Of a stretch of 64,000 nucleotides of DNA, positions 1 through 64,000 are shown in pieces (within the stretch, counting starts at the first letter, position 1; each line of letters starts with the position of its first letter). The position numbers and the translations under genes were made by a program. Source of the stretch: an uncultured archaeon (GTDB lineage Archaea; Aenigmatarchaeota; Aenigmatarchaeia; CG10238-14; SCSR01). The DNA is taken from the NCBI GenBank assembly GCA_964373665.1, contig CAYJVM010000002.1, positions 8,923-72,922 of the forward strand, in the 5' to 3' direction. Under the pieces are notes generated by a model. It was not told the origin of the DNA. It worked only from the letters and a program-made list of their open reading frames with translations, and did not search any database.

Positions 1-1
1 G

Positions 2-838
2 ACTGTGGAAGGAAAGGCTTTGGAAGAATTGAGGACGTTGCCGCAGGTGATAGGAGGAATCAACGAAAAGAGCGTCGACGAGGCCATAAAGATTTTCAGG
101 AGGACGACGCCGACGACAGTATGCGTGTCATCTCTAAAGGCTGCTGAGCTTGTAAAACTGCTTGACAACTCGTACAGGGACGTAAGGTTTGCTTATGCAG
201 AAGAGGTCGCCAACTATTGCAAGAAAGTCGGATTGGATGCGTTCGAGGTCATAAATGCTGCCAATCAAGGATATAGCAGGAACAACATACCGTCTCCAAG
301 CCCTGGTGTTGGCGGCGTCTGTCTTAACAAGGACCCTTACATATTTTTGGATTGCGCCGAGCAGGTAGGCGCTGAACTAAAGCTGGTCAAGTCGTCGCGT
401 GAGATAAACGAGAAGATGCCGCATTCGATTGCAGAAGAGATAAAGGGCTCGATGGACTTGAAAGGGAAGAAAATTCTGATCGCAGGCTTTGCCTTCAAAG
501 GTGAGCCAGAGACAAATGATGTAAGGGACAGTCCAACACTCGACCTTCTCAGACATCTGAAAGATTCTGGCGCTACTATAGTAGGCTATGACCCAGGTGT
601 TGAGCCTTGGAAGATAAAGAGCTTTGATGTGGAGCATGTGGAGCATCTGCCTTTAGGCCTAAAGGATGCGGACATTGCAATTTTCATGACGAACCACCAC
701 TCATTCAAAAATCTCTCAACAGAAGACACGTTTTCGGGGATGAATCTGGGGGCGATGGTCTACGATGGTTGGAAACTATTCAACAAGCAGAACATAGAGA
801 AGATCGGTCTCATTTACAGGGGTGTGGGTATTGGATAA
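2..838 (+). CDS. nucleotide-sugar dehydrogenase (UDP-glucose/GDP-mannose dehydrogenase family), 5'-truncated by window edge
   Basis: C-terminal UDPG/GMD dehydrogenase domain motif GFAFKGEPETNDVRDSP (family consensus GxAFKxxTDDxRxSP); ORF open to window start. Confidence 0.75.
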   Translation, partial: TVEGKALEELRTLPQVIGGINEKSVDEAIKIFRRTTPTTVCVSSLKAAELVKLLDNSYRDVRFAYAEEVANYCKKVGLDAFEVINAANQGYSRNNIPSPSPGVGGVCLNKDPYIFLDCAEQVGAELKLVKSSREINEKMPHSIAEEIKGSMDLKGKKILIAGFAFKGEPETNDVRDSPTLDLLRHLKDSGATIVGYDPGVEPWKIKSFDVEHVEHLPLGLKDADIAIFMTNHHSFKNLSTEDTFSGMNLGAMVYDGWKLFNKQNIEKIGLIYRGVGIG

Positions 839-1814
839 TGCGCTGGTTACAGGAGGATCCGGATTTTTAGGGTCCCATCTTGTCGACAGGCTAGTTTCCA
901 TGGGTGTGAAGGTCAAGGCTTTGGACAACAACTGGCGAGGCACACCAAGGAATCTGATTGACGTCGCAGACAAGATTGAATTCATAGAAGCGGACATAAG
1001 GGACTATCCGAAAATCGAGCAGGCAGCAAAAGAAGTGGATATAATTTTTAATCTCGCGTCAATACAAGGGACAAAATTCTTTTATATACATCCAGACCTA
1101 GTTACTGAAGTAGGGATTCTAGGAAACTTGAACATAGCCAGAGCCGCGATAAAGGAGAATGTTAGTAAGGTGGTCTTTACATCTTCCTCTGAAGTGTATG
1201 CCGATCCAGATGTAATCCCTACACCAGAGGATCATCCGCTGATAATACCGGACACAAGAAACCCGCGATGGGCATACTCAATGCAGAAGATTTTCGGCGA
1301 AAGCATCTTTCTTATGCATGAGAAGGATTTCGATTCCGTAATAATCCGCATCTTCAACACATACGGTCCTAGGATGGGATGGAACCATGTCATCTCAGAA
1401 TTCATCACAAGACTGGAGCTCGGCGAAAAGTTCACAATAGAAGGCACCGGAGACGAGACTAGGAGCTTCTGTTACGTGGATGACGCCATTGACGGGATAA
1501 TTCTCGCATCAACAAAGGATGAAGGTAGAAATGAAGTATTCAACATCGGGCACCCTGAGGAAATGCACATTATTGATTTGATAAGTCACTTGGAAGAAAT
1601 ATCTGGAAAGAAAATAGACCCCACCTTCGTAGACAGGCCAGACGGAAGTCCTATCAGGAGATCGCCGGACATAACTAAAGCAAAAAAACTTCTCGGCTTT
1701 AGCCCCAAAGTCGGAATACGCAAAGGGTTGGAGAAGACGTACGACTGGTACAAGCGAGAGATTAATTGGTGCAAAGAGAACGAGAAGCAAGGCCAATACT
1801 CTTGGCTGAAATGA
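822..1814 (+). CDS. NAD-dependent sugar epimerase/dehydratase (SDR family)
   Basis: N-terminal Rossmann motif VTGGSGFLGSHLVDRL, catalytic YxxxK (YSMQK); starts on GTG overlapping upstream gene. Confidence 0.75.
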   Translation: MWVLDNALVTGGSGFLGSHLVDRLVSMGVKVKALDNNWRGTPRNLIDVADKIEFIEADIRDYPKIEQAAKEVDIIFNLASIQGTKFFYIHPDLVTEVGILGNLNIARAAIKENVSKVVFTSSSEVYADPDVIPTPEDHPLIIPDTRNPRWAYSMQKIFGESIFLMHEKDFDSVIIRIFNTYGPRMGWNHVISEFITRLELGEKFTIEGTGDETRSFCYVDDAIDGIILASTKDEGRNEVFNIGHPEEMHIIDLISHLEEISGKKIDPTFVDRPDGSPIRRSPDITKAKKLLGFSPKVGIRKGLEKTYDWYKREINWCKENEKQGQYSWLK

Positions 1815-1818
1815 TTCT

Positions 1819-2697
1819 ATGCGAAAATTCATTTTCCTTAGTGTAAAGAAAATCTTCAAACCATTTCTAGGCAAGGGGTTGAGCAAATACATACCAACGT
1901 CGTTGATAAGACTCATCTACCGGGTGTCATTCTCTAAAATCCAACCTAGTGTGGCAAAAGTTGGAAACAACAAGATGGTAATCGACTCGATGGAAGCCTT
2001 CAGACTGGCACTGAACGAACAAGACGTAAGAGAGAAGCTGGAGACGGATTTCTTCAAGAAAGAGATAAAGAAGGGAATGACTGTTTTAGATCTCGGCGCC
2101 AACATGGGTTTCTACACTCTCTTGTTCGCTGAGCTGGTGGGTGGAAAAGGAAAGGTGTTTGCATTCGAGCCTGAACCCAACAACTTCTCCACTCTGGAGA
2201 AAAACGTACGTCTCAACGAATACAAAAACGTGGAGTTGGTAAAAAAAGCAGTATCTGACAAGGCGGGAGAAACTAAATTGCATCTTTCGAAAAGCATGGG
2301 TCGCCACAGGATCGATGTCCCAAATGATGCAGGCAGGTCAGTCACAATAAAGACCGTTATTTTAGACGATTTTCTGAAAGGGCAAAAGATAGACTTGATA
2401 AAGATGGACATAGAGGGTGCTGAATATATGGCACTGAAAGGCATGAAAGACTTGCTACAAAGGAACAAGAACATCAAAATCGTCACAGAGTTCATGCCTC
2501 AAGCCTTAAGTGTGTTCGGCGTCAAGCCGGAAGAGTATTTGAGGTTCTTGATGAGCCATGGCTTTATACTTTACCACATAAACGAGAAGAAAAAGAAGAT
2601 AGTGCCAGCAACGGTAGCGGAGATAATGGAAATCTGCGAAGAGTTGAAATATGTAAACATCATGTGCAAGAGGCCGGTTAAGGACGGAATGCGATAG
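1819..2697 (+). CDS. FkbM-family SAM-dependent methyltransferase
   Basis: LDLGANMGFYTLLFAELVGGKGKVFAFEPEPNNFSTLEKN matches FkbM signature. Confidence 0.7.
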   Translation: MRKFIFLSVKKIFKPFLGKGLSKYIPTSLIRLIYRVSFSKIQPSVAKVGNNKMVIDSMEAFRLALNEQDVREKLETDFFKKEIKKGMTVLDLGANMGFYTLLFAELVGGKGKVFAFEPEPNNFSTLEKNVRLNEYKNVELVKKAVSDKAGETKLHLSKSMGRHRIDVPNDAGRSVTIKTVILDDFLKGQKIDLIKMDIEGAEYMALKGMKDLLQRNKNIKIVTEFMPQALSVFGVKPEEYLRFLMSHGFILYHINEKKKKIVPATVAEIMEICEELKYVNIMCKRPVKDGMR

Positions 2698-2761
2698 ACA
2701 AAAAGTCTTTAATACCTTTACCAACATATCCAAATACATGGCATTTGGTCAGGTAGTCTAA

Positions 2762-4408
2762 ATGAATATTCTAGGTATAACACATCCTATATCGTTCAAC
2801 ACTGCGGCCGCAATCCTTGTCGACGGGGAACTGGTTGCAACGGCAGAGGAAGAACGCTTCAACCGCATCAGATATTCGCCCAGAATGATACCCGAGAACG
2901 CGATAAAGTTCGTCTTGAAAAAGGCAAACCTGACAGAGACAGATATAGACATTGTTGCACTAAGCCAGAACCCGGCAACACATTACATGAACTTCCCATT
3001 CAACTACTTAAAAGGGCTTGCCGCTAACAAGCACACACCGATACATGAAATCTATTGGTGGATGGAATGTGCAAGGATGGAACGGTATATTGAAAAATAT
3101 CTCAAGGAAAAGTTCTCCAATGCAAGGATATATCGTGTTGCCCATCACTTGTCGCACATGGCCAGTTCCGTGCTGTTCTCAGGATTCAAGGACACGACCT
3201 TTCTGACCCTTGACGGAAGAGGCGAGTTTGAATCAGGACTTTTGGGAGAATTCAAGGCTGGAAAGCTGGATATTTTCCATTCTCTCAAAGTCCAGGAGAG
3301 CCTGGGTATACTTTACGAGGAGTTCACAGTGCTTGCCGGGTTCCGAAGGCATATGGATGAGGGGAAGGTAATGGGACTGGCTCCTTATGGGACTCCTATA
3401 GAATCGCTTTTCAATCTGGTGAAGATGGATAGGAGCCACAACATAAGGATCAATTGGAAAGCATTGAGGCGAGTTAGCGCCGGACAGCTTTCTAACGATC
3501 CGACAAAGGACAAACGTAAGGATTTAGCCGCAACGGGCCAATACTTGCTCGAAGACACGGCTCTAAAACTTGTGGAGATTTTGAAAGAGAATAGCGGTTC
3601 AAGAAATATATGTCTGGCTGGTGGAGTGGCATTGAACATAGACATGAACAGCAAGATTCTGAATTCCGGCAATTTTGACGACATATTCATACAGCCGGCG
3701 TCTTCCGATGCTGGATGCGCGCTAGGCGCGGCAGGCTATGCTTACTTTAAAGAAACAGGCAAACTACCAAGGCCTCCGATGGATCATGCATACTGGGGTG
3801 CTGAATACAGCGACAGCGAAATCAAAGCCACACTGGATAAACTGAAGATCAAGAATTACACGCACCTAGACAGTTCTCAGATACCCGCGACGGCAGCGGA
3901 GCTGATAGCGAAGGGGAACATAATTGCATGGTTCCAGGGGAGATTCGAGCTTGGACCAAGAGCACTCGGAGCCAGAAGCTTTCTGGCAAATCCCGGCAAG
4001 GCAGACATGTGGAAAATCATGAACGATACAAAAGGAAGGGAATACTGGCGACCGCTCGCGCCGTCAATGCTTGAAGAGGATGCAGGAGACTTCCTAGAGA
4101 ACTCACACGACTCCAAGTTCATGCTCCTGTCATTCAAGGTGAAGGAGGAAAAGAGGAAACAGATACAAGCCGTGACACATGTGGATGGAACAACACGGCC
4201 GCAGACAGTCTCCAAAGGCACGAACAAAATCTACTGGTCCACAATCAAGGAAGTGGAAAAGATTACAGGAGTCCCGGTCGTCATCAATACCAGCCTGAAC
4301 TTGAGGGGTGACCCCATAGCTAACACTCCGGAAGATTGCATCAGGACTTTCTTTGGTTCAGGCACCGACAATGCCGTGATAGGAAATTATTTGTTGAGCA
4401 AAATATGA
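2762..4408 (+). CDS. carbamoyltransferase (NodU/CmcH/TobZ family)
   Basis: N-terminus MNILGITHPISFNTAAAILVDGELVATAEEERFNRIRY typical of NodU-type O-carbamoyltransferases; size 548 aa. Confidence 0.75.
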   Translation: MNILGITHPISFNTAAAILVDGELVATAEEERFNRIRYSPRMIPENAIKFVLKKANLTETDIDIVALSQNPATHYMNFPFNYLKGLAANKHTPIHEIYWWMECARMERYIEKYLKEKFSNARIYRVAHHLSHMASSVLFSGFKDTTFLTLDGRGEFESGLLGEFKAGKLDIFHSLKVQESLGILYEEFTVLAGFRRHMDEGKVMGLAPYGTPIESLFNLVKMDRSHNIRINWKALRRVSAGQLSNDPTKDKRKDLAATGQYLLEDTALKLVEILKENSGSRNICLAGGVALNIDMNSKILNSGNFDDIFIQPASSDAGCALGAAGYAYFKETGKLPRPPMDHAYWGAEYSDSEIKATLDKLKIKNYTHLDSSQIPATAAELIAKGNIIAWFQGRFELGPRALGARSFLANPGKADMWKIMNDTKGREYWRPLAPSMLEEDAGDFLENSHDSKFMLLSFKVKEEKRKQIQAVTHVDGTTRPQTVSKGTNKIYWSTIKEVEKITGVPVVINTSLNLRGDPIANTPEDCIRTFFGSGTDNAVIGNYLLSKI

Positions 4409-5283
4409 AAAAGGAACCTCTAGTATCGCTGGTAATCCCGAGCTACAACGGGAAGGAGATGACTGTAAAGCTGTTGGAGTCGCTCAAGAAAACTAGATAC
4501 AATAATCTTGATGTTGTAGTAGTGGACAACGGCTCCGCCGATGGATGTTATGAGTATGTAAAGAAACATTTTCATCATGTCAAGGTATTGAAGCTTGAGG
4601 TAAATCAGGGATTTACAGGCGGTGCGAATTACGGGATTAAGAATACTGAAGGCGAGTACATAGTCATGATGAACAACGACATGATACTGGATCCTGATTG
4701 GCTTACGGAACTTGTGAAAGTGGCGAATTCTGATAAAAGAATCGGGATAGTTGCAAGCGCATTTTTGAATGATGACGGGACTATAGACAGGTTGGGGTAT
4801 GTTGAAAGCGGGGGATTGGTGCTCAAGTTCAAACCATTACACAGGAATGCCGTATACAGAAACCAGTTCCCACCTGTGCTGCAAGTCGACCATGCTTTCG
4901 GGCTGGTGAAGAGAGAGGTGCTGGATAAAATAGGTGTGTTTGATGACAAGCACTTCATTTATTGGGAAGACGTCGACTTGTGTTACCGCGCAAGAAAAGC
5001 TGGATTCACGACTGTGATAGCAACGCGCTCGAAAATCTTTCATAAAAAGTCTCAGACTATGAAGCGCTTCCCATACATTAGAACATACCATTATCATAAG
5101 AATAAAATCCGTTTCATAATGAAGAACATGAGCATGCTTAGGAAGATAGTAAATATACCTTTGACTATATTGCAGTTGATTGGGGAAAGCATTGTGTTCG
5201 TCTTGAAAGGCGAATTCAGGAATTCGCTGGCAATATACAGAGCCATGATATGGAACATTAAGAATTTAAGGGACTATCTGTAA
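4405..5283 (+). CDS. glycosyltransferase family 2
   Basis: LVSLVIPSYNGKE...DVVVVDNGSADG motifs; start moved to ATG 4405, whose ATGA overlaps the upstream stop. Confidence 0.75.
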   Translation: MKKEPLVSLVIPSYNGKEMTVKLLESLKKTRYNNLDVVVVDNGSADGCYEYVKKHFHHVKVLKLEVNQGFTGGANYGIKNTEGEYIVMMNNDMILDPDWLTELVKVANSDKRIGIVASAFLNDDGTIDRLGYVESGGLVLKFKPLHRNAVYRNQFPPVLQVDHAFGLVKREVLDKIGVFDDKHFIYWEDVDLCYRARKAGFTTVIATRSKIFHKKSQTMKRFPYIRTYHYHKNKIRFIMKNMSMLRKIVNIPLTILQLIGESIVFVLKGEFRNSLAIYRAMIWNIKNLRDYL

Positions 5284-6080
5284 TGCTTAAATACGTGAAC
5301 AAAACCTTTGATAATATGAAAGTCGTTATTTGGTGCGGTGGCAGGGGTACGCGCTTGAATGAGCTTACGGATATCGTACCCAAACCGATAATCCAAATAG
5401 GGGGCAAGCCTATACTCTGGCACCTAATGAAGACTTACTCTCATTTTGGATTCAAGGAATTCGTTCTGTGCTTGGGATACAAGGGTGAAATGATCAAGGA
5501 TTATTTCCTCAACTATCACCTTATAGCGAACGACTTTACCAAGTTACTAGGATCAAACTCACCGCAGGTGCATTCGGAAGACACAGAAGAGTGGAAGATA
5601 ACTTTTGCTGACACCGGACTGGATACACTGACCGGTGAGAGGTTATTGCGTGTAAAGAAATTCGTAGAGGACGACGCCATCTTCATGGCCACTTATGGTG
5701 ACGGACTTGCGAACGTCGACATCAAAGCGATGCTGGAGTTCCACAAAAAGACCGGAAAGATAGCGACGATAACTGGAGGGCATCCATATTCAAAATGGGG
5801 AATGATAGAGACGGGTCCTAACAACATCGTCAAGTCATTCCGGCAAAAACCTGTCTTCACCGATTACATCAACATAGGCTTTATGGTTTTCAACAAGGAA
5901 ATTTTCGACTATCTCAAGACAGGTATCGAGATAGAGGAAGTTTTCATCGAGCTGGTTAAACAAGGACAGGTTGCAATGTTTCGCCATGACGGTTTCTTCC
6001 ATGCGATGGACACTTACAGGGATTTCCTTGAATTTAACCAGATGTGGAAGTCGAATAATGCGCCCTGGAAGATATGGTGA
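5283..6080 (+). CDS. rfbF: glucose-1-phosphate cytidylyltransferase (CDP-glucose pyrophosphorylase-like)
   Basis: MKVVIWCGGRGTRLNELTDIVPKPIIQIGGKPILWHLMKTYSHFGFKEFVLCLGYKGEMIKDYF matches RfbF family. Confidence 0.75.
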   Translation: MLKYVNKTFDNMKVVIWCGGRGTRLNELTDIVPKPIIQIGGKPILWHLMKTYSHFGFKEFVLCLGYKGEMIKDYFLNYHLIANDFTKLLGSNSPQVHSEDTEEWKITFADTGLDTLTGERLLRVKKFVEDDAIFMATYGDGLANVDIKAMLEFHKKTGKIATITGGHPYSKWGMIETGPNNIVKSFRQKPVFTDYINIGFMVFNKEIFDYLKTGIEIEEVFIELVKQGQVAMFRHDGFFHAMDTYRDFLEFNQMWKSNNAPWKIW

Positions 6081-6081
6081 G

Positions 6082-7431
6082 CTATCCCAATCCCACACCG
6101 ATGTATTTTACATCCTTACCGTCAAATATACTGGAATCTAACATTCTCCTACAGTCAACCACGACAGGTGTCTTCATCCAAGCTTTCATCATGTCAGGAG
6201 TTAAAGACTTGAATTCTCCCCACTTGGTGACCAGAAGACACGCATCGCTTCCCTTAAGCGAGTTCTGCAAAGAATCCGAATAAATAACTTCATCTTTCAA
6301 CAGTACCCTGGTGTTTTCCATTGCAACAGGGTCATATATCTTAACGTTCGCGCCCTTCTCCAACAGCATCCTGATTATCTCGATAGATGGCGAGCTTCTT
6401 ATGTCGTCCGTATCGGGTTTGAATGCGGTGCCAAGGACCGTTATAGTCTTGCCACTCAAGTTTCCGATGGCATTCTCAAGTGCAATCACCATCTTCTTAG
6501 GCCTCTCGTTGTTTATGTCTATGATCGACTTTACCATCTTCGGATCAAGTCCAATGTCCTCAGCAAACTTGGCTAACGCCAAAATGTCCTTCGGCAAGCA
6601 AGATCCGCCGAAACCAGGTCCGGGAGAAATGTACGAAAGTATTCCTGGGAAAACCTTTGCATTGCCTATCTTCGGCGACAGCCTGCCGTCGTGGTACAGT
6701 CCTTCCAACACTGGGTTCATATCCACTCCCACGCTTTCGCATATATCTGCAATCTCGTTGGAAAAAGATATCATCAAACCGAGGAAAGTGTTGTTGACGT
6801 ACTTTATCATCTCTGCGGTCTCAAGGGTTGTAATTATCATCTTCGAATTGAAAGGATTGTAAAGCTCGTCCAAAGCTTCGCCACTCTTCTCGTCAAATGT
6901 CCCGACGACTATTCTATCGGGCTTGATAAAGTCTTCGAGTGCGTGGCCCTCGCGAAGGAATTCAGGATTCACAGCAATCCCAAAATCTTCTCCTGCTTTC
7001 TTCCCAGACGTTCTTTCTAGAACAGGTATGATGAACTTTCTTGTCGTTGTCGGCACCACAGTACTCTTCACAACTATAGTGTGATAAGAATCCTTCGACT
7101 TGAGGATATTTCCTACTGCAGCCATAGCATCCTCTATCTGCGAAAGGTCTATCCTTCCATCCTCACGTGAATAAGTACCGACGCACACCATCGTGACGTT
7201 GGTATTCTTTACCGCATGTTCAATATCGGAAGTTATCTGAAACTTGTTGTTCACTAGCTTTGCCAGAAAATCATCCAAGTTCTTTTCATGTATCGTCGAT
7301 TTACCTTGCCTTATCAAATCAACCTTCTCTTTTGTCCTTTCGACGCATATGACATCGAACCCCCTGTATGCCAGGCCGACTCCTGTGACCAATCCGGCAT
7401 ATCCTGCACCTATTATAGAAACTTTCACCAT
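6082..7431 (-). CDS. UDP-glucose 6-dehydrogenase / nucleotide-sugar dehydrogenase
   Basis: N-terminal VSIIGAGYAGLVTG Rossmann fold; C-terminal GTAFKPDTDDIRSSP; start set at internal Met (MVKVSIIG). Confidence 0.8.
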   Translation of the reverse strand: MVKVSIIGAGYAGLVTGVGLAYRGFDVICVERTKEKVDLIRQGKSTIHEKNLDDFLAKLVNNKFQITSDIEHAVKNTNVTMVCVGTYSREDGRIDLSQIEDAMAAVGNILKSKDSYHTIVVKSTVVPTTTRKFIIPVLERTSGKKAGEDFGIAVNPEFLREGHALEDFIKPDRIVVGTFDEKSGEALDELYNPFNSKMIITTLETAEMIKYVNNTFLGLMISFSNEIADICESVGVDMNPVLEGLYHDGRLSPKIGNAKVFPGILSYISPGPGFGGSCLPKDILALAKFAEDIGLDPKMVKSIIDINNERPKKMVIALENAIGNLSGKTITVLGTAFKPDTDDIRSSPSIEIIRMLLEKGANVKIYDPVAMENTRVLLKDEVIYSDSLQNSLKGSDACLLVTKWGEFKSLTPDMMKAWMKTPVVVDCRRMLDSSIFDGKDVKYIGVGLG

Positions 7432-7435
7432 GGAA

Positions 7436-8494
7436 TCATCCCGCACTCAAGACATGCTTGTACCAGTCTATCATTATTGATATCCCTCTATCCAAGCTAA
7501 CTGATGGGGTATATCCAACCACACCTTTCAGTTTCCCCAAGTCTGGACACCTTCTCTGCGGATTATCGACAGTATAGTCCTTGTCTGAATGGACTCGAAA
7601 TGTTACATCTACACCTTCTATCTTTCTCTGAACAAGTCTCGCAAGATCTAGCATGCTTATCTCCTTGTCGTTTCCAACGTTAAACTCCTCTCCTTTGTAA
7701 TCAGAAAGAAGAATTCTAAAGAATCCAATTATGGCGTCAGAGATGTAGCAAAAACTTCTTGTAGGCTTGCCGTCGCTGTAAAGCACTATCTCCTTATTCG
7801 TAATCGCTCCGCTCACAATGTCAGACACCACTCTTCCATCATTCGGCTTTATCCCAGGTCCGTAGACATTGAACGGCCTTGCTATATTGACAGGCAGCCC
7901 AAACTGGCGGAAGTAAGTCATGCACAGAGTTTCTCCCACTCTCTTCGACTCGTCATATGACGCACGTGGACCCGTGCATGAGACATTTCCCCTATAATTT
8001 TCCTTCGTCGGTATCTTTTCTGGCGGAGGGTCTCCGTATATCTCGCTGCTGCTGAGATAAAGAAAACCTTTGGCGTTGTCAGATTTTGCTATGTCAAGCA
8101 GATTCTTAGTCCCGTAAACATTCACTAGAATTGTCTGTAACGGGTATTTCCTGTAGACGATAGGCGACGCTATGCTTGCAGAATGAATTATGAAATCTAC
8201 CTTCTCGCCTAAAGACAAAACCTCTGATATGTCACTTTGTATTACTTTCAAGTTCTCAGTTGTGATGAACTCTGGAATATCAGTATTGACTTTCCCGTCT
8301 ATTACAATGACTCTGCAAGGTTTGGAAAAATAATTCTGGTTCAGGTACAAGAGCGTGTTGACTAAATACTTGCCTATAAATCCGTATCCGCCAGCCACTA
8401 AGACAGTAGTTCCTTCAAATCGTCTGGCCAAATCCTTTATGTCTTCGCATATGGTTTTCAGGTCATTTGACACGATAGGATGGATGACATTCAT
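7436..8494 (-). CDS. UDP-glucuronate decarboxylase-like SDR (UXS family)
   Basis: TVLVAGGYGFIGKYLV Rossmann fold; YDESKRVGETLC resembles UXS catalytic YDEGKRVAET. Confidence 0.65.
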   Translation of the reverse strand: MNVIHPIVSNDLKTICEDIKDLARRFEGTTVLVAGGYGFIGKYLVNTLLYLNQNYFSKPCRVIVIDGKVNTDIPEFITTENLKVIQSDISEVLSLGEKVDFIIHSASIASPIVYRKYPLQTILVNVYGTKNLLDIAKSDNAKGFLYLSSSEIYGDPPPEKIPTKENYRGNVSCTGPRASYDESKRVGETLCMTYFRQFGLPVNIARPFNVYGPGIKPNDGRVVSDIVSGAITNKEIVLYSDGKPTRSFCYISDAIIGFFRILLSDYKGEEFNVGNDKEISMLDLARLVQRKIEGVDVTFRVHSDKDYTVDNPQRRCPDLGKLKGVVGYTPSVSLDRGISIMIDWYKHVLSAG

Positions 8495-8558
8495 ACAAAC
8501 TTTTAAGGATTAAAATCTTTTAAGTTTATGCATTATCGAAACTTTATAAAATCGAATC

Positions 8559-9854
8559 ATGCTTATGTATCTTATAAAAACGGAAGTAATTATGTATCCA
8601 GAACACCATCTCGTAAAGAGTGGACATATAAGCAGATGCCAGGCTTGCAATTCTGATAAGTTGCATATGATCCTTGATCTAGGACATCAACCACTTTGTG
8701 ACACTCTTCTGACAAAGGAAATGCTAAACGGCCCTGAGACGATGTTTCCATTGAGGATGCAATGGTGTGAAGAGTGCTCATTGGTGCAGATCGACTATTG
8801 CGTCGACGGCAATGTGGTTTATCATTCTAGTTATCCCTATAGGACAGGCATAACGAAGGAACTTGTGGAATATCTTGAAGACATGAGCAAGTCACTTGTA
8901 GCCAAGTACGAATTGAATCCTGGTAATCTTGTGGTTGATATAGGGTCTAACGACGGTACGTTATTGAATGGGTTTAAGAAACAGGGAATGGAGGTCATTG
9001 GTGTCGAGCCGACTGATGTCGCCAAGATCGCAATAGAAAACGGCATTGAAACCATCCAAGAATTCTTCGACATCAAGTCTACTGAAAAAATAAAGGAGAA
9101 ATACGACAGGGCATCATTGATAGTGGCGACGAACATGTTTGCGCACATGGCCACAATAGGAGAGGTCATCGTAGGAATAGAGAACCTATTGAAGGACGAC
9201 GGTGTTTTCGTGTCTGAAACTCATTATTTGTTGGATGTCCTCCAAGGAGGACAGTTCGATACAATCTATCACGAGCATCTTAGGACATATTCCTTGAAAT
9301 CGCTGATTAAGATTTTCAGCTATTATAACTTCACAGTCACCGATGTGGAAAGGGGGAACAGGTATGGCGGAAACATAAGAGTACATGTGACCAAAGGGAA
9401 AGGTAGGCCAGTCAATCCGAACGTGAACAACCTACTGGAGCTGGAAGAGAAATTCGGCCTTAGCGATTTGGAGACTTACAACAAATTCGCGGAGCGTGTG
9501 AAGAAAGCGAAGAAAGATTTCATGGATTTTATGATAAAGCTCAAAAATGAAGGCAAAAGCGTCGTTGGAAACTCATGTCCCGGTCGTTGCGTCACGTTGC
9601 TGAACTATTATGGCGTAGATAAGGAAATGTTGCCATACATAGCAGAGCAACCGACCTCCTTGAAATCGGGTCTGTACCTGCCAGGCAAGCACATACCTAT
9701 TGTAAACAATGAAAGGCTAATAAAAGAACAGCCTGATTATGTGATTCTCCTGGCTTGGCATTATGCGCAACCTATAATGGAACAGTTGAAAGCGAGAGGA
9801 TTAAAGTCTAATTTTATAATACCATTGCCGGATTTCAAGGTTGTGAAGAATTAA
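8559..9854 (+). CDS. NDP-hexose C-methyltransferase-like (TylCIII family)
   Basis: N-terminal Zn-ribbon CQAC...CxxC followed by class I SAM MTase fold and C-terminal C-methyltransferase domain; alternative start ATG 8592. Confidence 0.6.
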   Translation: MLMYLIKTEVIMYPEHHLVKSGHISRCQACNSDKLHMILDLGHQPLCDTLLTKEMLNGPETMFPLRMQWCEECSLVQIDYCVDGNVVYHSSYPYRTGITKELVEYLEDMSKSLVAKYELNPGNLVVDIGSNDGTLLNGFKKQGMEVIGVEPTDVAKIAIENGIETIQEFFDIKSTEKIKEKYDRASLIVATNMFAHMATIGEVIVGIENLLKDDGVFVSETHYLLDVLQGGQFDTIYHEHLRTYSLKSLIKIFSYYNFTVTDVERGNRYGGNIRVHVTKGKGRPVNPNVNNLLELEEKFGLSDLETYNKFAERVKKAKKDFMDFMIKLKNEGKSVVGNSCPGRCVTLLNYYGVDKEMLPYIAEQPTSLKSGLYLPGKHIPIVNNERLIKEQPDYVILLAWHYAQPIMEQLKARGLKSNFIIPLPDFKVVKN

Positions 9855-9855
9855 C

Positions 9856-10884
9856 ATGACTGTGAAAGTAGCCATAGTTGGTTCAGGTTTCGGCATGTAC
9901 GGATTGATGCCGGCGTTTTCTGGTGTCGACGGTTGCAAAGTGGTGAGCATCTGTGCGAAAAAATCAGCCAGACTGCTAAAGTCTTGTGAAGTGCTCGGGG
10001 TCGAAAGGACATATAATGATTGGAAACAGATGTTGCAGAGAGAAAAACCGGATGCAGTGGCGATAGCTGTAGTACCAAAACATCAATATGAAATAGCTAA
10101 ATATGCGCTGGAAAATGGCATAGCTGTCTTTGCGGAAAAACCACTAACGACATCTAGAGACACATCTCTAGATTTGTACAGCATTGCAAAAAAAAGCAGC
10201 CTACCGAACATGGTCGATTTCCTATTCCCAGAAATTCAAGAATGGATCATGGCAAAGAAGACGATTGAATCTGGGAAGATAGGCAAGGTCATTAGCATCA
10301 ATGTCATCTGGAATCTTTTGAGCTATGACATAAAGAACAATATCAAGTCTTGGAAGACTGACGTTAGAGAGGGTGGAGGCGCTCTCATGTTTTTCGTCTC
10401 TCATGTGTTTTACTATCTGGAATACTTCATGGGTAGAATCAAGAATATCGAGTGTAGGATGACAGCTTCTTCGAAAAGCGCGAACAACGGAGATACTGTA
10501 GTTGATCTGATTGTCTTGTTCGAGAACGGTTGCGTTGGCAATGTTCATGTAAATATATCTTACATCGGCCAGCGAAAACATGCCATAGAGTTCCAAGGAG
10601 AAGAAGGCATGCTGGTACTGCAAAATTATTCGGATGATTTTGTAGACAACTTTGAATTGATTTTAAGCACACATGACAGTAGCAAGAAGATAGAATCAAC
10701 TGGAACTGAATCACAAAGCGACTTGGAAGACTCTAGGGTAAAAGTTGTCAGATCAATTGCCGATCGTTTCATAGAATGGTGTGCAGGAGGTGTTGCATCC
10801 AAGCCTGACTTTGAGGATGGGTTGCGAGTTCAAGAACTCATCGAGGCGGCAAGACAGAGTTCAGAAAAAAGTGGCGTGGAATAA
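9856..10884 (+). CDS. Gfo/Idh/MocA-family sugar oxidoreductase
   Basis: VKVAIVGSGFGMYGLMPAF N-terminal Rossmann fold; family-typical length. Confidence 0.7.
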   Translation: MTVKVAIVGSGFGMYGLMPAFSGVDGCKVVSICAKKSARLLKSCEVLGVERTYNDWKQMLQREKPDAVAIAVVPKHQYEIAKYALENGIAVFAEKPLTTSRDTSLDLYSIAKKSSLPNMVDFLFPEIQEWIMAKKTIESGKIGKVISINVIWNLLSYDIKNNIKSWKTDVREGGGALMFFVSHVFYYLEYFMGRIKNIECRMTASSKSANNGDTVVDLIVLFENGCVGNVHVNISYIGQRKHAIEFQGEEGMLVLQNYSDDFVDNFELILSTHDSSKKIESTGTESQSDLEDSRVKVVRSIADRFIEWCAGGVASKPDFEDGLRVQELIEAARQSSEKSGVE

Positions 10885-12423
10885 ATGGAAGTAAAAGGAA
10901 GGCTGATGTCCAACACTGTATACTTGATGATATCATGGGTAAGCTCTGTTTTCCTGAATTTCTTCTTTCAGGTAGTAGCCACAAAGACATTGCTACCTGA
11001 AGAGTTGGGAATACTGGCGACCGCCATTAACTTTTGCGTTATCATAGCTACTCTGCTCACTTTCGGCATGGAACAAACAACACAAAGGCTCACATCATAT
11101 TATTTGGGTAAGAACAAGAGCGACTTTCTCAAGTCAGTCCTGTGGTTTTTCCTAACTGCCACGATTTTCTTCAACGTACTCACGATAATAGTCCTACTCG
11201 TATTCTCGCAGCAGATAGCCCAACTGGTAAAGATACCACAGGGCGCACTCTTCATTAGCATTGCAGCACTGTTTCCTGTTTCCATATCAATATTCCTGGC
11301 TGGGGTCATAAGGGGCTACCAGAATATGCGCTATTTAATTGTCACGGCCATACTCGGTGATTTCATCAAGCTCGCCTTATCAGTTACACTTGTCTTTCTT
11401 GGATACAAACTCTTCGGGTTTCTGATAGCTTACCTGATTGCGGTATCATCAGTCTTTCTTTTCAGGCTGCCAAGCATCAAGATTTTCATCACAAAATTCA
11501 AGCGACCTAATGTGAAACTGATTGCGACTCAAGCAGTACCGTCATTCATAACGCAGATATTGTGGATGCTTATCATGAACGGACAATATCTGATCATCTC
11601 CACTTTGCAAACCACCTACGAAACAGGGCTGTTCGCAGTAGGTATGGTTCTTTCGAACCAGATATACTTCATACCAAGGATTATTTCAGATGCACTGTTT
11701 CCCATAACTTCCAGACTTACGGGAGACAAGAGCCTTATAAAACAGCAGCGTGATTTGATAAACCATGCCGTAAGATACACACTTCTGATAGCATTCCCAC
11801 TTTTATCGTTCATCATAAGCTTTCCAAAGCCGTTGATCTTCCTTATAGGAAGGGTACAGTTCTTTCCGGCTGCGGATTTGGTACCAGTGTTGCTTTTCGC
11901 TTCCCTGTTCTTCGGATTGGCAACTTTATTCTCTAGGACATTGTATGCAGTAGGCAGGACAATCACGTTTCAAAACATCTCCATAGTAGCGGCCATTTTC
12001 TATCTTATACTTTCTATCACGCTGACAATCTTATTTTCATCATTGGGCACTTCTTTGGCATATCTTGCGACAGGAGTCTTCATGACAGCCCTAAGCCTTT
12101 ACTACTTGAAAAAACACATAGGGTTTAACATTAACTTCTCTCCGATATTGAAAATCTTGGCAAGCAGCATAATAACTTACTCGACCTTGTACATCATATC
12201 ATTCATCACCCCCAACCTCATAATAGGAGCAATACTGGCAGGTATATTCACGCTAATTTACTTCGTTCTGCTGTTTGTCTTTAATTTTTACGACACGAAC
12301 GATGTAAAAATCTTTGATTTCATATCAAACAAAATACCATTTTCGAGAAAATACTTGTCTGTAATAAAGTCGGCCATTGTAAAGAGAATTCAGAAGAACG
12401 GCAAGTCGAATGAAGTTGAGTGA
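10885..12423 (+). CDS. polysaccharide/oligosaccharide flippase (MOP superfamily, Wzx-like)
   Basis: about 12-14 predicted TM helices, 512 aa, located in glycan cluster. Confidence 0.65.
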   Translation: MEVKGRLMSNTVYLMISWVSSVFLNFFFQVVATKTLLPEELGILATAINFCVIIATLLTFGMEQTTQRLTSYYLGKNKSDFLKSVLWFFLTATIFFNVLTIIVLLVFSQQIAQLVKIPQGALFISIAALFPVSISIFLAGVIRGYQNMRYLIVTAILGDFIKLALSVTLVFLGYKLFGFLIAYLIAVSSVFLFRLPSIKIFITKFKRPNVKLIATQAVPSFITQILWMLIMNGQYLIISTLQTTYETGLFAVGMVLSNQIYFIPRIISDALFPITSRLTGDKSLIKQQRDLINHAVRYTLLIAFPLLSFIISFPKPLIFLIGRVQFFPAADLVPVLLFASLFFGLATLFSRTLYAVGRTITFQNISIVAAIFYLILSITLTILFSSLGTSLAYLATGVFMTALSLYYLKKHIGFNINFSPILKILASSIITYSTLYIISFITPNLIIGAILAGIFTLIYFVLLFVFNFYDTNDVKIFDFISNKIPFSRKYLSVIKSAIVKRIQKNGKSNEVE

Positions 12424-12442
12424 TCTTAAGTACATGAGAAAT

Positions 12443-12462
12443 CTGCGGACTGAAGTCCGCAG
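12443..12462. terminator. perfect 8-9 bp hairpin between convergent genes, followed by an A8/T8 run (12486-12500)
   Basis: ctgcggac-tgaa-gtccgcag inverted repeat; poly-T on the minus strand downstream of the GT4 gene. Confidence 0.4.
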
Positions 12463-12527
12463 TCAAAAGCTGCGGAAAAGCAGCATAATAAAAAAAGGAA
12501 ATCCCGGCGCTTTAGCTTGGGAGGATA

Positions 12528-13664
12528 TCACTCGTGCAACTCGTCGTAGACATTCTCAACAAGCTTTATCGTAGATTTGATGTCGAAACGTTTCTCTACG
12601 GTTTCACGCCCCCTGGCTCCGATGGAGCTTCTTAGTTTGGAGCTTCTTATCAGCTTGGTTATGGCGTCTTCCATTTGTGATTGATTGTTAGGCATGACAA
12701 GTAAACCATTTCTTCCGTTGTCTATGATTTCTCTGGCCGCACCGTTGTTCGTTGCTATCACAGCCCTTCGCGCAGCCATGGCCTCTATTACGACTCTGCC
12801 AAGGGGCTCCGCCTCCACTGACGGAAGGACTACTATGTCAAAATCGCTGTAGACTTTGTTCACGTTCTTGACCACGCCCGGGAACATTACCGTATCCTTC
12901 AGCCCAAGATTGCCTACTAGTTCCTTAAGATGTTCCAAGTATGCACGGCCTCTTTTTGTATACGGTGTGCCGAAAACAAACAGTCTCACGTTCCTAGACC
13001 TTGAAGCAACATTCTTCATCGACTTTATCACAACTTCTTGGCCTTTCCAAGGCTCTATTCTGCTGAAAATACCTATCAATAAGATATCGTCGCCCATCGA
13101 GTTCGATTTTCTGAATGTGCCATTCCTTTTATCGCTTATTTCGGCCAAGTCTACGCCGTTGTAGATAACAACGGACTTTCTTTTGACACCATCCGTAGAA
13201 AAGTGCTTTACAGTGTTGCTTATAACGATAATTTTATCTGCCAATAATGCCGAGAACCAATCCAATAGCTTACCGACAAAGGGGCGAAATATTATCTCCC
13301 TCTTGTGCAACACCACAGGCTTCCCAGCAAGCTTCGCGGCTATCAAAGCCGAAGGAACCACAGCGGTGTTCACATGGACGATGTCTATTTTCCATTTCCT
13401 TATGAAGTCCCAAATCATGAAAATTGACGGGACGAAGCCAACAAACATTTTGATGAAATCAAACATGTTCTCCGGTGATTTTATAACAGTGAACGGAACC
13501 TCCTTGATTTTCTCACAATGCTTTTTATAGTCTTCAAACAATGGACCTCTTTTTGCTACGATCGCATAAGGCGAAAATCTTTTGGCGATGCTCTTCAGAA
13601 TCGTCAACAGGCTTATGTCAGATCCTCCAATCTCTCCCTTGGCATGGATATAAAGCACCCGCAT
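12528..13664 (-). CDS. glycosyltransferase family 4 (group 1)
   Basis: C-terminal GT-B signature EAMAARRAVIATNNGAAREIIDNGRNGLLV. Confidence 0.75.
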   Translation of the reverse strand: MRVLYIHAKGEIGGSDISLLTILKSIAKRFSPYAIVAKRGPLFEDYKKHCEKIKEVPFTVIKSPENMFDFIKMFVGFVPSIFMIWDFIRKWKIDIVHVNTAVVPSALIAAKLAGKPVVLHKREIIFRPFVGKLLDWFSALLADKIIVISNTVKHFSTDGVKRKSVVIYNGVDLAEISDKRNGTFRKSNSMGDDILLIGIFSRIEPWKGQEVVIKSMKNVASRSRNVRLFVFGTPYTKRGRAYLEHLKELVGNLGLKDTVMFPGVVKNVNKVYSDFDIVVLPSVEAEPLGRVVIEAMAARRAVIATNNGAAREIIDNGRNGLLVMPNNQSQMEDAITKLIRSSKLRSSIGARGRETVEKRFDIKSTIKLVENVYDELHE

Positions 13665-13665
13665 A

Positions 13666-15549
13666 CTATCCAGTCAACTCGCGCAGGGAAATAGGACCAT
13701 CGACCTTCTCCCTTTCTATGAAAGTCTTGTACCACAATCTGTAAAACATGAGGTTCCATATCTGGCTATTATGCCTCCTATTGTTGGGATGCTTTAACAC
13801 ATGTTTGGTTATGTAGTCGTAATTGAAATCACTATCCTTACCGAATTCCGATAAAAGAGATGACGATATTTCTTTCAGCTCATTGTTAAGCAAAGAAGCT
13901 ATAGGTACATTGAACCCCTGTTTCTTTCTTGCTAGGATTTCCTTGGGCAGGATGCCGACCATAGACTTTCTGAATGCATACTTGTCAAGTCTCAAATTCT
14001 GTGGCATGGTGTTGGAAAATTCTATCAGTTTATGGTCCATGAAAGGAGCCCTTGCCTCTATAGAAAACGCCATGGTCATCTTATCAACCTTCATAAGCAG
14101 CTTGTCGCATAGCCATACATTGAAGTCGAAGTGCAGCATGCTGTTCAGCAAGCCATTACCGTTGAAATAACTTTCAAGCAACTTGGTGCTGTCAATCTTT
14201 TCAACTTCCTTTTCTCCATACAACTCTTTCTTCTCATCTTCATCAAAGCCAGCCAGTGAGAACCTAAAATACGTGTCCTTCATGCTATTGGAAGTCTTCA
14301 GTACTTCTAACATAAAATCAAAATAATTCTTCATCTTGTTATTCGGAGAAACAAATGAAAGAGTCCCTAGCGCAGGCCTTAACAACGCTTTTACGACAGC
14401 ATTCGACAGTACCTTCGAGTATTTGCTCACCTTAATCATCCTAGAATATTTCGGATATCCGGCGAATGCCTCGTCGCCGCCCTCCCCGACAAGTATGACT
14501 GTAGCATAAGGTTTTGTAATTTCAGACATCTGGTATGTTGGCAATGCTGCTGGGTCAGCTGTAGGCTCGTCAAAATGCCATACGACATCTGGCAATATTT
14601 TATTAAAATCACTTCTGACCATAAGCTCCTTATGGTCAGTGCCAAATTTTTCAGCGACCAATCTTGCATACCCCAGTTCATCATCAGTTTGCCCGAATCC
14701 TACCGTAAACGTCTTAACAGGTTCTTCTACAATTTGGCTCATCAATGCAACAATGGAACTCGAGTCTAGCCCTCCTGACAGGTATACTCCCAAGGGGACC
14801 TCGCTCATTAGCCTTATTTTCACGGATTCTTTCAAGAGTTCCAAGATGTTTGTCGTATAGTAGTTTTCATCCATTTGAGAATTGGAAAATTCTATATCCC
14901 AATATTTTTTTGTGGTTATGTTATTATTCTGGTGAACTAGTATATGCCCAGGCTGAAGTTTGTATATTCCATCAAACATAGTGTCAGGACCAGGGACATA
15001 TTGAAAAGAGAGAAAATGGTGTAGCGCTCTGAAATTTACAGATCTCTTAACTTCAGGATGTTGTAATATAGACTTGATTTCAGAAGCGAACACTAAATTT
15101 CCATTGACCACGGTGTAATACAAAGGTTTCTTACCTAGCCTGTCCCTCCCTATCACGAGCTTCTTGGCTTTGATGTCCCAAATAGCAAAAGCAAACATAC
15201 CTCTGAGTTTCTCTACAAACAGTTCACCGTATTGTTCGTATGCATGAACAAAAATTTCCGTGTCACATTTAGTGTAAAATCTATGTCCCAAAGATTCGAG
15301 TTCTTTTTTTAGTTCGAGATAGTTGTAAATCTCACCGTTGTATATAACCCACACAGTCTCATCTTCGTTATGTACAGGTTGTTTCCCACCTGCCAAGTCT
15401 ATTATACTTAATCTTCTCATTCCTAATGAAAGGTTTTTATCGATGTAAATACCGAAATCATCGGGTCCCCTATGTTCTATCACATCACACATTCTACTTA
15501 TCAGTTCCTTATTAGCCTCGCCTACGATTCCAACTATGCCGCACATCAT
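13666..15549 (-). CDS. asnB: asparagine synthase (glutamine-hydrolysing)-like amidotransferase
   Basis: N-terminal MCGIVGIVG class II glutaminase with nucleophile Cys; SGGLDSS pyrophosphatase motif. Confidence 0.85.
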   Translation of the reverse strand: MMCGIVGIVGEANKELISRMCDVIEHRGPDDFGIYIDKNLSLGMRRLSIIDLAGGKQPVHNEDETVWVIYNGEIYNYLELKKELESLGHRFYTKCDTEIFVHAYEQYGELFVEKLRGMFAFAIWDIKAKKLVIGRDRLGKKPLYYTVVNGNLVFASEIKSILQHPEVKRSVNFRALHHFLSFQYVPGPDTMFDGIYKLQPGHILVHQNNNITTKKYWDIEFSNSQMDENYYTTNILELLKESVKIRLMSEVPLGVYLSGGLDSSSIVALMSQIVEEPVKTFTVGFGQTDDELGYARLVAEKFGTDHKELMVRSDFNKILPDVVWHFDEPTADPAALPTYQMSEITKPYATVILVGEGGDEAFAGYPKYSRMIKVSKYSKVLSNAVVKALLRPALGTLSFVSPNNKMKNYFDFMLEVLKTSNSMKDTYFRFSLAGFDEDEKKELYGEKEVEKIDSTKLLESYFNGNGLLNSMLHFDFNVWLCDKLLMKVDKMTMAFSIEARAPFMDHKLIEFSNTMPQNLRLDKYAFRKSMVGILPKEILARKKQGFNVPIASLLNNELKEISSSLLSEFGKDSDFNYDYITKHVLKHPNNRRHNSQIWNLMFYRLWYKTFIEREKVDGPISLRELTG

Positions 15550-15550
15550 C

Positions 15551-16552
15551 TCACTTTAAATGTTTACGTCTTTTGATAAAAAACATTTTGAATGTATCTA
15601 CAAATCCGAGCATTTTCACATTAGCATAACCGGTTTTAACACTTTTCCTTCTTTTATTATACCATCCAGAATTTCTTAACCACATGCCATTGAGAGTTGC
15701 TTTTGCAGCGGTTGTATTACCTACTGCAGCAAACATCACAGTCCAAATAAAATGCGACAAATAGTACAAAGGCAACATCCATATTATATCTGACATCCTA
15801 GCATTTTTCAGTATAGTCAACAACCTATTTCTCGTACTATAGAAATAGTAAATCTCGCTAAATCCCCTATTACCCAAGTCTTTAATGGATCCTCCTACCT
15901 TATGATAGGCAATCGAATTGGACGCAAGCACAACCTTGTAGTTACGGTTCAATAACCTCCATCCCAAATCCGCATCTTCACAGTACATGAAGTAGTCGTT
16001 GTCAAATCCCCCCAGTTTTTTATAAAACTCCTTCCTTATAATCATAGAACTTCCTGTAGGGAAGAAAGTCTCCATGCCGTCATCGACATCGTCCTTTTCC
16101 ATACCTTCTCCCATTGAACCTGGTATGCCTACTATACTCCACCACCCACCCACCGTATTTATGGTACTTCGATCGTCAATGTAAAGTACCTTCGATGAGC
16201 ATGCTCCAATCCTGTCATCGCCATATATCTTCTCAACCAGTGCACTGAGCCAGTTTTTCTCTACTGTGGTGTCTGGATTCAAGAAAACTATCAAGTCACC
16301 GCGCGCGTTTTTTACCCCTACATTATTGCCAGCCGAGAATCCTGTATTACTATTCAATGCAATCAGCTTCACCGAAGGAAATTTCTTCCTAATAACGTTT
16401 ATTGAATTATCTTTAGAGGCGTTGTCAACAAGTATGATCTCGTACATGTCATTAGGATAGTCTATTTTTTGAACTGATTTTAGGCAGTCTTCTATAAAGT
16501 CCTCCCCATTATAGTTCACTATTATTACTGAAACAAAGCCTTTGCCAATCAT
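15551..16552 (-). CDS. glycosyltransferase family 2
   Basis: VSVIIVNYNGEDFIEDCL...ILVDNASKDNS; DxD context. Confidence 0.75.
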   Translation of the reverse strand: MIGKGFVSVIIVNYNGEDFIEDCLKSVQKIDYPNDMYEIILVDNASKDNSINVIRKKFPSVKLIALNSNTGFSAGNNVGVKNARGDLIVFLNPDTTVEKNWLSALVEKIYGDDRIGACSSKVLYIDDRSTINTVGGWWSIVGIPGSMGEGMEKDDVDDGMETFFPTGSSMIIRKEFYKKLGGFDNDYFMYCEDADLGWRLLNRNYKVVLASNSIAYHKVGGSIKDLGNRGFSEIYYFYSTRNRLLTILKNARMSDIIWMLPLYYLSHFIWTVMFAAVGNTTAAKATLNGMWLRNSGWYNKRRKSVKTGYANVKMLGFVDTFKMFFIKRRKHLK

Positions 16553-16600
16553 AAAATCAACAATGTGAATAATGTTTTTAATCTCTTAGTGTGATGCGCA

Positions 16601-17059
16601 TCATTTAAGCAGAAACATCTCGATTTTATCAGCAATCTCCAATTTTGGGGTATTATATTTGACGAGTCGCTTGTTTGAGTTTACAAGTCCCTCCAATTCA
16701 CCCAAATTCTCACATTTCAGTATATAGCCTTCTTCCGACAACTTGTCAACAAGGTCTTTTTGGTCGCCAGTCTGATCTTGGGGTATTGCAATTATCCTCT
16801 TGTTTAGAGACAAACACTCGAAGAGAGTGCCTGCACCACCATGCGTTATTATCAAACTCGCTCTCTTGAAGTAACTGCTTATAGATGAAGTGTATTTAAA
16901 CCATTTACAGTTCTTTGGTATGTATTTGCCTCTGCCTAAAGTCATAATAACAGAGTCCTTTAATCCAGGGGCTATCTCGTCTACCTTCTTGATTATATCA
17001 TCCGAACCTATTGTCCCTGTAGTGACGAAAATCATACAATCACATGAGCCTTCCTGCAT
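16601..17059 (-). CDS. Alg13-like UDP-GlcNAc transferase catalytic subunit (Glyco_tran_28_C)
   Basis: ASLIITHGGAGTLFECLSLNKRIIAIP matches Alg13/EpsF C-terminal GT28 motif; 152 aa. Confidence 0.7.
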   Translation of the reverse strand: MQEGSCDCMIFVTTGTIGSDDIIKKVDEIAPGLKDSVIMTLGRGKYIPKNCKWFKYTSSISSYFKRASLIITHGGAGTLFECLSLNKRIIAIPQDQTGDQKDLVDKLSEEGYILKCENLGELEGLVNSNKRLVKYNTPKLEIADKIEMFLLK

Positions 17060-17486
17060 ATACGGCTTTTGGATACCTAATCTTCAAGTCTTCCCACTGA
17101 ATGAAGAACAAATCTGCTATTGGATACACCATCTTTCCAGACAAGGACGGTTTCCTAACTCTTGACCAGCTTTCAATATAAACTACTTTTTTGCCAAGCA
17201 GTTTGGCTATATAACAAAATGGCACTGGAACATCTGATCCAGGCGTAACTATGACATCTGGATTCTCTTTAAACAAAATAAAAAGTGCTTGAAGGGCCAG
17301 TATGAATTTTCTTGGAATGCCTTTGATTCCAATACCAGGCTCTATTACGAACCTAAACCTGTAGCCTTTCAATGCGTTAGTTGCAAGTGGCGTATAGTAA
17401 GTGGCGAACACCACGTCAAACTTCTTCTTGAGTTTTTCGGCCAAAAGAATACTCTGTTTCAAGTGTCCGCCAGGGCTTGTCGGCAT
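17040..17486 (-). CDS. Alg14-like membrane-anchoring subunit of bipartite GlcNAc transferase
   Basis: N-terminal SPGGHLKQ motif typical of Alg14; 148 aa; immediately upstream of Alg13-like gene. Confidence 0.65.
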   Translation of the reverse strand: MPTSPGGHLKQSILLAEKLKKKFDVVFATYYTPLATNALKGYRFRFVIEPGIGIKGIPRKFILALQALFILFKENPDVIVTPGSDVPVPFCYIAKLLGKKVVYIESWSRVRKPSLSGKMVYPIADLFFIQWEDLKIRYPKAVYAGRLM

Positions 17487-17545
17487 AAGTATTTTGATTT
17501 TACCACCTAAACGACTCTACCTCTTATGAATATTTAAAGATGCTG

Positions 17546-18559
17546 TTAAAGAAGATACAAACCAAGACCTAAAGCGACAAATAGAACTTCAATTAAGATG
17601 CATATCCATACGATTTGCTTCTCTGTGAATTTACCAGCATTCATTATAACATGCGTAAGACTGTAAAAATTTTTCCCATAAATATTTTCAATTGTCCCGT
17701 CACTCTTGAGTTTACCCAAACTACTCGCCCCCAATCTGGATCTCAGCTTCAAACCAAATTCCACAAAAAACGGCATCATAAATATGATGCCCAGTCTCTG
17801 CATATTACCAACAATTACACCTGTAGCAAGTAGCGCACCGAGCAGATACGTCAAAGAATCCCCTGGTAAAATCCTCGCTGGGTAGTAGTTGTACTTAAAG
17901 AACGCTAGAGTGGCGGCAGCGGATACGAAGAACAGAACCGCAATTTGGTTGTTAGTCAGTAGCGAGAAAATTCCCAGACCAAGCATGTAAACTACACCCA
18001 TCCCAGCTTCCATACCATTAAAACCGCCCAGCAAGTTTATTGCATTGCTTGTACCAACAACACCGATAGGAATCAGAATCAAAGGATAAAGAACACCCAC
18101 ATCTACTAGTCCAATCAACGGTAGTGTTATATGAGAACTGCCAGCGCTTATCACCATTAAAGGCACAGCAGCAGGCAACGTAAGCAACGGTTTCAACCAT
18201 TGCGGCAATCCTATTCGAATCTCTTTAACACCTTTCACACTAACTTTTCTTCTCGAGACATTAAGGTCGTCAAATACACCAATCAGGGTGATGATCAAGA
18301 CAGACGATATTATAGCCAGCAGACTCAAAGTGATGGTAGACGATCCTACAAAAAATGTCTCCACACCAATAAAAGTCAGCAAACCAACTAGGATGCCTAT
18401 AGCAACGCATGTCCCACCTGCAGAAGGAAGAATAGGCTTGTCTGTTTTATGCTGGTCTATGGCGACTACACCCACGTTTTTCAGATATCTTATTAGTGGT
18501 GGAGTGATAAAAAATGTAACAAAAAACGCTACTAGGAAACTTATAATCACAGTTATCAT
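17546..18559 (-). CDS. aglH: UDP-GlcNAc:dolichyl-phosphate GlcNAc-1-phosphate transferase (MraY/WecA/GPT family)
   Basis: about 10 TM helices; AINLLGGFNGMEAGMG motif of polyprenyl-phosphate sugar-1-P transferases. Confidence 0.75.
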   Translation of the reverse strand: MITVIISFLVAFFVTFFITPPLIRYLKNVGVVAIDQHKTDKPILPSAGGTCVAIGILVGLLTFIGVETFFVGSSTITLSLLAIISSVLIITLIGVFDDLNVSRRKVSVKGVKEIRIGLPQWLKPLLTLPAAVPLMVISAGSSHITLPLIGLVDVGVLYPLILIPIGVVGTSNAINLLGGFNGMEAGMGVVYMLGLGIFSLLTNNQIAVLFFVSAAATLAFFKYNYYPARILPGDSLTYLLGALLATGVIVGNMQRLGIIFMMPFFVEFGLKLRSRLGASSLGKLKSDGTIENIYGKNFYSLTHVIMNAGKFTEKQIVWICILIEVLFVALGLGLYLL

Positions 18560-18563
18560 AAAA

Positions 18564-20171
18564 TCAATAAATCACTTTATACAATATATTACCATCACAA
18601 CCGCCTTGGCTTAAACATTGATCTAAAGGCGGTCCGTTTTCATAGACCTTTTCAAATTTATCCGGATTGTTTTCAAGTAGCCTGACAAAACTGATTGAAT
18701 AACTTTCTCTGGAAGGTTGATCTGATAAGCTAAACTTCTGTATGAAGAGGTGAGTTATACCGTGGGTTTTTACCACATCCACTATGTCGTCTGGATTTTC
18801 GCCAAGGCGTATATCTGCCCACCCTGGACTTACAGTTCTTTCGCATGCATATGATGCTCTATGTCCCCAGAATGTCATTATTATGACGTCTTTTGGAAGA
18901 TTTTCCTTTACCCAATCACAAGCCACGAAGAACAATGGGGAGAATTGTTTCACCTGCTTCATAACCGCCAGTTTCGATGTGATGTTTTGGTATGAAAAGA
19001 ACAAAATGACAACTATTACAACCAGAGCCAAGTATTTCTGATACTTTTCTATGAACCTGTATAACTCAACCCAGTAATGCGAACTGATTAAGATTAACAG
19101 CGAAGACCAGAACAACATTTGGCGTGCAGTGTCCTCAACCCTATTAAATGTCACATACAGTGCATAAGCGCTTAAGGACAACATTATCAATATAATTGCA
19201 CGGAATTTCTCGTCCTTTCTTGTCAGAAAAATTATAAATCCTCCAAACAAGCCAATCAAAATAAACCACTCATTACCGTAAGCAAAATTAACATAATTCA
19301 CCAATCCAAAGCTCGTTAAGCTGGCCTCCGAGCCCCCAGCTAAACTGCGAACTTCGAATTCCTTAGTCTCTTCAAAGTTTCTTATTACGCAACCTCCTGT
19401 TTCAGCCAAACCAAATGGAATGTAGCATAATGGTGTGTTATAATGGGCATAGTTTCTCAAGAAGAACCCGCCTGATACAAGCAGTACAATAATTAAAAAT
19501 GCAGAATACATCTTTAGATGATGGATAAATTTCCCCTCTTTAATCAGGAGATACAAGAAAGCTAGAGGTAAAAATAATAAAACCGTGAATCCAGCCTGTT
19601 TAGTTAATATGGCCAAGCCTCCAAAAACTGCTGACAAGATCCAGTATTTTTTGCTATCTTCCTTAAGCGCTATCATGAAAGTGAAGAGAAATATAATCAT
19701 GTAGAATACAAGCAATATTTCATCAAAGACCAGGATTGTATAAGTCACGAAAGATGGTATACCTATAAAAATCAGGGTTGCAATCAATCCAAGCTCCTTA
19801 CCATACAACCTTTTCAGCAGAAGGTAAAACACAAGTCCTATAAGAGCAGCTATTAACGGTGACAGAAGTTTCAGTACGATTTCGCTTTTGAAAAAGATAA
19901 AAAGAAAGCCAGCTTCTAGTATATTGAACAAAGGCGGTCTGGCATAATTTGTTTTGTAGACTTCTGTATATCCTAGGGGAAACCATTTTGGATATTCCAA
20001 ATTTTCAGCCATCCATCTGGCCAATCCACCATGAAATCCCTCATCACCAAAGATTATGTTCGATTGTATGGATGTGTTGGCTTCTGTGATGAAAACTAGG
20101 CCGACTATGAGCAATAAGAATATTATAAAATCCCTTGAGCCCAACTGTATAACCATCGAATCATCTTTCAA
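18564..20171 (-). CDS. GT-C fold glycosyltransferase (ArnT/PMT, GT39/GT83-like)
   Basis: polytopic N-terminal region with GDEGFH acidic loop motif, C-terminal soluble domain; 535 aa. Confidence 0.55.
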   Translation of the reverse strand: MKDDSMVIQLGSRDFIIFLLLIVGLVFITEANTSIQSNIIFGDEGFHGGLARWMAENLEYPKWFPLGYTEVYKTNYARPPLFNILEAGFLFIFFKSEIVLKLLSPLIAALIGLVFYLLLKRLYGKELGLIATLIFIGIPSFVTYTILVFDEILLVFYMIIFLFTFMIALKEDSKKYWILSAVFGGLAILTKQAGFTVLLFLPLAFLYLLIKEGKFIHHLKMYSAFLIIVLLVSGGFFLRNYAHYNTPLCYIPFGLAETGGCVIRNFEETKEFEVRSLAGGSEASLTSFGLVNYVNFAYGNEWFILIGLFGGFIIFLTRKDEKFRAIILIMLSLSAYALYVTFNRVEDTARQMLFWSSLLILISSHYWVELYRFIEKYQKYLALVVIVVILFFSYQNITSKLAVMKQVKQFSPLFFVACDWVKENLPKDVIIMTFWGHRASYACERTVSPGWADIRLGENPDDIVDVVKTHGITHLFIQKFSLSDQPSRESYSISFVRLLENNPDKFEKVYENGPPLDQCLSQGGCDGNILYKVIY

Positions 20172-20205
20172 ATAGATAATATCAAAGTTAAGCTTTTAAA
20201 CTAAG

Positions 20206-21024
20206 TTATTCGCAAAGTCCCATCCAGTACCAGTTGTCCAGATGCTTTATCTTGTACCCGTATTTTTCCAGAACTTTTCTGCACGCATCTACATACTCCT
20301 GGTTCCATGCCTCAAATATGATTTTGGCCTTTCCAGATTTCAGAATGTTCTTCATTCCTTCCAAAACTTGCCTCTCGGCACCCTCCACATCAATCTTAAC
20401 CAAATCAACTTTCCTGATATTAAGGTTGTCCAGTATGTTGTCCAGCGTGTCAGCCTTCGTTGTGATGTAGTTCTTAGATGTCTTTACTGCCGAAGCCAGC
20501 AATGGCTGGTCTTCGTGGCTGAAAAGTTTCAAGTCAGTCTTTTTGCTCCAGCATGCCAAGTTTAATGCAACAGCGTTACTGCAGTTATTCAAGTCCATAT
20601 TTTTCTCAAGAGTTTTGAAATTTTCTGGATGAGGCTCTATCGAAATTATTTTCCCTTTACCACCTAAACTTTTTGACATCATAACCGTATACTTTCCTAT
20701 ATTTGCTCCCACATCGACGAATACCCCCCTTTTTAGCGATTTGAAATGTTTCCTGAGAGATGACTCAAAGTCTTCCGATACTACGTCCAAGTCGACATTG
20801 TCCCTACAAAAGAACAAACCATCCGAATTTTCTATCACAAAATTGTTAAAGAAAGCCTTTGGCGGTATGAGATTGCGCTTAATGAGTGCAAACGACAAGC
20901 TGTTTATTGGAAAAAAAAGCAGGTGCGTCAATGTATAAGCGAATATGTTAAGCTTATCTTGTATCTTACGTCCCTTTCTAAATCTTGTTGCGAATTCCAA
21001 GGCCTTTTCCACTTTCACAATCAT
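20206..21024 (-). CDS. FkbM-family methyltransferase
   Basis: GVFVDVGANIGKYTVMMSKSLGGKGKIISIEPHPENFKTLEKN. Confidence 0.7.
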   Translation of the reverse strand: MIVKVEKALEFATRFRKGRKIQDKLNIFAYTLTHLLFFPINSLSFALIKRNLIPPKAFFNNFVIENSDGLFFCRDNVDLDVVSEDFESSLRKHFKSLKRGVFVDVGANIGKYTVMMSKSLGGKGKIISIEPHPENFKTLEKNMDLNNCSNAVALNLACWSKKTDLKLFSHEDQPLLASAVKTSKNYITTKADTLDNILDNLNIRKVDLVKIDVEGAERQVLEGMKNILKSGKAKIIFEAWNQEYVDACRKVLEKYGYKIKHLDNWYWMGLCE

Positions 21025-22100
21025 GACCCAGTTTTTAGTAATTTTTTGTACAGCTTAATATGCCTATCGGCTATGGCAGGCCAATTTGCAATATTTCTGT
21101 AACGATTGATGTTTTTCAGGTAGTGGGAATAGTTTCTATAGATTTTTTTCACAGCTTCCGCTATTTGTTTCGAGTTTCCCACATTCACCACTAATCCACA
21201 TTTTGACGCCTTAACAGTCTCTTCTATAGGGCCTTTCGTCCTAGTGACAACTACCGGGACTTTGTAGGAGAACGCCTCATTCAGGATACCCGATTGGTAA
21301 GGTGCCCACAGGTAGGGCAATACTACAAAATTGGCCTCTTCATAAAGGTCAGATTTTTCATCCTCGCTTATCCAACCATAGCCTATCTTTATGTTTCCCA
21401 GATTGTTTCCAGCTATCCTATCTTCAAGCGTCTTCGCATACGATGCATTTATAACCTCCCCTTTAATTACCAGATTGAAGTCAGGCAACTGTTTCATCGC
21501 GTCAATCAGGTATTCCAATCCTTTCTCAGGGTTTATTCTGCCTTGAAAAAGGATGTTTTTTCCTTTCTTCTTTGTGACGTCAAACTTGTGAAGTCCATAT
21601 GGTATGTATACAGCTTCGTTTCTATCGTTGGAAATTGTGGCTATCTGACTCTTGCCATGCACAATGGATTTGTCGGCTTTTCTTGACATCTCACCTTCAA
21701 AGTTTTTAACGAGAAAGTCTTTCACCCCCCTTGTTTCTGTATGGACTTCGTGAAATGTCACTACTTTCTTGATGTCCAAATCCATCAGTTTTGTCAATTT
21801 CATGTTTACGGAAAGTGTCTTCAAGTGCAAGAGTGGCTTGAACTTGGCATCTAGATTCAAATATCGTCCGCTAGTTATGTACTGGATGTGCAGGATGTTC
21901 AATCTTTCCCTTTGTATTACATCCTTGACAGTCCCAATAAAATCTCCGGCCAAGTCAACCTTATAGTCGCATTTAGATTCTCCCCATCCTATTGAAATCG
22001 CGTGGCATCTTTTCTTCAATTCGTCCAGCAAATCTTGTGAATAAAGCGCTATCCCGGTCTCGGGAAAGAATTTGCTTAAAAGGCCAACGCGGATTTCCAT
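21021..22100 (-). CDS. glycosyltransferase family 4 (group 1)
   Basis: GT-B fold, C-terminal nucleotide-sugar binding region; overlaps neighbours by 4 nt (operon). Confidence 0.65.
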   Translation of the reverse strand: MEIRVGLLSKFFPETGIALYSQDLLDELKKRCHAISIGWGESKCDYKVDLAGDFIGTVKDVIQRERLNILHIQYITSGRYLNLDAKFKPLLHLKTLSVNMKLTKLMDLDIKKVVTFHEVHTETRGVKDFLVKNFEGEMSRKADKSIVHGKSQIATISNDRNEAVYIPYGLHKFDVTKKKGKNILFQGRINPEKGLEYLIDAMKQLPDFNLVIKGEVINASYAKTLEDRIAGNNLGNIKIGYGWISEDEKSDLYEEANFVVLPYLWAPYQSGILNEAFSYKVPVVVTRTKGPIEETVKASKCGLVVNVGNSKQIAEAVKKIYRNYSHYLKNINRYRNIANWPAIADRHIKLYKKLLKTGS

Positions 22101-22142
22101 ATTAACAACCTATCAAATGGAAGAGACATGATGTGACACGAG

Positions 22143-23129
22143 CTAATTTTCCTTGTCTCCATAATCTTCAAGTAAATATTTGTAGAAATCTTTTTTTGTA
22201 CTTTTTAGGATTTCACATTTGTTGAAAGCCTTTTCCAGTACATCTTCCATTCCATTTTCTATAAACTGCGGGTCAATGTTGTTCAAGTATGAGTATGCCA
22301 AAAATGTCTCTTTCGCAAAGAAATTGCTGAACAAAGAGTGTATGGTAGATGAAATAGTTTTAATTATTGCGGACTTTTTGTCTATTTTTTGTCTTCCTTC
22401 ACCCCATTCCAAGAAATAAACTTTCTCCAGATCACCACCCTTATCTATAGGCAGCAATTTCGAGAGGTCCACTCTCAGATTTGGGTCGACGTACAAGTAC
22501 AAAGGCGGCATTTTTGATATTACGTACTTGAATAAAAGCTTCATTCTGTTGAGAGGCGACAGTCTGACGTTATGCACATTCTTCGAATGGAAATAAATCC
22601 CGGCCTTCTCTGGGAAAGAAAACACCCTGCCATTCTTACCAACGATTACTGTATCATCTCCTAGGACACCAAAGTTTTGTTTTGCAAGACCGAAAATCGT
22701 AGAAGATTTACCCATCTCCGACCATGCCGCTATGATGAATGCTTTGTCACCCTTTGTAAGGCCGCCTGAATGCACGAAAGTGTAGCCTTTTTGCAGAAGC
22801 TTTACCTGAATGATAAAGTCAATCATCGCATCTACGCCAAACATACTATGCGTGAATTTTGTAAAATGAAATTCAGTCCTCTTTCCGAGCAAGTCTTTTA
22901 TCAACAATTTCTGTATTGGTCTTCCGTAAAACGGATATTCAAGAAAAAGGTTGCCGTCCCCACCAAAAAACTTTAAACCCAGCTTGCCGTATTTTGAAGT
23001 GTCAAAATCAAAGTTCCCCTGCTTTATTACAATGTCGACATGCTTCGGCTTGCCTTCAAAATAGTCCGGCAATATTTTGATATTCGACTCTATGCCTATG
23101 ATATCATGGATATTGTAATACATTTTCAT
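22143..23129 (-). CDS. HprK-like P-loop protein (HPr kinase C-terminal domain-like), function unknown
   Basis: AAWSEMGKSSTIFGLAKQNFGVLGDDTVIV resembles HprK Walker A GxSGxGKSE ... LVADD. Confidence 0.4.
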   Translation of the reverse strand: MKMYYNIHDIIGIESNIKILPDYFEGKPKHVDIVIKQGNFDFDTSKYGKLGLKFFGGDGNLFLEYPFYGRPIQKLLIKDLLGKRTEFHFTKFTHSMFGVDAMIDFIIQVKLLQKGYTFVHSGGLTKGDKAFIIAAWSEMGKSSTIFGLAKQNFGVLGDDTVIVGKNGRVFSFPEKAGIYFHSKNVHNVRLSPLNRMKLLFKYVISKMPPLYLYVDPNLRVDLSKLLPIDKGGDLEKVYFLEWGEGRQKIDKKSAIIKTISSTIHSLFSNFFAKETFLAYSYLNNIDPQFIENGMEDVLEKAFNKCEILKSTKKDFYKYLLEDYGDKEN

Positions 23130-23199
23130 CCTCTATAACTAATTCAACCAAAGGTTAAAATACTTAGCCTTTGAGTAATTTTATCGAGTGTTTGGTTAA

Positions 23200-24366
23200 A
23201 TGAAAATAATGATATCTTCTGATCTGGCGCCACCATATTTGGGTGGCGGCGAGACTTATACTCTCAACTTGGGCAAAGGGCTTGTTAAACTTGGACACGA
23301 TGTCCATTGGTTGACTTCTAGCATACCAAACACAATGTCTGAAGACATAATGGAGGGTATAAATGTGCACAGGGTTCCTATACTGTACCCTTCCAAATAC
23401 CTTTTCCCAGGCAGGCAGTCATTTGCTTTAACGTCGATTTTGAAAGGGATAAGGTTGGCTAGGAAGATGGATATTGTTCAGATAAATACTCTTGTACCTG
23501 GTTTGACAGGTTGGATGATTTCAAAGTATGCGAAAAAGCCTTCTGTATTGTATTGCCATGAGTTCTTCAACGAACTGTGGCGTAAAATAGGACAGAACAC
23601 GATTGAAAAATATCTTTATCCTCTAACCGAAAAGCTGATGTCCAAGTCGCCTTACGATTGGTTTGCATGCCCGTCTGAGTATTCGAAGACAACTCTAGAA
23701 ATCAATGGCGTACCTTCAGAAAAAATAACAGTAATACCACACGGTGTTGATGATAAAGTTGATGGTAAGGTAGGTGATTACAAAAAGGAACTCGGCCTGG
23801 AAAACAACTTGATAATAGGTTATATTGGTAGGTTGTCGGTGAAGAAAACAGGACAATCAAAAAATCTGGTTACTTTACTCAAGTCTGTAAAAATTGTTTC
23901 GGAAAAAATGCCGAACGTCAAGCTAGTAATGGTTGGCTCTGGTTATGGTGAGCTTGTACCTTATATTAAGGGCCTAAGACTCGAAAACAATGTTGTATAT
24001 TTGGGAAAGATACCGCAAGAAGATGTGGCAAGATTCTTTAGGATGTGTGATGTTGTAGTATGTCCTGCATTGAGCGATGGTTTTTGCTTCCTGCTTGCTG
24101 ATGCAAGCTATTATGGTGTCGCGACTGTCGGCACGAATATGGGCTCGCATCCAGAAAGGATAGACGATAGCGTCACTGGATTTTTGTCGTCAGAAACTGC
24201 AGAAAATATAGCAGATAAAATCATCACGCTTCTAAAAGATGAAAACTTGAGGAGAAAACTGGGCTTCAATGGAGCCGAAAAATATAAAAGCTTCACTTGG
24301 GAGAAGACAGCGAAAAAGCATTTGGAGATGTATGAAAACGTTATTAAGCAAAAGGTTGATATTTAA
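23200..24366 (+). CDS. glycosyltransferase family 4 (group 1)
   Basis: GT-B fold with conserved C-terminal GT4 region. Confidence 0.7.
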   Translation: MKIMISSDLAPPYLGGGETYTLNLGKGLVKLGHDVHWLTSSIPNTMSEDIMEGINVHRVPILYPSKYLFPGRQSFALTSILKGIRLARKMDIVQINTLVPGLTGWMISKYAKKPSVLYCHEFFNELWRKIGQNTIEKYLYPLTEKLMSKSPYDWFACPSEYSKTTLEINGVPSEKITVIPHGVDDKVDGKVGDYKKELGLENNLIIGYIGRLSVKKTGQSKNLVTLLKSVKIVSEKMPNVKLVMVGSGYGELVPYIKGLRLENNVVYLGKIPQEDVARFFRMCDVVVCPALSDGFCFLLADASYYGVATVGTNMGSHPERIDDSVTGFLSSETAENIADKIITLLKDENLRRKLGFNGAEKYKSFTWEKTAKKHLEMYENVIKQKVDI

Positions 24367-24378
24367 GAAATCCGAGCG

Positions 24379-26499
24379 ATGACAATGAAGGTGAAAATAG
24401 ATAGAAAAGCTGCTTTGACTACCTTAGCTACTCTACTCGGTCTACTTTTAATAATTTTCATAAGCGTGCAAATTAGATCAGGTACATTATCATCCCCCAC
24501 TGTTCTAGATTATGATCCTTGGTGGTTCTATAGGCATGCGAAGGAAATTGTAGATAACGACTATAAAATACCAAGCTGGGACCTACTAAGCTACTATCCA
24601 CCTGGAAGACCTTACTCTATATATCAAGGATGGTCATTTACCATAGCATACATGTATAAGGTGCTCAACAACTTCATGACAATCGACCTTATGCAGGTAG
24701 CGAAATTGGCACCAATAATAATGGTAGCACTGACCACGATACCAGCGTTTTTGCTCGGTAGGATGCTTTCTAACAACATAGGTGGTTTGTTAACTGCGTT
24801 GTTCGCCGTTATGTCCCCTAGTTTCATCGTGGTGTCTATGGCAGGCTATGTAGACACAGATGTTGTTGTAAACTTTTACCTTTTCCTCTCGCTTCTGGCA
24901 ATCGTTACCACAATCAAATTCTCCAAAAATCTTTTGGGTTCCATACCACTCTATGCAGTGAGCGTTATTTCAATTCTTTTGTTCGCATTCAACTGGAGCG
25001 CTGGTTGGCTGCCACTGATACTTTTCACTGCATTCATCCCGGCTTTCATAGCATTCAGAATACTTGAAGACATCATTCACCAAAGGAGGTTCAGAGTTCA
25101 TTGGAAAAATCTCGTTCCTGATATAAAGTCGATAATAATACCCATTTTCATAATACTCATCATAACAAACACCCTAGGATTCATAATTTTTCAGAGGACA
25201 ATGATACAGTCCTTCATTGGTGGGTTAACTTTCACAGGCATTGGGGGTGAACCCTTGATTGTAAATATTTCCGTCGCAGAACTTCAGACAGTACAGATTT
25301 TCACCAAAGATGGTTTCCTTTCGGTCGCAAATAGAGTTGGAATACTTCCCACAATCATGACACTTTTTGGATTGCCATCGCTTGTTGTGTACAAGATTAT
25401 CAGGAGGGAAAAAATTAATTTTATTGAAATTTTCCTGTTTATGTGGACTGTGATATCATTTTATCTCATTCTGAAAGGAACCAGATTCCAGCTATTGTTC
25501 AGCACAGCAACAGCTTTGTCAGGTGGTTATGTAATTGGAAATCTATTCGGCTATCTGAAGAGCAGAAATACGGTGATTTTCGCCACGACTTTTGCTGTTA
25601 TAGGAGTTCTTTTATTCACATCTATTTCATCTGCTATGCAGATAGGTCAATCATCGAGGGATTTGGTCATCAGCCAAAACTGGTACGACGCTTTGGATTG
25701 GTTGAAGGAAAACGCCGATAAGAATTCCATGGTTGCCACTTGGTGGGATCCAGGTCATATCATCTCAGGGTATACTGGATTGAAGAGCCATGCGGATGGT
25801 GCACATTGTTGGTATGGGGACTGCATACCATACGATCACAATATAAGAATACGTGATATGGGGAGAATCATGTCTTCAAATAATGAAGATGAATCTATAG
25901 ACATTATAAGGAAATATGTGCATCTCACAGATGAACAATGCGGTTTGGCTAGAAAGACACACGGGACCAAGATGCCGGATGATGCGTGCAAAGACATTTC
26001 AGAAGTGTATGTATTGGCCACCAATGATTTGATAGGAAAATACTATTGGATGAGCTGTTTCGGCAGCTTCGATATGAACTTGTGGAAATCCACAGGCGGA
26101 AAGCAGTGGAAGTGCGACGGTAAAAATTACCAGATCCTTCCATTAACACGTCTGGATGTTCCAGTTTATCAATCCGGCGGCATTTCTGTAACTTTACTAC
26201 AGAACGGCACTGAGGTGGTTGCTGTATTAAGTGCACCAGGTCAGGGAATCAGAAATGTAATTGTGAAGGATTTGGTGTATTATCAAAATGGTCAAATAGT
26301 CAGATCCAATGTTTCTGGGAACGATACGCTTGATGCAATGGTTTTGATTGACCCAACTTTCAGGTCGGCTTTCCTTATGGACCCCTCGATAAGAGACTCT
26401 GTCTTTACAGACATGTTTTTCTTTGGGGGGAGCAGTCTGGAGAATTTCGAACTGGTGTATGCAAACCCAGAAGTAAAGATATTTAAGGCGAAACTGTAG
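24379..26499 (+). CDS. aglB: archaeal oligosaccharyltransferase AglB (STT3 family)
   Basis: 13-TM N-terminal domain plus periplasmic domain with WWDPGH (WWDYG-type) catalytic motif. Confidence 0.85.
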   Translation: MTMKVKIDRKAALTTLATLLGLLLIIFISVQIRSGTLSSPTVLDYDPWWFYRHAKEIVDNDYKIPSWDLLSYYPPGRPYSIYQGWSFTIAYMYKVLNNFMTIDLMQVAKLAPIIMVALTTIPAFLLGRMLSNNIGGLLTALFAVMSPSFIVVSMAGYVDTDVVVNFYLFLSLLAIVTTIKFSKNLLGSIPLYAVSVISILLFAFNWSAGWLPLILFTAFIPAFIAFRILEDIIHQRRFRVHWKNLVPDIKSIIIPIFIILIITNTLGFIIFQRTMIQSFIGGLTFTGIGGEPLIVNISVAELQTVQIFTKDGFLSVANRVGILPTIMTLFGLPSLVVYKIIRREKINFIEIFLFMWTVISFYLILKGTRFQLLFSTATALSGGYVIGNLFGYLKSRNTVIFATTFAVIGVLLFTSISSAMQIGQSSRDLVISQNWYDALDWLKENADKNSMVATWWDPGHIISGYTGLKSHADGAHCWYGDCIPYDHNIRIRDMGRIMSSNNEDESIDIIRKYVHLTDEQCGLARKTHGTKMPDDACKDISEVYVLATNDLIGKYYWMSCFGSFDMNLWKSTGGKQWKCDGKNYQILPLTRLDVPVYQSGGISVTLLQNGTEVVAVLSAPGQGIRNVIVKDLVYYQNGQIVRSNVSGNDTLDAMVLIDPTFRSAFLMDPSIRDSVFTDMFFFGGSSLENFELVYANPEVKIFKAKL

Positions 26500-26509
26500 T
26501 GAAGTTTTT

Positions 26510-26743
26510 ATGAAAAGGCATCTTGAAAGATTGAAAGGTAGAGACAATCTGGAAACGGCAGAGAACTATTGTGTAACTGCCATAATCTTAGGAGTTATAA
26601 TATTGTCTTTGGGAATCGGGCTTAATGCTATTAGCACAAAGGGGGCCACAATGCTTTTGGCTATGTTTGGAGCTGTCGTTAGTTTTCTTGCAACTATTGC
26701 ACTGATTGTAGTTTGGGTAATCAGAGAATTTAAGGAGAAATGA
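26510..26743 (+). CDS. small 2-TM membrane protein
   Basis: two hydrophobic helices; 77 aa. Confidence 0.4.
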   Translation: MKRHLERLKGRDNLETAENYCVTAIILGVIILSLGIGLNAISTKGATMLLAMFGAVVSFLATIALIVVWVIREFKEK

Positions 26744-26785
26744 AATCAAACCCAATAGGAAAATCAAAAAACTTCAATTAAGGTA

Positions 26786-26797
26786 ACTATTTATACC
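26786..26797 (+). promoter_or_regulatory. BRE/TATA box for histone gene (leaderless)
   Basis: aactatttatacc about 25 bp upstream of ATG 26818. Confidence 0.5.
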
Positions 26798-26817
26798 ACC
26801 CGACATTAATTTTATTC

Positions 26818-27027
26818 ATGGCTAACATACTCCCAAAACTTCCTTTCGAAAGAACGTTGAAAAAAGTAGGCGCAAAGCGAGTCTCGCAAGAAGCGCTGGA
26901 AGAACTCGCAACAGTAATGGAAGACAGGTTGCTTGCAGTTGCCAAAGACGCGGTTGAGCTGGCCAAGCATGCTGGAAGGAAGACCATAATTGCCGAGGAC
27001 ATACGCCTCAGCAGAAAAAAGCCTTAA
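26818..27027 (+). CDS. archaeal histone (HMfA/B family)
   Basis: 69 aa histone fold; [57 protein letters not shown]. Confidence 0.9.
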
Positions 27028-27055
27028 TTTATTTTTAAAACCCCAAACAATACTC

Positions 27056-28060
27056 ATGAATTCATTCGACTATCTGGTCAAAGAGTTGGAAGCCAAGTCG
27101 CATATGGAAAAGCAGGAAATTTTGGGTCACATCGACAATAAATACAATGAAATGGAATCGTTAATAACAAAGGAAGGTGCAGTTTATCTAGTGGCAAAGG
27201 AGCTAGGAATAAACCTTATGGGGGAATATAAAATGCAAATCAAAGACGTTGCACTTGGAATGAAAAATGTGGGCATAACAGGACGGATTTTCAAGATCTC
27301 CAAAATAAACGAGTTCCAAAAATCTGGCAGGAAAGGCAGGGTGTCCAATGTTTTTCTGGGGGACAGCACAGGTATCATCAGAATTCCTTTATGGGATGAT
27401 CAGGTTAAGCTAGTCGAGGATGGACTGGTGACTGTCGGCGACATAGTTAAAATCGGCAACGGTTTCGTTAGAGAAAACATGTTCGGCGACAAGGAAATCT
27501 CTCTTGGTAAATACGGTTCGATAAACCATGTTCAAGAGTTTGTTGCACTGCCCTCAGTTGAGGAATTGTCAAACATGCTTGCAAATCCAATGCCGGAGAG
27601 AACTAGGATATCAGATCTGGTTTCCAGCGGCATTTTCGAAATCAGGGGATCTATAGTTCAGTTGTTTAAAGGGAATTATCTATTTAACATATGCCCTGTT
27701 TGTGAAAACAAGATGGCCGACAAATGTGTAGAACATGGAGGAGTACCTCCGAACCATGCAATGATAGTTTCATTTGTAATCGACGATGGCACTTCTGACA
27801 TAAGGTGCGTTTTATTCAGGGAAACTGCTGAAAGGTTTTTGCAAATCTCTTCAGAGAGCCTAGCCGAGCTGAATCCAGATCAGAGGTTTGAGATGATAAA
27901 GGACAAAGTCCTCGGAAGGGAAATGCTTTTCAGAGGAAGGGTGAAAAAGAACAAGATATTCGATAATTTGGAAATGACAGTCAACGAATTTGAAGATATA
28001 AATGCTTTGGAAGAGAGTAAAAGATTAATCAATGAAATAGAAATCATGCAAGGTGGTTAA
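27056..28060 (+). CDS. replication protein A-like ssDNA-binding protein (OB folds + Zn ribbon)
   Basis: OB-fold repeats and CPVCENK...CVEHGG zinc ribbon; start moved to ATG 27056 to avoid overlap with histone. Confidence 0.6.
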   Translation: MNSFDYLVKELEAKSHMEKQEILGHIDNKYNEMESLITKEGAVYLVAKELGINLMGEYKMQIKDVALGMKNVGITGRIFKISKINEFQKSGRKGRVSNVFLGDSTGIIRIPLWDDQVKLVEDGLVTVGDIVKIGNGFVRENMFGDKEISLGKYGSINHVQEFVALPSVEELSNMLANPMPERTRISDLVSSGIFEIRGSIVQLFKGNYLFNICPVCENKMADKCVEHGGVPPNHAMIVSFVIDDGTSDIRCVLFRETAERFLQISSESLAELNPDQRFEMIKDKVLGREMLFRGRVKKNKIFDNLEMTVNEFEDINALEESKRLINEIEIMQGG

Positions 28061-29009
28061 TTTGGTGAAAAAAGATTTCTCATTAGAAGACCTGCCTGGG
28101 GTTGGCACAAAGATTGCCGAGAAGCTGAAGAATATCGGTTATACAGATCCTATGGTGATTGCTGTTACTTCCCCTACAGAGCTGGCAAATATTGCTGATA
28201 TAGGCGAGGGTCAGGCAGGTAAAATAATTACCGCTGTAAGAGAAATGCTGAACATTGGCTATGAGACTGCGGATAAAATTTTGGAGAAAAGAAGCACTGT
28301 CGCAAAAATGACCACAGGGAGCAAGGCACTCGATGATCTTCTCGGAGGAGGCGTGGAAACACAGGCCATAACAGAGGCTTACGGGCAATACGGTTCTGGG
28401 AAGAGCCAACTAGGGTTCCAGCTTGCATGCTCTGTTCAGTTGCCAAAGGACAAAGGCGGTTTGGACGGTGCGTGTCTATACATCGACAGCGAGAACACTT
28501 TCCGCCCAGAAAGGATAGTCCAGATGGCGCGCGCGTTGAAACTCGAGCCTGAAAAGGTTTTGAAGAAAATTTACGTTGCACGTTCATTCAACACCGAGCA
28601 CCAAATACTGCTGATAGACAAAGCACCTGAGGTTATCGAGGAAAAGAAAATTAAGTTGATTGTTGTCGATTCCTTGACATCTCATTTTCGGGCTGATTTC
28701 GTCGGAAGAGGCGAACTCGCTGGAAGGCAACAAAAGTTGAACAAGCACTTGCACCAACTGCAACGTTTGGCGGACGCCTACAATGTCGCAGTCTATATCA
28801 CAAACCAAGTAATGTCCAGGCCGGATATCTTGTTTGGGGATCCAACCACTTTTGTAGGTGGCCATGTGCTGGCTCATGCGGCGACTTATCGGATGTACCT
28901 GAGAAGAGGTAAGGAAGGGACTAGAATCGCCAGAATGGTTGACGCCCCAAATTTAATGGAAGGCGAGGCAGTCTTCAAGATACTTGAAAGTGGACTGTCT
29001 GACGTCTAG
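28053..29009 (+). CDS. radA: DNA repair and recombination protein RadA
   Basis: N-terminal HhH LEDLPGVGTKIAEKLKNIGY; Walker A GQYGSGKSQL; RecA fold. Confidence 0.9.
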   Translation: MVNLVKKDFSLEDLPGVGTKIAEKLKNIGYTDPMVIAVTSPTELANIADIGEGQAGKIITAVREMLNIGYETADKILEKRSTVAKMTTGSKALDDLLGGGVETQAITEAYGQYGSGKSQLGFQLACSVQLPKDKGGLDGACLYIDSENTFRPERIVQMARALKLEPEKVLKKIYVARSFNTEHQILLIDKAPEVIEEKKIKLIVVDSLTSHFRADFVGRGELAGRQQKLNKHLHQLQRLADAYNVAVYITNQVMSRPDILFGDPTTFVGGHVLAHAATYRMYLRRGKEGTRIARMVDAPNLMEGEAVFKILESGLSDV

Positions 29010-29572
29010 ACTAGCTTTGGCATTACTTGCATAAGTAACAAAGCGTTAATAGCAGTGTTCCCTATCACATATGGCAGGTATCGCATCCCACGTTCTTTTT
29101 CCACCACGAAAGTTAAAAGCAGGTTGATTGTATTAAAAGACCCAACGATTAATACACCGGTCATGCCTATTATTCCTGCCTTCAAAACACCCGATGCGAT
29201 CCCCAATACGGCGTATTCGGGCAACAACCATACCAAGTAAGGGCCGATGTAGTAACGACCGATAATTAAATGCATAAGCAATATCGCAACTGCGTATACA
29301 GCCCCCACCATAGCTCCAAATGTCACACCGATATATATGGTCGATAGAGTTACCAATTCAATACCCACATATTTTAGAGGTTTTGCAAAACCAAGCAAAA
29401 ACGCCATAGTCAGAGTGACCAAGACGGCACCGAAAATTAGCAGGATGTCACCTAAAAGTAGAAGAAGAACACCAACTGTCAGTATTCCAGCCAGAATTGT
29501 ATAAATTCTCCAATCGACCTTCATCGTTATTAAATAGTTTGCGATAGCTTTTAATTTATGCAAGTCTTGCAC
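29006..29572 (-). CDS. polytopic membrane protein, unknown function
   Basis: 5-6 hydrophobic helices. Confidence 0.4.
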   Translation of the reverse strand: MQDLHKLKAIANYLITMKVDWRIYTILAGILTVGVLLLLLGDILLIFGAVLVTLTMAFLLGFAKPLKYVGIELVTLSTIYIGVTFGAMVGAVYAVAILLMHLIIGRYYIGPYLVWLLPEYAVLGIASGVLKAGIIGMTGVLIVGSFNTINLLLTFVVEKERGMRYLPYVIGNTAINALLLMQVMPKLV

Positions 29573-30196
29573 CGAGGCGCTGAAAGTGTCGTGTATCTGG
29601 ACGAGTTTGAAGGACAGAAAGTCATGGTAAAGGAGAGGATACCGAAAAGATACAGGATAAGGCAGCTGGACGATGAGCTGAGGAAAACACGGACAAGGAA
29701 GGAGGTCAAACTTCTAACTGAAGTGAGGAAGCTTGGCATACCAACACCAAAGATATTCAATGTCGACGAGGAAAACCATAAAATAGCAATGGAATATCTG
29801 GAAGGGAAGACGCTGAAAGACTATATTGACTCTGCATCCAACAGTGAATTGGAAGATGTGTGCAGGCAACTAGGAAAAATTATAGGCAAACTTCATTCAA
29901 GCAACATCACCCATGGAGACTTGACAACGTCGAACATGATAGTGGTTGAAGGAAAAATCTATTTGATAGATCTGAGCTTAGGGGAATTTACGCAAAGGTT
30001 GGAGGACAAGGGAGTCGACTTGAAATTGCTCAAAGAGTCTGCCAAAGCCTCACATTTCAAAAAAATCGACTTGATTTGGAAAAACGTACTTTTAGGATAC
30101 ATGGTCGAGTACAAAAGCGCGCAGCAAGTTCTGGACCAGTTGTCGGAGATAGAAAAAAGGGTAAGGTACGCTAACAGGGACAACCTTAACCTTTAA
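29558..30196 (+). CDS. bud32: Bud32/PRPK atypical kinase (KEOPS subunit)
   Basis: GAESVVYLDEFEGQKVMVKERIPKRYR ... ITHGDLTTSNMIV ... YLIDLSLG RIO-like motifs. Confidence 0.8.
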   Translation: MQVLHRGAESVVYLDEFEGQKVMVKERIPKRYRIRQLDDELRKTRTRKEVKLLTEVRKLGIPTPKIFNVDEENHKIAMEYLEGKTLKDYIDSASNSELEDVCRQLGKIIGKLHSSNITHGDLTTSNMIVVEGKIYLIDLSLGEFTQRLEDKGVDLKLLKESAKASHFKKIDLIWKNVLLGYMVEYKSAQQVLDQLSEIEKRVRYANRDNLNL

Positions 30197-30208
30197 AGGG
30201 GTGCTTGG

Positions 30209-30218
30209 TTTAAATAAT
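30209..30218 (+). promoter_or_regulatory. TATA box for S15 gene
   Basis: tttaaataat about 25 bp upstream of ATG 30239. Confidence 0.4.
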
Positions 30219-30238
30219 TAACCTCATAAGTTTTTAGA

Positions 30239-30700
30239 ATGGCAAGAATCTATTCGGGAAAGAAAGGCAGGTCAGGCAGTCACAGGCCTCCGCATGTTGC
30301 TGTGCCAAAATGGATAAAATACAGTAAGGAGGATGTGGAAAGCTTGGTAGCCGACCTGGCCAAACAAAAGCATTCATCATCCATGATAGGCACTATTCTA
30401 AGGGATACTTACGGGATACCTGATTCGCAGGCCATAACTAAAAAGTCCGTAAGCTCAATAATGAAGGAAAATTCCATTTATCCTGAGATTCCTGAAGACT
30501 TGATGTTTCTGCTGAAAAAGTCTGTGAATTTAAGGCGCCATGTTTCCGGCAACAAGCAGGACAAGCATTCACGCCGTGGAATGCAGAATTTGGAATCTCA
30601 GATAAGGCGACTGGCTAAATATTATGTCAGCACAAAAAGACTGCCGGGTAATTGGAGATACGACCCAGAAAAGGCAAGACTCATAATCCAGAGAGGATGA
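30239..30700 (+). CDS. rps15: 30S ribosomal protein S15P/S13e (uS15)
   Basis: MARIYSGKKGRSGSHRP N-terminus and C-terminal uS15 helices. Confidence 0.85.
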   Translation: MARIYSGKKGRSGSHRPPHVAVPKWIKYSKEDVESLVADLAKQKHSSSMIGTILRDTYGIPDSQAITKKSVSSIMKENSIYPEIPEDLMFLLKKSVNLRRHVSGNKQDKHSRRGMQNLESQIRRLAKYYVSTKRLPGNWRYDPEKARLIIQRG

Positions 30701-30704
30701 TAGA

Positions 30705-31259
30705 ATGGCAGTCAAACTAAAAGGGAAGCAGTGGGTGCCTATAATCTCTCCGAAGGCTTTCGGAGAAAAGGAAATTGGAAAGGCACCGACCGCAGAACCT
30801 GAGAAACTCGTGGGTAAGAGGCTTGTTCTGAATGCACTTGAAGTTACAAACGACCTCAACAAATATTACATCAAGCTCAAGTTCAAGATATACGCTGTCA
30901 GTGGGAACAATGCATTGACCAGTTTCGACGGCTTTGAATGCATGCAGGACTATATCTCACGAATGGTTTTAAGGAGAATAAAGAGAATAGATTCTGTCCA
31001 AGATCTGAAGACTCGGGACAATGTAAAGCTTAGGGTGAAAAGCCTGACAGTTGTGTCAAAACGTGTCAGGACAAACGTCGAGATGAAAATAAGGGAATAT
31101 GTATCAGAAGTCATGAAAGAGGAAGTCGAAAACTCCACTCTTGAAGAGTTCCTGAACAAGGTCTTGACGAACTCCATAAAAAGCCGAATAATTAGGCAAG
31201 GCAGGACGATTTACCCTATACGGAATTTTGAAATCCGAAGGACTGACACCCTTAAATGA
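30705..31259 (+). CDS. rps3ae: 30S ribosomal protein S3Ae (eS1)
   Basis: KGKQWVPIISPKAFGEKEIGKAPTAEPEKLVGKRLVLNALEVTND typical of S3Ae. Confidence 0.85.
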   Translation: MAVKLKGKQWVPIISPKAFGEKEIGKAPTAEPEKLVGKRLVLNALEVTNDLNKYYIKLKFKIYAVSGNNALTSFDGFECMQDYISRMVLRRIKRIDSVQDLKTRDNVKLRVKSLTVVSKRVRTNVEMKIREYVSEVMKEEVENSTLEEFLNKVLTNSIKSRIIRQGRTIYPIRNFEIRRTDTLK

Positions 31260-32427
31260 ACGATTTAATCATAGGAACTCCGAAAAGGTTGAACAGCAAT
31301 AATCCCAGAATGATAAAGCTCGTCGCGACTATTACTTTCCTTCCTGTCTCGCCAAATTTGGATGTAAGGATCTCCTCGAAGAACAGTCCTCCATCAAGAG
31401 GCTTCATTGGAAGCAGGTTAACAATTCCGACGCCAATGCTTATAACAATCAACCAGTTGAGGAAAGATATTACCGTAATAAAGACCTTGAAGAACGCTCC
31501 GGATACAAGTCCAGCCAATCCTAGAATGTTGTACTCGTAAGAATTTCTAACTCCAATCCCCATGTAAGTCCTGTTTTCAATCTCTGGGTGATCCTCCAGA
31601 ACAATCTGATAGCTCCCCTTGTCGGTCGTTATTGCTATCCTGTCACCTGTTTTCGTACCGTTCAAGGCGTTCACAAAATCAAGAGTGTCTATAACGTCAA
31701 CACCGTTAATCTTCATTATAGTCCCTTCCAACCCAACCTTTTCTGCGGGGGAATTAGGATCTACAGAGTCTATGGCAACGCCCACGGATTCTGTAGCCGA
31801 GTTGAACAGGAACAGGCTCGATACTAGTATCACAATGGCAACAATGGCCGAAAGAAAGTTAGCCAAACTTCCAGCTGCAAATATCCTTAATTTTTTCAGT
31901 ATCGCAAGCTTTTTGATTCTCTTGTCGTCAGGATCTACAAAAGCACCTATAGGCAGAATGAGAAGCAACAGCACGCCATAATTCTTCACCTTTACTTTTT
32001 CAAGCCTGACAAAGACGGCGTGCATAGTTTCGTGCGTGGACGCAATGATAAATATAGCAATTATCCAATACCAGAATGGAACGGAAACAACAGGCCCGGG
32101 TATTTGGTAGCCGCCTGCAGTCGGTAGTACAAGTTGAAACGCCTGCTGCAGGTTCACAGTCAAAATTATCAATCCTATTACTCCCAGCAGTCCGGCTAAA
32201 ATACCTATACCTACGCCAATGTTGCCTAGGATTGTGATGAAACGCGGATACCGTGCTACAAATCTATCTATTATATCCAATCCTCCAGTCCAACGCTTTA
32301 TGATAAACCCGTACTTGAACTCTATATTGCTCCTGTCTTTGAATACCAAAAAACCGATTATTGCGGCAAATAGAGCCAGTGATACTAGTTCAAAGTTTAC
32401 CATAACATCAATATTCGGTTTCAACAC
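31252..32427 (-). CDS. site-2 protease (M50 zinc metalloprotease) with PDZ domain
   Basis: HETMHAV (HExxH) in TM helix, PDZ segment, NLLPMKPLDGG motif. Confidence 0.85.
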   Translation of the reverse strand: MLKPNIDVMVNFELVSLALFAAIIGFLVFKDRSNIEFKYGFIIKRWTGGLDIIDRFVARYPRFITILGNIGVGIGILAGLLGVIGLIILTVNLQQAFQLVLPTAGGYQIPGPVVSVPFWYWIIAIFIIASTHETMHAVFVRLEKVKVKNYGVLLLLILPIGAFVDPDDKRIKKLAILKKLRIFAAGSLANFLSAIVAIVILVSSLFLFNSATESVGVAIDSVDPNSPAEKVGLEGTIMKINGVDVIDTLDFVNALNGTKTGDRIAITTDKGSYQIVLEDHPEIENRTYMGIGVRNSYEYNILGLAGLVSGAFFKVFITVISFLNWLIVISIGVGIVNLLPMKPLDGGLFFEEILTSKFGETGRKVIVATSFIILGLLLFNLFGVPMIKSFI

Positions 32428-32442
32428 TTTTTAAAGTTGCAG

Positions 32443-32540
32443 TGCAGGGGGAGAGATTCGAACTCTCGAAGGGACTAACCCACCAACTCCTGAAGCTGGC
32501 GCAATTTTCTGTTTGTTTGACCAGACTATGCGACCCCTGC
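32443..32540 (-). tRNA. tRNA-Leu(CAG), 98 nt, with about 12-nt extra insertion in D-loop
   Basis: acceptor GCAGGGG/CCCCTGC; T-arm GAGAG-TTCGAAT-CTCTC; anticodon stem CCAGC/GTTGG; loop TTCAGGA; long variable arm GGGTTAGTCCC; G37. Confidence 0.75.
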
Positions 32541-33374
32541 TTTAATATCCAAGCAAACCTTATAACTCCTAACACCGAACGGTAATACCTTTACTCTATT
32601 TTCAATAGAAAATCTTTTGCCTTTTTCTTCTACAGCTTTCTCAACGAACTTTTCCGCCTTTGAAAACAAATCCTTCTCATCACCAAAAGTGTAAAAATGA
32701 ATAACGCCACCGTCTTTAACGATGTCAAATACAACATCCAGATAATACTCTCCGCCAACAGCAATCGGCATTACGATTCTGTCGAATTTGAAATTAAAAA
32801 TTCCAGGAGCATTTTTCACATCATCATTAATCAACACAATCTTGTGCGCCAACTTGTTTATCCTTACATTCTCCTTTGCATACTCATGGGCAACGGGGTT
32901 TTTCTCAATCCCATAAACTTTGCTCACGTCCGGTTGTCTTTTAACAATTGCAATTGGGTACGGCCCAATTCCAGAGAACGGCACTGCAACAACCTCGCCA
33001 GGCTCGACAAGAGAAGCAATTCTTTGTCTTTCATTGGATTCCCTGGGGGAAAAGAAAACTTTCTTTGGATCAAGCTTCAGCATATATCCGTATTCCTTGT
33101 GCACGACTTCCGTGTTTTCATCACCGGCAATTAATTCCAAGTCATCCAGCCTGTAAGTTCCCTTCCTGCCGGATATTTTGTTTAATACCGATTTTACATT
33201 TGGATTTGTTTTCATCGCAGCCTCGGCTATCAAGTGTTTCCTCCCTCCCAATTCTTCAGGAATCTCTATTACAACAACACTCTTGTCAGAGCCAATCACA
33301 TCATAACTCTTAGGAACCAATTCCATCTCTTCCGTAGTCAATTCACTCTGCAAGAACTTTGCAAGCGGCTTCAT
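32526..33374 (-). CDS. tRNA (guanine37-N1)-methyltransferase Trm5/Taw2 family (Met-10+ like)
   Basis: VFFSPRESNERQRIASLVEPGEVVAVPFSGIGPYPI SAM-binding region; C-terminus reads 15 nt into tRNA-Leu. Confidence 0.7.
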   Translation of the reverse strand: MKPLAKFLQSELTTEEMELVPKSYDVIGSDKSVVVIEIPEELGGRKHLIAEAAMKTNPNVKSVLNKISGRKGTYRLDDLELIAGDENTEVVHKEYGYMLKLDPKKVFFSPRESNERQRIASLVEPGEVVAVPFSGIGPYPIAIVKRQPDVSKVYGIEKNPVAHEYAKENVRINKLAHKIVLINDDVKNAPGIFNFKFDRIVMPIAVGGEYYLDVVFDIVKDGGVIHFYTFGDEKDLFSKAEKFVEKAVEEKGKRFSIENRVKVLPFGVRSYKVCLDIKAGVA

Positions 33375-33383
33375 GTAATTTCT

Positions 33384-33767
33384 TTATCCGGTTGCATTTA
33401 AAATGAATCCCCCCAGGGCTTTCGACATCTCGTTAACGAACTCCCACCACACCTTGAGGAACTTGAACTCGAAAATGTCTTCTGGAAAGAACATTCCGGC
33501 CCCTATGTAGTATATAAGACTCACTATGAATAAAATTGCGGCAATCCTGCCTATCCAGCCAGCTGAAAATTTAACTAGAGGGTTGCTAGCTGTAGCGTAA
33601 AGGAAAAGGCCTATCGACGAGACAGCTAGATATGTGGGCAGCTCCGCACCAAATACATAAAACGTGACCGCTGCGCCGACAATGGCGAACAGTATCCAGA
33701 TGACATCCTGGAATGCTACTTCTTCCATCGTAAAACATTCCACTTTAAAACATAAGAAAATTGGCAT
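33384..33767 (-). CDS. small membrane protein (3 TM)
   Basis: hydrophobicity only. Confidence 0.35.
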   Translation of the reverse strand: MPIFLCFKVECFTMEEVAFQDVIWILFAIVGAAVTFYVFGAELPTYLAVSSIGLFLYATASNPLVKFSAGWIGRIAAILFIVSLIYYIGAGMFFPEDIFEFKFLKVWWEFVNEMSKALGGFILNATG

Positions 33768-33838
33768 AGAAGTGTATACTGCAGAGGTTATTTCGCAGGA
33801 TAGAAATGTTTATATACTGTCACTTTTAAGTGGTGAAT

Positions 33839-34216
33839 ATGAGAGAAAACAGGTCAAGATATATGGACGGAAGCATGGGTCAATACATGCAAGATGCAGG
33901 GCCTTATGGTAATCATTCAAATGAAGGTTCTGGAAGAGCTTACAGAAGCATTAAAGACATCGCTAGAAACTATTTGGTGGACGAGCCTAGGAAGGGTTGG
34001 AGCGGATTATTCGGATTAGCGGCAGGCATAGGAACACTTTTGACAGGAGGCCTCATTTTGCCTGCTCTTTTCACAGGCTTGGTGGCAGGCGGTGTAACTC
34101 GACTCATTGGAGACGGTTACCACTATGGAAGAAAGGCAGCGGAAAATGTTCTAACATGGACACAAAATTACAAACCATTGAATTACAGACAAGCTCAAAG
34201 AGCTTTAGCAGCGTGA
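33839..34216 (+). CDS. hypothetical Gly-rich membrane-associated protein
   Basis: ORF with glycine-zipper-like TM GLFGLAAGIGTLLTGGLILPALFTGLVAGG; ATG 33839 chosen. Confidence 0.35.
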   Translation: MRENRSRYMDGSMGQYMQDAGPYGNHSNEGSGRAYRSIKDIARNYLVDEPRKGWSGLFGLAAGIGTLLTGGLILPALFTGLVAGGVTRLIGDGYHYGRKAAENVLTWTQNYKPLNYRQAQRALAA

Positions 34217-34220
34217 TTTT

Positions 34221-35057
34221 ATGGTAGTACCACCAATAGCACCAGCGCCAGTTGTTCCACCAGCACCGGGTGTTTTGGACAATTTAGGAAATCATTTGAG
34301 GCAAAGAGGTAGGATGTACGTCGGATTAGGCGCTATAGGCGCTTCACTTGGTGGCCTATATAGGATAGTCGAAAATACAGCTTTAAACATAGTAGGAAAA
34401 GGATACTCTATAGATTACGAAACTCCGATGCCTGGCAGTACATCAGGGTCTATTACAACGGATATACCAAATGTATCAACAGGCTTCGATAAGGTTCCTG
34501 AAGGAATGCTTGCTGGTGGATATGAAGGTCTTTATCTAGTATCGACAGGATTTACAGGTCCGCTTTACGTAAACGGACTTGGGAGATTAACAAATAGGGG
34601 AGTTGACAACAGCCTTGGGGGTTTGGCAAGCATGTTGCCGTTTGCTTACGCAACTAGCGGAGCCATTTCTGCCGCGGAGAATCTTGCAGGAAGAACTTTG
34701 CCTAGTATTTCTAGCGATCCTTTCGTCAGAACTCTTGTCGAAAGACCGGCCATATTAATGGCACCTGCATTAATCTCGTTAGGAGTTGCCTATAGGAACG
34801 AAATCGGTGCAGGTGCTAGAGCTGTGGGACGTGGGGTCCGTTCGGTCGCACAGAGGTACGGCACAGCCAATAGACGGGTTTACACTTCTGTTAGAAATTG
34901 GATATATTCCCGTTCAGTGGCGAGTGGTTCTAGCCCTAGAATGTCTAGATTTACTGCTGCAATAACGGGCGGATATGTAACCGGAATAACAAATTATGCA
35001 GGTGTTGAAGCTGGTCTTTTGGGTTATTCGGCTGGCCGCGGACTGGGTTTGTGGTAG
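34221..35057 (+). CDS. hypothetical Gly/Ala/Pro-rich protein
   Basis: 278 aa, low complexity, locally elevated GC; no recognised domain. Confidence 0.35.
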   Translation: MVVPPIAPAPVVPPAPGVLDNLGNHLRQRGRMYVGLGAIGASLGGLYRIVENTALNIVGKGYSIDYETPMPGSTSGSITTDIPNVSTGFDKVPEGMLAGGYEGLYLVSTGFTGPLYVNGLGRLTNRGVDNSLGGLASMLPFAYATSGAISAAENLAGRTLPSISSDPFVRTLVERPAILMAPALISLGVAYRNEIGAGARAVGRGVRSVAQRYGTANRRVYTSVRNWIYSRSVASGSSPRMSRFTAAITGGYVTGITNYAGVEAGLLGYSAGRGLGLW

Positions 35058-35085
35058 ATTTATTCTTATCGTCTGAATTCTATTC

Positions 35086-35838
35086 ATGACTCTGGCTTTA
35101 ATTGGCCTAGGCCTTTATTCTGAAAAAGACCTTTCTTTGAACGGAATAGAAGAATTGAAAAAGTCCGACAAAGTTTATATGGAGCTTTACACTGGCAAAT
35201 GGCAGGGCTCTATGGAAAATTTAAAGAAACTAATTGGTAAAGAAATTGTAACGTTGGAAAGAAAAGACCTGGAAGAAAACTCCCGAAGAATAATAAGCGA
35301 ATCAAAAAAGCAAAACGTGTCAATTCTCGTCCAAGGAGATCCATTGATAGCTACAATGCATTCTTCTCTAATCTCAGAAGCAAAGAAACTTGGAATAGAA
35401 ACCAAAATTGTTCATAATTCTTCCATAGTCTCAGCTATCGCCGAAACCGGCCTTCACGTTTACAAAATCGGCCAAGTTGTTACAATCCCATTTCCGGAAA
35501 AAACAAAAGGGAAAAAGCCAAAATCAACTTTCAACTCCATAAAAGAAAATAAAAAAAGAGATTTGCACACATTATGTTTGCTCGACATAGTGACAGAAGA
35601 AGGCAAGTACATGACAATCAATGAAGGCGTTGACATACTTTTATCATGGAAAATAATTTCAAAGACGGACAAAATAGTTGTCTTTGCAAAAGCAGGAAGT
35701 ACGCAACCCGTTATACTTTACAAAACTGCTGAAGAGATGATTAAAAAGAAAATAAAAGACACACCAGCAGTTATAATAATTCCCGGAAAGCTTCATTTTA
35801 CTGAGAAAGAATATTTAGAAATGTGTAAGAATGGTTAG
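35086..35838 (+). CDS. dphB: diphthine synthase
   Basis: MTLALIGLGLYSEKDLSLNGIEELKKSDKVYMELYT tetrapyrrole-methylase fold typical of DphB. Confidence 0.85.
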   Translation: MTLALIGLGLYSEKDLSLNGIEELKKSDKVYMELYTGKWQGSMENLKKLIGKEIVTLERKDLEENSRRIISESKKQNVSILVQGDPLIATMHSSLISEAKKLGIETKIVHNSSIVSAIAETGLHVYKIGQVVTIPFPEKTKGKKPKSTFNSIKENKKRDLHTLCLLDIVTEEGKYMTINEGVDILLSWKIISKTDKIVVFAKAGSTQPVILYKTAEEMIKKKIKDTPAVIIIPGKLHFTEKEYLEMCKNG

Positions 35839-36391
35839 ATTTACTTTGGTTCTGCTTCCACTGTCACTATTGTTAACTATTTTCGACAATAGATTCTTCC
35901 CCATCTTCATAGGAACTTTCATATTCGAAGCTTGGATAATGTGGACTCGTAGTATTGGTGGGGAATGGGTGCCGACGCCTCAAAAAACGGTAGACAGAAT
36001 GCTCAAAATCGCGAAACTCAAGAAAAACGAAATTGTTTATGATTTGGGTTCTGGTGATGGTAAGATTGTAATTTCCGCTGCAAAGCTAGGCGCCAGAGCA
36101 GTCGGAATAGAAATAGACCCCTTAAGGATTTTCATGAGCAGGATTAAAATAGCGTTGGAAAATGTCGGTGACTTGGCTGTAGTTAGACGTGGAGATCTGT
36201 TCAAGGCCAATGTAAAAAGCGCAGATGTTGTGACATTGTTCCTGCTACCGAAAACAATGGAAAAGCTGGAAAGTAAACTAAGAAAAGAATTAAAGAAAGG
36301 AGCGAGGATTGTATCTTACGGATTTTCTTTCAAAAAATGGAAGCCTGTCAAGACAGATAGGAAAAACAAGATTTACTTGTACAACGCTTAA
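35831..36391 (+). CDS. class I SAM-dependent methyltransferase with N-terminal TM
   Basis: VYDLGSGDGKIVISAAKLGARAVGIEID motif I. Confidence 0.55.
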   Translation: MVRFTLVLLPLSLLLTIFDNRFFPIFIGTFIFEAWIMWTRSIGGEWVPTPQKTVDRMLKIAKLKKNEIVYDLGSGDGKIVISAAKLGARAVGIEIDPLRIFMSRIKIALENVGDLAVVRRGDLFKANVKSADVVTLFLLPKTMEKLESKLRKELKKGARIVSYGFSFKKWKPVKTDRKNKIYLYNA

Positions 36392-36996
36392 GCTATCGAA
36401 GCGCCTGAGAAAGAAGGTCTGTAGTTGTTCATTCCTCTTATGAAAGAGTATGCCATACTAACCAAATAGTTCTTGATGTAGGACGCATCAATCAGCTTCT
36501 TCTCTCCGTGGTCTCTTGCCATCTGAGTGGCGCCTGCTCTATATTGCCCATAGCCGTCTCTAGTATTACCTCTTATTTTTGTAGTATAAAATGACGCTAT
36601 GCCTTCTATCATAGATCTCGCCAACATAGATCCTCTCGGTCCTAAGACGTTGTACAGACCTGTATTGTAAGCACTGATACTCCCTGTTTCTTCCTGGATT
36701 CCATGAATGCTTTCATGCACTCCTGCCTCCGCACCGAATTCAGCATTGTGTCTCAGTGTGTGTGCATTCAATGTTATTGTCTTGTCTTCTGGCGAGTATG
36801 CTCCAGCAGTTCTGGGATCAAGATTTTCGATATTGTATCGCCTAATTCTGGGCATTATACCAAAATACTTCCTTACACTTCTAACACCATTTACCAGAGA
36901 AGAAAGACCTCTTTTAAGAATGTCTACGTCAGAGCCTCTGTAGCTTATCGGAGCGTCCAGCTCTCTTTCAAGCTCCATTATAATGTCATTACTCAT
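36388..36996 (-). CDS. hypothetical protein with HExxH zincin-like motif
   Basis: GAEAGVHESIHGIQEETG contains HExxH. Confidence 0.35.
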   Translation of the reverse strand: MSNDIIMELERELDAPISYRGSDVDILKRGLSSLVNGVRSVRKYFGIMPRIRRYNIENLDPRTAGAYSPEDKTITLNAHTLRHNAEFGAEAGVHESIHGIQEETGSISAYNTGLYNVLGPRGSMLARSMIEGIASFYTTKIRGNTRDGYGQYRAGATQMARDHGEKKLIDASYIKNYLVSMAYSFIRGMNNYRPSFSGASIA

Positions 36997-37054
36997 AAGT
37001 AAGTATTACACTAAATCTACATATAAAGCTATCATTTTAGAGGTGCCTTGGAAA

Positions 37055-37681
37055 TTAAGGTCCGCCGCCACGGACGAATAACCACCCTATTATGCCAACT
37101 AGAATTACGGCAGCAATCAACAACCAATCAACAGGCAGATTTATACCAGTCAATCCAGGGAATATTCTGGCACCTCCAGATTGAAGAAAGATGCCCAAGC
37201 TGACAAGCACAATAATTATCACTACAAACCCCATGTATTTCTGTAGGGGAAAAGTTTCTCCAGCCTTACCGAACACACCCGAATTCATGAACATTGTCAC
37301 AAGAACAAGAACGACTATTGTAGTCAGAATTGCAACCAGGCTGTTTGCGACAAACTGTGTTAAAAACTGGGAAAACGTGAATCCTATCGGCGTATAAACC
37401 ATCATAAAGCCAGCTGCAGCCAATGCTATAACAACGCTTATAGTTCTATTACCCTGATCGTTTCCGAACACACCACTCCTGACTAGTAATCCATAAAACA
37501 CTGCAAAGACCAGCAGAAACGGTAGGAAAAAATCGAAAATGCCTATCTGCTTGCCGGCCTGTATTATTTCCTGAAAGGTTCTCTGAGCCAACGCTGCAGA
37601 AGAAAGTACCAAAAGCGAGAAAACGAATACAGCAAGTCTCGAAACAATATCTTTCCTCATCTTCATTTCACTTCGCCGCAT
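37055..37681 (-). CDS. paralogous membrane protein family member (signal peptide + 4 TM)
   Basis: shares FFLPFLLVFAVFYGLLVRSGVFGND block with three neighbours. Confidence 0.5.
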   Translation of the reverse strand: MRRSEMKMRKDIVSRLAVFVFSLLVLSSAALAQRTFQEIIQAGKQIGIFDFFLPFLLVFAVFYGLLVRSGVFGNDQGNRTISVVIALAAAGFMMVYTPIGFTFSQFLTQFVANSLVAILTTIVVLVLVTMFMNSGVFGKAGETFPLQKYMGFVVIIIVLVSLGIFLQSGGARIFPGLTGINLPVDWLLIAAVILVGIIGWLFVRGGGP

Positions 37682-38207
37682 TGACGATTAACGCAACACT
37701 TCCGAATAATACTAAAATTACAATTACAGATATAAATAGGTCTGACGGGATTCCTGTGCCGACGCCCTGAGGGAACAGCACAGTCGCCAAGCCGCTGGAC
37801 ACAAGGATCACTATTCCCACAATCAAACTGAGTATTAATATTGCTCCCCAAAAGTAGCCCGACTTGATCTTGTCGCTCAGACTCTTTGCCAAGTCAGGCG
37901 GAAAGAACATCCCGGCCAGCATCAAGGCTATCAATACAACCAGTGATACAGTAAATCCCTGGACAAAGAATGCTGTTAGCTTGCCTTGTATGTCAACTCC
38001 TAGAATGACGGGAGTAGCCCAGACAAAAAGGCTTATGACGAATGCTATTATAGCATTTACAGCAATGTTCTTGTCCGGATCTCCAAAGATCTGCGCCCTT
38101 CTCAGGCCGCCGTAGATAATCGCCGCGCTTAGTATGAACGGCAGCAGGAACTTGAAGAACCCAAGCTCGTTGAGCTTCAATATCGCTATCTCGAAAAACG
38201 ACGGCAT
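37668..38207 (-). CDS. paralogous membrane protein family member
   Basis: FKFLLPFILSAAIIYGGLRRAQIFGDPD block. Confidence 0.5.
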   Translation of the reverse strand: MPSFFEIAILKLNELGFFKFLLPFILSAAIIYGGLRRAQIFGDPDKNIAVNAIIAFVISLFVWATPVILGVDIQGKLTAFFVQGFTVSLVVLIALMLAGMFFPPDLAKSLSDKIKSGYFWGAILILSLIVGIVILVSSGLATVLFPQGVGTGIPSDLFISVIVILVLFGSVALIVNAAK

Positions 38208-38746
38208 TAAACTTCCCTCCCGGTAGCCATTGCTATAAACAGAAAAATGATGAAAATTCCCAGTATCACGCCTGAAATTGCGGCCAACTCAATATTAATT
38301 CCCGCGGTTCTGACTAGTTGAACAACGGACTCCCACCCTATGCTGAAGAGCCCCATGAATACAGCAATTATAATTACAATGTAAACTAGGAGCTGAAGCG
38401 GCCCGCCTGTCGTAACCATTTGTGGAAGCCTTTCCATCAGATTCGGATAGAAGAAGCTAGCCACGAGAAGTCCGAAAAGGATGACAATCATGAATATCGA
38501 CATCTGGGCGAAAAATCTGGTCAGCGTCGGCACTATCCCAATGCCTATAATGACAGGCAGGGCAAAGATGAACAAACCCACACCGACCGATACTATGCCG
38601 TGGATGACTGCCGACTCCCCGAGAATCTGCGTCTTCCTCAGCATGGCATAAAGAATGGTGGTGAAAAGTATGAACGGCAGCAAAAAGTCGTAAAAGCCAA
38701 ACTCTAATAGCCTTTCAATAGCTATCTGAAATATGTTCGTCGCCAT
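38207..38746 (-). CDS. paralogous membrane protein family member
   Basis: FYDFLLPFILFTTILYAMLRKTQILGES block. Confidence 0.5.
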   Translation of the reverse strand: MATNIFQIAIERLLEFGFYDFLLPFILFTTILYAMLRKTQILGESAVIHGIVSVGVGLFIFALPVIIGIGIVPTLTRFFAQMSIFMIVILFGLLVASFFYPNLMERLPQMVTTGGPLQLLVYIVIIIAVFMGLFSIGWESVVQLVRTAGINIELAAISGVILGIFIIFLFIAMATGREV

Positions 38747-38787
38747 TTTACCTTAAACTAACTTGGTTTGTTGAAAATTTAAACATG

Positions 38788-39294
38788 CTAGCCGTAATGC
38801 TCCCTGTGCCTTCTCCTGAGCTTGATGTTCAGCATCTGCATATCCCTTTCTATCTCGTTCAGCTTGCTGTTCAGCTCGTACCTTTTCTTCAGATTCCTCT
38901 CCCTTACGAACTTTTCCTGCAGTTGAGACTCTAACCTCCTCAAGTCATGCAGCTTCTGCTCGTCGCCCTTAAAACTCTCCACAATTCTAGCACCCCTAAA
39001 AATCACCGCCCAGAAAATCATCAATATCAACCCGGCAAAAATTATTATGCTGGTAGCTATGCCAATCTGCGCCAGGTAGACGGCAAGGAATGCGAATGTG
39101 GCCGGCTGTAGGGCATATATCAATATGGTGAAACCGGCGGCGAGAAACAAATAAGCGAAATTGTTGTTCCCGAATATCCTGGTCATCTTCAATCCGAACA
39201 GGAAGACCGTGAAGAAAATCAAAAATGGAATTATAAGCGTTACCAGATACTGCTTCATATTGTCGGATATAAAAGTCTCAATAGGTACAGCCAT
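38788..39294 (-). CDS. paralogous membrane protein with C-terminal coiled-coil tail
   Basis: YLVTLIIPFLIFFTVFLFGLKMTRIFGNNN block plus heptad-rich C-terminus. Confidence 0.5.
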   Translation of the reverse strand: MAVPIETFISDNMKQYLVTLIIPFLIFFTVFLFGLKMTRIFGNNNFAYLFLAAGFTILIYALQPATFAFLAVYLAQIGIATSIIIFAGLILMIFWAVIFRGARIVESFKGDEQKLHDLRRLESQLQEKFVRERNLKKRYELNSKLNEIERDMQMLNIKLRRRHREHYG

Positions 39295-39325
39295 CTTATC
39301 TTATTATAATTCGCCTTGCTTCCGC

Positions 39326-39973
39326 TTAAGCTTCTTCATGCTTCATCCTTTGGACAAGATCGGTCAATGCCCTAACTGACTCTATGAGTGCCGGCAGCGT
39401 CTGCCTGAATGCCTTTTCCAATGCGCTTATTCTGGTGTCTATGTTCCCGGCGCTGTCCTTGAAGGTGTCTATCTTGCTCAAAATCTGGGTCTGCTCCGCG
39501 CTCCTGAGACTCAAAATCTCGTTTATCCTGTCGTTGATTTCGTTTAGTCTCTTCTCTATCGCTTGGAACTTGACCGAGACTTCTATGACTTTTTCATTCA
39601 CTTCACCCATCCTTGCCTGGACGATATAATCAACATACTCCTCTGTTGGAAATTGCTGCGCTTGCTGCTTGTAATATTCCTGCGGCAGCGACGTTTCGGG
39701 TATCTGTGGCATCTGCGGCCTTTGCTCCGGCGTTATATCCTCAAGTGTAGGAAGTTCCAGCTCGCTCCTTTCCGCAGAGGTCCTTTGCCGCGGTCTTGTG
39801 GTCTCGTACCTTGTCGATTGGGTTAGCGCTGCATCCACTTCAGAAGCTTGATAGCCGTCCTTCCTTAAAATGTCGATAATCTCCGCATCGGAAAATCCCT
39901 TGGAGCTCAATTCTCTCACCCTGTCGACAGGGGGCGCCTTTTGTTTTTCCTGCTTTAGAAACGGCAAAACCAT
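39326..39973 (-). CDS. coiled-coil protein (pilus/archaellum accessory-like)
   Basis: 215 aa, Q/E-rich, long heptad region. Confidence 0.4.
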   Translation of the reverse strand: MVLPFLKQEKQKAPPVDRVRELSSKGFSDAEIIDILRKDGYQASEVDAALTQSTRYETTRPRQRTSAERSELELPTLEDITPEQRPQMPQIPETSLPQEYYKQQAQQFPTEEYVDYIVQARMGEVNEKVIEVSVKFQAIEKRLNEINDRINEILSLRSAEQTQILSKIDTFKDSAGNIDTRISALEKAFRQTLPALIESVRALTDLVQRMKHEEA

Positions 39974-40013
39974 TATTTCACTATAATTACTTTAATCTTG
40001 TCCAGACATAAAG

Positions 40014-40445
40014 CTAAGCCTTCTTTACCTTCGGAATCTTCAAGCTGACGTACCTTTCCATCTCGTCTTTCGTGACGTACTTGGCCGTTACAGGATTTAT
40101 AAGCTCCATATAAGTCTCTATTTCCTTGAACTCCCTTTTCGTCGCCGTCTTCGACAAATCCTTGTTCACGCGAAGTATTTCGTTTTCTATCGACACTAGC
40201 TTTTCCGACAGCAACACAAGTCTGTCAGTCATCTTTTCCATGAATATCTTCAATTCATTTAGATGGTTCAAAGTGCTGTCCTGAAGTGCACTGATGGAGT
40301 TTTCCATCCTATCCATTCTTTGTTCTATAGCCCTGATTCTTCTAGTGTCCTCGTTCACCCTTTTGACAAGCTCAGATGCCAAGGCTGTCATGTCATCACG
40401 CCGTTCGAATGACAGTATTCTTGATGGGTCTGGGATGGGCATTAT
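40014..40445 (-). CDS. coiled-coil protein
   Basis: start moved to internal Met (MPIPDPSR) to remove overlap with divergent ATPase gene. Confidence 0.4.
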   Translation of the reverse strand: MMPIPDPSRILSFERRDDMTALASELVKRVNEDTRRIRAIEQRMDRMENSISALQDSTLNHLNELKIFMEKMTDRLVLLSEKLVSIENEILRVNKDLSKTATKREFKEIETYMELINPVTAKYVTKDEMERYVSLKIPKVKKA

Positions 40446-40478
40446 AAAGGATTTGTCTAAGAAAACAAATAAATTAAT

Positions 40479-42716
40479 ATGGCTGTTGAGTACGAGCTTG
40501 CCGATGGAGTAATCAGGATTAACTGCATGAACTGGGCGATAGCCCCAAGCGTGGAAGACTCGGAGGCGACTATGGCTGTTGTCATAGACACGCTCCTGAA
40601 AGTTCCTGATGCGCACCGCATAGTTCTGGTCGAGGCGCGAGAAAATGAATATGACGAAGACCAGACTAGGATGCTCAGGGAAATTGCGGATGCATATAAC
40701 AGGATAGTCAATATAGACAAGATTCTCAGCATCAAGAACCTTGGTCCGCCGGAATTCGAAAAGCTTTTCCCAAAAAGACTTGCGGATTTGCAGTTCCTTG
40801 TGTTGGAAGTCATGAGGAAAGATCCGATAGGCGCGTACATCAGGATCATAAAGATGGTGAACGCCAACAAGGTGCTTGAGAACACTGCCCCATTTGCGCA
40901 GAAAGCGGCTTTTTCATATTATATCGACAATGCACTAATCCCGATAAAAAATATTATTGAATCATCAAGCCTAATCAAAAAGGCTATGCCTGTCCTTCAA
41001 AACTATCGATTCGGCAGCAGGGACATTTACCGAGAAATATTCTCCCCGACAGTAAAGCCCAATTTCATGCTCACACGACTTATGCTTACAGTGCCGAAAG
41101 GCGCGAGAATGATGGAGAAGTACAGCATCAAGGGAGGCGAGATAGAGATTTACAAACTGCTTAACAAGGTGCGCCATCTTTATCATGTTACGCCGAAGGA
41201 GTTTGTTTTGAGCGACGAAAAGTATTCCATCCTGGACTCGGCGCGAAGATACCTCGCATCTCACAGGCCTACGGAAGCAGAGACAGTCGAGCCAGACAAA
41301 TCGCGGGAGCTCTTCAAAAATCTTGGCAAGGACCTCATAAAGGACGTGGCGCAGAGCATGAACGTAAAGCTGTCTGCGGATGAGATAGAAGAGCTGTCCA
41401 GCATACTGTCACGATACACGGCCGGCTATGGAGTTCTCGAGCTTTTGCTTTCCGACGAGAAAATCCAGGACATCTTCGTAAACTCGCCTATTGGGACAGT
41501 GCCGATATTCATAATACACGGAGACTATGAGGAATGCGAGACAAACTTGATACCGACTATGGGTGACGCGGAAGCGTGGGCCACAAGATTCAGGCTGTTT
41601 TCCGGAAGACCATTGGACGAATCCAATCCTGTGCTTGACACAGAACTGATTGTGCCTGGAGGAAAAGCAAGAGTGGCTGCAATAACAAGGACATTATCGC
41701 CGGAAGGGCTTGCATTCGCATTCAGGAGGCACAGAGAAAAGCCTTGGACGACGTCTTTGTTCATCAAGCACAAAATGATCGACTCTCTTTATTCCGGTGT
41801 GATGAATTTTGTAGTCGACGGCGGAAGAGCATTGCTTGTTGCCGGAGGCCGCGGTTCCGGGAAAACATCTCTGCTGAATGCACTAATGCTTGACATCATG
41901 CCCAAGTTCAGAATCCTTACAGTAGAAGACACACTTGAAATTATTGTGACGGACATGAGGAGATTGGGCTACAACATCGAAAGAATGAAGTCGAGATCGG
42001 TAATTACCAAGGTAGAGACTGAACTGCCGGCAGACGAAGCCCTGAGAACTGCACTGAGATTAGGCGATTCAGTCCTTATATTGGGGGAAGTCAGAAGTCT
42101 TGAAAGCCTTGCCTTGTTTGAAGCCATGAGAATAGGTGCTCTGGCGAATGTTGTCGCTGGCACGATTCACGGCGAATCTGCTTATGGAGTTTACGACAGG
42201 GTTGTGCATGACTTGGGCGTCCCTCCAACTAGCTTCAAGGCGATAGATCTGATCACTATTTGCAACCAGCTCAAGTCGCCCGACGGCCTGCACAGGTTCA
42301 GGAGAGTGACCGAACTGACGGAAGTGAGAAAGCAGTGGAAGAATGATCCGATGGACGAAGGAGGATTTGTCAATTTAATGGAGTATTCTGCGAAGGAAGA
42401 CATGCTAAAGCCGACTGCGACTTTGATCGACGGCGAGTCTCAGGTGCTGAATGAGATAGCAAAGAGAGTCAGGGAATGGAGGGGCCATTGGGATGTTGTG
42501 TGGGACAACATTTTATTAAGGGCGAAAATCAAGCAGACAATGGTGGAGCTTGCCGGGCAGTCGAACAAGCCGAATGTGCTGGAGGCCGACTATTCCGTCG
42601 AATCCAACTCCATGTTCCATCTATTTTCAGAGCAGGTGAGAGATGAGGTTGGGGGAATGGACTCGAAGATGATTTATGACAGATGGCTCGGATGGTTCAA
42701 AGGAAGGATAAAATAG
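40479..42716 (+). CDS. type IV pilus/archaellum-type secretion ATPase (FlaI/VirB11/TadA superfamily) with about 300-aa N-terminal extension
   Basis: Walker A GGRGSGKTSLLNAL, Asp box and His box regions; 745 aa. Confidence 0.75.
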   Translation: MAVEYELADGVIRINCMNWAIAPSVEDSEATMAVVIDTLLKVPDAHRIVLVEARENEYDEDQTRMLREIADAYNRIVNIDKILSIKNLGPPEFEKLFPKRLADLQFLVLEVMRKDPIGAYIRIIKMVNANKVLENTAPFAQKAAFSYYIDNALIPIKNIIESSSLIKKAMPVLQNYRFGSRDIYREIFSPTVKPNFMLTRLMLTVPKGARMMEKYSIKGGEIEIYKLLNKVRHLYHVTPKEFVLSDEKYSILDSARRYLASHRPTEAETVEPDKSRELFKNLGKDLIKDVAQSMNVKLSADEIEELSSILSRYTAGYGVLELLLSDEKIQDIFVNSPIGTVPIFIIHGDYEECETNLIPTMGDAEAWATRFRLFSGRPLDESNPVLDTELIVPGGKARVAAITRTLSPEGLAFAFRRHREKPWTTSLFIKHKMIDSLYSGVMNFVVDGGRALLVAGGRGSGKTSLLNALMLDIMPKFRILTVEDTLEIIVTDMRRLGYNIERMKSRSVITKVETELPADEALRTALRLGDSVLILGEVRSLESLALFEAMRIGALANVVAGTIHGESAYGVYDRVVHDLGVPPTSFKAIDLITICNQLKSPDGLHRFRRVTELTEVRKQWKNDPMDEGGFVNLMEYSAKEDMLKPTATLIDGESQVLNEIAKRVREWRGHWDVVWDNILLRAKIKQTMVELAGQSNKPNVLEADYSVESNSMFHLFSEQVRDEVGGMDSKMIYDRWLGWFKGRIK

Positions 42717-42742
42717 TTTAACTGGATAATTCAATAAATTTT

Positions 42743-43114
42743 ATGGGGAAAGGCGCGGTTGATTATATAGTTGCCATAGTTCTTGGTGTAGCCGTCATAG
42801 CCTTGCTTGGATACTGGTTTTTCACATCACAGAGGGACGGTAGTGGAAGCGCAAATCTGGCTGAATGCACTGCTGTGAAGACCCAATTTTGCGCGATTCA
42901 GACTGAGGAAAACTGGAATAAGATGCTCACCAAATGCGGCGACGCCAACAAGTTCAAGTCAGTTGAAGTGATAGAAACGACAAGTGGCATTAACTTTAAA
43001 AAAATCGACAACCAGTGCAACAGTTTTTGCAGTACTGTGATACCGGGATGGTCGCCCTTATCAAGCAACAACCATCCCGAATGCAGCAAGCCACCTCAAC
43101 CGACAAAAGCCTAG
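42743..43114 (+). CDS. small Cys-containing pilin-like secreted protein (class III signal peptide-like)
   Basis: MGKGAVDYIVAIVLGVAVIALLGYWFF; paralog of 49332 and 52275 genes. Confidence 0.55.
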   Translation: MGKGAVDYIVAIVLGVAVIALLGYWFFTSQRDGSGSANLAECTAVKTQFCAIQTEENWNKMLTKCGDANKFKSVEVIETTSGINFKKIDNQCNSFCSTVIPGWSPLSSNNHPECSKPPQPTKA

Positions 43115-43144
43115 TCTTAATTTTGAATAAAACAAATCTTATTT

Positions 43145-45109
43145 GTGGCTATAGTCTCAAGGGATTATGAACAGTTTCTCCGAGAGGAACAACTCGCGAA
43201 AAGATTGACGTTTTACGAGAGGCTATGTTCTTTATTAGAGTTTCTTCCATCACCTGTGACAAAGGGACTGAGGGAAAAATATACTGAAGCAATGGAATTC
43301 TCCCACATGAAGGCGTCGCCGAAAGGTGCATTCAACCTATCAATTCTGGGCACGTTGTTAATATTCGCAGCATCTCTATCACTCTTGTATTTCATCGATT
43401 CTTTCTCCCCAGGATCTGTTATTTTATCGCTTTTCATCGCTTCACTCGCATTTTACTTTCTTGTCAGCTATCCTTTGAGGTATGCGACAATTTTCAGGAT
43501 AAGCGCATCTTCGGAAATGGTTCTCGCGACAATATACATGAGCATTTCCATGCATATCTCGCCAAACTTGGAGAACGCTGTCAAGTTCGCTTCAAAAAAC
43601 TTGAAAGGGTCCCTCGCCAAAGACTTGAGGGGTCTTTTGTGGAATGTATACACACGCAAACACGATAGAATAGAGGACGCCTTCGACAATTTCGTCAAAA
43701 AATGGGAGCGTGAAAACAAAGAGTTCGCCACATCGCTATATCTTATTAAAAATTCCACTGCAGAATCACAGGCTAGACGCGAAAAGTTTCTTGACGAAGC
43801 AGTTTCTGTAATGCTTGAAGGGACAAAGGAGAGGATGCGAGGATATGCCCGAGAGCTAAAGGAACCGGTGACAATATTGAATGCGCTCGGCATACTGCTT
43901 CCGATAATAGGCCTGGTGTTCTTCCCGGTAATAAGCATCTTCCTGCCGGAAATTGTCAAGCCAGTGCTGCTGATTTTGGGCTATGACATTTTCCTCCCCC
44001 TGATAGTTTTCTTCCTTATGTCTAGCTATCTTGAAAAGCGTCCGTACAGCTTCCATCAGCCTGACCTTAGAAAGCATCCAGAGTTCTCTGTGGAGAAATT
44101 CTACGAAAAGCCTTACATAGTTCCTGTCCTAGTGTCCATACCGCTCCTTCTGTTTTCGGGATACAAAATGATAGGCCAAGAAGAAATCTTCAGCTTCGAG
44201 CTTCTGCTGTATTCTATGATAGCCAGCGTCGGAATAGCGGCTGGAGTGATAAGCTATTCCTATCTCTCTGTGCGGAGAAAGCTGAAAATCCGAAAGGAGA
44301 TATCGGACATAGAAGGTGAATTTGCAGAGGCGCTTTTCCAGCTCGGCAGCCTGATAATGCGCGGGATTCCACTTGAGGCAGCAATGAAGAGATCCAAGGA
44401 CCAGTCAAAGAACATGAAGATAGCAGACTTTTTCGACAAGATACTTTACAATATAAAGACTTTTGGAATGACTTTCGAAGACGCAGTTTTCCACAAAGAA
44501 TACGGTGCATTGAGATACTACCCGTCCACTCTCATAGAGGCTGTGATGAATGTCATAGCGGAGACATCGCAGAAGGGCATGCAGAGCGCATCCAAGTCGA
44601 TGGTCATAATTTCAAAATATCTAAAGGACATGCGTGAGGTGGACGATGAGCTGAAGAGCATGATGGAGGATGTGACGTCGACAATGAATACTCAAGCAAT
44701 CATGCTCGCACCGTTAAGCGCGGGTGTTGTCGTAACACTCGCCGCAATAATGACTCGACTTCTCATCAAGCTTGGCGAGTCCATAAAAGACATTTATTCT
44801 GGTCTTGGATCAGCCCTCGGTCCTGCGAGCGACTTGGGGGCAGGCGTCTTCGAGTCAATATTCAACATAAGCTCTATAATCCCAGTGCATGGGTTCCAGC
44901 TCATAGTCGGCATTTATCTTGTGGAGATTGTCACTTTGATAGCAGTAGCTGCCAGTACTATAACTAACGGAGAGGAGAATCTGCTGAAAAGGTTCAATAT
45001 CGCGAAGATACTTTTGTACAGCATGGTCGTCTATATAGTCACTCTTTTCGTCACATACTACATCTTCACTTCGGTAATTTCGATAGAAAACCTCACGGCC
45101 AATAGTTAA
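43145..45109 (+). CDS. FlaJ/TadC-like polytopic membrane platform protein
   Basis: 654 aa, two cytoplasmic T2SS-F-like domains separated by TM helices. Confidence 0.6.
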   Translation: MAIVSRDYEQFLREEQLAKRLTFYERLCSLLEFLPSPVTKGLREKYTEAMEFSHMKASPKGAFNLSILGTLLIFAASLSLLYFIDSFSPGSVILSLFIASLAFYFLVSYPLRYATIFRISASSEMVLATIYMSISMHISPNLENAVKFASKNLKGSLAKDLRGLLWNVYTRKHDRIEDAFDNFVKKWERENKEFATSLYLIKNSTAESQARREKFLDEAVSVMLEGTKERMRGYARELKEPVTILNALGILLPIIGLVFFPVISIFLPEIVKPVLLILGYDIFLPLIVFFLMSSYLEKRPYSFHQPDLRKHPEFSVEKFYEKPYIVPVLVSIPLLLFSGYKMIGQEEIFSFELLLYSMIASVGIAAGVISYSYLSVRRKLKIRKEISDIEGEFAEALFQLGSLIMRGIPLEAAMKRSKDQSKNMKIADFFDKILYNIKTFGMTFEDAVFHKEYGALRYYPSTLIEAVMNVIAETSQKGMQSASKSMVIISKYLKDMREVDDELKSMMEDVTSTMNTQAIMLAPLSAGVVVTLAAIMTRLLIKLGESIKDIYSGLGSALGPASDLGAGVFESIFNISSIIPVHGFQLIVGIYLVEIVTLIAVAASTITNGEENLLKRFNIAKILLYSMVVYIVTLFVTYYIFTSVISIENLTANS

Positions 45110-45124
45110 TAATTGCAAACTCGA

Positions 45125-45241
45125 ATTAGATTTAATGAGAAAGGGAGATGTGGACAGGTTCATTGTATGGTTCATAATTATGCTGATAATAGCTGTGATG
45201 GTCATATTGTCTGGCATAAAGCTATACCAGCAGTTCACTGG
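45125..45241 (+). CDS. micro-ORF, pilin-like hydrophobic peptide (38 aa)
   Basis: MRKGDVDRFIVWFIIMLIIAVMVILSG; not in ORF track (below size cutoff). Confidence 0.3.
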
Positions 45242-45252
45242 GAGATGAGACG

Positions 45253-45438
45253 ATGAAGGGAGTTTTTGGCAAGGTGTTGACAATGGTGATTAGCTTGGTT
45301 CTTGCGGCATTGGCGCTGATTCTTATCTGGTACTTTAATGAAAAGCTGTTTGGCTATTTTGGCGCGCTATTGTTGGAGGGATTGAAGAGCTTCTTCTGCA
45401 GCATGTTGGGATTCGTAGGCAAACCCTTCGGATGCTGA
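45253..45438 (+). CDS. small pilin-like protein (61 aa)
   Basis: MKGVFGKVLTMVISLVLAALALILIWYF. Confidence 0.4.
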   Translation: MKGVFGKVLTMVISLVLAALALILIWYFNEKLFGYFGALLLEGLKSFFCSMLGFVGKPFGC

Positions 45439-45474
45439 ACCTATTTATCGTATCCTACTTAATTATTTCTATCC

Positions 45475-47622
45475 ATGTCTAAAGGAGCGATGACAGTAGA
45501 GGCGATAATGAGCATCTTTTTGATGATAGCCGTTCTTGTCGTAGGCGTTTCATTTCTGTTGCGTGCATTCAACATAGACTTGTTCGGTTTTCTCGGAGAT
45601 TTGCTGGGCGGGGTGATTGGCGTGCCGGAGAAAGGATTGGTACTGTACATAAGACTGGATCCTGACAGTGGTGCCAGGCTTGGAGGTGACGGCACAGCTG
45701 AAGTTCATGCATTTTCATTGATCGAGCAAGGAATCTTGAGGCAAAACAACTTCAAATTCAAGATCGAGAACGATTTATACTTTTGGCCAGATCCAAAATA
45801 TGTTTCCGACGGACAATGCACTATTTTTCTCGTCGACGAAGGGGATGAACCTAACGACGACAGAGGAAAGCTGGCGAAAGTGAAGTCTGGGACGCAAATA
45901 GATGATGAAAAATGTCCTGTTGGTACCAATTTGGCTAGTTGCTTATCAGATTCGAATGCTCAATACTCCTGCGGTTTTATGACTCAGGCGGATGTTGGTG
46001 AGTGCAAAGGTGTTAATTGTGTAAATTGTCCAGATGTCAACTGTCCAAGTATCCGCACAGGACAACGAGTTGCTTGTCAAGGTAATTCAAATATAGTATA
46101 TTGTAAATACTCGCTAAGCGAAGTGCCAAATAAATGCATGGATAATACAAAAGTCCTAGACGAAAAATTCTGCATAGAAGAGAAAGACAAGTGTGTATGG
46201 TATAAAGATTCATGCTCGGCTAATGGATGCTCGCTTGCGTACCCAAACTCGTACAGGGTGAAGTACGGAGTGTTCTGCGCGAATGACGGTCAGTGGTATT
46301 CATGCACGAAGAAGAACGATGGAAAAACCAGGGACGACCTTACCTGCACAAAGGAAGGCGACAGCTATGTTTGGAAGGGCACGTTTAAGGCAAGGAAAGC
46401 AGATGCGGCACCGAAGGTGTATGTGGGTGCAATACCGAACGTAAGCAATAAAATCGAGCAGATAATAGGGAGGAACATAACGATAACCGCATATGCTGAC
46501 GACAGCGAAGCTGGCAACGGCTTGACTAAATTGGAGTTATCAGGAACAGATACTTGCACCTATCCAGAGGTTCTTAATGATCCTCCTTTCCCTGATTCGA
46601 AGAGCAGGAACTGCGACAACAAGCTCTTCTGCGGCCGGGACTTTAAGATTAACTGCAATGACGTGAGCAGACCTACAGTTTCTGTGATAGCTACATCGAA
46701 CGCAAACCCGCCAAACAACAAAGCCACTAAAAATGTAGGCGTGGAATTCAAGAAAGAGCTGGTTTATGCCAGTTTCCCTGGCAGTGCAGTTAAGGATTCC
46801 AATATCTATCATAACACGTCCTCCTCAATTTTCATGACTTTAGACGTAAAAGTTGCAAATGATGGCCAAACCAGATCCATAATTTACGGACCAGGAATAG
46901 AAACAAGTGACGGAAGCTTTATTGAGTTAGGCACATTTTCGGATGTCAGGCTGTCAAGCACTGATGTGAATGGCGATGTGGTCTTGAGAATGGGTGCTGC
47001 CGGCTGGCATTCATTATACGAATTCCATAAAAAGGCATCTGGAATGGATCCCAATACCAACCCAACTCTTGTTTTCTCGTACTCCTTGTCAAGAGGAGCA
47101 GATAGAGAAAATTTGCACCCAGTCGATGAAAAAGTATACAAACTAGGTTTTGATGCGTTGTGGGAATATTCACCAGATTACAAAGTTGATTGGATAGCTG
47201 ATAGCGGCGTAACGCTGTCATTCCCAGACGTTAGTTCAGATCCAAACTCTGTCAAACATGGCAGAGTCTCAGTAAAGGCACAAAAGCCAGTGGCAGACGT
47301 AAAAGGTTTAACGTTTAAAAGAGTTGACCCATCTTATACTGGACCATTAAGAATATCAGACGGTATTGTCTTGTCTTACAAAGGGGATGGTGGTCCGGGC
47401 AAAATCTTGATACATGATGTAAATGGCAAGAACAATTGCGTCGTACTACCGGACCGCGTCTCGGACTGCGGGATAGTTCTAACACCAAAACCCGATCAAT
47501 TCAAATACGTCTATATTACCAGGCAGTATTTAATTGATCAAGGATTGAATCCAGATAGAATAGACAGAATTGAATTCCAGTTTGGAACCACGCTGATTAT
47601 TGATGGCTTCTATTACAGTTAG
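45475..47622 (+). CDS. large Cys-rich pilin-like adhesin
   Basis: N-terminus MSKGAMTVEAIMSIFLMIAVLVVGVSF (class III/prepilin-like), then >30 Cys in 715 aa. Confidence 0.55.
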   Translation: MSKGAMTVEAIMSIFLMIAVLVVGVSFLLRAFNIDLFGFLGDLLGGVIGVPEKGLVLYIRLDPDSGARLGGDGTAEVHAFSLIEQGILRQNNFKFKIENDLYFWPDPKYVSDGQCTIFLVDEGDEPNDDRGKLAKVKSGTQIDDEKCPVGTNLASCLSDSNAQYSCGFMTQADVGECKGVNCVNCPDVNCPSIRTGQRVACQGNSNIVYCKYSLSEVPNKCMDNTKVLDEKFCIEEKDKCVWYKDSCSANGCSLAYPNSYRVKYGVFCANDGQWYSCTKKNDGKTRDDLTCTKEGDSYVWKGTFKARKADAAPKVYVGAIPNVSNKIEQIIGRNITITAYADDSEAGNGLTKLELSGTDTCTYPEVLNDPPFPDSKSRNCDNKLFCGRDFKINCNDVSRPTVSVIATSNANPPNNKATKNVGVEFKKELVYASFPGSAVKDSNIYHNTSSSIFMTLDVKVANDGQTRSIIYGPGIETSDGSFIELGTFSDVRLSSTDVNGDVVLRMGAAGWHSLYEFHKKASGMDPNTNPTLVFSYSLSRGADRENLHPVDEKVYKLGFDALWEYSPDYKVDWIADSGVTLSFPDVSSDPNSVKHGRVSVKAQKPVADVKGLTFKRVDPSYTGPLRISDGIVLSYKGDGGPGKILIHDVNGKNNCVVLPDRVSDCGIVLTPKPDQFKYVYITRQYLIDQGLNPDRIDRIEFQFGTTLIIDGFYYS

Positions 47623-47743
47623 TACAGTTTTCGGCAATGTCCTTTAACGAAAGCGAGCGGGAAATCCCACACTCTTTAGAGGTGGGATGAGAGCGAGCAC
47701 AAGAAACGATAGGTATATATAGATAGCGTTCATATAATGTAAT

Positions 47744-48142
47744 ATGCCAAAGGGTTATATAGCATCTGAGACATCGGTGCACTTCATGAATTATCATTTC
47801 GTGTGGTGTCCGAAGTATCGCAGGAAGATACTTGTCAGGGATGTCAAAAAGAGGTTGGAGAAATTGATACAGCAGAAGACAAAGGAACTGAATGGCGAAG
47901 TCCTATCTCTTGCGATAGGAGACGACCATGTTCATCTGTTCGTCAGGACTACTCCGACAATAGCTCCAAATTCCTTTATAGGAAAAGTAAAAGGGTTCAC
48001 GTCAAGAATACTGAGACAAGAGTTTCCGACTGTGAAATCAAGACTTCCGACGCTTTGGACTCGCTCATATTTCGTTTCAACGCATGGGCATATTTCGGAT
48101 GCAATGATAAAGAAGTACATTGACGAACAAAAGGGAATGTAG
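47744..48142 (+). CDS. tnpA: IS200/IS605 transposase TnpA (Y1 HUH)
   Basis: HVHLFV HUH motif and catalytic Tyr region; 132 aa. Confidence 0.85.
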   Translation: MPKGYIASETSVHFMNYHFVWCPKYRRKILVRDVKKRLEKLIQQKTKELNGEVLSLAIGDDHVHLFVRTTPTIAPNSFIGKVKGFTSRILRQEFPTVKSRLPTLWTRSYFVSTHGHISDAMIKKYIDEQKGM

Positions 48143-49279
48143 ATGAGAAATTATAGGTTCAGAATCTATCCATCGAAGATGCAAGAGAAGGAAATGCAGA
48201 AGCACCTATGGATAGAGAAGAATCTATGGAACATGCTTCTTGAAGTCAACGGAAAAACATACGACGAAACAAAGAAGTTTCTGACAAGGAATGAGATGCA
48301 GGTATTGGTCAAAAATTCAGGATTATTCTCTCAGACAGCACAAACTCTTTCTCATCGGTTGCAGAAAGCGTTATGGAGAATGGTCAAACTTCGAAAGCAG
48401 GGAAAGAAGTGTGGCTACCCAAGATTCAAGAGCATAGATAGAATAAAGAGTCTGAATTATCCGCAAGCGGGATTTAAGCTCGATAAAAAACTGAAGGTCA
48501 CTCCATTCGGCGAAATCAGCATAAAGAAACACCGAGACATCGAAGGCAGGATAAAAACTCTCACTTTGAAACGAGAATCTTCAGGCAAATGGTTCGCTAC
48601 TTTCTGTGCTGAAATCGAACCTCATATGCCAAAGATAAATCATGGAGAGAAAGTTGGTATCGACCTCGGACTTGCAAAATTCGCCATCCTTTCAAACAAG
48701 GAAGTCATAAAGAATCCGAGGCATCTGAAAAAATACGAGAAGAAGCTTGCATTATTGCAACAGAGATTATCAAAAAAGAAGAAAGGAAGCAAGAATAGGA
48801 AAAGAGCCAAGCATAAAGTCGCCTTACTATACGAGAAAGTTGCCAATACACGGACTGACTTCCTTCACAAGACTTCAACGAGACTCGTCAATAGTTATTC
48901 CCTTATAGCGCTTGAGAAGCTTGCGTCTCAGGAGATGTCACAACAAAACTACGGCAAGCAAATCAATGATGCTGGATGGAATATGTTTTCGAATATGGTT
49001 AGCTACAAAGCTGAAAATGCTGGTTGTCGAATCGTATTTGTGAATCCGCATAACACTACACAGGAATGTAGCAACTGCCATGAGATTGTGAAGAAAGGAC
49101 TGCAAGACAGGATACACGACTGTCCCAACTGCAATCTGGTAATGGACAGGGATTTGAACGCTGCAAAGAATATACTCATAAGAGCTACCGCAGGACTTGC
49201 GGGAAGTCAAGCTTCTGGAGATGGAGATTCATTGCCATCTTTGAAGGAAGAAGTCCACATCCTTCAGGGGTGGGAGTAG
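48143..49279 (+). CDS. tnpB: TnpB (IS605 OrfB) RNA-guided endonuclease
   Basis: N-terminal YRFRIYPS..QE; C-terminal Zn finger CSNCHE...CPNCN; RuvC-like residues. Confidence 0.85.
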   Translation: MRNYRFRIYPSKMQEKEMQKHLWIEKNLWNMLLEVNGKTYDETKKFLTRNEMQVLVKNSGLFSQTAQTLSHRLQKALWRMVKLRKQGKKCGYPRFKSIDRIKSLNYPQAGFKLDKKLKVTPFGEISIKKHRDIEGRIKTLTLKRESSGKWFATFCAEIEPHMPKINHGEKVGIDLGLAKFAILSNKEVIKNPRHLKKYEKKLALLQQRLSKKKKGSKNRKRAKHKVALLYEKVANTRTDFLHKTSTRLVNSYSLIALEKLASQEMSQQNYGKQINDAGWNMFSNMVSYKAENAGCRIVFVNPHNTTQECSNCHEIVKKGLQDRIHDCPNCNLVMDRDLNAAKNILIRATAGLAGSQASGDGDSLPSLKEEVHILQGWE

Positions 49280-49331
49280 GTCACCAAAATACTTAAATAC
49301 AGTCCAAACGAAATAGTAATCTAGTGAATCC

Positions 49332-49664
49332 ATGAAAAAAGGCATTGCAGTTCCTTACATCATAGCCATTCTTTTAGGTGTCGCTGTTATAGGCCTTATT
49401 GGTTATTGGCTGTTTCTTTCCGGGAAGGGAATAGGTACAGGAGCCAAAGAGACCGAGTGCAATTCTGAATTGAACATTTACTGCAGCGATTGGTTGAGAA
49501 CTGGATCGGAACCATCTAGATGGGACGGGACATGTAACGCTGTTCTAAGGCCAGCAGTTACGACAAAACCAGACATAAATTACTGCAAGAATAAAGGGTA
49601 TAATATACCAGTCGCAGCCAGTGGTCCAGGAGGCGGTGGGGGCGGAGGAACATCACCGGGATAA
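49332..49664 (+). CDS. small Cys-containing pilin-like protein (paralog)
   Basis: MKKGIAVPYIIAILLGVAVIGLIGYWLF; conserved Cys pair; Gly-rich C-terminus. Confidence 0.55.
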   Translation: MKKGIAVPYIIAILLGVAVIGLIGYWLFLSGKGIGTGAKETECNSELNIYCSDWLRTGSEPSRWDGTCNAVLRPAVTTKPDINYCKNKGYNIPVAASGPGGGGGGGTSPG

Positions 49665-49722
49665 GCACAATAATAAAATACAAATATTTATTTGTTAAAT
49701 TCAAAATCCATAATAGATCTTA

Positions 49723-51189
49723 ATGAGAACAAGTGTATTTTTTATTCTGTCATTGGTTTTAATTATTTCTTCCTTATATATCTTCATATACGCTACAACG
49801 GCTCAAACTAGTGCAAGTGTTATCTGGGCAGTAACTCCGGTAAATGTCAAGCCTCCAGATAAAATTACAGTTTACGTTCAAACTGTTAGTTCGGATATAA
49901 CAAATGTTAAGGTATGGATAGTAGGTTCCAAAGGCGCTTCTGTACCTCAGGAAGGCTGGAGTTTGTTGACCGAGAAAGCCTCCACCCCCATTACAGTCGA
50001 AATTTCTCCCGATAAATACACCGACTTTCCCCGCGTATATGTTGCTCTTGAACTTTATGAAGGTAACCAACTTGTAGCCACAGGCAACCCCAATTCAGTC
50101 GGCTACAATCCCAGTCTGATTAAAGAAGTTTTGGTTAACGCAGATGTATCAACAGTCGGCGTTGTTTGGAGCATGTCCCACCAAATCACGTCTTCACCTC
50201 AGTTCATCCAAGTCAATGTGGATTCGATCAGTGGCGATTTTGACGAGGTCAGAGTTTGGGCCGCAGGATCTACTGGCACAGATGCACCGCAAAGTGGCTG
50301 GACAAGATGGGCGAGTTGGCATTACCATACCTTGTCGCCTTCGATAAAAATTCCGACAAGAGAGTATATCGGCAGTTCTTACGTGTACATCGTCCTTGAT
50401 CTGGTCAAGGACGGCAAGGTGATAGTATCAGGATATCCCTATGTCGGGCATTATAACCCAGAACTGCGTAAAGAAGTGTCTGTTAGCTTGTCGAGACCTT
50501 CCATTCAGATCTCTTACAGAGATAGGGCGACTTCTGAAGAAAACATAACCGGCACAATATATGCTACAGCTGGAAACTTCGACGAAATCCGCATTTATGC
50601 AGCAGGTTCAAATGGTGATATGCCGATAGTAGGATGGACAAGATGGTATACAAAGACACCCACATCTGTGCCTTTCAACTATTCAATTCCTGCAAAAGAC
50701 TACAGGACATTTTCACGCGTATACCTCGTTTTCGATCTGGTCAAGGACGGCAAGGTGATAGCATCAGGATACAAATATTCTTCAGCATATAAAGCAGACC
50801 TCCAGGTACCAGTTGCTATTGGTACACAACCGCTCCCAGCTTCTCCATTCAATGCTACTTGGAGCGTCGCACCGACATCTGTAAGCATCCCTAACGAACT
50901 CGAGGTTAAAGTGGATTCTTCTACTGGCAATCCCGATAGAATACATGTTTGGTCAGCTGGCTCCAAAGATCAGAATTCTTGGCCGATAGTAGGATGGACA
51001 AGATGGACAAAAGACATAGCAACACCCACACCCTTCACAGTAAAAATAAAGAGTGATGATTATTCAGACTCTTCTATTGTATTCGTTGTTCTGGAACTGA
51101 CGAAAGGCGGCAACTTAGTAGCAACCGGAAATGCTAATGCCCCCAGCTATGATTCTAAGCTCCGTCGAGACATACAAATAACAAAATAA
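49723..51189 (+). CDS. secreted surface protein with four tandem repeats of about 110 aa
   Basis: signal peptide; repeats beginning VWIVGSKG / VRVWAAGSTG / IRIYAAGSNG / IHVWSAGSKD with conserved GWTRW and DLVKDGKVI blocks. Confidence 0.6.
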   Translation: MRTSVFFILSLVLIISSLYIFIYATTAQTSASVIWAVTPVNVKPPDKITVYVQTVSSDITNVKVWIVGSKGASVPQEGWSLLTEKASTPITVEISPDKYTDFPRVYVALELYEGNQLVATGNPNSVGYNPSLIKEVLVNADVSTVGVVWSMSHQITSSPQFIQVNVDSISGDFDEVRVWAAGSTGTDAPQSGWTRWASWHYHTLSPSIKIPTREYIGSSYVYIVLDLVKDGKVIVSGYPYVGHYNPELRKEVSVSLSRPSIQISYRDRATSEENITGTIYATAGNFDEIRIYAAGSNGDMPIVGWTRWYTKTPTSVPFNYSIPAKDYRTFSRVYLVFDLVKDGKVIASGYKYSSAYKADLQVPVAIGTQPLPASPFNATWSVAPTSVSIPNELEVKVDSSTGNPDRIHVWSAGSKDQNSWPIVGWTRWTKDIATPTPFTVKIKSDDYSDSSIVFVVLELTKGGNLVATGNANAPSYDSKLRRDIQITK

Positions 51190-51250
51190 TAGCATAAAGA
51201 CATTTTGTTATGGAAAAATAGAAAATGATACAAAACAATTAATAATGTGT

Positions 51251-51282
51251 CCAAAGCAGTCGCCGTCCAGGCAGTCTTCATG
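51251..51282 (+). repeat. direct repeat copy 1 (32 bp exact; imperfect extension 51240-51250), pilin 5'-end remnant
   Basis: ccaaagcagtcgccgtccaggcagtcttcatg identical to 52279-52310. Confidence 0.8.
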
Positions 51283-51322
51283 TTGATATATTTATATATC
51301 AGATGATATAATTTTATATCAT

Positions 51323-51850
51323 ATGTTACAAGATTACAACGTATATAGGATACTAAGACTCTTCTTTGATTCCCCGACAAAACATTTTCAACTTCGGGAA
51401 ATAAGCAGAATAACTAAAATTGGTTTACCAAGTGTGCGGAACCACGTCAAGAGGCTCGAAAGGCTTGGATTTGTGAAAAAAAAGAAAACATCCGTATACA
51501 CATCTTTTGTTTCAAATAGGGACGATGAAAAATTCCTTACTTATAAGAGAAGTGATACTCTAATTAGGCTCCATGAAACAGGTCTTGTTTCTTATTTGGC
51601 GGAGAAATCACTCCCTGATACAATAGTACTCTTTGGTTCATGCTCAAGAGGAGAAGATATCGAAACAAGCGACATAGATTTGTTCATTCAAGGACCAGAA
51701 GAAAAAATAGACTTGGGTCGGTTTGAAAGCAAATTGAAAAGAAAAATAAATTTGCTATTTGAAAACGACATAAAAGATATCTCAAACGAGCTAATGAACA
51801 ACATAATAAACGGAATCGTAATTTACGGTTATCTGAAGGTTTTGAAATGA
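51323..51850 (+). CDS. nucleotidyltransferase (MNT) with N-terminal wHTH domain
   Basis: IVLFGSCSRGEDIETSDIDLF GSx10DxD motif. Confidence 0.8.
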   Translation: MLQDYNVYRILRLFFDSPTKHFQLREISRITKIGLPSVRNHVKRLERLGFVKKKKTSVYTSFVSNRDDEKFLTYKRSDTLIRLHETGLVSYLAEKSLPDTIVLFGSCSRGEDIETSDIDLFIQGPEEKIDLGRFESKLKRKINLLFENDIKDISNELMNNIINGIVIYGYLKVLK

Positions 51851-52272
51851 AAGAGTGGGAAGAGGTTGAAGCTGAAGTCTGGAAAACAACTCCAGATAAA
51901 GAAATGACTCGCTCTATACTAAAGATGGCAGACGTAAGATTACGTGCTATAGAATCCTTAAATAAAAAAGAATTCATGTCAATAATAGTAGAAAACTATT
52001 ACGAGGTCATTAAAGAATTGATAACTGCCTTAATGTCTGCAGATGGCCTCAAAACGCTTAGGCACGAAGTCTTAATAGTATATTTGAAAAAGTTTCACAA
52101 AAGTTTCGACAGAGGCGAATTATTCATTATCGATCAATTAAGGCAGACAAGAAATAAAATCGTGTATAAAGGATTTTTCGTGCAGGAAGCTTATTTGGAA
52201 AGAAATGAAAATAAGTTAAGGATGATAATAGAAAAACCACGAAAAATAATAACGCAAAAGCTCGGTTATTAA
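51847..52272 (+). CDS. HEPN domain protein
   Basis: 141 aa, overlaps MNT by 4 nt, helical; typical HEPN-MNT pair. Confidence 0.65.
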   Translation: MKEWEEVEAEVWKTTPDKEMTRSILKMADVRLRAIESLNKKEFMSIIVENYYEVIKELITALMSADGLKTLRHEVLIVYLKKFHKSFDRGELFIIDQLRQTRNKIVYKGFFVQEAYLERNENKLRMIIEKPRKIITQKLGY

Positions 52273-52274
52273 TT

Positions 52275-52574
52275 ATGCCCAAAGCAGTCGCCGTCCAGGC
52301 AGTCTTCATGATTGGAGTAATCGCTATAACATTGTTCTTTATAGTCGCCATATTCGCCCAATGGATCGACATAACAAAATGGGGAGCCAATGAGGCCGCC
52401 TGCACAGCCAAAAAAACCAGCTACTGCAGCAACTGGATAGTTAGAAGCCAATGCACTAAATGGGAAGTGGAATGTGGAACAGTCCCGTCCAGAGAGCAGT
52501 GCTGCACAGAAGTTCTCCGCAGAAACTCGGACGACCCTTTATGTGTGAAAGCACCCACATGCCCAAGTTCTTAA
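52275..52574 (+). CDS. small Cys-containing pilin-like protein (paralog)
   Basis: MPKAVAVQAVFMIGVIAITLFFIVAIF; conserved C..C pattern. Confidence 0.55.
   Translation: MPKAVAVQAVFMIGVIAITLFFIVAIFAQWIDITKWGANEAACTAKKTSYCSNWIVRSQCTKWEVECGTVPSREQCCTEVLRRNSDDPLCVKAPTCPSS
52279..52310 (+). repeat. direct repeat copy 2 (inside intact pilin-like gene start)
   Basis: identical 32-mer. Confidence 0.8.
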
Positions 52575-52598
52575 TAATTTGAAAAATGAATAAGATTT

Positions 52599-53213
52599 AT
52601 GAAAGGCGCTGTGGCCGCTGATGCCCTCATCAACGTTGGTTTTATAGTAATTTCAGTTGCCCTCCTCGCCACACAAGCACCTGCAATGATAAACGACATC
52701 AACGTTGTTTTGACGCATGAGAAAGTGACTAACGAGGCGAGGGAAATTTCCAACATGCTTAGCATCGCGAAGAACGCTCCTGATGAAATCAAAATTACAC
52801 ACACCATGCCCTCGGATGACTATAGTGTTAGGATAGGAAAAGATGGTGTTGTCGAAGTGTGTGACGATAGTTACTGTGGAAAATCAGAATCATTCGTCCA
52901 GTTTGAAGAGGAACTCGACGAGAGTGACGTTGGCCACATCAGCATAACAAAGAGCGTGGAAGATGGAGTATCAGTAGTGGACGTGTCCAAGATATCTATT
53001 TTGGCTGCATCTGTTGGAGCATCCGAATGCATAGAGTATGCTGTAGTTACCGGGGATACATTGTGGGACATTGCAATAGAATTTTACGGGGACGGCGTCA
53101 AGTGGCCGATAATATATGAAGCCAATAAAGAGGTCATAGGCGACAATCCAAACCTAATTCTCGTAGGTCAGGTGCTTTGCATACCTGAGATTTCTTCGGA
53201 GGGAACTGGATGA
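52599..53213 (+). CDS. pilin-like/secreted protein with C-terminal LysM domain
   Basis: YAVVTGDTLWDIAIEFYGDGVKWPIIYEANKEVIGDNPNLILVGQVLCIP LysM consensus. Confidence 0.75.
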   Translation: MKGAVAADALINVGFIVISVALLATQAPAMINDINVVLTHEKVTNEAREISNMLSIAKNAPDEIKITHTMPSDDYSVRIGKDGVVEVCDDSYCGKSESFVQFEEELDESDVGHISITKSVEDGVSVVDVSKISILAASVGASECIEYAVVTGDTLWDIAIEFYGDGVKWPIIYEANKEVIGDNPNLILVGQVLCIPEISSEGTG

Positions 53214-53806
53214 ACAGAAAAGGAACGTCGTACATAGTGCCCTTATTCTCCCTTCTTTTCACAGGCGTCCTAGCGCTCACTATGGCCTACATCCTGCCTT
53301 CGCAGTACGTCAGCATAACACAAGTCATAGACCACAAGGAGTTTGAGAACAAGGCGATGATTCTAGGAAACTTGTTGTTGTCCAATCACGATCTGGTTTA
53401 TTTCGATGACCCTGTATATTACCGCGGAGTGTTCGAAAAAGACAAGCTTGATGAAAAAATGGTTCAGAAAAGCGATTTTGGAAATGTTGAAAAGTTGATG
53501 GAGTGTACACAGCTATGCGATTCATTAAAGGCACTGCCAGGCTCTGTCGGTTTTGTTCTAATCTCCGACGCCGCTAATTCTGACGAGTGGTACTCTATCC
53601 TGTATCCAAACGGAGATCGCCCTGATATAGAAAGATGTTTCGGACAGCTTTCAGAAGCGATTTTGGAAAAGATATTCGACAGCAATGGTTTGCAGGAATG
53701 CGGATATAGTTCGTCAACAATACTTACCGAGTCATTCGCCGCAAGCATTAGGTATTCCGACGACGAAATAAAGGTAGGCAGGATAAGGATAGTGATGGTA
53801 GAATGA
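53210..53806 (+). CDS. pilin-like N-terminus hypothetical protein
   Basis: MNRKGTSYIVPLFSLLFTGVLALTMAYIL. Confidence 0.4.
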   Translation: MNRKGTSYIVPLFSLLFTGVLALTMAYILPSQYVSITQVIDHKEFENKAMILGNLLLSNHDLVYFDDPVYYRGVFEKDKLDEKMVQKSDFGNVEKLMECTQLCDSLKALPGSVGFVLISDAANSDEWYSILYPNGDRPDIERCFGQLSEAILEKIFDSNGLQECGYSSSTILTESFAASIRYSDDEIKVGRIRIVMVE

Positions 53807-55860
53807 AATCGATGGCTGAACTTCCACTCATCGGTCTGATAGGCACCATGACGATAATGGCATCAATAATCATACCGCCTACAATAGTAAAGACGGCGTT
53901 GGACCAGGAGCTGGGCTACACGTACGATTACGAGAAGAGCCAAAACGCTTTACTGTCTCTCCTGTATTCAAAGGAAGGTGGTGTAAGCAATTATGAACAG
54001 CTAGGTACTAGTTACGTCCTTAACCAGCCGATAGGAGGTGGGATACAAAACCAGTTAGAGACGCTAGTAGGAAGCGAGTATTCAGTGGTAATATCAGATG
54101 TAAGCGACGGTTCCGTTACTCCACTAGTCGCTGATCCTGACATCCAAGTAGGTTCGGAAGTTCCTGTTCTTGTCTTGAAATATTTCCCTATGGACAGTAC
54201 CAAGAAAAGACTTGATTCTGCCCAGACAGGTGGAAGAGCCGATACCCTAGAAACAATAAGACTGAAAGTCGATACCGCAACTGCTCAAGGCATTTCTGCA
54301 ATGACAAAAGCAAGTATCTACAAAGGCTATAAAAATTCTAACGTACAGCCGTATCTAAGATACTATATTTTTGAGGAAAAGGAATTTCTCACAAATATAC
54401 CCAAATCTTCCGAATTTCCTCCCTTTGCCGATCACGAAAAAGTGCTTTCTGATTTGAACATTTGCGATTATATTGACAGAAAAGGGGTGAAGCAAGTATG
54501 GATTTGGATGTGGCATACCAAAGATCTGGTTCCTCTGGAATCCAATATGGCGATGGGCATGAATTCAAAAGAGTTCTGGAATTTCGAAGCTTACGGTGAC
54601 GTGAGTAATAGCTTTAGGCAAAATGATCTTCCGGCATGCCAGAATACGTATACGGTATTTGAATATAATTCTGATATAAATCTGGTCGGGGAGGGCCTTG
54701 GGGGAGTAATGGAGGACCACGGGCACCAGATAGAACACATATTGAACTGGGTAGATGGCAGGGATGATACACCGAAAGAGAAATGGGGCGACCTTCTTTT
54801 TTGGGGCGAATTTGTTGGAAGCGACAGTTCACACAAGATAGTTAATCCTGGATGCGGCTGGACGCACTACAGCCCAAACTCAATCGAAGATTATGACTGG
54901 CAGAATGAAAATGATGTTCTCTCCGATTGTGAGAACTGGAAACCTGACGGAACTGCCCAGAAAACTACGATTGACTGCCATGAATGGTACGGCAAGAATT
55001 GCAAAGACGACGGAGGCGCAGCTTGGAAAAAATGGTGGATGCAAAACATCCCAGGAAAAGATAACGGCTTGATTTACAATGAAAGGAAGTTGAGAAATTG
55101 GTGGGAGTTCATAGGAGATTTTGATAGTGCTCTAGACAAAGGCAAGAACCTGCTTGGCGAATCAGTTTCACTTACCCCGTTGACTACAGGCGGATACTTG
55201 CTTACAGGCGAATCATCAGAATACTCGAGTTCAATCACAGGAAAAGTTACCACCCCCCCAATTTCAAGTGGTATATGCGCTTTGGCCATAGACGGTTCGT
55301 GTACGTCAAGCAATCTACAAACAACCTGCTTCAGCGGAAGGGAGCTTGAAGCATCGCAGATATGCAAGGCGGAAAGCGGTGGCAATCCAGAATCACTCAG
55401 CAGGAGTGATGTGTGTCAGGACGGAACCCCATTTTCTATAGGATTATTCCAAATAAATTTAGTTTGCCATGGAACTAAAGTGGATCCAGAATGTCAAGGC
55501 ATATTTGATGTAGGGTGTGGTGAATTAAGATACATCAAGGACAGAAATGTATACAACTGTCGTCTCATAGACAAGTCCAAGTATGATATGTGTGTACAAA
55601 AACTAAAGGACGCTAGCGCAAACATCCAAGTAGCATGCCAGATATCCAATAATGGAAACAACTGGTGTCCTTGGACTGCTGCTAAAGTGTGTGGTTTCTG
55701 CAGCGAAACTGGCACACCAGCAAGACCACCAGCAAGTTCGACTCCAGGAAAAACTCTATTGGGAAATGAAAAATTCTCTAGAGTCGTCTTTAACACAGTG
55801 TTCGTTGTTCCTTTCAACAGCGAATCTTTGGTGAAAATTATGAGGATTGGTTTGGCATGA
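53803..55860 (+). CDS. large secreted/pilin-like protein with C-terminal GH23 (SLT) lytic transglycosylase-like domain
   Basis: AESGGNPESLSRSD...GTPFSIGLFQIN matches SLT ES...GLMQ motif. Confidence 0.65.
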   Translation: MKSMAELPLIGLIGTMTIMASIIIPPTIVKTALDQELGYTYDYEKSQNALLSLLYSKEGGVSNYEQLGTSYVLNQPIGGGIQNQLETLVGSEYSVVISDVSDGSVTPLVADPDIQVGSEVPVLVLKYFPMDSTKKRLDSAQTGGRADTLETIRLKVDTATAQGISAMTKASIYKGYKNSNVQPYLRYYIFEEKEFLTNIPKSSEFPPFADHEKVLSDLNICDYIDRKGVKQVWIWMWHTKDLVPLESNMAMGMNSKEFWNFEAYGDVSNSFRQNDLPACQNTYTVFEYNSDINLVGEGLGGVMEDHGHQIEHILNWVDGRDDTPKEKWGDLLFWGEFVGSDSSHKIVNPGCGWTHYSPNSIEDYDWQNENDVLSDCENWKPDGTAQKTTIDCHEWYGKNCKDDGGAAWKKWWMQNIPGKDNGLIYNERKLRNWWEFIGDFDSALDKGKNLLGESVSLTPLTTGGYLLTGESSEYSSSITGKVTTPPISSGICALAIDGSCTSSNLQTTCFSGRELEASQICKAESGGNPESLSRSDVCQDGTPFSIGLFQINLVCHGTKVDPECQGIFDVGCGELRYIKDRNVYNCRLIDKSKYDMCVQKLKDASANIQVACQISNNGNNWCPWTAAKVCGFCSETGTPARPPASSTPGKTLLGNEKFSRVVFNTVFVVPFNSESLVKIMRIGLA

Positions 55861-57509
55861 AGGCGGCAGTAAACACGGCGCTAGTGGCGTCAGCAAGCGT
55901 ATTGGCTTTTATCGGAGTGTTTTCTCTAGGCCTTGTGCAACAATCTGAGATTATCCTGAAGGATTTGAATGAGAGGTCTGTTATGGAAAGCATAAACCAG
56001 ATGGAATTCGCCAAAATGGCGGTTCGGCAGTCGGCTATTTATTCAACACACCAAAGCGTTTACGAGACTATCAAGTATGGATACTATTCCACAACAGGAT
56101 GCGACGCGGACAGTTTCGGTGGCATTCCATATTGGAGAACTTTTGACAGCGAATGTCCACCCATTGCACTTGAGACAGACCTGACTGAAAACCTTCAGCA
56201 GAGATTCGATTCGTATTTGATGTCATTGAAACTGCAGGTCGAAAAAATCGGGATTACAATACCCCATATAAAAATCCAAGTCCGGAGCATTGCCGACAAT
56301 GAAATCATTTTGCAGCCAGCATCTACCGAGAAAATCAGGCTCACCGGCAGGAATGTTGAGATAAATGACTTTCCTGACCTCAGGGAGAACGTAAAGATGG
56401 GGATATCTGATATCATCCAATTTGCCATGCAGAAATTTGTCCTTGTCGATTCCTTATTGATGGAGATAGATAAAGCGGAAGATCAGATGCCAAAAGAATG
56501 CAAGGAGATAACAGTGACAAGGTGTATAGCTCCGCCCGTAGAAACTAAAAAAGACCTTCTAAACCAGCAATGTCCCAATGCGCTCGGCAAGTATGAAAAT
56601 CTGATAAGGGAAAATGTGGCTGGACTCGATTCCAGTCTTGATTCAGCCAGCATGGACACGAAGTTAACGATAACGGGAATAAAGTCAAAGGTCGACACTG
56701 AGCCTGGGGACGAACCATCGACATGTACTGTTACATCGGCAGAGGATGTGAGGTGTGGATGCAAAAGGTCAGGGCAATTCGGTTGCTTGGAGTATTATCC
56801 AAAATACACAAAGACATGCACCTATGACTATTCGGCAAGCATGAATACGCTGGTCAACATAGTCAATAAAATAAAGGCATACACTGTTTACGACGCGCTT
56901 GTTAGAACCACCGATTCAAGGAATTTGGAATTGAACTTTTATGTCGCGAGCGGCGACAGCTCCCTAGGATTTCCTGAAGGCACGCCAGTTTTCTATTCGC
57001 CTCCATTCGAAAAGATTGGATGGATTTCAGAGCCATCAAGTCCGGTTGACACATCTGGTCTGCCTTCCGATTGTCCGTCTATCTGGCCTGTGCAAAGCGG
57101 ATATGTCAATCAAGGACCCGGAGGCAGCGCTTCACACAGCAATCCGATACTTGAAGCGATTGATATTCATGCGAGAACAGGGACACCAGTCTACACCACC
57201 CACGATGGCATAGTCACAGGCGCTGGAGTGGATAGCTATGGCGGATGGTACGTTAAAATAGCGGGTAATTGTAATGGGAAATCGTTCAGTAGCCTTTACG
57301 TCCATTTCGTCAGCAACAGCCTAACTGTAAAGGTCGGTGATAGTGTAACGAAAGGCACTAAAATCGGTGCTCTCGGCTGTACGGGAATATGCGGCGACCC
57401 GCACGTGCACTATGAGTTCAGAGGCCTGACAATGAAACACCCAGAGATCCCCAAAGATGTTCCTAGAAACTGTGTGGGTGCAACATCATGCCGTGTGGAG
57501 ATAGCTTAA
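55857..57509 (+). CDS. secreted M23 (LytM-type) metalloendopeptidase
   Basis: HSNPILEAIDIHARTGTPVYTTHDG ... GDPHVHYEF: HxxxD and HxH M23 motifs. Confidence 0.8.
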   Translation: MKAAVNTALVASASVLAFIGVFSLGLVQQSEIILKDLNERSVMESINQMEFAKMAVRQSAIYSTHQSVYETIKYGYYSTTGCDADSFGGIPYWRTFDSECPPIALETDLTENLQQRFDSYLMSLKLQVEKIGITIPHIKIQVRSIADNEIILQPASTEKIRLTGRNVEINDFPDLRENVKMGISDIIQFAMQKFVLVDSLLMEIDKAEDQMPKECKEITVTRCIAPPVETKKDLLNQQCPNALGKYENLIRENVAGLDSSLDSASMDTKLTITGIKSKVDTEPGDEPSTCTVTSAEDVRCGCKRSGQFGCLEYYPKYTKTCTYDYSASMNTLVNIVNKIKAYTVYDALVRTTDSRNLELNFYVASGDSSLGFPEGTPVFYSPPFEKIGWISEPSSPVDTSGLPSDCPSIWPVQSGYVNQGPGGSASHSNPILEAIDIHARTGTPVYTTHDGIVTGAGVDSYGGWYVKIAGNCNGKSFSSLYVHFVSNSLTVKVGDSVTKGTKIGALGCTGICGDPHVHYEFRGLTMKHPEIPKDVPRNCVGATSCRVEIA

Positions 57510-57519
57510 AAATACTCAA

Positions 57520-60500
57520 TCAACACGGTCCTAGTCCACAAATATTAGCATTAATTCTCCAAGGACACCAATTATTTCTACCTTGATATATCTGGCACGC
57601 TACCTGTATGTTTGTATTAGGATCCTTAATTTTTTGGACACATCTGTCATATTGTTCCATGTCGTTGACCCAGCAATTCCATTTAACGCATATGTCGGGC
57701 CTTGTAGAACTATATTCAAGGCATGTTCCCAGCGAGTCAGATCCTTCCTTCGAGAATAAATTCAAACAATCGCCGCCTATTTTGCTTGCATGTGCAATCA
57801 CATTCACTTGGAACAGGCCGAACGAAAATGATGTTCCATCCCTGCATTTATCGACGCCACTAACAGAGTTGGGATTAGCCCCGCTCTCAGCCTTGCATAT
57901 CTGGGAAGCTTGAAATCCATCCGTTGATGCAATTGTTCCGAAGCATGTTGATTGAAGATTAGAGACAGAACAAGGCCCGCTGTCCAGTGTCGGGCATGTA
58001 CCAGGAGTTGTAGAACCAGGGCCTGTGATTGTTGGTGTGCTCGCAGTTGAACTCTTGAGCCCATATACAGACAATCCACGCTCGCAATAGTAAGGCAATG
58101 AAAAGAACTGGGTGTGCAGTTGACTGTACTCATCACTCCCCACGATAATAGCCTCGGGGATGAATTTCTTCTCCACGCTGGCACTTGTAGAGAATTTTTC
58201 TGTGTAAGTGTAATCCATGTCCACTATCAATGGAATTGTGGCAAAACTACCCTGGATGATCAAGTCTCTGGTAAGGTCAGCGGCATCACAAACAAAGGTT
58301 ACGCTTTTCTGGCTATCCAGAAATGTCTTCGGCTTTGGAACACAACTGTCCGTACTCATGCCTTTTATACTCAATGTCTTTATTTCTGCACTACCCTTCC
58401 CACCGTTCGCCACATCTATAAACAGCGTCACCTTGCTTGTAGGCTTTTCCAACGAGTGAACATCCGGGATAAAGTAGGTTGTCACTGTCAGCGGACCTGA
58501 GCTGCTCGTAACCTGCGGCTTTGGAGCCAGTTTCCTATCAGCTTCTGTCTTGACAACAATCAAGTCACCCTTCCCTTCGACTGTATAGTCATACTTCGCT
58601 CTCAGCTCTACAGTTGCTTTATCACCGCTTATAAAGCACAGGTTGTCCATTATATTGTAATAATTATTGTACCTGCAGTCGCACGAATAGTCGTTAGGTA
58701 AATATCTGACAGATTTTTCATCAAGATCGTTGCTCACACGGTACCTACTGTTGCTTGCCGCCAAGGATTGCCTACAATAGTCAAGACAAACATTGTTTAG
58801 ACATATTCTATCCTCAAACAAACCCTGTGTACATTGATTAATTTTGTTCATCACAGCAATATTGTCTCCGATGTATTCAGTGTTCTTCGCTGTGGCAAGC
58901 GGTTTGGACGGAACACCTCTTGTGGACGATATTATTTGTGCGCAGTTAATATTGTTGCCGATCCCAACAAGACTACCGCTCTGAATGGCCTTTCCTGTAA
59001 ACTGCACCACCAGAGTCTTCTCTTCCTCCGGCTTTATGTCGCCCAGCGCAGTTTTGCCCGTGGGTTGGGGATTAGGCACCACCTCACCATCCCTAACTAT
59101 AGGCTCTGACTCGAAGGTCCCGCACATGACCCTGTCGACACTTCCGTTGACTATGTAGACCTCGTCTATGGTGAAAGACTTGACAGGCTTTGTTCCAATA
59201 TCAACTTTGTTCGGATTTGTGACAGTTACGGGAAGCAGATAATCCATCCTCGCAAACATAGTAGGTAGTTTGAAGGAGTTGACGCTTGCGCCGAACTTGA
59301 CCTGGATCGCTTCAAAGCCGCCGACTTTTTTCACCTCAGGCTTTAATGGTTGCACGGCTTGGATATTGAGAAAACTTAGGATACTCCTTATGCCCTGCTT
59401 CATCCCATCTATTGTTTCTTGCGGAACTCCCACAACTCTGAGCACGTCCAGCGGTCGGAGGTATGTTTCGATGTTAAGAAATGCGCCTGTCGTAAAAAGA
59501 TTGCCGACATAGAATATAAGTCCAATTCCACCCATGATGCCGGTCAACCAGAGTATTGTGCGACCAAGGCCATTCACAACACCGGCATCCTCGATGTTCC
59601 TTCTTGTTATGAATGTTATGACAAAAAATACAATGATGGGTATGCCCCAGCGTATTGTAGGGCTGTCCAATACCGGCAGAGGACCTATATTCAGCAAAAC
59701 CCATACGAATATGGCTGCAACAGCCCCCACTATCCCGGACTGCCAATCTCTAGCCTCTAATTGACGGTTCGGTAGAACATTGTATACGGCAAAGAAGAAA
59801 GCTATGGGAACGAACCATGTAAGAATCCACCAAGGCGGTGTAAACGGATCGCCAAGATTCAGACCCACTATTACTATCGGTTGATAAAACAAAAAGTTTA
59901 CCACAAGTGTGATAATAAGCGCGATAACAGCTCTAATAATTCTGCTCCTGTTAGTTACAAAACCTACTGCCCTCCCTGCGGCTCCTCTAGGATTTTGTAT
60001 TACATTTCCCACCTGTTCCAATTTAAAGTCAGCTTGGTTGGCACCCGCATTTATTCTTATCGGCTGTCTTGTTTGTCTGAATCCGCCTGCGGAAGCCTGG
60101 GCAGTGTGCCTGCCAGTTGGTATGTTAGCTATCTCATAATGTCCGAAGTCATCTGTGTTTCCAACATGTCCCCCCACATCGACAGTAGCGCCACGAATTG
60201 GTCCAGCTGCACTACTCACCGTACCTTCCAAATTTCCTTCCCTTGCTTCTTGGAGAGGCTGTAGCTGGATCGTTCCGACATCAACAGTTTGATTAGGTTG
60301 AACTACATTCGACTGTACGTTCTCCGTATCATAACCGTCAGCAGATATGTGTACACTATACGATCTTCCAGCACGAACGTCAACTCTAAAATTACCATTT
60401 AAGTTAGTGGCGACAGTAGAACCACCAGCATTTACAGAGGCCCTCCTTATAGGATTGTTATTAGTTGCATCAACAACCCTGCCTTGTATAGATCCCCGTT

Positions 60501-64000: not shown

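Follow-up and report, generated by a model that had tools for sequence, protein, structure and literature searches.

Archaeal type IV filament machines include accessory, lineage-specific proteins whose genes neighbor those for the ATPase and the platform; examples are ArlX and ArlC/D/E of the archaellum. ArlX combines a membrane anchor, consisting of one transmembrane (TM) helix, with a coiled coil, and it forms a cytoplasmic ring around the archaellum motor. In bacterial T4P (type IV pili) and T2SS machines, PilM/N/O and GspL/M are likewise encoded with the motor genes and link the hexameric ATPase to the polytopic platform protein; these small membrane proteins are bitopic and display cytoplasmic or coiled-coil parts as well as periplasmic ferredoxin-like domains. 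Precedents for uncharacterized small polytopic and cytoplasmic coiled-coil proteins specifically linked to archaeal T4P ATPases come from Makarova et al. (2016, PMC4858521), who describe orphan proteins with 4–5 TM helices (arCOG05557 and arCOG13890) in the Thermoproteales T4P subclade 4D and a coiled-coil protein (arCOG07564) in subclade 4F.

We focus here on a family of small polytopic membrane proteins encoded next to a type IV filament motor in DPANN archaea. The window, meaning the whole analyzed stretch of 64,000 nucleotides (64 kb), derives from an Aenigmatarchaeota (DPANN) genome and contains four consecutive minus-strand ORFs at 37055–39294, exactly where the sequence-only reading had placed them. 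Their products, termed M1 to M4, would on balance be integral membrane proteins that act as accessory subunits of a type IV filament (pilus) machine of the DPANN type, a reading to which we assign a rough probability of 0.55. The M genes form the 3′ part of an apparent operon-like array, cc1-cc2-M4-M3-M2-M1, in which cc1 and cc2 encode coiled-coil proteins. This array diverges from a type IV pilus locus, which encodes a T2SSE ATPase (745 aa), a platform protein of the FlaJ/TadC type, and some nine pilin-like proteins. The M genes had been described as upstream of the two coiled-coil genes; they are instead located 3′ (downstream) of both and are transcribed in the same direction. The cc1 and ATPase starts lie 36 bp apart on opposite strands.

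The cc1–M operon is compact in the window, with gaps of 31–41 nt read from the sequence. The stop codon of M3 overlaps the start codon of M2 (TAATG), and M2 and M1 either overlap or, if M1 starts at ATG 37666, are 1 nt apart. The 36-bp divergent intergenic region (40443..40478) contains TTTATAA, as read from the sequence, and likely serves as a shared bidirectional archaeal promoter for the cc–M and ATPase operons. A sigma-70 promoter scan, which is not applicable to archaea, returned counts at background level. At the 3′ end of M1, a hairpin followed by a T-rich tail (37060..37075, minus strand), recognized as a consensus match only, may be the operon terminator.

The ATPase gene (40479..42716, plus strand) encodes a type IV filament ATPase of the T2SSE/VirB11 superfamily, which matches Pfam T2SSE at 4.8e-17 (62 bits versus a cutoff of 24.9) and the NCBIfam models for TadA and FlaI near 1e-34. 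Matches to PDB sequences (2OAP, CpaF, and FlaI) are confined to residues 284–690, and the N-terminal extension of ~280 aa has no solved relative. The ATPase is followed by a small pilin-like protein (42743..43114, plus strand) with a class III-type N-terminus (MGKGA/VDYIVAIVLGVAVIALLGYWFF); in several loci of close Aenigmatarchaeota relatives, its homologues also separate the ATPase from FlaJ. The next gene (43145..45109, plus strand) encodes a FlaJ/TadC/PilC-type platform protein with nine TM helices predicted from hydropathy and a Pfam T2SSF match at 9.8e-6 (26.0 bits versus a cutoff of 25.2). A pilin-like gene block (45475..57509, plus strand) contributes seven further ORFs with class III-like N-termini, three of which carry LysM, SLT_3, or Peptidase_M23 domains. 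This block is interrupted by an IS200/IS605 element (47744–49279) and by a nucleotidyltransferase gene (51323–51850), directly after which lies an ORF without a Pfam match (51847–52272). Nine ORFs located 3′ of the ATPase have N-termini that are short and basic, often contain a K-G/A motif, and lead into a hydrophobic helix; these class III-like N-termini were called by pattern and not by a FlaFind-type predictor. Given that T2SSE, T2SSF, and class III-like N-termini are all present, the predicted gene products identify a genuine archaeal type IV filament locus. ArlF, ArlG, and ArlH are absent from the locus, which is thus one for a pilus and not for an archaellum.

Among the four M genes, the canonical members are M2 (37668..38207, minus strand, 179 aa) and M3 (38207..38746, minus strand, 179 aa; family HMM E 2e-38), joined by M1 (37055..37681, minus strand, 208 aa; family HMM E 1e-39). 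Pairwise blastp values (8e-24 for M2–M3, 6e-14 for M1–M2, and 2e-6 for M1–M3) place the paralogy of these three far beyond chance. M4 (38788..39294, minus strand, 168 aa) is a truncated paralogue in which TM1–TM3 are followed by a charged tail of ~68 aa, and it is only marginally similar to the other M proteins by pairwise blastp (0.002–0.056). Its family membership is secured by profile–profile comparison: an alignment of M4 orthologues matched a family profile built without M4 sequences over TM1–TM3 with an hhalign probability of 98.2% (E 4.9e-14). The four-way paralogy proposed by the sequence-only reading is therefore upheld, as is the N-proximal block that it had noted as common to all four. 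In an alignment of 92 sequences, this block constitutes the most conserved part of the family, with at least 92% conservation at each of eight positions (G16, L22, P23, F24, L26, L35, K37, and G42).

M1 and M4 depart from the canonical architecture at opposite ends. M1 possesses a cleavable-type signal peptide ahead of its five TM helices. Its start is more likely ATG 37666, which is one base past the M2 stop codon, than 37681, and the mature N-terminus after ALA/Q lines up with the N-termini of M2 and M3. The signal peptide, first noticed for its cleavable appearance, is supported by conservation: many Aenigmatarchaeota arrays contain one paralogue with an N-terminal extension, commonly of about 25 aa including a hydrophobic segment, and the family members P0155 and P0159 (the latter being the M1 orthologue in locus L005) possess an AxA/Q site equivalent to that of M1. 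The M4 tail had been called a charged coiled coil. The charge is evident (45% of residues), but the heptad periodicity is only modest, and "charged helical tail" is the safer description. Tails of M4 orthologues span 54–113 aa and contain 23–42 charged residues; charged C-tails are also present in the M proteins of other lineages.

Hydropathy and AlphaFold models agree on five TM helices in each of M1–M3, preceded in M2 by an N-terminal amphipathic helix, and on three in M4. The three or four helices initially proposed do not hold for M1–M3. A typical family member is ~180 aa long with five TM helices. Two AlphaFold models, built from 36 and 92 sequences, are all-helical with pLDDT values of 75.5 and 76.5. 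Residues 1–60 exceed a pLDDT of 90, and the C-terminal half of the fold is only moderately confident (pLDDT 52–78; pTM 0.49). The charge distribution predicts an N-out/C-in topology, with mean K+R counts of 2.66 (loop 1), 1.57 (loop 3), and 3.11 (C-tail) versus 1.29, 0.40, and 0.63 in the alternate segments. The N-terminus and the short amphipathic helix would accordingly be outside, and the C-terminus and the most conserved loop (L-x-K-x-x-I-F-G, after TM1) are predicted to be cytoplasmic. The predicted cleavage site of the M1 signal peptide directly precedes the conserved N-terminal helix. Together with the charge distribution, this position predicts that the M4 tail is cytoplasmic, on the same side as cc1, cc2, and the ATPase.

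The predicted topology bears on whether the M proteins could be filament subunits of a non-canonical kind or could stand in for PibD/FlaK as a divergent prepilin peptidase with five TM helices, both of which we consider very improbable. The N-terminal hydrophobic helix is the best conserved, as in type IV pilins, but M1–M4 lack a class III signal motif with its K/R-G/A cleavage site, are predicted from charge to be N-out, opposite to prepilins, and contain five TM helices (three in M4), a number incompatible with extraction into a filament. A pilin or archaellin identity was rejected on these grounds. A peptidase would fit the findings of Makarova et al. (2016, PMC4858521), who reported five TM helices for the common archaeal form of prepilin peptidase and could not identify PibD/FlaK in two nanoarchaeal genomes. 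It would also fit the lack of a Peptidase_A24 (prepilin peptidase) match among those ORFs of the 64-kb window that were scanned against Pfam (part of its ORFs), although 64 kb is only a portion of the genome and a canonical peptidase may lie elsewhere. The M family itself has no Peptidase_A24 match, no invariant Asp, and no GxGD-type motif; its best acidic column is 71% Asp, with Lys at that position in M2, and assignment of M1–M4 as A24 prepilin peptidases was likewise rejected.

The M family has no known relative in the databases searched. An exhaustive profile search retrieved 1,564 cluster representatives, and M2 has 76 close homologues; all named ones in either set are annotated as hypothetical. 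When M1–M4 and 34 diverse members were compared with Pfam and NCBIfam, none scored above cutoff, and weak composition-like matches were returned to DUF2070, DUF6773, MprF, and others. The family profile gave a best E of 0.17 against PDB sequences, which is not significant. Foldseek against the PDB gave no match for the first model (36 sequences) and a best E of 1.5 with a TM-score of 0.23 for the second (92 sequences). The sequence-only reading had not recognized the family either, and neither a match to an unrelated transporter family nor a failure of the N-proximal block to align was encountered. DUF2070, a predicted archaeal membrane protein with no function known to us, was the only family matched by several M members (6/34, best E 0.0025), and M1 of the window aligned to positions 17–172 of 561, the N-terminal part of the profile, with 11.9 bits (E 0.068). 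These scores are far below the 30-bit cutoff and compatible with a hydrophobic composition bias, although a remote homology to DUF2070 may exist. Derivation of the M family from the TM region of FlaJ or from a T2SSF fragment was rejected, with no T2SSF match and an hhalign probability of 3.6% against the DPANN FlaJ profile (E 0.012; reversed control 0.083). As a separate observation, the motif GFYDFLLPFLLVF..LEKTK in the M family bears a tempting resemblance to GYDIFLPLIVFFLMSSYLEKRP in FlaJ, which is not significant. Full-text literature searches returned no description of the M family. It is unmentioned in the excerpts examined of PMC6393860, PMC4858521, PMC5498576, PMC9258230, PMC8204110, and bioRxiv 10.64898/2026.04.22.720090, and excerpts of the archaeal type IV pilus census of 2016 and the 2026 MacSyFinder-based census mention none of the M, cc1, and cc2 families.

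The two coiled-coil genes likewise encode uncharacterized proteins. The soluble product of cc2 (39326..39973, minus strand) carries a UBA-like motif of three helices (KGxSExEIIDxLxxxGYSxxEIDxAL) at its N-terminus, together with a linker rich in P and Q, a coiled coil, and, at the C-terminus, the conserved motif LEKAFKxxLPxL; its homologues are named "hypothetical" or bear inconsistent automatic names. The first gene of the divergent operon, cc1 (40014..40442, minus strand), encodes a small coiled-coil protein that is 142 aa long when read from ATG 40442; an alternative Met lies at 40391. Orthologues of cc1 were retrieved from 43 loci by phmmer and from 47 after jackhmmer iteration. A FlaC_arch or DUF7310 identity was considered for cc1/cc2; the matches (5–6/20 members, best E 4.3e-6 to 2.2e-5) are below the Pfam cutoff and, appearing amid dozens of generic coiled-coil families, are inseparable from generic coiled-coil noise. 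Regarding a likeness to the archaellum, FlaC_arch weakly matched 6/20 cc2 homologues with a best E of 1.8e-5, and unrelated coiled-coil families scored equally well.

Conservation of the neighborhood was assessed across 57 related loci with the labels Aenigmat-, Micr-, Nano-, Woese-, and Nanohaloarchaeota. The ATPase and the M array are no more than 6 kb apart (median 1.5 kb) in 46 loci, and the remaining 11 are truncated by the end of a contig on the flank expected to carry the ATPase; all 46 adequately flanked loci carry the same T2SSE ATPase (E below 1e-200). FlaJ/TadC adjoins the ATPase in most, not all, of the related loci. The synteny in relatives that had been proposed as a check, with linkage to the pilus ATPase and FlaJ, is therefore strongly positive, holding for the ATPase in every informative locus and across several DPANN phyla. 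Between the M array and the ATPase lie cc1 and cc2. Among the loci that show the ATPase, a cc1 orthologue is directly beside it and divergent in 46/46, and cc2 is beside cc1 and the ATPase in 45/46. Tandem M copies number two in 26 loci, three in 10, four in 16, and five in 5 (n = 57), and the occurrence of at least two paralogues in every lineage suggests a hetero-oligomer. One narrow peptide pattern scan of genomes, together with best-match names, suggested that the family is restricted to DPANN.

Gene order varies among these lineages. MAGs labeled Aenigmatarchaeota or Micrarchaeota display the ATPase divergent from cc1-cc2-M array, and in loci labeled Nano-, Woese-, or Nanohaloarchaeota, the M array and cc2 are convergent. 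Half of the loci have the M array in a transcription unit apart from cc1/cc2, so that co-expression of M with cc1/cc2 is not guaranteed. This lack of co-orientation in other DPANN lineages is what would be expected if the M genes encoded unrelated housekeeping membrane proteins whose position is kept by inherited DPANN synteny and not by function, and Aenigmatarchaeota arrays do always adjoin housekeeping genes as well, e.g., those for diphthine synthase and Trm5. Such neighbors (dph5, for example) are, however, not conserved outside the Aenigmatarchaeota/Micrarchaeota-labeled group, whereas cc1, cc2, and the ATPase stay at the frequencies given above. The adjacency also holds whichever way the array is oriented with respect to cc1/cc2 and the ATPase, and M4, directly downstream of both coiled-coil genes, gained a charged tail that is predicted to be cytoplasmic. 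The linkage of the M array to the ATPase, cc1, and cc2 survives rearrangement, and passive retention of housekeeping genes appears improbable.

The same linkage evidence is shared by a different functional proposal, in which the M proteins make up a conduit through the membrane or a module for substrate handling, using the ATPase/FlaJ motor, and not a static scaffold. Possible cargo would include DNA, lipids, or proteins exchanged with the host; alternatively, the module could act in the feeding or extraction of pilins in the membrane. Several polytopic paralogues per locus could form a pore, and the pilus genes with murein-binding and murein-cleaving domains suggest a host-directed apparatus, in keeping with the reduced genomes and host dependence of DPANN archaea described in PMC6393860. 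Yet conservation falls on G, P, L, F, K, and N, not on charged or polar TM residues, and there is no invariant acidic column. Neither sequence nor fold resembles any transporter or channel family, and the best-conserved part, comprising the cytoplasmic loop and TM1, fits a protein–protein interface better than a pore lining. We consider a conduit unlikely for these reasons.

An accessory-subunit role, suggested by the sequence-only reading for a pilus or secretion system, is supported by the conserved genomic context and the predicted topology. Linkage of the M family beside a type IV pilus motor across DPANN indicates that it is probably a missing motor part. From this we infer physical contacts among the components, an oligomeric state, and a scaffold role. 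The M paralogues would come together in the membrane, surrounding or flanking the FlaJ/TadC platform, with their cytoplasmic faces binding the soluble coiled-coil proteins cc1 and cc2. The binding faces may comprise the conserved loop 1 and the C-tails rich in K and E; in Aenigmatarchaeota, the long tail of M4 with its charged residues may contribute as well. In turn, cc1 and cc2 would be docked to the ATPase through its lineage-specific N-terminal extension; extensions of this kind have been argued, in a 2026 preprint (10.64898/2026.04.22.720090), to be interfaces for subsystem-specific accessory proteins. The resulting module could position and hold the ATPase hexamer against the platform, a role for which ArlX/ArlCDE (archaellum) or PilMNO/GspLM (bacterial machines) would be the analogues.

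The comparison with these systems has clear bounds. In subclade 4D, according to Makarova et al. (2016), the small TM protein replaces TadC, whereas the M locus also has a full FlaJ/TadC, and the arCOGs were compared by description only. With its TM segments and charged helical tail, M4 together with cc1 and cc2 resembles the general layout of ArlX/ArlCDE; the difference is that M proteins possess five TM helices (three in M4) and occur as 2–5 paralogues, versus one TM helix in ArlX. PilM/N/O and GspL/M share no sequence or fold likeness with the M family, and the analogy is functional only.

DPANN archaea represent a large share of archaeal diversity. To our knowledge, every cultivated member requires physical host contact, and the contact machinery is largely unknown. 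Three uncharacterized families (M, cc1, and cc2) accompany one type IV filament ATPase in MAGs labeled as at least five phyla, and they constitute concrete candidates for missing membrane and cytoplasmic motor parts. HMMs for the three families would improve the detection and classification of DPANN systems. The peptidoglycan-binding and -cleaving pilin-like proteins at the locus hint that this archaeon targets bacteria. A more speculative and doubtful extension is that a surface machine for episymbiosis, present throughout DPANN and confined to it, has as its core the M family and FlaJ together with cc1, cc2, and the ATPase with its long N-terminus. The M paralogues would be a new membrane base or conduit for a pilus that attaches to, breaches, and perhaps imports through the host envelope, by means of domains that bind and degrade the host wall (LysM, SLT, and M23 in this genome). 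If true, such a machine would give DPANN a shared molecular signature.

Six minus-strand ORFs succeed one another between 37055 and 40442, with two coiled-coil protein genes, cc1 (40014–40442, 142 aa) and cc2 (39326–39973, 215 aa), transcribed ahead of the four small membrane-protein genes M4 (38788–39294, 168 aa), M3 (38207–38746, 179 aa), M2 (37668–38207, 179 aa), and M1 (37055–37681, 208 aa). Spacers measure 40 nt (cc1–cc2), 31 nt (cc2–M4), and 41 nt (M4–M3); the M2 start overlaps the M3 stop (TAATG), and M1 more probably begins at ATG 37666, 1 base past the M2 stop, than with a 14-nt overlap of M2. A hairpin with a T-rich tail lies at the M1 3′ end, and we read cc1–cc2–M4–M3–M2–M1 as a putative single operon. 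The 36 bp (40443–40478) separating the cc1 start from the divergent plus-strand ATPase start hold a single TTTATAA element and may act as a bidirectional promoter giving a leaderless ATPase transcript; alternatively, a short leader would fit if cc1 began at Met 40391. Directly downstream of M1, a 202-aa minus-strand ORF (36388–36996), with a weak DUF6782 metallopeptidase-like match (E 0.26) and otherwise without a family match, keeps this position in four close relatives (loci L003, L004, L006, and L008) and is probably a separate transcription unit.

The paralogy proposed in the sequence-only reading is clear by blastp for M2–M3 (8e-24), M1–M2 (6e-14), and M1–M3 (2e-6), and pairwise matches of M4 to the others are weak (0.002–0.056). 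When a profile of M4 and 18 M4-like sequences from related loci was compared with one of 34 family sequences from several phyla that included no M4-type member, hhalign aligned TM1–TM3 with 98.2% probability (E 4.9e-14); M4 is therefore a truncated paralogue, with a ∼68-residue, 45% charged tail in place of TM4–TM5. The N-proximal block originally seen in the four proteins proved to be the signature of the whole M family: across 92 aligned sequences G16 and P23 are invariant, and L22, F24, L26, L35, K37, and G42 are each kept in at least 92%. The initial count of three or four TM helices does not hold for M2, in which hydropathy and two AlphaFold models agree on an amphipathic helix (residues 4–15) followed by five TM helices. 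Mean pLDDT of the models is 75.5 and 76.5, with residues 1–60 above 90 in the second and the C-terminal half only moderately confident.

That the family was not recognized at first sight is borne out by database searches. No Pfam or NCBIfam model reached its cutoff for M1–M4 or for 34 diverse members; the sole recurrent match, DUF2070 (6 of 34 members, best E 0.0025, far below cutoff), is compatible with hydrophobic bias. The family profile matched no PDB sequence below E 0.17, and Foldseek with both M2 models yielded no structural relative (best E 1.5, TM-score 0.23). Searched exhaustively with HMMER, 1.84 billion cluster representatives yielded 1,564 proteins at E ≤ 1e-3 (313 at E ≤ 1e-10). 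All retrieved source names read "hypothetical protein", the MAG labels being Aenigmarchaeota, Woesearchaeota, or Nanoarchaeota, and close M2 homologues came exclusively from Candidatus Aenigmatarchaeota MAGs, which places the window in a DPANN archaeal genome. A scan of genomes for one narrow peptide pattern, together with the names of top-scoring matches, suggests that the family may be DPANN-restricted.

Gene neighborhoods were compared in 57 related loci (2 metagenome contigs and 55 GTDB species representatives), labeled Aenigmatarchaeota, Micrarchaeota, Nanoarchaeota, Woesearchaeota, Nanohaloarchaeota, or Nanobdellati, with one contig labeled Campylobacterales, by running the family HMM and the window's proteins against six-frame ORFs. 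A tandem M array is present in all 57, comprising two genes in 26 loci, three in 10, four in 16, and five in 5. The suspected link to pilus motor genes is seen here as well: an orthologous ATPase (E <1e-200) lies within 6 kb of the array in 46 of 57 loci, at a median distance of 1.5 kb, and in all 11 others the contig ends on the expected ATPase side. Orthologues of cc1 and cc2 lie between array and ATPase, cc1 and the ATPase gene are always divergent, and FlaJ/TadC follows the ATPase in most loci. MAGs labeled Aenigmatarchaeota and the one labeled Micrarchaeota share the window's arrangement, with the ATPase gene diverging from cc1–cc2–M array; in other lineages the array occupies the opposite strand and converges on cc2. 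Diphthine synthase and other such neighbors are kept solely within the former group. The strongest argument for M proteins working with this motor is that array and motor stay adjacent across phylum-level divergence and in both array orientations; we consider it very improbable that the M genes are mere neighbors of a pilus locus. The contig labeled "Campylobacterales bacterium" (L037, JAIVYO010000014.1) is very probably a misbinned DPANN contig, because its gene order (five or four M genes, cc2, cc1, ATPase, FlaJ) is that of DPANN loci L039 and L041. One Aenigmatarchaeota subgroup carries ∼2.5–5 kb of unknown genes between cc2 and the M array (L002, 5705–8924; L014; L024; L028–L030); in L002 and L028–L030 the insert includes a minus-strand M4-like gene with the family TM core and a long charged tail, and three of these four genes have an N-terminal extension.

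On the plus strand lies a type IV filament locus. Its 745-aa ATPase (40479–42716; Pfam T2SSE 4.8e-17, NCBIfam TadA and FlaI near 1e-34) matches archaeal GspE2 (2OAP), CpaF, and FlaI in the PDB over residues 284–690, and its first ∼280 residues have no PDB match. Downstream lie a 123-aa pilin-like ORF, a nine-TM FlaJ/TadC protein (43145–45109) above the T2SSF cutoff, and seven further ORFs with class III-like N-termini, reaching 57509. The orthologous ATPase of L002 (890–4546) carries an intein (Intein_splicing and LAGLIDADG), and ATPase ORFs of ∼3.8 kb, ∼500 aa over the usual length, in L053, L054, L056, and L057 (three labeled Woesearchaeota, one unclassified) suggest intein insertions, independent or inherited; both add to the impression of an ATPase that is highly conserved and important. 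The pilin genes on the plus strand are interrupted at two places. An IS200/IS605 element (47744–49279) encodes a Y1 transposase (Pfam Y1_Tnp 2.3e-37) and TnpB/OrfB (OrfB_IS605 1.3e-29, Cas12f1-like TNB 3e-23). At 51323–52272, an HTH and nucleotidyltransferase ORF (51323–51850; Polbeta/NTP_transf_2) precedes a 141-aa ORF with no Pfam match; the two could be an MNT–HEPN-like pair, and a DPANN-conserved cluster with MNT fused to HEPN was reported in a 2019 survey (PMC6393860).

Residues 279–300 of FlaJ (43979–44044; GYDIFLPLIVFFLMSSYLEKRP) resemble the M consensus at TM1 (GFYDFLLPFLLVF..LEKTK). The likeness is not significant (hhalign probability 3.6%, E 0.012; reversed control 0.083) and deserves a second look, since a TadC origin has been proposed for small TM proteins in another T4P subclade.

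In the 92-sequence alignment, loop 1 averages 2.66 K+R residues, loop 3 averages 1.57, and the C-tail 3.11, versus 1.29 for the N-terminal segment, 0.40 for loop 2, and 0.63 for loop 4; by the positive-inside rule this predicts an outside N-terminus and an inside C-terminus. The Sec-type signal peptide of M1 (…SSAALA/QRTF) stops exactly at the aligned N-terminal start of M2 and M3, in agreement with this topology, and many Aenigmatarchaeota arrays have a paralogue with an N-terminal extension, commonly ∼25 residues with a hydrophobic core. Because M4 has three TM helices and its N-terminus is predicted to lie outside, its charged tail should be cytoplasmic and so share a compartment with cc1, cc2, and the ATPase. 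That M proteins are pilin-like subunits or peptidases was rejected as highly improbable, given the missing class III motif, reversed topology, five TM helices, and lack of an invariant Asp. Peptidase_S74 intramolecular-chaperone domains are typical of trimeric phage tail fibers. Such a domain (8.3e-17) terminates P0159, a 317-aa M1 orthologue from one Aenigmatarchaeota MAG (L005, 10537–11490), where it would be cytoplasmic by predicted topology; it may hint at M-protein trimerization or else be a fusion or assembly oddity.

cc2 opens with a conserved three-helix motif resembling UBA-type domains (KGxSExEIIDxLxxxGYSxxEIDxAL); behind it come a linker rich in P and Q, a coiled-coil segment, and, at the C-terminus, the likewise conserved motif LEKAFKxxLPxL. 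In the short coiled-coil protein cc1, the motifs RRIRxLE and NPxTxxFxT are conserved. Neither exceeds a Pfam threshold; among sub-threshold coiled-coil matches, FlaC_arch (an archaellum accessory protein) and DUF7310 recur alongside many unrelated families. Database homologues of cc2 have no annotation or inconsistent automatic names.

The small polytopic proteins of the conserved multi-paralogue M family, the soluble cc1 and cc2, and a pilus ATPase whose N-terminal extension is unique are kept together across DPANN, the conserved loop and tails of the M proteins being predicted to face the cytoplasm. The M proteins probably function as part of this pilus-type machine, and a role as a conduit or in substrate handling is unlikely. 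In the scaffold model, M paralogues would assemble into a membrane hetero-oligomer at the FlaJ platform, bridged by cc1 and cc2 to the ATPase N-domain through the M4 tail, loop 1, and K/E-rich C-tails, and the module would position or brace the motor, working like ArlX/ArlCDE of the archaellum or PilMNO/GspLM of bacteria, to which it is not homologous. These specifics are tentative, at somewhat under even odds; for the explanation as a whole our estimate is about 0.55. Lineage-specific accessory membrane and coiled-coil proteins were described in a 2016 census of archaeal type IV pili (PMC4858521), including 4–5 TM arCOG05557/13890 (subclade 4D) and coiled-coil arCOG07564 (subclade 4F); for DPANN, that census covered nanoarchaeal genomes only, and its available text contains no mention of a family like M. 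A 2026 MacSyFinder-based census (bioRxiv 10.64898/2026.04.22.720090) reuses those arCOG sets and makes the case that the variable N-domains of the ATPases are interfaces for accessory proteins specific to each subsystem; its available portion holds no description of the M, cc1, or cc2 families. According to a DPANN protein-family survey, no set of DPANN-specific families was found (PMC8204110). So far as the literature searched shows, neither the M family nor its association with cc1, cc2, and the ATPase has been described before.

A 1,044-aa protein encoded on the minus strand (57520–60654), convergent with the pilin block where that block ends, combines two CarboxypepD_reg domains (5.5e-23) with approximately five TM helices and, at its C-terminus, a weak match to the lysozyme-like SLT_3 (8e-5); it is possibly another murein-directed surface protein. 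Within the pilin block (52599–57509, plus strand), peptidoglycan-directed domains occur in three pilin-like ORFs whose N-termini are class III-like: LysM (52599–53213; 4.8e-9), the lysozyme-like SLT_3 (53803–55860; 7.6e-9), and Peptidase_M23 (55857–57509; 7.6e-18). A few related loci (L001, L009, L021, and L034) also have M23 and LysM homologues downstream of FlaJ. Murein-binding and murein-cleaving domains predicted in an archaeal pilus locus suggest a bacterial target or host.

Follow-up and report, generated by a model that had tools for sequence, protein, structure and literature searches.

The window, i.e., the whole stretch of 64,000 nucleotides analysed here, came from an uncultured archaeon and contained a type-IV-pilus-like locus with T2SSE and T2SSF genes and several pilin-like paralogues with similar N-termini (Table 1). 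The intact pilin-2 gene of this locus encoded a protein with a class III signal pattern, namely an N-terminus that was short and basic, a [KR][GA] cleavage motif and then about 20 aa of hydrophobic helix, as judged by motif-level inspection. No pilin or archaellin HMM from Pfam or NCBIfam matched this protein. Its putative 'pilin-like' label is based on an N-terminus resembling a class III signal and on the presence of T2SSE and T2SSF genes nearby. The pilin-2 homologues in Aenigmarchaeota were 51-66% identical, with the N-terminal segment being the best-conserved part, and the synteny of the pilus-like locus was kept in the genomes L002, L007, and L013. An exact database look-up of the pilin-2 protein gave no match, and a metagenome scan with the pilin-2 alignment gave no confirmed locus.

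The start of pilin-2 was present twice. In agreement with an earlier sequence-only reading of this DNA, the 32-mer CCAAAGCAGTCGCCGTCCAGGCAGTCTTCATG occurred in exactly two copies in the window, both on the + strand, and no further copy was found there at up to 3 mismatches. Since 100 dinucleotide shuffles produced 0 matches, the repeat was far beyond chance. Without gaps it extended to 35 nt with 1 mismatch (51248-51282 vs. 52276-52310), and, as read from the sequence, a 2-nt indel may carry it to an upstream ATTAAT-N-ATG (51238-51282 vs. 52268-52310); the 32-mer is just a part of the duplicated stretch. The right copy had been described as the start of the intact ORF, and it did lie within the first 12 codons of pilin-2. 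The left copy had been taken for a frameshifted remnant of a pilin gene. It was a remnant, but the frameshift held only relative to an ATG at 51245, which was out of frame. Read from the GTG at 51247, the sequence was in frame and encoded MSKAVAVQAVFM followed by LIYLYIR and a stop codon (51304-51306), which was the MSK type seen in relatives.

Between the two 32-mers there were two co-oriented ORFs with a 4-nt overlap and no other genes. This insert (cassette 1) contained neither a transposase or integrase gene nor any further mobile element. The ORF at 51323-51850 matched the Polbeta and NTP_transf_2 families, contained the minimal nucleotidyltransferase (MNT) motif hG[GS]...D.D as GSCSRGEDIETSDIDLF, and had an N-terminal HTH_IclR match (23 bits, residues 9-53). 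Against the NCBIfam MntA model (NF047752) it scored 25.8 bits, under the cut-off of 60. Upstream of this wHTH-MNT gene were two perfect palindromes, TGATATAT-TT-ATATATCA (51284-51301) and TGATATAA-TT-TTATATCA (51304-51321), and a TATA-like TTTATATA at 51291-51298, about 30 nt 5' of the MNT ATG. This predicted promoter/operator region was nearly invariant across L013, L071, L072, and L075 despite near-saturated silent sites. The wHTH domain may bind the palindromes and thereby autoregulate the cassette.

The partner ORF (51847-52272) had no Pfam family above cut-off; its match to PF05168 was below threshold (E 0.03, 14.9 bits, cut-off 22), and the same family was the commonest sub-threshold one among the partner homologues (10/29). 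An AF2 model, for which database homologues were used, had a pLDDT of 95.7. HEPN domains dominated the Foldseek matches of this model, the best being 2hsb with a TM of 0.61-0.68, at weak E-values (best 0.013). A profile-versus-PDB sequence search with the partner returned designed helical proteins only and no HEPN. Homologue alignments revealed invariant residues Y52, G67, H73, R99, R102, N103, Y107, and G109. The Rx4-6H motif was absent from the partner: RNKIVY (R-x4-Y) was in its place with no His 4-6 residues after the Arg, and H73 was located elsewhere. According to the predicted structure, the partner is probably a HEPN-fold protein without the canonical motif. The earlier description of one wHTH-MNT plus HEPN pair between the repeats was right about exactly two ORFs and, by fold, probably about HEPN. 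Cassette 1 would function as a toxin-antitoxin (addiction) module. Because the pilin-2 ATG was located 2 nt past the stop codon of the HEPN-fold gene, pilin-2 is probably co-transcribed with the cassette.

A second MNT-HEPN cassette was present about 10 kb away in the same window, with its insert (62041-62789) between exact 56-nt repeats. Its HEPN protein was a clear match to PF05168 (70 bits, E 2.5e-19), and the stop codon of the HEPN gene was inside the right repeat. The MNT of cassette 2 scored 42.2 bits against MntA NF047752, also under the cut-off of 60. The corresponding empty sites, with the Alba gene directly before the PCMT gene and one repeat copy, were found in L007 and L013. Cassette GC content was 0.32-0.37 vs. 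0.43-0.48 in the flanks.

Table 1. Features of the two cassette sites and of the surrounding pilus-like locus (window positions)
Feature	Position	Strand	Basis or remark
T2SSE gene	40479-42716		62 bits
T2SSF gene	43145-45109		26 bits
IS200/IS605 TnpA-TnpB pair	47744-49279		2 kb upstream of the site, outside the repeats
Left remnant of pilin-2 5' end	51247-51306	+	sequence; compared with MSK-type starts of L002 and L013
Left 32-nt direct repeat copy	51251-51282	+	exact match
Cassette 1 promoter/operator region (predicted)	51284-51321	+	sequence, inverted repeat
wHTH-MNT gene, 175 aa	51323-51850	+	Pfam PF18765 39.5 bits, PF01909 37.5 bits, each over the cut-off
HEPN-fold partner gene, 141 aa	51847-52272	+	AlphaFold model and Foldseek
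Intact pilin-2 gene encoding 99 aa (MPKA|VAVQAVFMIGVIAITLFFIVAIFA...; C-terminus rich in Cys)	52275-52574	+	ORF; pilus-like locus
Right 32-nt direct repeat copy	52279-52310	+	exact match; inside pilin-2 codons 2-12
Left 56-nt exact repeat	61985-62040	+	3'-terminal 27 nt of Alba gene (61727-62014), its stop codon, and 26 nt of T-rich downstream sequence
Minimal MNT (62043-62477) and classical HEPN (62404-62799)	62043-62799	+	Pfam PF18765 52 bits, PF01909 50 bits
Right 56-nt exact repeat	62790-62845	+	just upstream of PCMT gene

Occupied and empty sites in related genomes

If cassette 1 had been inserted with duplication of its target, as the sequence-only reading proposed, relatives without it were expected to carry a single repeat copy. 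Such empty-site alleles were found in L002 and L007-L012 (Aenigmarchaeota), where pilin-1 was directly followed by a single pilin-2 start and neither the cassette nor a remnant was present. The closest relative was L002 (ATPase 87% identical). We also looked for the opposite situation, ancestral tandem pilin genes and no empty site. Empty sites existed, and two full tandem pilin-2 genes were seen in no relative examined.

The cassette 1 arrangement with a left remnant was also present in four divergent lineages (L013/L014, L071, L072-L074, and L075), where the repeats had decayed. In all five occupied lineages, the HEPN stop codon was 0-5 nt from the pilin-2 ATG, and no 3' remnant of an upstream pilin-2 copy was found at the site. 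Protein identity between the occupied lineages was 66-80% for the cassette and 31-72% for the flanks, and the cassette identities were roughly star-like, which was compatible with vertical descent. Identity at the four-fold degenerate sites of orthologous cassettes was 0.15-0.65, where 0.28 would be random and the samples were small (n = 11-23). The silent sites were near-saturated, and therefore the arrangement, which at least five divergent lineages shared, was old in the clade; the insertion in the source lineage, judged from these comparisons, likewise looks old. Occupied and empty sites were present in both sub-clades, a pattern that calls for a minimum of two losses or of two gains. The closest pair of cassettes was L013-L071 (79% and 77% aa identity, four-fold identity 0.57-0.64), while their flanking genes were not especially close.

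The left remnants were 64-83% identical between lineages, whereas a single old event would predict decay. Repeated insertion events or selective constraint on the left remnants may be behind this. The left remnant was clearly nearer to its own right copy in the window (34/36) and more weakly so in L013 (31/36); in L071 and L072 the left remnants were no closer to their own right copies than to the copies of other genomes. General concerted evolution of the two copies was unsupported: the window was the one clear case, and L013 a weaker one. A duplication of about 70 nt ancestral to every lineage held only for L075, where the remnant spanned about 66 nt of pilin-2 (0/500 shuffles reached the score), and the tails in L013 and L071 were non-significant. 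Similarly, the left S versus right P found in the window and in L013 was not a universal difference, being reversed in L072 and replaced by S in both copies in L071 and L075.

Bracketed cassettes elsewhere and known systems

The sequence-only reading had suggested a search for other MNT-HEPN pairs between duplicated gene ends, and this search was positive, with cassette 2 and 14 independent cases elsewhere. Flanking repeats scoring at least 20 were found in 17/104 related cassettes, or 14 of about 99 independent events, from many archaeal phyla, against 10/1172 control positions (odds ratio 19, p 1.1e-10). No flanking repeat was detectable for about 85% of the cassettes in this survey. The repeats were derived from the host, 21-80 nt long, unrelated in sequence between events, and always abutting the cassette, and in most bracketed cases they contained start or stop codons of the neighbouring genes. 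Among 15 bracketed cassettes there were no conserved termini or terminal inverted repeats. Some of the control repeat pairs were the N-termini of tandem paralogues (e.g., L057 and L154). The bracketed loci carried MNT-HEPN, PIN-RHH, and ParE-like pairs as well as AAA_14-DUF4143 ATPases. At the L078/L081 locus, at least five copies of one repeat of about 40 nt were located between successive cassettes in an array-like order.

Insertion that duplicates a long stretch of the target is known for bacterial restriction-modification genes (Nobusato et al. 2000, Gene 259:99; Furuta, Abe and Kobayashi 2010, NAR 38:2428, PMC2853133). In the latter study, long repeats were those of >30 bp, their lengths lay between 46 nt and about 420 nt, and no archaeal case survived the screen (PMC2853133). 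The cassettes described here resembled those insertions in being small addiction-type units without a transposase or integrase, bounded by direct repeats longer than transposase duplications. Moreover, the repeat was single-copy at the empty site (L002 and L007-L012 for cassette 1, L007 and L013 for cassette 2), its length and sequence were specific to each event, and it often extended across a start or stop codon with the neighbouring gene left intact. They differed in their archaeal hosts, in their cargo (MNT-HEPN here, and PIN-RHH, ParE-like, or AAA_14-DUF4143 elsewhere), in having repeats of mostly 21-80 nt, and in that the event in the window looks old, with repeats that were probably homogenised. 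Furuta et al. proposed that DNA breaks made by the restriction enzyme drive insertion (PMC2853133). This idea was inapplicable here because the cargoes were not restriction-modification genes or DNA nucleases.

MNT-HEPN modules have been described as mobile predicted toxin-antitoxin systems, with recent insertions into syntenic loci in Deinococcus and in Thermus HB8 vs. HB27 (Makarova, Wolf and Koonin 2009, PMC2701414). Like those modules (COG1708/COG2250 type), the cassettes consisted of adjacent small genes with a patchy distribution. Unlike them, the MNT of cassette 1 had a built-in N-terminal wHTH, and its partner missed the Pfam HEPN cut-off; flanking repeats or an insertion footprint were unmentioned in that text, where 'direct repeat' and 'flanked' had 0 occurrences (PMC2701414). 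The combination of a Pol-beta-type MNT and an adjacent HEPN-fold protein was shared with type VII HepT-MntA (Shewanella, Aphanizomenon; PDB 6m6u, 7bxo, 5yep, 7ae9). HepT-MntA structures were among the fold matches of the partner, and NCBIfam MntA was the top match of both MNTs, but both were below its equivalog cut-off. Further differences were that the MNT gene came first and carried a fused wHTH, and that the cassette 1 partner had no Rx4-6H and was best matched by the fold of the AF_0298 (PF05168) type, not HepT (DUF86).

Ghaly and colleagues are said to have reported integrons in archaea in 2022. Integron cassettes are likewise small promoter-to-stop units that often encode toxin-antitoxin pairs, and the L078/L081 array with its shared repeat was reminiscent of them. 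In contrast to integron cassettes, our repeats were host gene ends that differed wholly between loci and had no attC-like hairpin, and no integrase was seen beside the cassettes.

Origin of the direct repeats

Of the two origins offered by the sequence-only reading, insertion with target duplication was supported by the empty sites, the lack of a tandem pair, and the recurrence elsewhere, whereas recombination between paralogous pilin starts was less fitting given the single pilin-2 in the empty-site genomes. We consider it probable that the 32-mers are the remains of an old long target duplication that was made by cassette insertion at the pilin-2 5' end and later homogenised. A compact promoter-to-stop unit (two operators, the wHTH-MNT gene, and the HEPN-fold gene) would have been inserted there, and the duplication would have kept an intact pilin-2 downstream and a truncated copy upstream. 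The insertion probably came about through a host-mediated process (break repair or template switching), after which intact neighbours were selected for. Because the insertion looks old, the 32/32 identity was read as a later event, and later homogenisation or homology-guided re-entry is more likely than a fresh scar. Gene conversion between the copies would account for the exact 32-nt identity. Recombination between the same repeats could also delete the cassette precisely and thus create empty sites, while addiction activity, if present, would explain why the cassette persists.

A rather unlikely alternative to this old insertion is that the window copy arrived recently: the cassette with one repeat would have been excised as a circle and re-entered relatives by a single (Campbell-type) crossover at the pilin-2 5' end, with the 32-mer as a fresh product. 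The perfect repeat next to near-saturated silent sites between orthologous cassettes would be expected in this case, and the conserved N-terminal segment of pilin would be the best landing pad. Occupation of one site in both sub-clades with interleaved empty sites, the left remnants of L071 and L072 that were not closest to their own right copies, and the close L013/L071 cassettes in flanks that were not especially close also pointed in this direction. However, a scan of viral_contigs with the MNT alignment revealed neither a circular nor an extrachromosomal copy, and in look-ups with the MNT and the partner the only other record of the exact cassette was a Logan unitig of 1056 nt with the repeat at its ends. 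The star-like identities fitted vertical descent as well, the four-fold samples were small, and such spread left the first insertion and the unrelated repeats at other sites unexplained.

It is very unlikely that the cassette replaced the body of an upstream pilin-2 gene and that the repeats are the starts of two tandem paralogues. The similar N-termini of the pilin-like paralogues in the locus, the tandem-paralogue origin of the control repeats in L057 and L154, and the length of the L075 remnant were in line with such decay. Against it were the empty-site genomes with their single pilin-2, and the missing 3' remnant together with the tight HEPN-pilin-2 junction in five lineages. Furthermore, cassettes at unrelated sites had the same tight bracket, in some cases made of duplicated 3' gene ends, for which paralogy is no explanation.

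Similarly improbable is site-specific recombination, in which the repeats would be attL/attR or attC-like sites for an integrase or a recombinase of the integron type whose gene lies elsewhere. Repeats of 20-90 nt were within the att core range, the L078/L081 locus had its repeat array, and an IS200/IS605 TnpA-TnpB pair was located 2 kb upstream. On the other hand, IS200/IS605 elements insert without target duplication, and the repeats were host gene ends of 21-80 nt that were unrelated between loci. In DNA folding, the repeats of the window, L078, L094, and L044 had no hairpin whose stability exceeded that of shuffled sequence (z -1.0 to +0.05). A tRNA-type att site was excluded because the window was without tRNA or structured RNA, with tRNA and Rfam searches of its whole length being empty. 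The ORFs near the site were also scanned, and no recombinase was found in or beside the insert and no integron integrase among them.

The integrated structure in the source genome rests on the assembly, and the independent k=31 unitig L001, which was exactly the cassette bounded by the repeat and was present in ERR4904390 and three other samples, fits either integration or a circle plus an empty site. Metagenome assemblers usually run k well above 32. An artefact, in which the assembler would have spliced a circle of about 1 kb with one 32-mer into the chromosome where the pilin start matches it, is extremely unlikely: a 32-nt repeat is beyond the resolution of a k=31 graph and an empty site, if it existed, would still have pilin-2 in frame from GTG, but four other lineages were integrated likewise with diverged repeats that an assembler could not collapse, and cassette 2 in the window had the same anatomy.

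Implications for recombinase-less cassettes

Toxin-antitoxin modules are among the most mobile prokaryotic genes, yet they have no recombinase, and how they enter chromosomes is an old question. A literature search on archaeal toxin-antitoxin cassettes with flanking repeats found nothing specific. Archaeal MNT-HEPN cassettes often bear a precise footprint, namely a promoter-to-stop unit and a duplicated host gene end of 21-80 nt, and this footprint looks like a trace of the way in which these recombinase-less cassettes enter genomes. It ties the archaeal cassettes to the bacterial insertions with long target duplications, for which restriction cleavage is no longer a necessary cause.

More broadly, and tentatively, archaeal addiction-type cassettes of DPANN and other hosts might form a recombinase-less mobile class that is inserted by the host at gene boundaries with long duplications of variable length. 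In this class the repeats would serve excision, array amplification as at L078/L081, and re-entry into relatives guided by homology. If true, their life cycle would resemble one that was once put forward for restriction-modification genes without ever being demonstrated. The locus described here offers defined junctions, matched empty sites, and repeats from which excision circles, precise cassette loss, and gene conversion can be predicted. Finally, the cassette was located in the pilus operon of an episymbiotic DPANN archaeon, directly 5' of a pilin gene, and may therefore couple pilin expression to a putatively autoregulated addiction module.

Cassette 1 and the duplicated start of pilin-2

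Homologues of the 99-aa protein encoded by pilin-2, the gene that follows cassette 1, assigned the window to Candidatus Aenigmarchaeota. The locus encoded a T2SSE ATPase, a platform protein similar to T2SSF and several small proteins whose N-termini resembled class III signals, together with LysM, lysozyme-like and M23 peptidase proteins. The sequence-only reading had called such genes pilin-like; the motif and the neighbourhood agreed with this, but no curated model matched.

As had been claimed, the 32-mer CCAAAGCAGTCGCCGTCCAGGCAGTCTTCATG had exactly two copies in the 64-kb window (51251-51282 and 52279-52310). A third copy was not found at ≤3 mismatches, and shuffled sequence contained no match. 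Without gaps the repeat was 35 nt long with one mismatch and, when a 2-nt indel was permitted, both copies also had ATTAAT-N-ATG upstream (51238-51282 versus 52268-52310). The right copy formed codons 2-12 of ORF 52275-52574 (99 aa, MPKAVAVQAVFMIGV...) and is thus the start of an intact gene. The left copy had been described as a frameshifted remnant. It was out of frame from ATG 51245, but from GTG 51247 it read in frame as MSKAVAVQAVFM with a stop 7 codons on, and we therefore consider it a truncated version of the 'MSK'-type gene start of relatives; the term frameshifted is thus only partly correct.

The single wHTH-MNT and HEPN pair noticed between the copies was also recovered, in a compact unit of ~990 nt with a GC content of 0.32-0.37 versus 0.43-0.48 in the surroundings. 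A TATA-like box lay amid two palindromes, ~30 nt upstream of the first ATG of the cassette; these palindromes are probably the operators at which the wHTH domain represses the cassette promoter. Since pilin-2 began 2 nt past the HEPN stop, it is probably transcribed together with the cassette, and also by read-through from the native promoter that precedes the remnant.

A Pfam search of the 141-aa product of the HEPN-fold gene gave nothing above cut-off. Its alignment-based AlphaFold model was confident (pLDDT 95.7), and the closest structures were HEPN domains, namely AF_0298 (2hsb, TM 0.61-0.68), YutE, MntA-HepT complexes, TT1696 and the sacsin HEPN, all with weak E-values. PF05168 was the most frequent sub-threshold Pfam family in its homologues (10/29). 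Residues Y52, G67, H73, R99, R102, N103, Y107 and G109 were invariant in the family, the motif of which was R-x4-Y and not the canonical Rx4-6H. Neither MNT protein of cassettes 1 and 2 reached the NCBIfam MntA cut-off. Thus, cassette 1 is best described as an MNT-HEPN-type module with presumed toxin-antitoxin activity, and not as a proven member of the characterised type VII HepT-MntA family.

Features of the two cassettes, of the pilus locus and of control positions with bracketed cargo
Feature	Coordinates	Description
IS200/IS605 element	window 47744-49279	Y1 TnpA 47744-48142, TnpB 48143-49279; outside repeats
Palindrome 1, perfect	window 51284-51301	TGATATAT-TT-ATATATCA; within first 40 nt of unit
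Palindrome 2, perfect	window 51304-51321	TGATATAA-TT-TTATATCA; within first 40 nt of unit
wHTH-MNT gene, cassette 1	window 51323-51850	wHTH N-terminus and minimal nucleotidyltransferase domain; PF18765, PF01909 above cut-off
HEPN-fold gene, cassette 1	window 51847-52272	141 aa; 4-nt overlap with wHTH-MNT gene
Exact 56-nt direct repeat	window 61985-62040 and 62790-62845	brackets cassette 2
Minimal MNT, cassette 2	window 62043-62477	
Classical HEPN, cassette 2	window 62404-62799	PF05168, 70 bits
PIN_4+RHH_1 pair	L013 18035-18993	bracketed, control 'hit'
AAA_14-DUF4143 ATPase	L013 5952-7471	bracketed, control 'hit'
AAA_14-DUF4143 ATPase, second case	L064 1930-3434	bracketed, control 'hit'
ParE-like pair	L113 66-1447	bracketed, control 'hit'
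Second wHTH-MNT/HEPN pair of L061	L061 3877-5231	bracketed, control 'hit'

The IS200/IS605 element lay between the pilus platform genes and pilin-1, the pilin-like gene upstream, 2 kb upstream of cassette 1; the related loci L002, L007 and L013 had other genes at the equivalent position. Between pilin-1 and cassette 1 was a 488-aa ORF (49723-51189), for which a family search gave no match; it was made up of about four repeats, each roughly 112-120 aa long (DNA repeats spaced 336 and 360 nt). In L002, L007 and L013 pilin-1 stood immediately before pilin-2 or the cassette. In the operon downstream of pilin-2 (52599-57509), the LysM, lysozyme-like (SLT_3) and M23 peptidase proteins had N-termini like those of pilins. 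Such domains are directed at peptidoglycan, and their presence in an archaeon may reflect contact with a bacterial host. In L013 a DUF2683/ParE-YafQ-like pair and the AAA_14-DUF4143 ATPase had accumulated between a pilus platform gene and pilin-1 (5088-8550). In this clade, small cassettes thus seem to land preferentially in the pilus locus.

Empty and occupied sites in related Aenigmarchaeota

The comparison with relatives lacking the cassette, proposed in the sequence-only reading, revealed empty sites. The closest relative, L002 (GCA_016181005.1), had an ATPase 87% and a pilin-2 66% identical to those of the window, and its pilin-1 was followed by one pilin-2 start (ATGTCCAAAGCAGTCGCAGTTCAGGCAGTCTTCATC) with neither cassette nor remnant. 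The loci L007-L012 were empty in the same way. Occupied sites were found in L013/L014 (GCA_053536295.1), L071, L072-L074 (GCA_964384135.1) and L075, and both sub-clades contained occupied and empty sites. Every occupied relative had the order pilin-2 start remnant, operators, wHTH-MNT, HEPN-fold gene and pilin-2, with 0-5 nt from the HEPN stop to the pilin-2 ATG. The cassette proteins were 66-80% identical among occupied relatives and to the window; the flanking proteins were 44-72% (pilin-2) and 31-47% (next gene) identical. The 40-nt operator region was almost invariant among occupied lineages, and four-fold degenerate sites of the cassette genes were near saturation (identity 0.15-0.65; random 0.28). 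Given such divergent lineages and near-saturated silent sites, the arrangement is old and common to several lineages.

The left and right copies agreed at 34/36 positions in the window (32 contiguous) and at 24-31/36 in other lineages, and left remnants were 64-83% identical between lineages. Because silent sites were saturated, this remnant identity is far above neutral decay since one old event; either the remnants are replaced from time to time by the sequence of the coding copy (gene conversion), or they had several origins, or they are under constraint. Their differences had a weak codon-position bias (25:12:31, from pairs that were not independent). We favour conversion or other recombination between the copies as the source of the perfect 32-mer. 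The L075 remnant was ~66 nt long (its score was reached by 0/500 shuffles), so the original duplication exceeded 32 nt in at least that lineage. The L075 pilin-2 copy downstream of the cassette (2142-2253) was cut to ~36 codons, and both copies there may be decaying.

Bracketed cassettes in the window and in other archaea

A search for other MNT-HEPN pairs with duplicated gene ends, also suggested previously, gave cases in the same window and in other archaea. Cassette 2 was bracketed by the 3' end of an Alba gene (its final 27 nt and its stop codon) plus 26 nt of T-rich downstream sequence, and its HEPN stop codon fell within the right copy. In L007 and L013 a PCMT gene directly followed Alba, with a single copy of the 56-nt sequence.

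When genome and metagenome collections were scanned with the MNT, 136 additional loci were obtained, in Methanoperedens, Bathyarchaeota, Woese-, Pace-, Nano- and Undinarchaeota, Anstonellales and others. Flanking repeats (ungapped, score ≥20) were present in 17 of 104 testable cassettes; as independent events, this was 14 of ~99 cassettes versus 10 of 1172 control positions matched in geometry (odds ratio 19, p 1.1e-10). Several of these control 'hits' turned out to be bracketed cassettes too, with cargo of other kinds, and their host-derived direct repeats were 27-94 nt long.

The anatomy of bracketed cassettes was constant across cases. The left repeat ended just outside the promoter, 24-93 nt upstream of the MNT ATG (typically 37-43 nt), and the right repeat began 0-43 nt past the HEPN stop or cut into it. 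The repeats were 21-80 nt long (80 nt in L044, an exact 59 nt in L094), were mutually unrelated with host-like composition, and mostly contained a start or stop codon of a neighbouring gene. Conserved termini were not found among the bracketed cassettes, and the repeats folded, those of the window, L044, L078 and L094, gave no hairpin more stable than in shuffled sequence. At L078 75-3296 and L081 2075-4001, at least five copies of one ~40-nt repeat (TCATATCTTTCCTATCGTAAAGCCGAAATAAAAGGATT), resembling a promoter and start codon on the minus strand, were spaced 752-1360 nt apart with one cassette per interval: a wHTH-MNT+HEPN pair, an unknown 190-aa gene, and a HEPN and nucleotidyltransferase pair on the other strand. 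This array could have arisen by amplification or by serial insertion at a single hot spot.

Probable insertion with long target duplication and its rivals

It has previously been reported that restriction-modification genes undergo 'insertion with long target duplication', first in Helicobacter pylori and later in other bacteria (Nobusato et al. 2000; Furuta et al. 2010, PMC2853133). It was defined by repeats of >30 bp that varied in length, by empty sites with only one copy and by the lack of a mobility gene. Translation starts or stops were often covered by the repeats, so that the target gene stayed intact. The screen yielded no archaeal case, and its authors proposed the involvement of restriction-enzyme breaks (PMC2853133). 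Recent MNT-HEPN insertions were documented by Makarova et al. 2009 (PMC2701414), without flanking repeats, and our literature searches found the pattern described neither for toxin-antitoxin cassettes nor for archaea. The archaeal MNT-HEPN cassettes showed the same pattern, in line with a little-studied but known kind of insertion. Empty sites and recurrence elsewhere supported and generalised the target duplication first suggested for cassette 1, with the correction that the event was old and the 32-mer probably a homogenised part of the duplication.

Alternatively, an excised circle may re-enter, guided by homology, at the conserved pilin start, which is plausible although we consider it rather improbable. 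The integrated form in the window's genome is as assembled and needs read-level confirmation, the independent k=31 unitig L001 being uninformative on it. An assembly artefact is unlikely because other lineages had the same arrangement with diverged repeats. Site-specific or integron-type recombination at the repeats was contradicted by their unrelated, unstructured and variable-length sequences. A decayed tandem paralogue as the source of the repeats was contradicted by the empty sites, the junctions and the cassettes with duplicated 3' gene ends; two full tandem pilin-2 genes occurred in none of the genomes compared.

In contrast to the restriction-modification cargo of the precedent, the present cargoes are not DNA nucleases, which argues that the mechanism must be cargo-independent. 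Insertion with target duplication probably proceeds by host break repair or template switching, and the insertions would then probably be filtered by selection for intact neighbours in compact genomes. Through the repeats the cassette could be deleted precisely, which would yield empty sites. An addiction phenotype would act against this loss and might account for why the cassette has persisted so long.

Follow-up and report, generated by a model that had tools for sequence, protein, structure and literature searches.

Two large proteins encoded in the window, which is the whole 64-kb stretch of DNA analyzed here, share a cysteine-rich module that profile evidence adds to an already described family, SLT_3 (PF18896). 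The genes are located in an archaeal context, in which conserved N-terminal scaffolds carry different cargo domains in different genomes. We lean towards the explanation that the two modules are surface-displayed peptidoglycan glycosidases of CPR origin, which were shuffled among scaffolds and would cut bacterial walls at the contact with a host or prey.

A Module of the SLT_3 Family

A BLASTP comparison of the 685-aa protein (53803-55860, +) with the 1044-aa protein (57520-60654, -) returned a single significant segment, which joins aa 471-632 of the former to aa 869-1041 of the latter (79/176 identities, 45%, E=2e-38) and corresponds to nucleotides ~55213-55698 (+) and 57532-58050 (-). No further alignment was obtained outside this segment when the whole proteins were compared. 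Both open reading frames were present as described in the earlier note, and the peptide strings cited there were found in their translations. The similarity is far above background and includes 11 aligned cysteines (492/887, 500/895, 509/904, 521/920, 538/937, 564/963, 586/994, 597/1005, 612/1020, 622/1030 and 630/1039), which bears out the claim of the earlier note that the two C-terminal modules are homologous with eight or more conserved cysteines. In total, each copy contains 14 cysteines, of which C978 and C989 in copy 2 form an optional loop pair, and the similarity sets in at a Ser/Thr/Pro linker directly before the first cysteine. The module had been placed at the C-terminus of both proteins, which is correct for the 1044-aa protein but not for the 685-aa protein, where a tail of ~50 aa follows the CGFC motif. 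Likewise, the two genes do converge in orientation, as had been noted, but they are not direct neighbors, since a gene for an M23 peptidase (55857-57509, +) is located between them.

The 685-aa protein matched the Pfam family PF18896 SLT_3 (“Lysozyme like domain”) with 36.4 bits, above the gathering threshold of 27. The 1044-aa protein scored 23.5 bits, which is under this cut-off of 27, and 209.8 bits (E=1.6e-57) against the family profile. A word-indexed homolog search with the module gave only 3 matches, and an exhaustive profile search was needed to recover the family, which comprises 1265 representatives (clusters at 50% identity, E<=1e-3). Among 151 family representatives, E524 is retained in 100%, while S525, D536, S545, G547, Q550 and N552 are conserved in 99-100% and L548, F549 and I551 in 93-98%. 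The complete SLT_3 signature (E-S, D, S-x-G-L-F-Q-I-N, Y, N-I, W..W and four invariant cysteines), the columns of which are 87-100% conserved in the same set, is present in both copies. The cysteine of the NWCPW motif sets the two window copies apart, since none of the other representatives in this set has it. The module is the extreme C-terminal domain in 124 of these representatives, as it is in the 1044-aa protein and is not in the 685-aa protein.

Most known carriers of the module are bacterial. In GTDB, 79 of 80 loci with the module were bacterial and only one was archaeal, and nearly all of the bacterial loci were labeled Patescibacteria/CPR, with a few from Bdellovibrionales, Gammaproteobacteria and Oscillospiraceae. 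A T4SS_pilin (VirB2-like) domain is present in 81 of 118 short family members, and 10/118 members gave weak matches to PF01464. The SLT_3 domains of CPR and the window copies have in common the Glu-Ser, the Asp, the S-x-GLFQIN signature, the W..W...C-G ending and the paired-cysteine pattern. Whereas the usual partner in CPR is the VirB2-like T4SS_pilin, the module is carried in the window by an archaeal polytopic membrane protein and by a type-IV-pilin-like protein (685 aa), within which the usually C-terminal module is internal. PDB searches with the profiles of both modules detected no solved structure by sequence and matched no lysozyme, and no mention of the family was found in the literature searched, for which reasons the activity of SLT_3 is one that we infer.

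Fold, Putative Catalytic Residues and Cysteine Pairs

An AF2 model of the module based on a 36-sequence alignment reached a pLDDT of 94.4 and a pTM of 0.87, while a 5-sequence alignment gave a pLDDT of only 51. In a Foldseek search against the PDB, 41 of 44 matches were c-type lysozymes, alpha-lactalbumins or lytic transglycosylases, with 1hen as the best match (E=0.11, probability 0.90, TM 0.42-0.50). MltD/Slt were also among the structural neighbors, and the top viral matches were phage SLT transglycosylases (probability 0.9-1.0). Neither the PDB search nor the viral structure search gave a match at E<=1e-3, and the TM-scores were only 0.4-0.55. That the neighbors of the high-confidence model are almost exclusively lysozymes and SLT transglycosylases argues against a non-hydrolase fold.

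In copy 1, the putative catalytic Glu524-Ser525 is located at the end of a helix (residues 32-43 of the model), and the segment S545-I-G-L-F-Q550, part of the S545-x-GLFQIN552 motif, comes next, with the invariant Asp536 in between. An hhalign comparison to c-type lysozyme placed E524 on E35 of hen egg-white lysozyme (HEWL) and GLFQIN on GILQIN, at a probability of 16% over 31 columns, and Ser545 at the position of HEWL Asp52. The GH22 lysozymes (hen egg-white, human) and alpha-lactalbumin have in common with the module the ES...G(I/L)(L/F)QIN register, the W-x-x-W...C-x-G ending, the small size and the multiple disulfides. They differ from it in that Asp52 is replaced by Ser in the module, the profile likeness is non-significant and the TM-score is ~0.5. 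GH22 is an animal family, and membership in it, which had been considered on the basis of the Foldseek ranking and the likeness to GILQIN and W..W..C-G, was rejected because of the Ser at the Asp52 position and the low hhalign probability. Ser at this position is the normal state in GH23.

The GH23 lytic transglycosylases and goose-type lysozymes also have a Glu-Ser at a helix end, followed by S-x-G-L-x-Q on a hairpin. Unlike these enzymes, the module has a 12-residue insertion with an invariant Asp between the Glu-Ser and the hairpin, is heavily disulfide-bonded and has a C-terminal half that does not resemble the AYNxG motif. The Pfam model PF01464 SLT (GH23) scored 15.8 bits (E=0.011) on the 1044-aa protein, as compared to a cut-off of 21.3, and did not match the 685-aa protein. 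The ES...GLFQ core had been likened to that of GH23. A lysozyme-like core is supported by the SLT_3 match, the 93-100% conservation and the lysozyme and SLT neighbors, but a strict GH23 assignment did not hold, with the SLT score below the cut-off and no fold match at E<=1e-3.

Cysteine positions have been gained and lost in pairs across the SLT_3 family (co-occurrence phi of 0.95 for C500-C521, 0.96 for C509-C612, 0.91 for C538-C586 and 0.84 for C978-C989), and four further cysteines are invariant; a pair C622-C633 is also predicted. This pairing agrees with the earlier proposal of a disulfide-stabilized extracellular module, as does the predicted topology of the 1044-aa protein, in which the cysteine-rich C-terminal 660 aa are placed outside.

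Carriers, Pilin-Like Operon and Exchanged Cargo

The 1044-aa carrier consists of an N-terminal CxxC motif, two CarboxypepD_reg domains, five hydrophobic segments (aa 239-384), a cysteine-rich outer region of 500 aa and the SLT_3 module. Only 2 cysteines are located in the N-terminal 238 aa, while 26 are located in the 660 aa past the fifth hydrophobic segment, and the loop charges are consistent with a predicted N-in, C-out topology. The protein is homologous over aa 170-1035 to an 881-aa protein of L001, the locus in Ca. Aenigmatarchaeota (35% identity, E=1e-167), where the carrier is retained together with its SLT_3 module.

The 685-aa carrier is encoded in an operon of five pilin-like proteins (Table 1), all of which have an N-terminal hydrophobic anchor. 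Its cargo is inserted between an N-terminal scaffold and a conserved C-terminal tail, and includes a second cargo domain of ~330 aa upstream of the SLT_3 module. Homologs of this central domain cover aa 120-450 only. It is widespread and fused elsewhere to dockerins and CARDB, and no Pfam, NCBIfam or PDB sequence match was obtained for it. A tail similar to aa 660-683 is also present in a cargo-less 147-aa protein of the archaeal contig L084. The BLAST comparison of the 147-aa and 685-aa proteins was non-significant, and their orthology is suggested by a global alignment against shuffled sequences (z=7.9) and gene position only.

Over its first 133 aa, the 204-aa protein shares 45% identity with a 412-aa protein of L001 that has a different cargo. 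An SLT-like stretch in this 412-aa protein was considered as an SLT_3 domain and rejected, since it scored just 14 bits against the family profile and had no Pfam match. The gene for the 550-aa protein starts with a 4-nt overlap to the stop of the preceding 685-aa gene, and aa 1-367 of its product are homologous to a 481-aa protein of L001 that has no M23 domain. The first His of the HxxxD motif was unaligned in the 550-aa protein, and its M23 domain may, as judged from the alignment, be divergent. For the 198-aa protein, no cargo domain was recognized and no Pfam match was found; a word-indexed search matched only the protein itself, and a metagenome scan with the alignment to its L001 ortholog gave no matches.

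Table 1. Positions of the features of the locus in the window and the evidence for each.
Feature	Position	Strand	Evidence
Type IV pilus-like machinery: ATPase (40479-42716), small pilin-like (42743-43114), PilC-like platform (43145-45109)	40479..45109	+	Pfam T2SSE 62.1 bits, T2SSF 26.0 bits
99-aa Cys-rich pilin-like protein, operon gene 1	52275..52574	+	52% identity to L001 95-aa protein, 56% to L082 103-aa protein
204-aa pilin-like protein (MKG/AVAADAL...), C-terminal LysM (aa 147-196)	52599..53213	+	Pfam LysM 36.5 bits
198-aa pilin-like protein	53210..53806	+	Full-length 41% identity to L001 223-aa protein, E=1e-57
685-aa protein, N-terminal scaffold (aa 1-110): hydrophobic segment aa 7-25 and conserved stalk	53803..54132	+	42% identity to aa 9-102 of the L001 720-aa ortholog
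685-aa protein, central conserved domain of ~330 aa (aa ~120-450)	54160..55152	+	246 homologs at E<=1e-3, 40-58% identity
SLT_3 module copy 1 (aa 488-635 of 685-aa protein)	55264..55707	+	Pfam PF18896 36.4 bits, family-profile envelope 488-635, conservation table, AF2 pLDDT 94
685-aa protein, conserved C-terminal scaffold tail (aa 660-683, FNTVFVVPFNSESLVKIMRIG)	55780..55851	+	54% identity to aa 695-718 of the L001 720-aa ortholog
550-aa pilin-like protein, C-terminal M23 peptidase (aa 434-522)	55857..57509	+	Pfam Peptidase_M23 64.9 bits; NCBIfam ShyC/ShyA/MepM-type endopeptidases
Polytopic membrane carrier, 1044 aa	57520..60654	-	Pfam; TM and charge analysis; L001 881-aa protein
SLT_3 module copy 2 (aa 883-1044, true C-terminus of 1044-aa protein)	57523..58008	-	BLASTP to copy 1, family profile, Pfam 23.5 bits

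The pilin-like motif was defined as an N-terminal [KR]-[GA] directly before a hydrophobic segment of ~20 residues, and a regex search identified K-[GA]-plus-hydrophobic N-termini in seven genes between 42.7 and 57.5 kb, starting at 42743, 45475, 49332, 52275, 52599, 53210 and 55857. The N-terminus of the 685-aa protein (MKSMAELPL...) lacks the K-G motif, whereas that of its L001 ortholog (MKGQTAF...) matches. Curated models of class III signal peptides and pilins (Pfam, NCBIfam, E<=0.1) did not match any of the operon proteins, and no peptidase A24 gene for a prepilin peptidase was found among the window ORFs scanned. The pilin reading is suggested by the N-terminal motif and by the neighborhood, in which the seven genes are adjacent to the T2SSE ATPase and the T2SSF platform protein. 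Sugar-binding proteins of the Sulfolobus bindosome provide an archaeal precedent for class III (prepilin-like) signal peptides on proteins with functional cargo. They have in common with the operon proteins the K/R-G/A N-terminus, the hydrophobic segment, the extracellular domain and a pilus-type ATPase and platform nearby; the bindosome cargo consists of solute-binding proteins, whereas that of the window consists of predicted cell-wall hydrolases.

The window contains the archaeal markers Alba, STT3/AglB and RPA as well as an archaeal-type pilus ATPase. Rfam and tRNA scans of the window gave no matches. The locus is syntenic with a 786-kb contig of Ca. Aenigmatarchaeota (JACPJU010000001.1), in which the scaffolds are conserved and the cargo is swapped. 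The pattern recurs in two more contigs from archaea: in L082, SLT_3 is located on a different operon protein, namely the one at the position of the 204-aa LysM protein, and a homolog of the gene at 42743 is located directly upstream of the operon; in L084, the scaffold is cargo-less. The order of Alba, the SLT_3 membrane carrier and the convergent pilin-like operon recurs in the 786-kb contig and in an independent groundwater contig. Across these genomes, the same N-terminal scaffolds carry LysM, SLT_3, M23, GH5 or no cargo, so that the domain shuffling proposed earlier is strongly supported by synteny with three other archaeal contigs. One of the swapped cargo domains in L001 is a GH5 glycanase, and peptidoglycan may therefore not be the only target of the apparatus. 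No CPR counterparts of the N-terminal scaffolds of the operon were found.

Origin and Possible Role

The module was probably captured from CPR/Patescibacteria, duplicated within the archaeal lineage and shuffled among scaffolds, with the direction of transfer suggested by the distribution of the family. The two window copies are sisters in both NJ trees, with a bootstrap support of 48%. A mostly archaeal clade was also seen in an NJ tree, but the bootstrap support for archaeal monophyly was 7%, and neither monophyly nor a single acquisition is claimed.

According to the explanation that we lean towards, both modules would be small glycosidases of the lysozyme/lytic-transglycosylase superfamily, with the invariant Glu (E524/E923) at the helix end as the general acid, the S-x-G-L-F-Q-I-N hairpin as the substrate groove and five to seven disulfides that stabilize the module outside the cell. 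Copy 2 would be displayed as the outer C-terminal end of the five-helix membrane protein, and copy 1 as cargo within a type-IV-pilin-like protein from an operon of five such proteins. SLT_3, LysM and M23 would bind bacterial peptidoglycan and cut its glycan strands and peptide cross-links where the cell meets a bacterial host or prey. The organism that carries them is a DPANN archaeon, probably a relative of Aenigmatarchaeota, and would not be expected to make peptidoglycan itself. The term “toxin” used in the earlier note is not supported as such, and a surface-displayed cell-wall hydrolase fits better. A further and rather unlikely possibility is an “enzymatic pilus”, in which the type-IV-pilus-like filament of a DPANN archaeon would carry minor pilin-like subunits with interchangeable wall-degrading cargo, and would serve to breach bacterial walls. 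The cargo (SLT_3, M23, LysM, GH5 or the ~330-aa domain) would then be held between the conserved N-terminal pilin stalk and a conserved C-terminal strand, and its key glycosidase module would come from CPR, in which this domain is fused to VirB2-like pilins.

In earlier studies (PMC8204110; Vigneron et al., 2022, PMC9723730), DPANN proteins with lytic-transglycosylase domains were interpreted as a means of attacking bacterial walls. Those large proteins (fam00969 in PMC8204110; PMC9723730) resemble the window carriers in having a bacterial-type peptidoglycan glycosidase domain on a large extracellular protein. They carry a GH23 SLT domain, whereas the present locus has SLT_3 in an Aenigmatarchaeota-like lineage, a duplicated module and a pilin-like operon that also encodes M23 and LysM and in which the cargo is exchanged. 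This cargo-swapping pilin context is a new variant.

The same enzyme chemistry could serve, in shed or displayed form, to kill neighboring bacteria in competition or to digest them for nutrients, rather than in a device for host contact or a pilus. Any peptidoglycan-degrading role would agree with the catalytic-type conservation and with LysM and M23 as partners, the GH5 cargo in L001 and the dockerin- and CARDB-fused central domain point to general polymer degradation, and a “vampiristic” and scavenging lifestyle has been proposed for DPANN (PMC9723730). However, each of the five operon proteins is anchored by a hydrophobic N-terminus and copy 2 is part of a membrane protein with five helices, and they are therefore not free secreted enzymes; in addition, the operon is linked to pilus genes both in the window and in L082, and we regard this alternative as unlikely. 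Less probable still is a lysozyme-like adhesin that binds glycans and does not cut them, for which alpha-lactalbumin would be the precedent. The presence of alpha-lactalbumins among the structural neighbors and the Ser at the HEWL Asp52 position would fit such a role, but across 151 diverse representatives the Glu at the catalytic position is retained in 100% and the Ser that follows it in 99%, and GH23 enzymes normally have Ser where HEWL has Asp52.

We assign a similarly low probability to a self-directed role like that of VirB1, in which the modules would remodel the cell’s own envelope for the passage of a pilus or secretion apparatus. CPR fuse the same domain to VirB2-like T4SS pilins (81/118 short members), and VirB1-type hydrolases with M23 and LysM domains occur around CPR T4SS (PMC12102498). 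The hydrolases of T4SS (VirB1, PrgK and TraG, and CPR hydrolases encoded next to virB4) are also similar to the window proteins in combining a lysozyme-like domain with M23 or LysM and in their link to a surface filament or secretion system (PMC12102498). Those enzymes open the wall of their own producer, whereas the present proteins are produced by an archaeon and T4SS genes were not observed. Archaea of its group are not known to have murein, because of which the cell would have no wall target of its own, and the annotated parts of the 64-kb window contained no murein gene. Finally, the near restriction of the module family to Patescibacteria would be expected if CPR DNA had been joined to an archaeal contig by an assembly or binning artefact. 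This we hold to be extremely improbable, given that archaeal genes flank both sides within one contig, that the same arrangement recurs in the 786-kb Aenigmatarchaeota contig and the independent groundwater contig, and that the N-terminal scaffolds lack CPR counterparts.

CPR genomes encode VirB2-like pilins but mostly no recognizable VirB1 (PMC12102498), and SLT_3 might explain how these bacteria handle the wall. In its motifs, the family stands between the c-type and g-type lysozymes, and characterizing it would complete the picture of the lysozyme superfamily at this point. The locus shows domain shuffling directly, in that one operon position is occupied in related genomes by LysM, SLT_3, a different domain or none, and offers a natural system for how surface scaffolds gain enzymatic cargo. 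If the “enzymatic pilus” were real, it would imply cross-domain episymbiosis or predation, and pilin-lysozyme fusions would represent a convergent solution in two ultra-small radiations. Hosts are known for only a minority of DPANN archaea, and a conserved, predicted surface-exposed arsenal for cutting peptidoglycan would provide concrete evidence, open to testing, that members of this lineage interact with bacteria and not with archaea.

Two copies of a lysozyme-like module

In pairwise BLASTP of the 685-aa and 1044-aa proteins, only aa 471-632 and aa 869-1041 align significantly (45% identity, E=2e-38); the remaining segments were noise. The whole-module similarity described in the earlier note is thus real, as is its claim of eight or more common cysteines: each copy contains 14, of which 11 are aligned. 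The similarity starts within a Ser/Thr/Pro-rich linker. The module forms the last ~170 aa of the 1044-aa protein, as had been stated, but in the 685-aa protein it is followed by a 50-aa tail. Similarly, the two genes do converge in orientation, but the gene for the 550-aa protein stands between them (see the table).

The region in the 685-aa protein belongs to PF18896 SLT_3 ("Lysozyme like domain"; 36.4 bits, Pfam cut-off 27), to which the 1044-aa protein scores 23.5 bits against the same cut-off, with a weak match, under cut-off, to PF01464 SLT (15.8 bits). A word-indexed search with the module recovered 3 relatives, and an exhaustive HMM search with a five-sequence profile against 1.84 billion representatives identified 1265, 909 and 115 proteins at E<=1e-3, E<=1e-10 and E<=1e-30, respectively. 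PF18896 was not mentioned in the open-access literature searched, and with the module this known but uncharacterised Pfam family gains a new member from an archaeon.

Among the top 151 family members, the module ends at the exact protein C-terminus in 124. Numbered as in the 685-aa protein, E524, G547 and Q550 are conserved in 100% of these members, S525, D536 and S545 in 99% each, L548, F549, I551 and N552 in 93-99%, Y594, N607, A611 and W624 in 95-99%, and W621 in 87%. Cysteines 492, 564, 597 and 630 are near-invariant (99-100%), while cysteines 500, 509, 521, 538, 586 and 612 are variable (62-87%). Across 232 aligned sequences, the variable cysteines come and go in pairs, namely 500-521 (phi 0.95), 509-612 (phi 0.96), 538-586 (phi 0.91) and, in the 1044-aa numbering, 978-989 (phi 0.84), which is the pattern expected for disulfide partners.

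The window copies are sisters in both neighbor-joining trees, but with a bootstrap of only 48%; archaeal monophyly of the module has a bootstrap of 7%. The cysteine of NWCPW (C622/C1030) is confined to the two window copies and, being both unique and common to them, provides independent support for an intragenomic duplication.

Fold of the module

No solved structure matching the module was detectable by sequence search. AlphaFold reached a pLDDT of 51 from five sequences, and of 94.4 (pTM 0.87) from 36 family sequences. A Foldseek search of the PDB with the module model gave 44 matches, none at E<=1e-3, of which 41 were c-type lysozymes, alpha-lactalbumins or lytic transglycosylases; the best was 1hen (E=0.11, probability 0.90, TM 0.42-0.50). 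The leading PDB matches are hen lysozyme, not bacterial transglycosylases. Among viral models, the top matches were phage SLT-domain transglycosylases (best E=6.8e-3, probability 1.0).

In hhalign against hen and human lysozyme, the core alone aligned, in catalytic register and with a probability of 16%, pairing E524 with E35, S545 with D52, G547 with G54, Q550 with Q57 and N552 with N59. Beyond the catalytic core, the G(I/L)(L/F)QIN motif of animal c-type lysozymes is also present in the module family, as is the C-terminal W-x-x-W...C-x-G of hen lysozyme (AWVAWRNRCKG). The family may link GH22 and GH23 in evolution, but the likeness is not statistically significant.

Genomic setting and the hydrolase operon

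The window is archaeal; it encodes Alba (117 bits against the equivalog model), STT3/AglB, an RPA-like OB-fold protein and PCMT, along with a T2SSE ATPase and a T2SSF platform protein.

Features of the window in and around the hydrolase operon
Feature	Position	Strand	Content
Four tandem genes	37055-39294		Paralogous polytopic membrane proteins, 168-208 aa
IS200/IS605 element	47744-49279		Y1 transposase (128 bits), TnpB/Cas12f-like OrfB (103 and 82 bits)
110-aa gene	49332-49664		Pilin-like
488-aa protein	49723-51189		Secreted-looking, four internal ~115-aa repeats
Gene pair	51323-52272		Nucleotidyltransferase and partner
99-aa protein	52275-52574	+	Cys-rich
204-aa protein	52599-53213	+	LysM
198-aa protein	53210-53806	+	
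685-aa protein	53803-55860	+	Unknown central domain, SLT_3 (module copy 1)
Central domain of 685-aa protein	54160-55152		~330 aa, aa ~120-450
550-aa protein	55857-57509	+	M23
M23 domain	57156-57422		
1044-aa protein	57520-60654	-	Module copy 2
N-terminal 217 aa of 1044-aa protein	60004-60654		CxxC, two CarboxypepD_reg (Ig-like) domains
Gene pair	62043-62799		Nucleotidyltransferase and partner

Together with four other plus-strand genes, the 685-aa gene forms a tight operon. All five proteins have a short N-terminus followed by a single hydrophobic segment, and four of them carry the pilin-like motif M-x(0-5)-[KR]-[GA] plus hydrophobic stretch, which recurs in three more genes, located beside the pilus ATPase/platform genes (40-47 kb) and at 49.3 kb. 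In the M23 domain, alignments to ShyA, LytM and TagE begin at the Asp of HxxxD, where the protein reads LEAID, leaving the first zinc-ligand His unaligned; HxH is preserved as PHVHYE. A different ligand may be used, or the domain may be divergent.

The strongly conserved central domain of the 685-aa protein (motifs PVLVLxYFP, ESNMA, GDVSNS, EDHxHQIE, GCGWTHYPPN, SDCEDWKPDG and WWMQNIPG) had no sequence matches in Pfam, NCBIfam or PDB. Its 246 homologs (40-58% identity) range over CPR, DPANN, Omnitrophota, Planctomycetota and Ignavibacteriales, with dockerin, CARDB, the prepilin N_methyl motif, cadherin, Kelch, LRR, C-type lectin and GH116 as fusion partners. It has the appearance of an extracellular enzyme that is as yet uncharacterised.

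Five hydrophobic segments (aa 239-384) divide the 1044-aa protein into an N-terminal part of 238 aa with 2 cysteines (one CxxC) and a 660-aa part past the last segment with 26; the loop charges agree with an N-in, C-out topology. Ahead of the first membrane segment lie the CxxC motif and the CarboxypepD_reg domains; as no signal peptide is present, they are predicted to be cytoplasmic, where domains of the latter type are unusual.

The IS200/IS605 element separates the pilus genes from the operon, and the 110-aa gene precedes that of the 488-aa protein, which is built from the repeats (...AGS.G...GWTRW...V.L.L.K.G..-ASG...) and has no family assignment. The tandem membrane-protein genes, likewise without family assignment, have the pilus ATPase and two coiled-coil proteins as neighbors; their products may be accessory parts of the pilus system. 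The two nucleotidyltransferase pairs flanking the hydrolase region are likely MNT/HEPN toxin-antitoxin-like; a HEPN domain is clearly recognised in the downstream pair (70 bits), and the upstream partner had no Pfam match.

Exchange of cargo and origin of the module

Across GTDB, sampled at one genome per species, 80 module loci were identified; 79 were bacterial, and almost all of these carried the label Patescibacteria/CPR. The sole archaeon, Ca. Aenigmatarchaeota JACPJU010000001.1 (L001), was the best match and is syntenic with the window. Alba (68% identity), PCMT (61%), the 99-aa protein (52%, to 95 aa) and the full length of the 198-aa protein (41%, to 223 aa) are retained, and the 1044-aa protein aligns to an 881-aa protein that keeps SLT_3 (35% over aa 170-1035, E=1e-167). 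This alignment begins at residue 50 of the L001 ortholog, which thus lacks most of the N-terminal 217-aa region. The 550-aa protein matches a 481-aa protein without M23 over aa 1-367 only, the 204-aa protein matches a 412-aa protein over its N-terminal 133 aa only (45%), and the 685-aa protein matches a 720-aa protein only at aa 7-101 (42%) and in the tail, aa 660-683 (54%), with a GH5 cellulase-family domain (52.6 bits) as cargo in place of that in the window. The 412-aa protein (L001 10714-11952), at the LysM-protein position, contains a lysozyme-core-like stretch, AAVESGGG...SYGIFQLN. This cargo scored only 14 bits against the SLT_3 profile, had no Pfam match, and may represent a further lysozyme-like domain of greater divergence.

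In the archaeal contig L082, homologs of the window's pilin-like gene at 42743 and of the 99-aa gene are followed by a 237-aa pilin-like protein with SLT_3 cargo at the position of the LysM protein. In L084, an archaeal contig from groundwater, Alba is followed by a 760-aa membrane protein that ends in SLT_3 and then by a convergent pair, one gene encoding a 374-aa homolog of the 550-aa protein that lacks M23 and the other a protein of 147 aa. The latter aligned globally to the N-terminal stalk and C-terminal tail of the 685-aa protein (z=7.9 versus shuffles; BLAST not significant) and looks like a cargo-less form of this scaffold. The three comparisons therefore indicate that scaffolds are conserved and cargo is exchanged. 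The stable element is the SLT_3-bearing membrane carrier beside Alba.

PF18895 T4SS_pilin (VirB2-like) is present on 81 of the 118 family members of <=500 aa, and long CPR members had no recognisable domain besides the module. The SLT_3 fusion to T4SS_pilin is the usual CPR arrangement (e.g., proteins P0007, P0009 and P0062; loci L002 5422-6399 and L003 5287-6411), and in CPR a wall hydrolase may be built into the pilin itself. According to the passages found in a recent survey of CPR T4SS, most VirB2-bearing genomes lack VirB1, and CPR hydrolases that have M23 and LysM domains are located around T4SS; these passages do not mention the fusion (PMC12102498).

The earlier reading of the module as lysozyme-like, duplicated and shuffled holds. 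CPR bacteria are the probable source of the module, which has probably been shuffled between pilin-like scaffolds; catalysis, substrate, pilus assembly, transfer direction and biological role are what we infer here. Lytic-transglycosylase-domain proteins are known, and were read alike, in the DPANN lineages Woesearchaeota and Pacearchaeota (PMC8204110; PMC9723730). Cell-wall hydrolases in DPANN are a known theme, to which this operon of pilin-like proteins with swapped cargo, in an Aenigmatarchaeota-type genome, adds a new variation. In the best-supported interpretation, the module is a putative peptidoglycan glycosidase domain, extracellular and stabilised by disulfides, which a DPANN archaeon presents at its surface alongside LysM and M23.
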